Origin: a virus
IMG/VR virus record: IMGVR_UViG_3300037264_009888
Direction: 5' to 3' (one strand)
DNA length: 29,428 nt
Shown here: piece by piece, positions 1-29,428 of the stretch
Numbering within the stretch: the stretch's first letter is position 1
Layout of the letters: each line of letters begins with the position of its first letter
Notes under the pieces: generated by a model
Database searches by the model: none
The model's input: the letters and a program-made list of their open reading frames with translations, nothing else
Told to the model about the DNA's origin: nothing
Translations under genes and position numbers: made by a program

Positions 1-159
1 TCATGCCGCCTTGAACATGCTAGGCCGAATCCCCGCCTTCGCCAGCAACTTCCCGAAACTCACGCCCCCCTGGGCCGCCTGGGGACGGGGCCGCCTCTCG
101 GGCTTGTAGCCCTTCGGGGCCGGAACCACCACTCCGTACCTGCTCATGTCTGTCGCCAT
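1..159 (-). CDS. hypothetical small protein (52 aa, MATDMSRYGVV...)
   Basis: ATG at 157-159 (minus) with GGGCCCCTGCC...AAGGAGGGACGGAGA directly upstream; stop at 1-3. Start taken at the RBS-supported Met, not the ORF-track Met. Confidence 0.5.
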   Translation of the reverse strand: MATDMSRYGVVVPAPKGYKPERRPRPQAAQGGVSFGKLLAKAGIRPSMFKAA

Positions 160-234
160 TCTCCGTCCCTCCTTTGACTTCCGGCAGGGGCCCGTCGGCG
201 TTTCCGGCACGTACAGCCTGCCCGGACATGGAGT

Positions 235-273
235 GGCCCCCTGCCTGGGGCACAAGCCGCCAGGCAGGGGGCC
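235..273. repeat. perfect 14-bp inverted repeat (GGCCCCCTGCCTGG / CCAGGCAGGGGGCC) with 11-nt loop; possible terminator or RNA element
   Basis: Read directly. The stem contains the GGCCCCCTGCC start-associated motif. It lies between the stop of the 322..684 gene and the upstream element of the 1..159 gene. Confidence 0.6.
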
Positions 274-321
274 GGGGGACGGAACTTCTCGGAACTGCTT
301 GTCGGTACGGCGTTTACGGCA

Positions 322-684
322 TTACGCTGCGTCGTGAATCCAGGTTGTATCCCGCTGGTGCTCCTGCATCCACTTCAACGCCAGCCGCTTGCCCTTGCGG
401 TACTGCTCCTGCGGGACGACCACCCACCGCTTGCCCATGAATATGTTGCCGCTGGCTGTCGCCCCGATGCAATCCTGGTGGGGACGCCAGAAGTCCGCCC
501 GCACGCCCTCGGCCTTCAGGTACTCGATGACCCGCTCCAGTTCCGCCAGAACCTTGTCCGTGGGGGCCGGACTGTCGCTGCATCTCCCGCAGTCGCTCGA
601 TCCCGCAACCGCATGTCTCGGAATGTCGTAGCTGTCGCGGCCCCAGCCGTCAACGCCCTTGTGCCGCCTGAATTGGCTCGCCAT
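322..684 (-). CDS. hypothetical protein (120 aa, MASQFRRHKGVDGW...)
   Basis: RBS GAAGGAGGAC then ATG at 682-684, preceded by GGGCCAGGGCCCCTGCGAGG. Real start is internal to ORF-track 322..804. Confidence 0.55.
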   Translation of the reverse strand: MASQFRRHKGVDGWGRDSYDIPRHAVAGSSDCGRCSDSPAPTDKVLAELERVIEYLKAEGVRADFWRPHQDCIGATASGNIFMGKRWVVVPQEQYRKGKRLALKWMQEHQRDTTWIHDAA

Positions 685-724
685 CGTCTCGTCCTCCTTC
701 GCTTCCTCGCAGGGGCCCTGGCCC

Positions 725-967
725 CTAGTCCTCCGGCACGTAGGGGAACGGGTATCGCTCCTCCTCCGTGTCCCCAATGTCCTGCCTCGGCGTAGGGTCC
801 GCACGCCGGAAGCCCATCTTGCCCTCGGGCTGCGGAGCCTGCCCCTTCCCCCCGACGGCGTTCTCGGGAGCGGCGTTTTCCAGCCGCTCCGCAGCCTCGT
901 GCAGGAACTTCGCTATCTCCCGCGGGCTCTCGGAAGGCTCCGTGTCCACTGAAATCGTGATCTTCAT
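725..967 (-). CDS. hypothetical protein (80 aa, MKITISVDTEPSE...)
   Basis: GGGCCCCGCCCGGGAGTTGAAGGGAGGGCCGAGG precedes ATG at 965-967; internal start of ORF 725..1282. Confidence 0.5.
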   Translation of the reverse strand: MKITISVDTEPSESPREIAKFLHEAAERLENAAPENAVGGKGQAPQPEGKMGFRRADPTPRQDIGDTEEERYPFPYVPED

Positions 968-1026
968 CCTCGGCCCTCCCTTCAACTCCCGGGCGGGGCC
1001 CGCTTGCCGGCACTGGCGTTTCTCGC

Positions 1027-1239
1027 CTACCGGACCGACCGGGCCGGATGCCCCCACGCCCCCATGCCCTTCGCCTTCCCGATCGCGTCCCGCATGTTCG
1101 CCAGGGCCAAGACCCCGAAGAACGCGGACAGGCAGCAAATCCCGAACGCCCCGAAGGCCAGCAGGGCCAGCAGCGACAGGCCGAAGTTGGCAACCGCCAC
1201 CAGGCCCGACAGAACGGCCAGAATCTTCATCCGCAGCAT
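1027..1239 (-). CDS. small hydrophobic membrane protein (70 aa)
   Basis: MLRMKILAVLSGLVAVANFGLSLLALLAFGAFGICCL is strongly hydrophobic. RBS GGGAGGGAAC lies upstream of ATG at 1237-1239. Confidence 0.5.
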   Translation of the reverse strand: MLRMKILAVLSGLVAVANFGLSLLALLAFGAFGICCLSAFFGVLALANMRDAIGKAKGMGAWGHPARSVR

Positions 1240-1281
1240 CTTCGTTCCCTCCCTCAAGTCCCCTCTGCCCGGCTCCCGGCA

Positions 1282-1521
1282 CTACGCCGGAACCATGTAC
1301 GACTGGCCGACTACCTTGCCGCCCGGGCGGGCGTAGACTACCGACGCCATCGCCAGGACCTTCCGGCAGTGGCCGTCAAACCTCGGCCCCAGGACCTCGG
1401 TCTCAACCATCCTGTACTTCCCGCCGTCCAGCAGCTCAACGAACCGCCGGACCGCAGACCCGGCAACCTTCTTGCCGGCCCGCAGGGCGGCCAGGAACTC
1501 CCGTCTCGTCGCTTGTCTCAT
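1282..1521 (-). CDS. hypothetical protein (79 aa)
   Basis: GGGCCCCTGCCGGAAGCCGGAAGGGGGACGACG precedes ATG at 1519-1521. Confidence 0.55.
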   Translation of the reverse strand: MRQATRREFLAALRAGKKVAGSAVRRFVELLDGGKYRMVETEVLGPRFDGHCRKVLAMASVVYARPGGKVVGQSYMVPA

Positions 1522-1553
1522 CGTCGTCCCCCTTCCGGCTTCCGGCAGGGGCC

Positions 1554-1781
1554 CTACCCCTCAGCCGGCACGTCGCTCTTGCTCTCAACGTCGCTCGGAT
1601 CGATGTCGCAGTCCCCGATGACAAGCTCGAAACTCGACAGCTCGAACGGGTGCGGGAAGCCAGCCGCGCGAACGGGCCAGGTAAAGTACCACTCGCACTC
1701 GCTCTCGTCATGCAGCACCGTCCAGCCTTCCTTGCGGAACTTCTCCGCCGCATCCTCCGCGTACTCCAGGCACGAAGCCAT
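1554..1781 (-). CDS. hypothetical acidic protein (75 aa, MASCLEYAEDAAEKF...)
   Basis: ORF with modest RBS (GGGAG..AAGGGATG); no start-associated element. A competing ORF 1436..1870 in another frame is low-complexity. Confidence 0.45.
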   Translation of the reverse strand: MASCLEYAEDAAEKFRKEGWTVLHDESECEWYFTWPVRAAGFPHPFELSSFELVIGDCDIDPSDVESKSDVPAEG

Positions 1782-1856
1782 CCCTTCTGCTCCCTCTGCT
1801 TCCCGTTCTTGAACTGAAGGCAGACTTCCATCAGAACGTCCTGGTTCACGTCCATC

Positions 1857-1991
1857 CTAGTATCCCCCAAGCAAGGTCACCGAGAAGCCCCGAATCTCGT
1901 ATGTCACGCCTTCCCGAACCAGCTGGGCGACGAACGCCGCCATCAGCCTCATCCCGTCCTCATCCGCATCGAAGTCAACGGTATGCCTCAT
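1857..1991 (-). CDS. hypothetical mini-protein (44 aa, MRHTVDFDADEDGMRLMAAFVAQL...)
   Basis: Translated by hand. ATG at 1989-1991 overlaps the TGA (1988-1990) of the upstream gene as ATGA, with GGGAGGA 9 nt upstream. Below the ORF-track size cutoff. Confidence 0.3.
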   Translation of the reverse strand: MRHTVDFDADEDGMRLMAAFVAQLVREGVTYEIRGFSVTLLGGY

Positions 1992-2182
1992 GGCCGCTGG
2001 TCCTCCCGCTTCCGCTCGGGGCCCTGCCGCTGGCAGTCCCGCTCGCTGGCACGCCCAATGTCCCCGCCGCTCGCCCTGACGATGTTCGTCAGCAACGCCT
2101 GCTGGACGCTGTTCGTCCCGTTCCCCGCCAACGCCGCCCTGAACTCCTGCATGGAAAGCCCGTGATGGTCAAAGGTTATCAT
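1988..2182 (-). CDS. hypothetical protein (64 aa, MITFDHHGLSMQEF...)
   Basis: GGGCCCCTGCGAGCAGTTGAAAGGGGACGGAT precedes ATG at 2180-2182. Confidence 0.5.
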   Translation of the reverse strand: MITFDHHGLSMQEFRAALAGNGTNSVQQALLTNIVRASGGDIGRASERDCQRQGPERKREDQRP

Positions 2183-2357
2183 ATCCGTCCCCTTTCAACT
2201 GCTCGCAGGGGCCCGCCCCTCCTGGCACGTACCGCCAGGACGCCGACCCCCGCCGGGCCCCGACCTTGAATCGCGGGCTGGGAGGAAGGCGATTCATCCG
2301 GACCCGACCCCCGGACGCCTTCCTGCCCAGCCAAACAACCAGGCCAAGGAGAACGCC

Positions 2358-2534
2358 ATGCGCAACGGAAACAGCGGGACCGCCATCAGAAACTGCGGAT
2401 GCAGCAACGCCTTCCAGGACGCCCGCTACGGCCCCGGCCGCCGCGTCGCCAACGCGACCAAGGACGGGCACCGCTGCACCTCGTGCGGCCAGGCCATCGC
2501 CCGGCAGGCAAAGCCCGTCGCCGCCATGGCCTAG
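2358..2534 (+). CDS. small Cys4 zinc-ribbon-like protein (58 aa, ...NCGCSN...HRCTSCGQ...)
   Basis: Hand-translated. RBS AAGGAGAAC at 2346-2354, ATG 2358, TAG 2532-2534. First plus-strand gene after the divergent intergenic region 2183..2357. Confidence 0.5.
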   Translation: MRNGNSGTAIRNCGCSNAFQDARYGPGRRVANATKDGHRCTSCGQAIARQAKPVAAMA

Positions 2535-2571
2535 CGGCAGGGCCCCGTCCCTGGGACGGAGGGACAAGACA

Positions 2572-2724
2572 ATGGGCGTCAGCGTCATGCAGGCCGGCTG
2601 GTTCTGGCTCCTTGTCCCCGAATGGAGGGACGGAAGCCTCTACGCCGTGACCGTCCAGTTCTGGTGCGAGCGGGGCGACACGGTGGTCCACGGGGCCAAG
2701 CCCTACGCCAGCGTCTACGGATAG
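2572..2724 (+). CDS. hypothetical protein (50 aa, MGVSVMQAGWFWLLVPEW...)
   Basis: GGCAGGGCCCCGTCCCTGGGACGGAGGGACAAGACA precedes ATG at 2572. It is the 3' portion of ORF-track 2266..2724. Confidence 0.45.
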   Translation: MGVSVMQAGWFWLLVPEWRDGSLYAVTVQFWCERGDTVVHGAKPYASVYG

Positions 2725-2751
2725 GGCCCCGCCGAGAGACCGGAGGAACCG

Positions 2752-2964
2752 ATGCCAAAATATCCCGAGGGCAAGTTCTACGTCGGGATGAGGGGCGAGA
2801 ACCCCGACCCCAAGTATCCCTGCATCATCTCCGGCCCCTTCGATGTCCCGCCGGACATGGGCACTTCCGGGCACAACCTGTGGACCCGCCAGGGCCACGC
2901 CTGGGTCTGGGTCAGGGCCGCCCCATACGTGCCGCCACGCTGCCCCTGCTGCGGCAGGGCATAG
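2752..2964 (+). CDS. hypothetical protein (70 aa, C-terminal CPCCG)
   Basis: TAGGGCCCCGCCGAGAGACCGGAGGAACCG precedes ATG at 2752. Confidence 0.5.
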   Translation: MPKYPEGKFYVGMRGENPDPKYPCIISGPFDVPPDMGTSGHNLWTRQGHAWVWVRAAPYVPPRCPCCGRA

Positions 2965-2996
2965 GGCCCCTGCCCCCAGGACGGAGGGACGACGAC

Positions 2997-3632
2997 ATGC
3001 GATGCCACCACGGAATGGAAGAGGGACAGTGCGCGGCCTGCAACCGCCTTTCCAGCCTGCTCGCCGCCCAAAAGGCAAAGAAGTCCGCCGAGGCAGCCAA
3101 GGAAGCCGCCAAGGCCGCTGCCAAGCAGGCCCGCGAGGAACGCCTCAAGCCGCAGTTCGCCCGCGACGAGGACTACTTCATCGGCCTCGGCCTTCTGGCC
3201 GCGACCTGCTTCGTGGACGCCCACGTCCCCCCGCAGTTCCGCGCCAAGTTCGCCGGCGACTACCTCGGCCTCACCGGCCTGCCCGCCAACGCGGGCGACA
3301 CTGGCTTCACGACCGCAGACCCCAACCAGTGGGGCATCAGCATGAGGATATACTTCCCCAAGCGGGTCTTGAGCATCCTCCCCGGACTGGAAGCCTTCGT
3401 CACCTGCACCGACATCTCCGATTCCAACACCTCCGCCGTCAACAACAAGCGGTGGGCCTACGAGCTCTTCTCCCTCGGATTCCGCCTCGGAAGGAAGCAC
3501 GACCTCGAGGCGATCCGCCGCTCCATCCCGCCCGAGAGCCTGGAAGCCTTCGACCTCGGCTTCTCCTCGGCCGCCCCAGCAGAATCCGTCCAAATGTCCG
3601 CGGCCCCGGCCTCGGCATCGGCCGCCGCATAG
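2997..3632 (+). CDS. CHHGME-motif protein, paralog A (211 aa)
   Basis: CATAGGGCCCCTGCCCCCAGGACGGAGGGACGACGAC precedes ATG at 2997. Protein opens MRCHHGMEEGQCAACNRL, followed by a K/A-rich helix. Confidence 0.6.
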   Translation: MRCHHGMEEGQCAACNRLSSLLAAQKAKKSAEAAKEAAKAAAKQAREERLKPQFARDEDYFIGLGLLAATCFVDAHVPPQFRAKFAGDYLGLTGLPANAGDTGFTTADPNQWGISMRIYFPKRVLSILPGLEAFVTCTDISDSNTSAVNNKRWAYELFSLGFRLGRKHDLEAIRRSIPPESLEAFDLGFSSAAPAESVQMSAAPASASAAA

Positions 3633-3676
3633 TGCCTGGAAGCCGGGCCCCTGCCCCAAGCCGGAGGACGACGACA

Positions 3677-3991
3677 ATGAAATGCCACCACGGAATGGAA
3701 CAGGAACAGTGCGGATGCTGCCAGAAGCTCGCCATCCTGGCCGCCCAGCAGAAGGCCGCGAGGGACGAGGCCGCCGCCAAGGAAAAGGCCAAGGCCGACA
3801 AGGCCGCATCCAAGGCCAAGGCCGAGGCCGACAAGCAGGCCCGCAAGGCCGCACGCGAGGCCAAGGCCGAGACAAGGGCCGAACTGGCCCGCGAGCGGTT
3901 CGCCGTCAAGGCCCAGCGGGACTACGAGGCCGCCCATCCCGAACTGGCCGCGGCGGCAGTGGCGGCAGTGCCGGCCGCGGACGCCGCCTAG
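3677..3991 (+). CDS. CHHGME-motif protein, paralog B (104 aa)
   Basis: GGGCCCCTGCCCCAAGCCGGAGGACGACGACA precedes ATG at 3677. Protein opens MKCHHGMEQEQCGCCQKL and has a K/A/E-rich helical tail. Confidence 0.6.
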   Translation: MKCHHGMEQEQCGCCQKLAILAAQQKAARDEAAAKEKAKADKAASKAKAEADKQARKAAREAKAETRAELARERFAVKAQRDYEAAHPELAAAAVAAVPAADAA

Positions 3992-4021
3992 GGCCCCGGC
4001 CCCAAGCCGGAGGAAACGACA

Positions 4022-4300
4022 ATGGCTTCCGACTGCATCAAGGCCAAACTCATCGCCGCTGCCTGCGTCTACGACGCCCGGCAGGCCAAGAGGCCCGGCT
4101 ACAACCGCTACGCCCTGCCCCAGTACGTCGCCAGAATCCACGAGGTATGCGACGCCCTGCCAGCAGACGCCCTGCCAGCAGACCCCAGCGTCCGAAAGGG
4201 GCTGCTGCATGGCTTCAGCGGCAGGCTCGCCGACGCCATGCTGAAGGCCGTCGGCCAGCCCAAGGCGACCAACGACGAGGCCCGTGCCGCAGGCTGGTAG
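4022..4300 (+). CDS. hypothetical protein (92 aa)
   Basis: TAGGGCCCCGGCCCCAAGCCGGAGGAAACGACA precedes ATG at 4022. Contains an in-frame 15-bp duplication (ALPADALPAD). Confidence 0.55.
   Translation: MASDCIKAKLIAAACVYDARQAKRPGYNRYALPQYVARIHEVCDALPADALPADPSVRKGLLHGFSGRLADAMLKAVGQPKATNDEARAAGW
4154..4183 (+). repeat. perfect 2x15-bp tandem duplication (gccctgccagcagac x2)
   Basis: Read directly; in frame inside CDS 4022..4300. Confidence 0.9.
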
Positions 4301-4334
4301 CCGGGCCCCGCCCAAACGCCGGAGGGACGCGAAC

Positions 4335-4589
4335 ATGACGACGACGAAGCCGAAGATGCGGGTCATGCGGGACGAAGAGTTGGACCGCCCCGAGCAACTG
4401 GAATGCAGGCTGGCCCAACTGCGTGCGGAACTGGCGACGGCGGACGACAAGGCCCAGACGGTACGCCGCATTGAGCGGCTCAAGCAACGCCTGAACCCCA
4501 ACGGGACGGTCAAGCCCCCCGTCCCCGCCATCATGCTGGTCAGCAAGCGGGACGTTGACGACTGGGGCGACCGCCATCCCGCCATGTAG
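4335..4589 (+). CDS. hypothetical protein (84 aa, MTTTKPKMRVMRDEELDRPEQLECRLAQLRAELA..., predicted helical)
   Basis: TAGCCGGGCCCCGCCCAAACGCCGGAGGGACGCGAAC precedes ATG at 4335. Confidence 0.55.
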   Translation: MTTTKPKMRVMRDEELDRPEQLECRLAQLRAELATADDKAQTVRRIERLKQRLNPNGTVKPPVPAIMLVSKRDVDDWGDRHPAM

Positions 4590-4604
4590 GGCCCCGACCG
4601 AGAG

Positions 4605-4850
4605 ATGCAAGACAAGGCCATGGGGCAGGGTCACGAGGGCAACGACGGCATTGCGCCGTCCCCTCCCCCTGCCCACGCCTTTGCCCCCGCCCATTCCTGG
4701 CACGGCCCGCCAGGCCGCCAGGGCATGACGGCCGGGCCCCGCCCCAAGGCCGGAGGGACGAGCCATGCGAGTCAAGATTACCGTGGACGAGGAAGAGATC
4801 AGGAAGCTCATCGTCGGGCTGCTGGCAGACAAGAGCGGCGTCGAGGTTGA
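4605..4850 (+). CDS. doubtful ORF (81 aa, Pro/Gly/Arg-rich low complexity)
   Basis: Preceded by TAGGGCCCCGACCGAGAG but with no good RBS. Overlaps the better-supported 4765..4944 gene in another frame. Confidence 0.2.
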   Translation: MQDKAMGQGHEGNDGIAPSPPPAHAFAPAHSWHGPPGRQGMTAGPRPKAGGTSHASQDYRGRGRDQEAHRRAAGRQERRRG

Positions 4851-4944
4851 CCCGCAGGCGATCGTCTTCCACTCGCCGGACAACGACGAGATCAGCGCCT
4901 CCATCGACGTCGACGCTGCCGACCTGCACCCTGTTCCGAACTAG
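4765..4944 (+). CDS. hypothetical acidic protein (59 aa, MRVKITVDEEEIRKLIVGLL...)
   Basis: GCCGGGCCCCGCCCCAAGGCCGGAGGGACGAGCC precedes ATG at 4765; TAG at 4942-4944. Hand-translated; below the ORF-track cutoff. Confidence 0.45.
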   Translation: MRVKITVDEEEIRKLIVGLLADKSGVEVDPQAIVFHSPDNDEISASIDVDAADLHPVPN

Positions 4945-5176
4945 GCCGAGGGCCCCGCCAAGAAGACATGAGAGATTCGGGAAGTTCGTCAGTCAACCGG
5001 GTGGTGAATGAGGCAGCGGGGCGCTGGTAGAGACCCGACCGAGGGCAGCCACCTACGGGGAACGCACGGCCATGCCCCATATCGCCAGCAGCCGACCGGA
5101 GGGCTAGGCCAGCCCAAGGGCGTCGGTATCCGAGGGAGGGCCCCGCCCGAGGATGCAGGTAGGAGGGGCGAGTATT

Positions 5177-5217
5177 GGCGGGGGACGGCCTGGCAAGCCG
5201 CCCCCAGCCCTTTTGTG
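5177..5217 (+). terminator. putative intrinsic terminator for the plus-strand small-gene array
   Basis: Imperfect GC-rich stem GGCGGGGGACGGCC..GCCGCCCCCAGCC with an inner CGGC/GCCG helix, followed by CTTTTGTG. Folding not computed. Confidence 0.3.
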
Positions 5218-5462
5218 CGGGCAGATTCCAGGCACTGAGTGCGAGGAAGAGCAGTGCCATGGGCAAATCGAGCAGGGGGGGCGCCTATCCCCCCGTCCAT
5301 GCGAAAGGGACTCCCGGGCCGTTTTGGGTACCCCGTTGGGATGGCCCTCCACGAACAAAGGCCTAACGCGAGGGTCTCCTGCGGCTGGGGGGTTGGGAAA
5401 ATTCCTAACCCCCCGTGGGGGGTCGAAAAAGGTACTGGGATTGGCCGGCAGGGAATCCTAAT

Positions 5463-6866
5463 CTATTCAACTATTAGATGAAGAGGAAAGTCCGTCTTGT
5501 TGCTTTTTGCAAGGTTCGTTTTCTTGTCCAATTGCTGGTATTCGGTTGTAGAGAAAAGGCTTTTGGGCTTTACATGGTCTGTTTGGGAGTTTTCCGCAGT
5601 CAGGGGCATGCCGCTGACGGGGTCCCGGTCCGGTGCTTGCCTGATGGATTCGCGTCGGCCGATTTCCGTGACTCCCTTCATCTTTACCCCAATGTCTAAA
5701 CCAGGAATCGCCTCCAGCAGGCACTGAAGATTGGAGAGACGGGCCTCTATATTCTTTACGACATGGGTATTGGATTTAGAGAAACTGAGACCTTCCGTAT
5801 CGTTCCATGTACCGTGTGCGAAGAACATGTTCGCAAGCTTTTTCTCGTTTTCCCTGACGAATGCGTCTGTGAAGACCCTTTTTTGCATCTGCTGGACGAA
5901 GAACCAAATGCAGTCAGACACCCACACGTCAGTCATCCTGTTCTGGGTCTGCTTGTCCCTGAGCATGTCATTGAATGCGCTGCAAGCCTTGCGTATAACA
6001 TCTATCTGCTTTCTCCTGTCAGGACCAAGTTTGTCGAGGTCCTCCTCGTAGAATTTCGATTCCATCGGAGAGTTGCACAATTCGAGTTGTTGCTCCAGGT
6101 TACAGAGAGCCTTGTCCTTTGACGCCCCACCAAGGTCCCTTACCTGGAAGCTGTCGTCGAGCCTTGTTCCCAATGGCAGGAGCAGCAACTTGTGCACGAA
6201 GATTATTCGGCTGAGTTCGTTTTGTGCCGTCTTGCGTTGGAGTGCCCTTACAAGGAGAGTCTTGTCCTTGAAAAACCACTCCCAAAGGAACTCCAGGAAT
6301 CTCTTCGTTCTGGCGTGCAAGCAATACTGCTTCTCTGTCGCTCCAAGGGATTCTCCTCCGTTGATGCGGCTGAACAGGAGCATTCTGGCGGCGGTCGTCA
6401 AAGGGTCGTAACAGTACATGTGCAGATTGTACTCGTCAAAGGAGCGCATGATAGCCCCGCACGTTACATCCCCCTCCTCGGACCTTCTTGCTATCTGCCC
6501 GTATGTCATGTTCTTGGAGATTTCCTCGGCGACTCGCGGGGGGGTAAATAGCACTGGGACGGTCAGCTCGTCGTCTCGGAAGGCTTTGATGGTTGACAGC
6601 CTTTGCTTGCCGTCGGCAACCCACCAATCGCTCGCCGCAGAAGGCTTGCTCTTGGCTACTACATGTATCAGGTTGATGGGCTTGTCCTCGACGATGGACT
6701 CAATAAGCGCTCGCTGCTTCGCTTTGGTCCAGACCTCTCCTCTTTGGTAAACATCCTCGAGGTCGTATCTTGCCGACTGTTGGCAGAACTGCTGGATGGT
6801 CATTACCTTTGGAACTGGCTTGTCTTGCTGTTCCCTGAATGGATCAATTGCTGTTTTCGTGTTCAT
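5463..6866 (-). CDS. DUF262 (ParB-like NTPase) + DUF1524 (His-Me finger) GmrSD-family type IV restriction-like endonuclease (467 aa)
   Basis: N-terminal DGKQRLSTI matches the DUF262 DGQQRLTT motif. C-terminal ...QTDHVKPKS matches the DUF1524 (E/D)HIxPxS motif. Visibly lower GC than its flanks. ATG at 6864-6866 with GGAG 7 nt upstream; the ORF-track GTG at 6878 is less likely. Confidence 0.8.
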   Translation of the reverse strand: MNTKTAIDPFREQQDKPVPKVMTIQQFCQQSARYDLEDVYQRGEVWTKAKQRALIESIVEDKPINLIHVVAKSKPSAASDWWVADGKQRLSTIKAFRDDELTVPVLFTPPRVAEEISKNMTYGQIARRSEEGDVTCGAIMRSFDEYNLHMYCYDPLTTAARMLLFSRINGGESLGATEKQYCLHARTKRFLEFLWEWFFKDKTLLVRALQRKTAQNELSRIIFVHKLLLLPLGTRLDDSFQVRDLGGASKDKALCNLEQQLELCNSPMESKFYEEDLDKLGPDRRKQIDVIRKACSAFNDMLRDKQTQNRMTDVWVSDCIWFFVQQMQKRVFTDAFVRENEKKLANMFFAHGTWNDTEGLSFSKSNTHVVKNIEARLSNLQCLLEAIPGLDIGVKMKGVTEIGRRESIRQAPDRDPVSGMPLTAENSQTDHVKPKSLFSTTEYQQLDKKTNLAKSNKTDFPLHLIVE

Positions 6867-6959
6867 CGTAGGCTCCACGCCTTTCCTGCTGTCAAATCAC
6901 AATGGCAGATTATATCTGGAAGATGGGAGGGCTTGACTTAAATTTGCCCATTCCCTGGA

Positions 6960-7180
6960 GACGAAGACGGCCCTGGCGGGTTTGGCCGCAGGGCCGTCTT
7001 GCCGGAATCGGGGAATCCGGAAACCCTGGGGCTTGTGGAGAGCCCTCGCACCTCCGGATTAAGGAATCCGGTGGACCCCGGTCACTGTGGCAGACGGACG
7101 CCCCTAGGGATTGAGGGATCCCAGGAAACCCCTCGAATTGAGGAATTCGAGGCGACCCCCGGAAGCTCCGGGACGCTGCC
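6960..7180. promoter_or_regulatory. array of related imperfect palindromes (CCGGATTAAGGAATCCGG, GGGATTGAGGGATCCC, CGAATTGAGGAATTCG, GGAATCGGGGAATCC); putative operator cluster in the leader of the DUF262 gene
   Basis: Read directly. Shared core is GGAATT(N)AGG(N)AATCC-like. Lies between the 7205..7241 promoter and the DUF262 start. Confidence 0.4.
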
Positions 7181-7211
7181 CGCGAGGAGGGTACCGCTCG
7201 CAGACTGGTAC

Positions 7212-7241
7212 ATCATACGCCGTCGGGGAGGGGGATGTCAA
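7212..7241 (-). promoter_or_regulatory. sigma70-type promoter (TTGACA-18-TATGAT) reading toward the DUF262 gene
   Basis: Minus strand: -35 TTGACA at 7241-7236, -10 TATGAT at 7217-7212. Confidence 0.5.
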
Positions 7242-7250
7242 GCGGAAAGG

Positions 7251-7526
7251 CTAGTCCCCGGACCCACGAGGCAATCCCCCCACGACCGCGCCGCGGTGGA
7301 AGAACATGAGGTCGCTGGGGGATATCTCGACGCTTCCGGAGGCGAGGGCGAGGGTGACGGGGCGGCCGATCTGGACTGCCATCTGGTGGGCGCGCTCGGC
7401 CGCCTGGACGTCCGACTCGCCCGGGCGTGGGGCGACGACGCGGCGGCAGGCGGCCTTGTCGAGCCTGTCGGTCTTGGAGAACCTGCAGTTGCTCCTGAGC
7501 CAGGACGAGACGTTCGAGGCAGTCAT
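7251..7526 (-). CDS. hypothetical protein (91 aa), immediately upstream of the DUF262 promoter
   Basis: RBS AGGAAGG then ATG at 7524-7526; the real start is internal to ORF 7251..7694. Confidence 0.5.
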   Translation of the reverse strand: MTASNVSSWLRSNCRFSKTDRLDKAACRRVVAPRPGESDVQAAERAHQMAVQIGRPVTLALASGSVEISPSDLMFFHRGAVVGGLPRGSGD

Positions 7527-7558
7527 GCCTTCCTGTTCGGCAGGGAGGGGGCAGGTTC

Positions 7559-7804
7559 CTACTTCTTGGCCGACTTGGGCTTCGGGAGGTTCTTGGCCTC
7601 CAGGGGAAACGCGTGGTGGTGCTTCTCCAGCCATTCCTCCGAGACCTCGACGAACTCGTACTTGATGCCGAGGGCGCCCAGGACCCTGGGCCATTCCAGG
7701 GAGTGGTTTCCGCCGTGGCTCTTGCCGTTCACGTACAGCTCCTCCCAGTCGCCGTCTTCCGGTGCGGCCACGACTATCTCGGGGACATCCTTCTTGCTCG
7801 GCAT
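7559..7804 (-). CDS. hypothetical protein (81 aa, MPSKKDVPEIVVAAPEDGDWEELYVNGK...)
   Basis: RBS AAGGAG then ATG at 7802-7804. Confidence 0.5.
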   Translation of the reverse strand: MPSKKDVPEIVVAAPEDGDWEELYVNGKSHGGNHSLEWPRVLGALGIKYEFVEVSEEWLEKHHHAFPLEAKNLPKPKSAKK

Positions 7805-7808
7805 GGCG

Positions 7809-8114
7809 TTACTCCTTGCAGCCAAGGGACTTGCTTGCCTCAACGGCCTTCTCGTGGGACGATCCTATCATGCGGTAGAGGTCTTCGGGGGAGAAGCCCG
7901 GCTCGGAGCGGGTCTTGCCCGAGCGGTGCCACTCCTCGGCCTTGAGGTGGCAGTCCTCGCAGAGGGAGACGCCGTTCTCGGGGGCGTAGCCGCCGTTGGG
8001 CATCTCGTAGCGGTCGGAGATGTGGTGGGCGTCTGCGGCGGGCCTGCCGCAGGCCTTGCAGAGGCTGCGGTCGCGCTGCAGGCAGGCGGAGCGGAAGCTG
8101 GAGCGGAGGCTCAT
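7809..8114 (-). CDS. HNH endonuclease (101 aa)
   Basis: CKACGRPAADAHHISDRYEMPNGGYAPENGVSLCEDCH matches the HNH signature C..C...HH...N...C..CH. ATGA overlap with the upstream gene. Confidence 0.75.
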   Translation of the reverse strand: MSLRSSFRSACLQRDRSLCKACGRPAADAHHISDRYEMPNGGYAPENGVSLCEDCHLKAEEWHRSGKTRSEPGFSPEDLYRMIGSSHEKAVEASKSLGCKE

Positions 8115-8320
8115 TCCTCTTCCTCGTCCTCGGCGTCCTCTTCGTCGTCCTCAGTTCCGTCGGGCTGCCCCCAGTCGCTGGCGGCCTCCTGCAGGGTTAT
8201 AAGGTAGTCCTGGGCGTCGTCGACGCAGTCAGGGACGACGAGCGCCTCGTACATGTTGCGGAAGAACCTCTTCATCTTCCGGTACTCCGCGACCTGCTCG
8301 GGGGTAAGTTGCTCTGCCAT
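8111..8320 (-). CDS. hypothetical protein with poly-acidic tail (69 aa)
   Basis: GGAG 8 nt before ATG at 8318-8320; C-terminus EDDEEDAEDEEEE. Confidence 0.5.
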   Translation of the reverse strand: MAEQLTPEQVAEYRKMKRFFRNMYEALVVPDCVDDAQDYLITLQEAASDWGQPDGTEDDEEDAEDEEEE

Positions 8321-8323
8321 GTC

Positions 8324-8893
8324 CTATCTCCGCCCTTTCCCCTCTGGGGGCATCGCCTTGCGGAGGACCAGGTCGAGCCTCGGGGCCAGCCCCTCGAGGT
8401 CGGCCGCGGGGTGGTTCCACCCGCGCCACTTGGCCCAGGTGATCTCGCCCGTCTGCCTGTCCCTCCGCCTGTCGCACCACCTGACGAACGCCGACCCCCT
8501 CGTGTAGCCTATGAGTATCTCGCCGTCCCCGGAGCTGGCGTTCTCGAGGCAGCGCGCCTTGGCGTCGTAGGTCCCGACGAGCCAGCGCATGAGCCCCGCG
8601 CACTCGGACAGCCAGTCGCGCCTGAGGCGCCAGAGCCTGAGGCGGTCGCTGTCCGTGTCCTCTTCCTCGAGGACTCCGAAGGGGACGAGCCCCAGCTCGG
8701 AGGCGTCGTCGTCCATGTGGTACTCCATCAAGCCACGCTTGGTCTCTGCCCAGTAGTTGAACCCCCCGCCCCTGTCCCAGCGCTTCAGGACCCTGCCGGG
8801 CGGGGTCAGCAGGTCGAGCCACCGCTGCTGGTCGGGGGTCAGCCACTCTATCCTCACCTTCCCTCCCCGGGGGGCGGCCTGTAGGGCTCCCAT
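8324..8893 (-). CDS. hypothetical protein (about 189 aa)
   Basis: Start chosen at MGALQAAP; alternative downstream Met at 8728. Overlaps the 3' end of the upstream gene by about 40 nt. Confidence 0.4.
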   Translation of the reverse strand: MGALQAAPRGGKVRIEWLTPDQQRWLDLLTPPGRVLKRWDRGGGFNYWAETKRGLMEYHMDDDASELGLVPFGVLEEEDTDSDRLRLWRLRRDWLSECAGLMRWLVGTYDAKARCLENASSGDGEILIGYTRGSAFVRWCDRRRDRQTGEITWAKWRGWNHPAADLEGLAPRLDLVLRKAMPPEGKGRR

Positions 8894-9066
8894 CCCTGCA
8901 GCTTGTGGTACTTCTTCATGGCGCTCGTCCAGGACGCCGCCTTGATCGTCCAGACCAGCTCGGCCTTGTCGTCCTGCAGCTTGCCGTTCTTGAACCGCGG
9001 GGGGCCGGGGCCTTCCACGACCGTGTCCGCTATCCCGTCCCTGCCCCACGCCGTGTACGTCCTCAT
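8854..9066 (-). CDS. hypothetical protein (70 aa, MRTYTAWGRDGIADTVVEGPGPPRFKNGK...)
   Basis: GGAGGA 7 nt before ATG at 9064-9066; internal start of ORF 8854..9429. Confidence 0.45.
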   Translation of the reverse strand: MRTYTAWGRDGIADTVVEGPGPPRFKNGKLQDDKAELVWTIKAASWTSAMKKYHKLQGWEPYRPPPGEGR

Positions 9067-9068
9067 CG

Positions 9069-9275
9069 TCAGGTCCTCCGGGAACCGGAATTTTTTGGTG
9101 GCGGGAGGCAGGCCCCCGGGGCCGTCGAGCCCGTGTCGGTCAGGCCGCCCCCTTCCGCAGCCTTCAGGGCGTTCCTGCCCAGGGCCGTGGCGGCGGAGCA
9201 TGCGTGGGTCCTGACGGCGAGGGGGCATTCCATGTCCATCAGCCGCTTGCAGACCCTCAGCCTGTAGGTGTTCAT
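9069..9275 (-). CDS. hypothetical protein (68 aa, MNTYRLRVCKRLMDMECPLAV...)
   Basis: Start chosen so as not to overlap the 9287..9484 gene; weak RBS GAGG. Confidence 0.35.
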   Translation of the reverse strand: MNTYRLRVCKRLMDMECPLAVRTHACSAATALGRNALKAAEGGGLTDTGSTAPGACLPPPKNSGSRRT

Positions 9276-9286
9276 CACCTCGTGCC

Positions 9287-9484
9287 TCAGTCCCGACGCC
9301 GGATGGCGGCGATCTCCTTGACCCGACTGTCCCATCGCAGGAGGACGCTCGCGACATCGTGGAACAACTTGGCGTCGTCGGTCTCGATGAGGATTCGGTC
9401 CAGGGCGTCCGCGGCGCGGGAGCCGCCAAACGTCCCCTTGTAGCATCGGCCCGTGGCCTTGAGCGACGTCTCCTTCGGTTGCAT
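9287..9484 (-). CDS. hypothetical protein (65 aa)
   Basis: AGGAAGG RBS; its ATG abuts the TAA of the upstream gene. Confidence 0.45.
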   Translation of the reverse strand: MQPKETSLKATGRCYKGTFGGSRAADALDRILIETDDAKLFHDVASVLLRWDSRVKEIAAIRRRD

Positions 9485-9709
9485 TTACTTGCCCTTCCTC
9501 ATCTTGGGGACGCTGACGTACTCGACCATCTCGTTCCTCTTGGTGTCCCAGATGACGCAGGGGGCGTGGTCCCTTGCCCCCTCCCTGGCGTCCGCGAGGT
9601 CGTCGCCGGTGTCGAGGATGAGGGCGTCGTCGGGGTCATCCATGGCCCTCTCGTCGAGGACCAGGTACCTGGACCCGTTCCAGTTCTTCCGAGCATCTTG
9701 CGTAGGCAT
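9485..9709 (-). CDS. hypothetical protein (74 aa)
   Basis: AGGAGGTG RBS before ATG at 9707-9709. Confidence 0.5.
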   Translation of the reverse strand: MPTQDARKNWNGSRYLVLDERAMDDPDDALILDTGDDLADAREGARDHAPCVIWDTKRNEMVEYVSVPKMRKGK

Positions 9710-9710
9710 G

Positions 9711-9914
9711 TCACTTCACCTCCTGTAAGGCGACCAGTTTCCATTGGTAGTGGCAGTTGCGGATCACGTACTCGTCCGTCTTGTCTGCCTCCTTGGACCA
9801 GAAGGGGCGAGACCTTACCCACTTCAAGAATTCCTCCCTTGCGTCGCAGCCGGGCCGATGGGCGAACAGCCATTCCTCCTCTGTCTGGAAGTCCCAGATT
9901 TTAAGGATGTCCAT
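9711..9914 (-). CDS. hypothetical protein (67 aa, MDILKIWDFQTEEEW...)
   Basis: GAGGAGG RBS before ATG at 9912-9914. Confidence 0.5.
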   Translation of the reverse strand: MDILKIWDFQTEEEWLFAHRPGCDAREEFLKWVRSRPFWSKEADKTDEYVIRNCHYQWKLVALQEVK

Positions 9915-9918
9915 CGGC

Positions 9919-10173
9919 CTACCTCCTCGTCCCGTTGTGGTCGTCCGGGTCTCGGTTCTCAGGCTTGCCAAAGACGTCCCCGCAGTCCTTGAGCATCTCC
10001 ATCCCGGGGACTTTCAGGGAGACGCAGATGTCGTACAGCTCCCTGAGGCCCTCGGCCTTGATGACGGCGCAACTGTGCAGGGTCTTGCTGTCGACCAGGG
10101 AGGCGAAGTACCAGCCGTCCTCCTTGGCCTTTATGCCGAAGCATCCTAGGTGGTACCTTGGCTTGCGTCTCAT
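9919..10173 (-). CDS. hypothetical protein (84 aa)
   Basis: GGAGGAAGG RBS before ATG at 10171-10173. Confidence 0.55.
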   Translation of the reverse strand: MRRKPRYHLGCFGIKAKEDGWYFASLVDSKTLHSCAVIKAEGLRELYDICVSLKVPGMEMLKDCGDVFGKPENRDPDDHNGTRR

Positions 10174-10185
10174 TCCTTCCTCCGC

Positions 10186-11215
10186 TCAATCCCACCATCC
10201 AACAATCCTGCCGTGAAGAAGGACAAACGCAACCGCAGCAGCGAGAGGTACGACCCCGTTTCCGACTGCCCGCAGGGAGTCAGCGCGTCCGCCCAGCCCG
10301 GGGGCCAGCCCATCATCCACGCCGCGAACCTCTCGTTCTCGGCAGGGCATGAGGGAGGGGTCCACAGCCGCAACAGCCTGCCAGTCTCTCCAGCAACGCA
10401 GCTCAGCAAGTATTCTATCTCGTCTGCGGGCGTCTGTCCAGTTCCTGGAGAGCTCGCGGCGGAGCTCGGCGAGGGAGACGGTTCGCCTGGGGGCGAAGAG
10501 GGGGCGTCCCTGTTCGGGGGCCACTGGGTCGACTGGGAGGTGAGGTCGTGCGGGAAGTAGTGCCTGTCCGCCATGGTGGCCCGCTGGCTGCGCCTGCCGA
10601 TGGCGTCGTGGGCCTGGGGGGTCGACCATTCCGCCGCCCGAGCGGGCGAGGAGGAAGACCCTGTTTCGTCGGTGGGGGGCTCCCACTGCGGCCCGCAGGA
10701 AGCACCGTCCATTCCGCATCCCACCCGTCTTCGGCCAGGTCTCCGAGAACCCTGGTGACGCCGGCGGCGAGGCCCCTGCTCCTTTCCGGGGAGAGGAAGC
10801 CGTGGACGTTCTCCAGGAAGAACCACTCGCATCCCATGTCGCGAAGGTGCTGCCGCATCCAGGGCCAGAGGTTGCGGGGGTCGTCGAGGATGAGGCGCCT
10901 GCCCGCGAGGCTGTAGCCCTGGCAGGGGAGGCCTGCGACGGCAATGCCGCCAGCCATTGCTCGACGGAAGACTGGGCCTGGGAATGTCTTGATGTCGTCC
11001 CAGAGAGGAGCCTGACCCAGGGCCTTTTCCTCCATCCTGGCCACGAGGACGGCCGCGGCGTAGGCTTCCCGCTCGACGTACACGACAGGGACGGGCAGTC
11101 TTCCGACCAGCTCGAGGGCGGCATGGAGTCCGACGTCGAGCATGCCGACGCCGGAGCAGAAGCTGGCGACGGGGATGGGTTCTGGTTCGTGGTCGGGTTC
11201 GGGACGTAGAGCCAC
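10186..11215 (-). pseudogene. Dcm-like DNA cytosine-5 methyltransferase, multiply frameshifted
   Basis: Frame 10415..11215 carries motif I (FCSGVGMLDVG), motif IV (GLPCQGYSLAG), motif VI (FLENV) and the start of VIII (AEWTVLPA). Motif VIII continues in a second frame (AAVGAPHRRNRVFLLA). A third frame carries EWSTPQAHD and ENERFAAWMMGWPPGW. Motif X (LRAVGNGVVPLAAAVAFVLL) is back in the second frame. At least 3 frame changes occur between about 10700 and 10285. Start has an AGGAGGAG RBS. Confidence 0.7.
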
Positions 11216-11225
11216 ATCGCTCCTC

Positions 11226-11492
11226 CTAGGGGTTTTCCTCGCCGTCCTCGCAGTCGACCTCCTCGAGGTTCTCCTTGGCGGACTTGGAGGGGTCCCAGCC
11301 GGGGACCATGTCCTCGTAGTCGTCCTCCGAGAAGTTGAAGAAGTCGTCGCGCCAGAACTTCTTGCCGCACTTCCAGCACTTGATGGCGACGCCGTCGCCG
11401 ATCGTGGAGGTGCAGTCCTGCTGGTCGCCTAGGCAGACCCAGTTCTTGGCGTCGCAGTGGGGACAGAACTGCTTGATGTAGGTGTCGGACAT
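11226..11492 (-). CDS. zinc-ribbon protein (88 aa, CPHC...CWKC)
   Basis: AAGGAGAACC RBS before ATG at 11490-11492. Confidence 0.5.
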   Translation of the reverse strand: MSDTYIKQFCPHCDAKNWVCLGDQQDCTSTIGDGVAIKCWKCGKKFWRDDFFNFSEDDYEDMVPGWDPSKSAKENLEEVDCEDGEENP

Positions 11493-12232
11493 GGTTCTCC
11501 TTTCCAGGGGGTGAAGATGTCCCATCCGGGGGGCAGGAAGGCTGGGGACAGAACCTCGACGAGGCGGTCCTTCCACGCCCTGGCGTAGGCCTTCCAGTCT
11601 CCGCCCGTGTCTGGCTCCCAGCCCTCGCAGGCCTTCTCTATTCTGTCGTGGCATTCCATGCAGAGGAACAGGATGTTGGAGATGTGCTTCCGCAGGTCGA
11701 GCGGCAGCTTCTTCTTGTGCCGCTGGGGGACGACGTGGTGCTGGGTGAGCCTGCTGGCCCTCCCGCAGCAGCAGCACCTGCAGTTCTTTGGGAACATGAG
11801 GAGGCTGGAGAACTCGGAGCCGTCAAGGGCGTCTCCGTACAGCCTCCGGAGGGTCTTTTCCGCGACGTCGGTGACGAACTGCAGGGTATCTGGGAGGCCC
11901 TCGACGGGGCGGACGTAGCCCTTGCGGAGGTAGCGGTTGGCCTTGTTCTCGTTGCAGGCGAAGAGGGGCCTGCCTGAGGTCGACAGGATTCTGTAGTTCC
12001 TCCAGATCGTGGCCCCGTCGAGCATGGAGTAGTCGGCCATCTCGTTGATGCGGCGGGAGTCGCGGACGAAGGTCCTGACTCGGCAGCGTCCGTGGGCCTT
12101 GCGGCCCTTCGAGAAGTTGACCGGCGGGTGGAGGATGAGGTAGGAGGCCCTGTCGTCCTCGATTGAGACGATCTTGCGGACGAGGGCGACGCGGCCCTTC
12201 TTCCTTACCCAAACCTCACCTACGGAAGGCAT
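11429..12232 (-). CDS. HNH endonuclease (267 aa)
   Basis: CRCCCCGRASRLTQHHVVPQRH...NILFLCMECHDRIE fits the HNH motif. GAGGAAG RBS before ATG at 12230-12232. Confidence 0.7.
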   Translation of the reverse strand: MPSVGEVWVRKKGRVALVRKIVSIEDDRASYLILHPPVNFSKGRKAHGRCRVRTFVRDSRRINEMADYSMLDGATIWRNYRILSTSGRPLFACNENKANRYLRKGYVRPVEGLPDTLQFVTDVAEKTLRRLYGDALDGSEFSSLLMFPKNCRCCCCGRASRLTQHHVVPQRHKKKLPLDLRKHISNILFLCMECHDRIEKACEGWEPDTGGDWKAYARAWKDRLVEVLSPAFLPPGWDIFTPWKGEPCPTPTSSSSVPTATPRTGSA

Positions 12233-12239
12233 AGCTTCC

Positions 12240-12485
12240 TCATCGCTTGTAGCACCCCGCCGGGGAGTAGTTCTTCCTGTTTCTCTGCCACTCCTCGTAC
12301 AGTTCGAGGCGCCTGGCAACCTCGACCTTGGCGAGGTCGAAGGTAGGGGACAGGAGCCTGAGCCTGTCAAGGAGGTCCGAGTAGAAGTCGATGACCGTCT
12401 TCAGTTCTTGGTTGTTGAGGTCGCCCTGGTTGTCGTTCAACTTCCTGACGGCTGGGGCGACGGACTCGTACTCCTTGGATTTCAC
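12240..12485 (-). CDS. hypothetical protein (81 aa), GTG start
   Basis: AAGGAGGAAGCC then GTG at 12483-12485; GTGA overlap with the upstream stop. Confidence 0.45.
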   Translation of the reverse strand: MKSKEYESVAPAVRKLNDNQGDLNNQELKTVIDFYSDLLDRLRLLSPTFDLAKVEVARRLELYEEWQRNRKNYSPAGCYKR

Positions 12486-12823
12486 GGCTTCCTCCTTGCC
12501 CTGGCCTTGGCCCTCTTCTCCTGGGCCTTCCTGACAGCCTCCTGGGAGACCTGGAAGTCCACGAGCTGGTCAAGGCGTTCCTGGTTTTCCTGCTCGGCCT
12601 TGGCCATGCGGATCCTGTCCTGCTGCTCCCTGAAATCCTCGAGAGTGAGCCAGTTGCCGCTGAGGATCTCTCCCATGGTTTCCTCGCTGATCGTTCCGCC
12701 CAGGAGGTCCAGCTTGATTCTGGCGAGGAGGTCGCAGGGGCGTGCGGCGGCGCACTCCTTGGAGCAGAAGCAGGAGTCCAAGGTCTGGGCTCCGCAGACG
12801 ACGCAGCTCGCTATCCGTGCCAT
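12482..12823 (-). CDS. Cys4 zinc-finger protein with basic coiled-coil tail (113 aa)
   Basis: CVVCGAQTLDSCFCSKEC near the N-terminus; AGGGGGAC RBS. Confidence 0.5.
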   Translation of the reverse strand: MARIASCVVCGAQTLDSCFCSKECAAARPCDLLARIKLDLLGGTISEETMGEILSGNWLTLEDFREQQDRIRMAKAEQENQERLDQLVDFQVSQEAVRKAQEKRAKARARRKP

Positions 12824-12832
12824 TCAGTCCCC

Positions 12833-13306
12833 CTATTCTGTGGCAGCGTCAAGGAGGGCCTCGGCGGCGTCTTGGGCAGCCTTGGCGGCCTCCTCGGACT
12901 GGACGTGGCTGCCGAGGCTCCTGGCCATTGCCTGAACGTCCTTTGCGAGGAGGATGTTGGTGGCCCTGGTCTTTTCGGCCTCCTGCTTGGACTGCTTGAG
13001 GAAGTCCTGCAGGGGTGCCAGTTCCACCAGGACCTGCTGCTTCCCGAGCTGGTCTATCTGCTGCCGGAGCCTGGCCTGCTCGGCGTCGGCTTGGGTCTTG
13101 GCCTTGGCCATGTCCGCCTGGAGGGAGGCGATGGCGTCAGCCTCCGGCTTGCTCCTGAGGGCCAGTTCCTCCCTGAGCCTGGCGACCTCCTGCTTGGCCT
13201 CGTCGCGCTCCTTCAGGACCTGCCCGACGGGCTGTTCGGGGGAACCGCAGCTGCAGAGGGCCAACGAGAGGGCCAACATTGTGGCCCAGGCCATGCCTTT
13301 TTTCAT
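12833..13306 (-). CDS. secreted/lipoprotein-like coiled-coil protein (157 aa)
   Basis: MKKGMAWATMLALSLALCSCG signal/lipobox-like N-terminus, then a Q/A/E/K-rich helix. AAGGAGGAAGCC RBS. Confidence 0.55.
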   Translation of the reverse strand: MKKGMAWATMLALSLALCSCGSPEQPVGQVLKERDEAKQEVARLREELALRSKPEADAIASLQADMAKAKTQADAEQARLRQQIDQLGKQQVLVELAPLQDFLKQSKQEAEKTRATNILLAKDVQAMARSLGSHVQSEEAAKAAQDAAEALLDAATE

Positions 13307-14064
13307 GGCTTCCTCCTTGGTACTTCCCGGTGAACAGTGAAGGCGGCATAGTACTGGCAGGGGCCGACATGGTAAGGATTCTCGGCATTGCCGCGGCCCA
13401 TCCACGACTTGACGACCTCCTCGCGGAAGCCGTTCTGGAGGTCCCACGTCCCCGAGCCGATGTCGAGCTGGACGCTGGCGTGAGTCCCCGCCTTGTCCAC
13501 TGGGGGCAGATCCTCCGCCGGGGAGAAGCACAGGCTGTAGAAGCACTCCTTGGAGAGCCTGAGGGCGATGTCCGCGACGTGGCCCTCGAACGTGCCGAGC
13601 TCCCTTGTGGACCTCCCCTCGCAGTCCCCCTCGGTGGTGACGCGCCACCTGCCGACTGGGGATGGGGCCCACCTGCAGAGCTTCCTGAGGCCCGACTCGC
13701 ACGCATGCGAGTTCGAGGCCACCTTGCTCGCCCCCTTGCGCTTGGCGAGTTCCCTCTCCAGGTCCTCTGTCGTGGCTTCGGAAAGGTTCTTGCTCATTTT
13801 GGCCTCCTTGAGCGGGGGGCGTCCGTGCTTGTCGAGCTCGTTGAGTTCGTGCGGCTCGTAGCATCCGACCGTCCCGTCGCTGTCGTGCTTGACCTCGTAG
13901 CAGAGCCCGTGCGAGTCGTGGACAGCCGTCACCGTCCCGTCCTCGCCGGAGCGTCTGGGCTCGGAGTACGGGCTCCAGTCGCTGGCGACCTGGTCGGGGT
14001 AGATCGTCGTCCTGACACGGGACCCTATCTCCAGGACGTCTGCGTCTTGCTTGGCGTGCTTCAT
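13303..14064 (-). CDS. hypothetical protein (253 aa)
   Basis: AAGGAGAGGCC RBS; ATGA overlap downstream. Confidence 0.55.
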   Translation of the reverse strand: MKHAKQDADVLEIGSRVRTTIYPDQVASDWSPYSEPRRSGEDGTVTAVHDSHGLCYEVKHDSDGTVGCYEPHELNELDKHGRPPLKEAKMSKNLSEATTEDLERELAKRKGASKVASNSHACESGLRKLCRWAPSPVGRWRVTTEGDCEGRSTRELGTFEGHVADIALRLSKECFYSLCFSPAEDLPPVDKAGTHASVQLDIGSGTWDLQNGFREEVVKSWMGRGNAENPYHVGPCQYYAAFTVHREVPRRKP

Positions 14065-14243
14065 GGCCTCTCCTTGCACCTGCAGCATTTAGAGCATTTG
14101 CCGCAACGCGAGCACCCGGTGAGGAATACCCCGCCTGACAGTGCCATGACGAACCCGCCTATGTTCCACGATTCGCCGCACTTCTTGCACATTCTCCAGC
14201 CAGCCTTGTAAGAAGCAGGCTTTCGGGAGGCATGGTGGCTCAT
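14061..14243 (-). CDS. small Cys-rich protein with a hydrophobic segment (60 aa)
   Basis: MSHHASRK...CKKCGE...GGFVMALSGGVFLTGCSRCGKCSKCCRC; ATGA overlaps on both sides. Confidence 0.45.
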   Translation of the reverse strand: MSHHASRKPASYKAGWRMCKKCGESWNIGGFVMALSGGVFLTGCSRCGKCSKCCRCKERP

Positions 14244-14935
14244 TCTCGGCTCCTGCTCTTGGAGGAGAACGGGAACGGCGGCACCCGGTCCGGGAGGTCG
14301 CTGGCGAACTTCTTCGCGTGTTCGACGAACGTGCTCAGAGGGATGTAGGACTTCAACGCAGCGAGGGCGTCCTTGAACTCGCGTTCCAGCTCCTCGTCCA
14401 CCGTACCTCCGGGTATGGTCCCGTGCCCGGTCCTCAGGGCGTCCAGCAGCAGTATCGACTCCTTGAAGTAGGTAACGATGAAGCTGGTCGGGGCCCCTTT
14501 CACGTCCCTCAGGTTGTCCGTCCTGTCGGCCAGCTTGATCATCTTGGCCTCCTGGGAGACGGACACGATGTGAGCCCTGTCGATGGCCTTCCTGTCGTCC
14601 CTGCTGAAACTGGGGAACTTCTTGGAGGGGTTGGTCAGCTCCCAAACGAGGTCGGCGACCTTGGTTCCGAAGACGGTATAGGGCTCGGAGCAGTCCGCAT
14701 TTGGCCCTGCGGGAGGCTGGAAAACGTTCGCTATCTGGCCGACGCTAACCCTACAGTCCTCGATGACGTCGTGGAGCCAGGCGGCGCAGACCACGGCCTC
14801 GGTTCCCTTGGGGTGGACGGACATCCTCGCCGCCACCCTTCCGGGATGGACGATGTAGGGGGAGCCGTCGTACTTGCGGGTCTGGCCCTCGTGGAAGATG
14901 GCGGCGGCCCTGGCGGCCAGCAGGATCGGGTTCAT
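14240..14935 (-). CDS. RelA/SpoT-family HD-domain (p)ppGpp hydrolase (small alarmone hydrolase), 231 aa
   Basis: YIVHPGRVAA...VCAAWLHDVIEDC and KLADRTDNLRDV align with SpoT (YITHP...AALLHDVIEDT and KLADRTHNMRTL). GGAGGAG RBS. Confidence 0.75.
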   Translation of the reverse strand: MNPILLAARAAAIFHEGQTRKYDGSPYIVHPGRVAARMSVHPKGTEAVVCAAWLHDVIEDCRVSVGQIANVFQPPAGPNADCSEPYTVFGTKVADLVWELTNPSKKFPSFSRDDRKAIDRAHIVSVSQEAKMIKLADRTDNLRDVKGAPTSFIVTYFKESILLLDALRTGHGTIPGGTVDEELEREFKDALAALKSYIPLSTFVEHAKKFASDLPDRVPPFPFSSKSRSRE

Positions 14936-15210
14936 GCCTTCTCCTCCCCGGCCCTCCTCAGGGCCTCCAGGATGGTCTGCTCCAGGGTAGGATCGTCCTC
15001 GTCGTCCCTGGAACGTGCGCCGTACGCGTTCGGAGATGCGGGGAACCCGCCGTCCGACAGGAAGCTGCAGACGGTCGTCTCCTTCTTCCCCTCGTACAGC
15101 GTCACCGTCCAACAGGTCGCCCCATACCCGTTGTCGATGTCGATCGACACGGAACGAGACTTGTGCCCGTACTTCCACCTCTCCAGCCTCTCTAGCGCGT
15201 TCGGCATCAT
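14932..15210 (-). CDS. hypothetical protein (92 aa)
   Basis: GGAAGG RBS before a tandem ATGATG start. Confidence 0.5.
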   Translation of the reverse strand: MMPNALERLERWKYGHKSRSVSIDIDNGYGATCWTVTLYEGKKETTVCSFLSDGGFPASPNAYGARSRDDEDDPTLEQTILEALRRAGEEKA

Positions 15211-15216
15211 CCTTCC

Positions 15217-29428: not shown

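Follow-up and report, generated by a model that had tools for sequence, protein, structure and literature searches.

A GGGCCCC element before the small genes of a viral genome: a candidate lineage-specific promoter cassette

Repeated gene-start elements in phages

The promoter-early stem-loop (PeSL) cassettes of T4-type phages combine strong AT-rich sigma70 promoters (-35/-10) with a G...C stem-loop terminator (PMC2839356, PMC4122927). In cluster K mycobacteriophages, the start-associated sequence (SAS) is a 13-bp repeat, GGGATAGGAGCCC, which includes the AGGAG ribosome-binding site and is located 3-7 nt before the start codon; just upstream of SAS lie the ESAS, inverted repeats of 17 bp that are imperfect and separated by a variable spacer, and SAS occurs in 11-19 or more copies, its function being unknown (PMC3203893). 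The stoperators of cluster A phages are 13-mers with a known monomeric repressor, in genomes whose genes are under ordinary host promoters (PMC9283540).

In the stretch of viral DNA analysed here (29,428 nt, hereafter the window), two divergent arms of small genes carry the heptamer GGGCCCC (box B) before their starts, mostly with a GTGCC box (box A) further upstream. On the favoured reading, which has roughly an even chance, this element works in the manner of the PeSL cassettes without being a member of any of the above families. As with PeSL, a composite repeat fills the gap from the stop codon of one small orphan gene to the ribosome-binding site and ATG of the next, dozens of copies occupy a hyperplastic region in which each gene would be its own expression unit, and the copies go along with the gain and loss of cassettes and mark indel boundaries. 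Unlike PeSL, 11.4 kb of the arms contain no sigma70-like site, the leader is T-free, no stem-loop is found (RNAalifold gives no consensus pairs, and sequences folded one by one disagree), and the core is entirely G+C, with a second box at variable distance.

The sequence-only reading had likened the element to cluster K SAS, and the likeness extends to the architecture: both are short asymmetric repeats in a single orientation before unrelated non-structural genes with mostly ATG starts, the upstream stop codon can fall inside the repeat, and a second upstream component stands at variable distance. It does not extend to the sequence, which here has an [A/C]GGGCCCC core, to the distance from the start (21-28 versus 3-7 nt), or to the ribosome-binding site, which here is a separate downstream block. 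Moreover, the present element also precedes a tRNA gene and follows terminators, and boxes A and B, unlike ESAS, are not inverted repeats and show no consensus pairing. Like stoperators, it has asymmetric sites, over 20 in number, that occupy short intergenic spaces, follow the direction of transcription and occur also at the main control region, but the spacing to the start is fixed here.

T7-type polymerase promoters and the T4 late promoter TATAAATA, used with gp55, are short private motifs with A+T-rich melting segments, whose cognate polymerase or sigma factor is known. The present element likewise is a short lineage-specific motif near the start site of many units and differs between related elements, but it has no A+T-rich melting segment, and no cognate polymerase or sigma gene is known here. 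Promoters of phage single-subunit RNA polymerases conserve about 20 bp (-17 to +3) and come with a polymerase gene; the element conserves 8-12 nt, and the available 37 kb showed no polymerase gene. Frpo/ssi single-strand promoters, in which a hairpin of 50-350 nt recreates -35/-10, were rejected, the spacers here being 27-75 nt without hairpin or hexamers. Integron attC sites, with inverted core sites (RYYYAAC ... GTTRRRY) around a variable centre, were also rejected, the two boxes being direct and dissimilar. In sigma54 promoters, the GG and GC elements stand exactly 10 bp apart on the gene strand (TGGCAC-N5-TTGC); this candidate fails, as TGGCACG-like sequence is found only on the strand opposite box A, with no -12 GC at the correct distance.

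Anatomy and conservation of the element

The window contains 20 copies of GGGCCCC, and the 17 located in 187-5144 all follow the strand of the genes, which is minus for the 6 in 187-2214 and plus for the 11 in 2255-5144. The GGGCCCC element that had been read before the small genes is thus real and more extensive than noted: 30 copies are found in L130, the same genome on a longer contig, whose left arm extends 6 kb past the window start, and 31 in L131, a syntenic relative from another sample. In the arms of both together, 61 copies are sense and 0 antisense, where dinucleotide shuffles give expectations of 10.3 sense and 10.4 antisense, and 61 of the 63 occurrences of GGGCCC fall within the heptamer, that is to say, GGGCCC is almost confined to the element. 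Enrichment was also confirmed for the extended motif GGGCCCCKSCC, with 9 matches in the window against 0.61 expected and 0 of 100 shuffles reaching 9. Of the earlier consensus GGGCCCC(T/G)(C/G)CC, the heptamer stands, the invariant core being [A/C]GGGCCCC, while the trailing K-N-C-C is only a preference. Motif scans of public viral and metagenome collections returned single chance matches only.

A (TA)GTGCC box is located 6-36 nt upstream of the heptamer in 69% of copies and is absent within 45 nt of box B in 31%; GTGCC(G/A)G, overlooked by the sequence-only reading, occurs 7 times on the minus strand of 204-2228. A two-box sigma-type promoter, with A as -35 and B as -10, would not tolerate such variation in spacing and was rejected; helical phasing between the boxes is not significant. 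Downstream of box B, about 10 nt of T-free, purine-rich sequence lead to the ribosome-binding site, and the leader is without T as far as the ATG. In the window, 13 heptamers have their last base 21-27 nt upstream of a small ORF's ATG, with a GGAGG-type ribosome-binding site in the interval; CCGGAGGRAC alone is only weakly enriched (18 versus 11.8 expected). In L130 and L131 together, the next start is 21-28 nt past the heptamer in 49 of 58 copies (mode 24-25), one such start being the 5′ end of a tRNA-Arg instead of an ATG. Some leaders are longer, at 37, about 52 and 97 nt, and orphan copies without a ribosome-binding site are also present. The stop codon reported to abut the element (TAGGGCCCC) is found at 2721, 2961, 3988 and 4586 on the plus strand and at 1548-1557 on the minus strand.

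On the minus strand, the unit at 157-210 consists of box A GTGCCGG (204-210), box B (187-193), a ribosome-binding site and the ATG (157-159) of a 52-aa ORF. The same order is seen at 682-739 (box A 733-739, box B 712-718, 120-aa ORF), where the L131 ortholog retains both boxes, at 965-1013 (box A 1007-1013, box B 995-1001, 80-aa ORF) and at 1519-1571 (box A 1565-1571, box B 1548-1554 as TAGGGCCCC with the upstream stop, 79-aa ORF), each with a ribosome-binding site and ATG. The unit at 1237-1282 has box A (1276-1282, TAGTGCCGG, which takes in the upstream stop) but no GGGCCCC, followed by a ribosome-binding site and the ATG of a 70-aa membrane ORF. At 1989-2052, box A (2046-2052) and box B (2018-2024) precede the ATG of a 44-aa ORF, with the element within the 3′ end of the upstream ORF; at 2180-2228, the first leftward unit from the divergence point, box A (2222-2228) and box B (2208-2214) precede the ATG of a 64-aa ORF.

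The arms diverge from a 175-nt region (2183-2357), in which the back-to-back elements at 2208-2214 (-) and 2255-2261 (+) are the sole recurring signals; it also contains an imperfect palindrome, CCTGGCACGTACCGCCAGG (2221-2239), and no sigma70-like promoter. The first rightward box B (2255-2261, +) is 97 nt from ATG 2358 of the first rightward gene, a long leader; this copy is counted among the four orphans of the window, with those at 4589, 4950 and 5138. Further along the plus strand, the units are 2540-2574 (box B 2540-2546, GGAGGGAC, ATG 2572), 2724-2754 (TAGGGCCCC with box B 2724-2730, GGAGGAAC, ATG 2752), 2964-2999 (TAGGGCCCC with box B 2964-2970, GGAGGGAC, ATG 2997 of a 211-aa ORF), 3630-3679 (box A TAGTGCC 3630-3636, whose TAG is a stop codon, box B 3645-3651, ribosome-binding site, ATG 3677), 3968-4024 (box A 3968-3974, TAGGGCCCC with box B 3991-3997, ribosome-binding site, ATG 4022), 4284-4337 (box A variant GTGCCGC 4284-4290, box B 4303-4309, GGAGGGAC, ATG 4335) and 4734-4767 (box B 4734-4740, GGAGGGAC, ATG 4765 of a 59-aa ORF). 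The orphan box B at 4589-4595 (+, TAGGGCCCC) has no ribosome-binding site, and the next 140 nt fold better than shuffles (z -3.7). The copy noted earlier at about 4950 is present at 4950-4956 (+), without a ribosome-binding site and with a 20-codon ORF behind it, and that at 5138-5144 (+) lies within the non-coding stretch 4950-5460.

Between L130 and L131, genomes of about 70% nucleotide identity, the heptamer is invariant in 61 copies while the spacers are scrambled; in 12 orthologous spacers (proteins 44-72% identical in amino-acid sequence), conservation is limited to GTGCC, GGGCCCC and the ribosome-binding site. The more distant relative L137 has another motif, CCAGTTCGGCTGTATATGG, at the same distance from the ATG (21 sense, 0 antisense), which includes the extended -10-like TGTATAT, and the relative L006 keeps only a box-A-like CGGTGC(G/C)GG, 42-60 nt before ATGs. 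The motif is absent from the more distant DUF6876 contexts L133, L135 and L136 and from the huge phages with the vault-like protein, which are low-GC.

Gaps of 27-75 nt separate the arm genes, whereas those in the 7250-29428 block measure -4 to +11 nt. Translationally coupled genes do without the element, and this division into units is itself conserved. The gene content of L130 and L131 differs by whole cassettes, and orphan heptamers flank inserted genes, for example at L130 1369 and L131 8189 and 8666. The arms are made of single-gene cassettes with TAG stops. Gene duplication was rejected as the source of the repeats, since no relatedness was seen among the arm proteins apart from a 27-aa N-terminus common to two genes. 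The block, said to lack the element, does contain three heptamers, yet none in a start context. GGGCCC is only moderately depleted there (3 occurrences, where a Markov model predicts 9.8), and other G+C palindromes are too; restriction-site avoidance was rejected because it leaves the enrichment at starts unexplained.

Genomic context and the function of the element

In four places, box A, box B and a gene come directly after a canonical intrinsic terminator: at L130 ~1000-975, conserved in L132 at 5430-5452, at L130 4121-4103 and at L132 9115-9150, the distance from terminator to box A being only 20-55 nt. In L131 and L132, the heptamer stands 23 nt before tRNA-Arg(CCU); Rfam and tRNA scans of the window gave no matches. 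Sigma70-like promoters were found neither in 11.4 kb of the arms nor on the L132 gene strand. A scan of 7000-26999 gave 8 sigma70-like sites against 2.5 expected, all on the minus strand, which is the gene strand, and 7 of them inside the 7250-29428 block, where several are strong, in agreement with the sigma70 promoters proposed for it.

Since copies occur at the divergence point, directly past terminators and before a tRNA gene, some with leaders from 37 to about 100 nt, and the arms have no sigma70 site, the promoter is favoured among the options first proposed (a per-gene promoter read by a non-host RNA polymerase or sigma factor, a site of translational control or RNA binding, a processing signal), and the translational one is weakened. 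The same heptamer before nearly every small gene and a tRNA gene also makes a compact promoter, rather than a translation signal, most likely. The data being genomic sequence, we infer from them the promoter activity, the position of the start site and the identity of the factor; on this footing, the element may well be a lineage-specific, DNA-acting promoter cassette at gene starts, although the odds are no better than even. The cassette would run from a stop codon or intrinsic terminator through box A, (TA)(C)GTGCC(G/A)G, 6-36 nt of spacer, box B, [A/C]GGGCCCC(K)NC(C), and the leader to GGAGG and ATG. Box B, probably aided by box A, would be the promoter or polymerase-recruiting site, so that each small gene or translationally coupled pair would be a transcription unit of its own; transcription would begin a few bases past box B and give a leader of 15-20 nt with a strong ribosome-binding site. 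As there is no A/T to melt, no sigma70 hexamers, and other motifs stand at the same place in related elements, the reader is probably a lineage-specific factor, namely an RNA polymerase, sigma factor or activator encoded by the element itself, which the neighbouring sigma70-driven block may supply. The repeated cassettes may double as recombination linkers by which genes are swapped in and out.

Several points speak against this promoter cassette. To our knowledge, a heptamer of 100% G+C is unlike any melting element, and among about 35 proteins in 37 kb, mostly unannotatable, Pfam and PHROG recognised no polymerase, sigma factor, repressor or other regulator gene. The distance between boxes A and B varies more than a two-box sigma-type promoter would tolerate, the tight spacing to the ATG is compatible with an RNA element too, intrinsic terminators can leak, and one promoter per ~300 bp would be unusually dense, though T4-type PeSL regions are comparable.

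That spacing (21-28 nt in 49 of 58) speaks for the next reading, which we consider unlikely: box B would be a 5′-untranslated RNA element, that is, a processing site, a 5′-end stabiliser or the site of a translational regulator or ribosome-loading factor, and the transcription start would lie at another place, perhaps box A, the variable A-B distance then being harmless. The T-free leader and the sense orientation of every copy agree with it, as does L006, where only the box-A-like motif is kept. When sequences are folded singly, pairing of the C-run with GGAGGG is frequent, but the folds are inconsistent, RNAalifold finds no consensus pairs and no covariation, and the pairing of the ribosome-binding site (0.42) does not exceed that with the heptamer permuted (0.41) or in block genes (0.49), so that a conserved hairpin or sequestration of this site was rejected. 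Copies before the tRNA gene and non-coding stretches, and those with leaders of 37-97 nt, which break the spacing, speak further against this reading; the 31% of box B copies without box A within 45 nt also count against it, as do the 20-55 nt between terminator and box A, which leave little room for a further promoter.

Somewhat less probable still is that the heptamers are oriented sites of an element-encoded repressor that keeps the arms silent through a block on initiation and elongation, in the manner of cluster A stoperators. Short, asymmetric motifs in more than 30 copies, in one orientation relative to transcription, within short intergenic spaces, often across stop codons, and also at the divergent control region, would suit such a role. 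However, the host-type promoters to be silenced were not found in the arms, genes right after terminators have only the element upstream, and stoperators do not keep a fixed distance to starts; no stoperator-type repressor (helix-turn-helix plus stoperator domain), nor any repressor-like helix-turn-helix protein, was detected in this partial genome, most of whose proteins are unannotatable. It is highly improbable that the repeats are mere recombination linkers or relics of cassette spread with no regulatory role of their own, for although whole-cassette differences, inserted genes flanked by orphan heptamers and the recombination known for PeSL elements (PMC2839356) speak for it, the heptamer is invariant amid scrambled spacers, antisense copies are absent, and a core of 8-12 nt is too short for homologous exchange.

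Meaning of the cassette arms

The element family consists almost wholly of unannotated genes, and the heptamer offers a simple tag by which true gene starts can be recognised and transcription units told apart, and which brings to light small RNAs and a tRNA with a shared control. Should the heptamer act as a promoter, its recognition specificity without an A/T melting element points to an unknown transcription factor or polymerase. Tentatively, this might be a small uncultured mobile-element lineage, weakly tied to Planctomycetota, with a private transcription system in which a GGGCCCC core and a loosely tethered second box are read by an undescribed polymerase, sigma factor or recruiter, and whose sister lineages would have been re-tuned to CGGTGCGGGG and CCAGTTCGGCTGTATATGG. 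A sigma70-driven operon block beside arms of private-signal cassettes in one genome suggests a two-stage expression programme, and the cassette architecture would be a second, independent example, beside the PeSLs of T4, of regulatory repeats that organise a hyperplastic gene region.

The heptamer array and its conservation

The heptamer array of this genome holds up as a genuine feature that is far from random and has been conserved in evolution. The heptamer GGGCCCC (box B) occurs 20 times in the window, and 17 of these copies lie between 187 and 5144, that is, in the two divergent arms of small genes, where all 17 read in the same sense as the genes around them, 6 on the minus strand (187–2214) and 11 on the plus strand (2255–5144). 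The longer form GGGCCCCKSCC, which had been picked out by the sequence-only reading, is indeed enriched (9 matches against 0.61 expected), and its association with gene starts is borne out as well, since in 13 copies the end of the heptamer and the ATG of a small ORF are 21–27 nt apart, and a GGAGG-type RBS lies in this gap. Four plus-strand copies (2255, 4589, 4950 and 5138) are orphans. A second upstream box, GTGCC(G/A)G (box A), had been overlooked; it is found seven times on the minus strand of 204–2228 and in variant forms on the plus strand. As for CCGGAGGRAC, it is barely enriched alone and is therefore simply the RBS.

By exact-protein look-up, the same genome was found on the Logan contig L130, with 99.9% identity across 14.3 kb (for most of the region, the window position is the L130 position minus 5979), and there the left arm extends 6 kb past the window start. 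This arm holds 23 leftward genes, 18 of which start about 25 nt downstream of a heptamer, and both arms of L130 together carry 30 heptamers in 11 kb. The arm proteins are mutually unrelated, except for a short N-terminus common to two genes, so that the repeat is not a by-product of gene duplication, which is ruled out as its source. This cysteine/histidine-rich N-terminus, M(R/K)CHHGME..QC..C, is encoded in neighbouring arm genes (window 2997–3080 and 3677–3760) with 59% identity over 27 aa, the remainder of the proteins being unrelated. Between the two assemblies, a small arm gene differs by an 18-nt tandem duplication (window about 60–100, PQAAQG repeated), and a 1-nt indel further along the overlap (window about 10170–11400) alters the called reading frame of the methyltransferase-like region.

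Two relatives from other samples, L131 and L132 (99.6% mutual identity), were reached through the left-arm DUF6876 protein and are syntenic with the left arm, with 12 orthologs at 44–72% amino-acid identity. The element was sought in these related genomes, as had been proposed, and all 31 copies of GGGCCCC in the L131 array lie in the sense of the genes, in the same layout as in L130. Footprinting of the orthologous spacers showed that only GTGCC, GGGCCCC and the RBS are kept, the intervening sequence having diverged. In the pooled arms of L130 and L131, there are 61 sense copies against 10.3 ± 3.2 expected from dinucleotide shuffles and no antisense copy against 10.4 ± 3.1; GGGCCC is almost absent outside the element, and no other 7-mer is as strand-asymmetric as GGGCCCC. 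In 56 of 58 copies, the heptamer is preceded by A or C. Box A is present at most 45 nt upstream of the heptamer in 42 of the 61 copies, at a distance of 6–36 nt, and the helical phasing between the two boxes is not significant.

Further relatives carry other motifs. L006, the contig with the single relative of the 211-aa arm protein in a large protein collection (60% identity), also has a small-gene array, in which CGCCGGTGCGGGG occurs 12 times on the gene strand and once on the opposite strand, 42–60 nt before the ATGs, and GGGCCCC is not found on this contig. A second repeat, GTCGCCTTCCCCTGG / CCAGGGGAAGGCGAC, is found in both orientations in L006 1–6001 and forms a perfect palindrome once (1935–1962). 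L137, the Planctomycetaceae MAG contig CAZTPX010000166.1, is more distant and has two genes in common with the family; its per-gene motif CCAGTTCGGCTGTATATGG (21 sense, 0 antisense) lies 18–25 nt before the ATGs, often directly after a TGA stop, and contains an extended −10-like TGTATAT. The lineages can be named after their motifs, GGGCCCC, CGGTGCGGGG and TGTATATGG.

Gene content and neighbouring loci

Plasmids and integrative elements are the typical carriers of the arm families DUF6876, DUF932-like and Y4mA_C, and DUF6876 occurs in 26 plasmid records and no phage record. The closest genomic homologs of DUF6876 are in Planctomycetia MAGs (36–37% identity), which gives a weak hint that the host may be one of the Planctomycetia. 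The block (window 7250–29428) contains genes for an RNA ligase, an HD phosphohydrolase, an HNH protein, a methyltransferase-like ORF, a glycosyltransferase and a vault-shoulder protein. The last is an 845-aa protein (window 20180–22717, minus strand) with major-vault-protein shoulder and SPFH-like domains, 42–47% identical to ORFs of the uncultured huge phages LR756500 and LR756501 (462 kb and 735 kb), and it is shared only with these huge low-GC genomes (24–32% GC). Between the arms and the block, a GmrSD/DUF262-like gene (window 5463–6878, minus strand) lies in a low-GC island (53–57% against about 65%), has its own near-consensus sigma70 promoter, TTGACA-18-TATGAT (7241–7212), and appears to be a defence gene of recent acquisition.

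In the relatives, the stretch between the array and the DUF932-like gene holds a candidate small RNA about 95 nt long (L132 9029–9150; L131 about 10900–11020), with a sigma70-like promoter TTGCAT-17-TGGTATCGT, a 13-bp terminator at its end and no Rfam match. In addition, a conserved non-coding segment (L130 4224–4171, minus strand; L131 3139–3193) has 82% identity amid scrambled spacers, and its hairpin differs between the two genomes by compensatory changes (CCCAGC/GCTGGG against CCCGCA/TGCGGG); in each of them an intrinsic terminator comes after the segment.

Possible RNA-level signals and transcription starts

Conserved RNA structure of the element is unsupported, because single-sequence folds are mutually inconsistent, RNAalifold on 25 aligned elements gave no pair, and the pairing probability of the RBS is 0.42 against 0.41 with the heptamer permuted (0.49 in block genes); in many of the single folds, GGAGGG is a possible partner of the C-run. 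A role in translation alone is contradicted by a tRNA-Arg(CCU) gene that begins 23 nt downstream of a heptamer within the array (L131 8219–8293; L132 6577–6651), by copies with long leaders (37, about 52 and 97 nt) and by the RBS-less orphans, which stand before non-coding stretches. It is rather unlikely that the heptamer is an RNA-level signal of the 5′-UTR, with box A perhaps as the real promoter. After one orphan, window 4596–4733 folds into a long hairpin (MFE −80.9 kcal/mol against −67 for shuffles, z −3.7), the outer stem of which comes partly from two flanking palindromic GGGCCC copies.

A start function at the DNA level is favoured by the genomic context. In the 175 nt where the arms diverge, no signal recurs apart from two elements placed back to back, and neither the 11.4 kb of arms nor the L132 gene strand gave a sigma70-like promoter. 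The sigma70 promoters previously read in the block are supported by a scan of this adjacent block, which gave 8 near-consensus sites against 2.5 expected, all on the gene strand of the block; several of them have the form TTGACA-17-TGnTATACT. Canonical intrinsic terminators are followed within 20–55 nt by box A, box B and a gene, as seen before the Y4mA_C gene (L130 and L132), at L130 4121–4103 and before the DUF932-like gene (L131 and L132). Three separate terminators (L130 about 1000–975 and 4121–4103, minus strand; L132 5430–5452) have the common tail TTTTTTCATGCCC, so the terminators look like a repeated module too. The element is missing from translationally coupled genes, a unit structure that is kept between genomes. 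Intergenic gaps measure 27–75 nt in the arms; in the block, genes overlap or nearly touch (−4 to +11 nt). TAG is the stop codon of 24 of 31 arm genes and 8 of 33 block genes (TGA in 21 of 33), and the TAG of the arms often borders box A or box B on the 5′ side (TAGTGCC or TAGGGCCCC).

Known cassettes and the preferred explanation

The GGGCCCC element belongs to the known class of repeated gene-start cassettes. Functionally closest are the T4-type PeSL cassettes, in which a stop codon, a promoter, and an RBS with ATG succeed one another before orphan genes; however, the sigma70 hexamers and stem-loop that define PeSL are absent from the element. The likeness to the SAS of cluster K, drawn by the sequence-only reading, and to the ESAS holds for orientation and start association and fails for the sequence, the inclusion of the RBS, the distance to the start and the inverted repeats of ESAS. 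The stoperators of cluster A are alike in copy number, asymmetry and orientation, but they depend on ordinary promoters and on a known repressor, and it is improbable that the heptamers are oriented repressor sites of this kind. Frpo single-strand promoters of plasmid leading regions, being long hairpins with −35/−10 boxes, do not fit, and it is very far-fetched to regard the repeats as mere recombination linkers.

From these patterns we infer a lineage-specific compact promoter cassette, an explanation to which about an even chance is given. Its weak points are that the core is all G+C, with no obvious melting segment, and that the variable distance between box A and box B is unaccounted for; no polymerase, sigma factor or regulator is recognisable in the 37 kb covered. 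Under the promoter reading, the cassette would be read by a putative factor and would make each arm gene its own transcription unit, and the repeats may secondarily permit the exchange of cassettes.

Follow-up and report, generated by a model that had tools for sequence, protein, structure and literature searches.

A divergent, Mesh1-like small alarmone hydrolase encoded in an overlapping gene chain of a probable phage

Stand-alone hydrolases of the RelA/SpoT-homologue (RSH) superfamily, the small alarmone hydrolases (SAHs), have been described from phages, bacteria and animals. The SAHs of the phages SSU5 and PVP-SE1 as well as human MESH1 neutralised all five toxSAS tested (Jimmy et al. 2020, PMC7229694), and CapRel, PhRel, PhRel2, FaRel and FaRel2 were each counteracted by both phage enzymes (PMC7229694). 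In FaRel operons SAHs act as antitoxins (PMC7229694). Pyrophosphorylated tRNA was restored by MESH1 and by ATfaRel (10.1101/2021.04.30.441581). MESH1 hydrolyses ppGpp, and an activity of Mesh1 on (p)ppGpp and (p)ppApp has been reported (10.1101/2021.04.30.441581, PMC7229694). MESH1 is also reported as an NADPH phosphatase (cited in 10.1101/2021.04.30.441581). The aRES 'phage phosphatase' was considered as an alternative function and discarded, as that enzyme appears to be a Macro-domain and not an HD protein.

We analysed a window of 29,428 nucleotides, 29 kb of a 36-kb contig, from the IMG/VR virus record IMGVR_UViG_3300037264_009888. A preliminary description had claimed for it a gene with the hydrolase motifs of SpoT, lacking synthetase and regulatory domains and located on a mobile element. 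Judged by sequence comparison and structure prediction, the gene encodes a stand-alone RSH hydrolase, i.e., a SAH. Its reading frame extends from ATG to TGA on the minus strand and codes for 231 amino acids; the GC content at third codon positions (GC3) of 0.88 matches that of the neighbouring genes. The gene and its parts are located as follows:

14240..14935, minus strand: SAH gene, 231-aa stand-alone RSH hydrolase (HD_4), Mesh1-like (reading frame and translation, Pfam, PHROG, profile, structure model)
14873..14878, minus strand: R20-K21, substrate-binding basic pair in QTRKY (aligned to QRRK of Mesh1)
14846..14848, minus strand: H30, first metal-ligand histidine in YIVHP (aligned to YINHP of MESH1)
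14756..14773, minus strand: HDVIED, residues 55-60, with the metal ligands H55-D56 and the catalytic dyad E59-D60 (translation)
14672..14725, minus strand: lineage-specific loop insertion VFQPPAGPNADCSEPYTV, residues 71-88 (gapped against Mesh1)
14501..14536, minus strand: KLADRTDNLRDV, residues 134-145, with the fourth metal ligand D137 and with N141 (translation)
14243..14428, minus strand: residues 170-231, the C-terminal part with two helices followed by a disordered tail, as predicted (AF2 model)

The family assignment is well founded. HD_4 (PF13328) was the sole Pfam domain over threshold (E 1e-11, 45.3 bits vs a gathering score of 27.2, residues 7-151), while the generic HD model scored 14.2 bits, under its threshold of 22. 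The spoT_relA model TIGR00691 was matched only at positions 4-65 of 687, in line with the claimed lack of synthetase and regulatory domains. PHROG 990 was matched with an E value of 2e-26. A single-sequence search of the PDB found Mesh1 with E 3e-10; the ranking was led by the Drosophila and human proteins, followed by Lmo0812 and then by the N-terminal domains of Rel/SpoT. A profile comparison with Mesh1 or the HD domain of SpoT had been proposed as a check in the preliminary description: the 51-sequence family profile aligned with human MESH1 over the full length (E 5e-31) and with Rel of Thermus thermophilus at E 1e-28. The AlphaFold (AF2) model (pLDDT 90.6, pTM 0.85) predicts the fold of Mesh1 and of bacterial SAHs. 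The best 45 Foldseek matches in the PDB were all RSH hydrolase domains, Mesh1 first, with TM scores to solved SAHs of 0.75-0.82; HD folds outside the RSH group, e.g., YpgQ, started at rank 46 with E > 0.1. Fifteen viral proteins have the fold in common with the SAH (E <= 1e-3). In sequence and in predicted structure, the metazoan Mesh1 proteins are thus the closest solved relatives.

Both motifs named in the preliminary description were recovered, and the matches to HD_4, PHROG 990 and Mesh1 place them far beyond chance. HDVIED aligned with the Mesh1 sequences LHDTVED (human) and LHDVVED (Drosophila), KLADRTDNLRDV with KLADKLYNLRD and KLADKLDNLRD of Mesh1. All four metal ligands (H30, H55, D56 and D137), the ED dyad and the arginine and asparagine for the substrate are present; in human MESH1 the metal ligands are H35, H61, D62 and D122. 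In the alignment of 51 proteins R20, H30, H55, D56, E59, K134, D137, R138 and N141 were invariant; D60 and K21 were each kept in at least 90 % of these proteins. None of the catalytic histidine and aspartate residues, on which the earlier reading depended, is missing in the SAH. The loop of residues 71-88 is missing in most of the aligned homologues shown, is shorter in the closest relative and was modelled with lower confidence (78-85). The C-terminal region lies outside the Pfam match, with helices predicted at residues 181-195 and 200-213 and a pLDDT that drops to 55-67 past residue 210; homologues are mostly 165-200 aa long.

Homologues of the SAH are abundant: 195 phage records, 62 IMG/VR loci and about 9,000 cluster representatives were obtained, many of the phage records labelling the protein merely 'metal-dependent phosphohydrolase'. 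The closest relative, the top match among about 5.8 billion clustered proteins, was 62 % identical overall, with a peak of identity across the catalytic N-terminal 60 residues; the best match in IMG/VR reached 40 %, and the contig itself was not among the sequences there. The nearest homologues in genomes were found in metagenome-assembled genomes (MAGs) of Planctomycetota (40-44 % identity), some on contigs of 0.2-1.2 Mb, which may serve, on sequence similarity, as a weak hint to the host. Gene neighbourhoods in 74 related loci were surveyed by Pfam searches with 124 flanking ORFs, called crudely as the longest on the same strand. Recurrent families were AAA_33 (3), MFS_1 (2) and RNA_lig_T4_1 (2), and nothing more, in counts that may contain redundant loci, since the SAH matches of three IMG/VR loci (L012-L014) are identical and these loci are maybe one phage lineage. 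In a few related phage loci the SAH adjoins Thg1, an RNA ligase of the T4 type or a P-loop protein of the AAA_33 family.

The SAH gene is embedded in a chain of small, tightly packed ORFs on the same strand that overlap by 4 nt and mostly have no Pfam match. Its surroundings comprise:

13303..14064, minus strand: 253-aa downstream gene of the same overlapping chain (PHROG 7661, function unknown, E 7.5e-18; GC3 0.87)
14061..14243, minus strand: 60-aa Cys-rich ORF with ATGA overlaps at both ends, a plausible gene (reading frame, AGGAG)
14932..15210, minus strand: 92-aa ORF upstream of the SAH gene, with ATGA overlap and no recognised domain (GC3 0.86)
15217..15717, minus strand: 166-aa ORF, hydrophobic at both termini (GC3 0.85, AGGAGG ahead of the ATG)
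15746..15774, minus strand: sigma-70-like putative promoter, TTGACA, 17 nt, TG-n-TATTAT (consensus match)

The ATGA overlaps described earlier for the 92-aa and the 60-aa ORF are both exact. The stop codon of the 92-aa ORF overlaps the SAH start in AAGGCATGAAC, the SAH stop overlaps the start of the 60-aa ORF in CGAGAATGAGC, and the stop of the latter overlaps the ATG of the following gene, again as ATGA. The putative promoter, with 11 of 12 hexamer positions matching and an extended -10 TG, sits in the only sizeable gap of the gene chain (64 nt). Transcription would probably begin there (15774..15746), with the 166-aa ORF as probable first gene of the unit; this ORF had no family match in Pfam or PHROG and is missing in the syntenic contig L002. 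The SAH would be the third gene of the tightly overlapped transcription unit on the phage-like element.

A tie of the SAH to both small neighbours, as implied by the preliminary description, was not supported, and neither of them is a dedicated SAH partner. The 92-aa protein had no match in Pfam or PHROG. A homologue with 64 % identity and the same ATGA overlap with a SAH gene is encoded in the related contig L002/L003, yet the protein is missing from about 140 other SAH loci compared. Just six homologues were found, and those in the two distant contexts examined (L147 and L148) have no adjoining SAH gene; the 92-aa protein was thus rejected as a dedicated partner or toxin. The 60-aa Cys-rich ORF is plausibly a gene: an AGGAG Shine-Dalgarno sequence lies 6 nt ahead of its ATG, and without it a gap of 175 nt would break the otherwise gap-free chain. 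It is missing from the gene calls on the public contig, its GC3 is 0.70 vs 0.85-0.92 in the other genes measured, and a Pfam search gave no match. As no homologue was present in L002 or in 146 other fetched loci and the codon-position GC is atypical, it was dismissed as a conserved SAH partner.

The claimed mobile-element setting is supported by phage-like gene content and organisation without housekeeping genes, and we infer from this context that the element carrying the SAH is probably a phage. Among the PHROG matches in the window are an HNH protein, a DNA methyltransferase and an RNA ligase; a major-vault-protein-like protein and a Tad4-like Thoeris inhibitor are encoded as well. No housekeeping gene was among the Pfam matches of the 29-kb window, and no tRNA or Rfam match was obtained in it. 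Around 40 ORFs were scanned singly and neither a large terminase nor a gene for a structural protein of the virion turned up in these 29 kb of the contig, hence 'phage' is a probable and not a proven designation, and the element could instead be a plasmid, an island or part of a chromosome. One batch of window ORFs yielded a match to a PHROG 'terminase small subunit' (E 3.6e-7) that was not pinpointed to an ORF and was absent from two further batches of 10 ORFs; the HNH protein itself may be its source. The annotated phage and plasmid collections held no close DNA relative of the contig. Window genes besides the SAH were common only to the closely related metagenomic contigs L002/L003, apart from two isolated matches in viral loci: a 219-aa ORF (18851..19510) with 43 % identity to a protein of L034 and a glycosyltransferase match of 25 % in L006. 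None of these other genes was found in loci of the genome collections.

The SAH is probably a catalytically competent alarmone hydrolase on a phage-like element that counters growth arrest by alarmones or tRNA pyrophosphates. As a member of the RSH superfamily it would be a hydrolase dependent on divalent metal (Mn2+) and would take the 3'-pyrophosphate off (p)ppGpp and (p)ppApp; the pyrophosphorylated CCA end of tRNA is probably a further substrate. Expressed during infection, the enzyme would erase an arrest based on alarmones or tRNA pyrophosphates. The presumed benefit to the element would lie in countering abortive-infection toxins of the toxSAS/CapRel type, in blunting the stringent response of the host, or in both. 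The roles proposed in the preliminary description, toxSAS neutralisation and damping of the stringent response, are those already published for phage SAHs. A wider reading is rather unlikely: the SAH as part of a counter-defence arsenal with several prongs in an uncultured, possibly Planctomycetes-infecting phage, with pp-tRNA or NADPH as the true substrate. It draws on the few phage loci in which a SAH stands beside AAA_33, RNA ligase or Thg1 genes, and on the activity of MESH1 on pp-tRNA and NADPH. The arsenal would also comprise the Tad4-like Thoeris inhibitor, the RNA ligase and the major-vault-protein-like protein. With pp-tRNA as substrate the SAH would be a tRNA-end repair enzyme alongside RNA-repair genes, with NADPH a Mesh1-type phosphatase feeding the NAD pool against NAD-depleting immunity.

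Other explanations differ from the preferred alarmone hydrolase in substrate, in beneficiary or in the nature of the element. An ordinary chromosomal housekeeping SAH of a bacterium, e.g., a Planctomycete, in a region that is not mobile would agree with the best genome-collection matches, which lie in Planctomycetota MAGs and partly on contigs of 0.2-1.2 Mb, and with the lack of a located structural phage gene. This origin is unlikely in view of 29 kb without housekeeping genes, tRNAs or Rfam RNAs, of mostly small, overlapping ORFs on one strand without Pfam match, of several phage-only PHROG matches plus one phage anti-defence family, and of the SAH as the only window gene common to genome loci. 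The main activity of the enzyme might instead be that of a Mesh1-type NADPH (2'-phosphate) phosphatase, or be directed at some other phosphorylated adenine nucleotide, and would then shift the NAD(P) pool, for instance against NAD-depleting defences. The closest solved relatives, the Mesh1 proteins, include the MESH1-NADPH (5vxa) and MESH1-PAPS (9chy) complexes, the reported NADPH phosphatase activity of MESH1 fits, and the Tad4-like protein in the window would inhibit the NAD-derived Thoeris signal. The likeness to Mesh1 cannot separate this activity from alarmone hydrolysis, since Mesh1 cleaves (p)ppGpp and (p)ppApp too and neutralises toxSAS. The Tad4-like gene, however, is 9 kb away in a separate gene cluster, and no NAD-salvage gene was among the Pfam matches of 54 window ORFs, so that a main function in NADP metabolism appears decidedly unlikely.

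Self-protection by a type IV antitoxin of the element's own toxSAS module, like ATfaRel of C. marina, would have its model in the antitoxin SAHs of FaRel operons, and the translational coupling of the SAH to two small ORFs would suit it. A search of the 54 window ORFs with Pfam, however, revealed no RelA_SpoT synthetase and hence no adjacent co-oriented synthetase gene, RelA_SpoT was not recurrent among the 124 flanking ORFs of the 74 related loci either, and homologues of the 92-aa protein were found without an adjoining SAH. Known alarmone synthetases are much longer than 92 or 60 aa, and the two neighbours of these sizes had no family match. An antitoxin of this kind is highly improbable. 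The same holds for a catalytically dead HD-fold protein that binds nucleotides as a sponge, or for a generic phosphohydrolase or dNTPase of the HD type that has nothing to do with alarmones. Functions within the HD superfamily are diverse and the phage records often bear only the general phosphohydrolase label, but every metal ligand as well as the ED dyad specific to RSHs is present and conserved, the RSH-type HD_4 model passes its threshold where the generic HD model fails, and YpgQ-like folds appear only after the 45 RSH structures.

Phage SAHs are already known as common and as disarming alarmone-based toxins, and the SAH presented here is an ordinary further case, one more divergent sequence in a class with many members. 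No new question arises from it: since 2020-2021 the concept, the assay and successful tests of phage SAHs have been in print. The practical gain is a correct annotation and a further candidate for a broad-spectrum toxSAS neutraliser. An origin from a Planctomycete phage, if true, would add to the hosts known for phage alarmone hydrolases and would hint at an immunity based on alarmones or tRNA pyrophosphorylation in Planctomycetota.

Among the known systems, metazoan Mesh1 and human MESH1 (HDDC3; 3nqw, 3nr1, 5vxa, 9chy) resemble the SAH most: they are single-domain RSH hydrolases that align over the full length, carry H, HD, ED, D and N at the same places in the active site and rank first in the structure search (target-normalised TM about 0.8, rmsd 2.5-3.3 Å). 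Differences are an identity of just 26-28 %, the additional 18-residue loop and about 50 additional C-terminal residues, the motif LTNPSK of the query clade vs VTDDK in Mesh1, and the location in an animal genome vs a prokaryotic phage-like element. The SAHs of the Salmonella phages SSU5 (PaSpo) and PVP-SE1 (PbcSpo) are likewise stand-alone proteins encoded on phages without an adjacent synthetase. The SSU5 protein is a direct homologue (32 % identity, E 2e-9, residues 17-186); identity to the tested phage SAHs is low, as measured for SSU5. The solved SAH of Pseudomonas aeruginosa was matched with E 0.05-0.18 only, vs 3e-10 to 1e-7 for Mesh1 and Rel; by this proximity to Mesh1/Rel the protein probably belongs to another SAH subfamily than the tested phage SAHs. 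The subfamily placement is provisional: Mesh1 ranks nearest by PDB sequence and profile comparison, and identity to the PaSpo SAH of SSU5 is 32 %. Bacterial SAHs of P. aeruginosa (6yvc, 6z3n), C. glutamicum (RelH, 7qoc/7qod) and Leptospira (7qoe) share the fold (target-normalised TM 0.75-0.81) and belong to HD_4 as well (profile E 1e-16 to 7e-13), but are only about 22 % identical; they are chromosomal and serve in biofilm formation or self-protection. The long RSHs, T. thermophilus Rel (6s2t) and RelSeq (1vj7), contain a homologous catalytic domain with the same motifs (profile E 1e-28 to 7.5e-24), whereas the query has no synthetase, TGS or ACT regions. The Aph1-type (p)ppApp-specific hydrolase (7smg) has a distantly related HD fold (profile E 2e-11) that aligned with the N-terminal 85 residues only, a far weaker match than Mesh1, and the SAH is not a member of that type.

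The open reading frame at 14240..14935 (-) comprised 231 codons from ATG to TGA on translation. Both SpoT-type motifs named in the preliminary description were present, WLHDVIEDC at residues 53-61 and IKLADRTDNLRDVKG at residues 133-147, and their nucleotide coordinates were verified by translation. HD_4, the RelA/SpoT-type HD domain, was the only Pfam family above its gathering score (45.3 vs 27.2 bits); the generic Pfam HD model scored under threshold. Searches with Pfam and the spoT_relA model revealed no synthetase, TGS or ACT region, thus the asserted lack of synthetase and regulatory domains held. PHROG 990 'metal-dependent phosphohydrolase' matched with 2e-26, and among all PDB sequences Drosophila Mesh1 ranked first (3e-10), with human MESH1 and Listeria Lmo0812 next and the hydrolase parts of Rel and SpoT after them. 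A family profile of 51 proteins (alignment A1, query and 50 homologues) matched the full length of human MESH1 (5e-31) and also T. thermophilus Rel (1e-28), which bears out the proposed relation to the Mesh1/SpoT HD domain. Residues H30, H55-D56 and D137 aligned with the four metal-ligand positions of Mesh1/Rel, E59-D60 with the catalytic ED dyad, and R20-K21 and N141 with substrate-binding positions; we take these roles to carry over from Mesh1 and RelSeq. H30, H55, D56, D137, E59, R20 and N141 were invariant in the 51 proteins, D60 and K21 conserved in at least 90 %, hence none of the catalytic His and Asp residues was missing. An AlphaFold2 model built on the same alignment (pLDDT 90.6, pTM 0.85) had RSH (RelA/SpoT-homologue) hydrolase domains as its best 45 Foldseek matches in the PDB, Mesh1 first, with TM-scores of 0.75-0.82 to stand-alone enzymes, and reached HD proteins of unrelated kind only beyond E 0.1. 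Relative to Mesh1 the model has three additions only: a loop insertion of 18 residues (71-88), a further helix at the C-terminus and a disordered tail. Family matches, conserved catalytic residues, fold and the absence of synthetase, TGS and ACT regions identify the protein, by sequence and model, as a stand-alone small alarmone hydrolase (SAH) with intact active-site residues.

By homology, the enzyme would employ its ED dyad and a bound divalent metal, Mn2+ in the case of Mesh1 and Rel, to remove the 3'-pyrophosphate from (p)ppGpp and (p)ppApp. A dead enzyme or a generic HD hydrolase is very unlikely, being contradicted by the conserved dyad and the fold ranking. NADPH phosphatase activity has been reported for Mesh1, and a protein acting mainly in this way is improbable here. 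The RelA_SpoT synthetase domain was found in none of the 54 window ORFs; therefore the SAH is not the antitoxin of an adjacent toxSAS, an alarmone-synthetase-type toxin. That it serves as antitoxin for a toxin of its own element is likewise highly improbable, since the adjacent synthetase, the defining feature of such a pair, is absent. Each of four enzymes neutralized all five toxSAS toxins tested: the stand-alone SAHs of phages PVP-SE1 and SSU5 (both of Salmonella), ATfaRel, an antitoxin of C. marina, and human MESH1 (PMC7229694). FaRel2 pyrophosphorylates the tRNA CCA end, and MESH1 and ATfaRel take the pyrophosphate off (10.1101/2021.04.30.441581). With 32 % identity (E 2e-9), the SSU5 enzyme and the window SAH are direct homologues. 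Because of these activities and this homology, its most likely role during infection would be to lift growth arrest caused by alarmones or pp-tRNA, whether to counter host defense, to relieve the stringent response or for both ends.

An ordinary chromosomal gene is an unlikely explanation. The start is preceded by GGAGGAG and the GC3 of 0.88 matches that of neighboring genes (0.85-0.87), thus the gene appears native to the element. Across the 29-kb window no tRNA, Rfam RNA or cellular housekeeping domain was detected. The majority of its ORFs were small and without annotation, several matched PHROGs of unknown function, and the recognizable genes, a glycosyltransferase among them, were of typical phage accessory kinds. 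Capsid, portal, tail and large terminase genes were not located in the window, and one ORF somewhere in the window weakly matched the 'terminase small subunit' PHROG 4581 (3.6e-7). Annotated phages and plasmids included no close DNA relative, and IMG/VR did not contain the contig. The window is probably of phage origin. The closest genomic SAH homologues (40-44 % identity) were all from Planctomycetota MAGs, a weak hint at a host in this phylum.

A longer in-frame ORF up to 15337 was rejected as the gene, because the homologues start at the same MNPILLAA and a 92-aa ORF (GC3 0.86) in a different frame takes up 14932..15210 (-). The junctions were as previously described: ATGA overlaps connect the stop of the 92-aa ORF to the SAH start, and the SAH stop to the first codon of a Cys-rich 60-aa ORF (14061..14243 (-)). 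The stop of the latter overlaps the ATG that opens the following gene (253 aa, 13303..14064 (-)). The surrounding minus-strand genes form a chain with spacings of -4 to +10 nt; its sole sizeable upstream gap, 64 nt, holds a promoter candidate:

15746..15774 (-), sigma-70-type promoter candidate: TTGACA, 17 nt, TG-n-TATTAT; 11/12 hexamer matches, extended -10; consensus match only

The DNA around the candidate is 60 % GC. The chain is headed, 29 nt further downstream, by the 166-aa gene (15217..15717 (-)), whose product is hydrophobic at both N- and C-terminus. Terminator-like sites were absent from the minus strand of the chain down to position 12000. The tight spacing, the position of the promoter candidate and the lack of terminators point to a likely transcription unit of promoter, 166-aa gene, 92-aa gene, SAH, (60-aa ORF), 253-aa gene and onward.

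In a closely related metagenomic contig (L002/L003) the 92-aa protein was 64 % identical with the same SAH overlap, and four genes upstream of it were also syntenic; the 166-aa and 60-aa ORFs were absent there. Only six homologues of the 92-aa protein occurred in 5.8 billion clustered proteins, and in the two distant contexts recovered none lay beside an SAH. Around 74 related SAH genes, a Pfam search of the 124 flanking ORFs taken revealed no recurrent partner. The commonest flanking families were AAA_33 (3), MFS_1 (2) and T4-type RNA ligase (2), counts that may include redundant loci, as the SAH matches of L012-L014, three of the IMG/VR loci, are identical. The SAH behaves as a solitary, mobile gene. 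At a few related phage loci its neighbor is an AAA_33 P-loop protein, Thg1 or an RNA ligase of the T4 type. One homologue (P0004; 322 aa, 51 % identity; contigs ENA ERZ1426824 / ERZ1426843) carries an N-terminal extension, and its gene cluster includes a radical SAM enzyme, a PilM_2 (PF11104) domain protein and a Ro60/TROVE-vWA protein, another eukaryote-like RNP component in the neighborhood of an SAH relative.

What is more unusual in the window is found outside the SAH locus. The following genes were recognized:

5463..6878 (-), DUF262/GmrSD_N protein, 471 aa; Pfam 8e-13, PHROGs 1583 and 2598
7809..8114 (-), HNH endonuclease; several PHROGs down to 1.8e-11, Pfam HNH 1.5e-6
10186..11379 (-), DNA methyltransferase; PHROG 29583 3e-30, from the nested 266-aa ORF 10415..11215
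20180..22717 (-), MVP-like protein, 845 aa; Pfam MVP_shoulder E 1e-24, Vault_3 3e-8; GC3 0.92
23588..23977 (-), Tad4-like protein, 129 aa; Pfam PF25186 'Type I Thoeris inhibitor Tad4' E 3.5e-9, PHROG 9822
24003..24575 (-), LigT-like 2',3'-phosphoesterase candidate; weak match, E 0.006
27956..28633 (-), RNA ligase; Pfam RNA_ligase 1.9e-6, PHROG 548 1.4e-12

Probably the most unusual is the MVP-like gene, whose product is collinear with the C-terminal half of the eukaryotic major vault protein (residues 481-806 vs ~475-807, PDB E 5e-18). The only report of viral MVPs to date is a 2023 preprint, on those of two gut phages (10.1101/2023.11.10.566534); a 2026 preprint describes ADP-ribose bound in the MVP shoulder (10.64898/2026.05.01.722283). 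The Tad4-like protein matched PF25186 with 37.4 bits (cutoff 25) over profile positions 1-106 of 113. Its gene lies directly upstream of that of a 323-aa zinc-ribbon protein, followed by the MVP-like gene; the three form a candidate anti-defense cluster. The DUF262/GmrSD_N gene sits in a low-GC island (53-57 % vs 62-69 % elsewhere) and looks like a defense gene, element-carried or recently acquired. It is plausibly the source of the NsnA (E 1e-17) and PD-T4-2_A (E 1.6e-7) defense-model matches obtained with PADLOC on the 54 window ORFs. Judging by the RNA ligase and the weak LigT-like match, the element that carries the SAH may also have RNA-repair functions. Two tentative plus-strand ORFs at about 2600..4000 (+), in a region of 67-69 % GC with long open frames on both strands, contain paralogous segments with an M[RK]CHHGME..QC..C start followed by Ala/Lys/Glu-rich helices; coding assignments across 1..5000 are tentative.

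The SAH family is large: 9,011 cluster representatives among 1.84 billion at E <= 1e-3, 2,163 of them at E <= 1e-10, and another 1,304 matches in a 90 %-identity collection. Of the annotated phage genomes, 195 carried a homologue, among them phiKZ, 201phi2-1 and jumbo phages of Erwinia and Dickeya, as did 62 IMG/VR loci; at E <= 1e-3, 15 viral structure models had the same fold. Annotation of SAH-type genes has become routine in phage genome papers (PMC12846349). With its nearest relative 62 % and the next ~50 % identical, the window SAH is divergent in sequence, yet its architecture and presumed role have already been described. It thus adds a further sequence to a large family rather than a new architecture or role.
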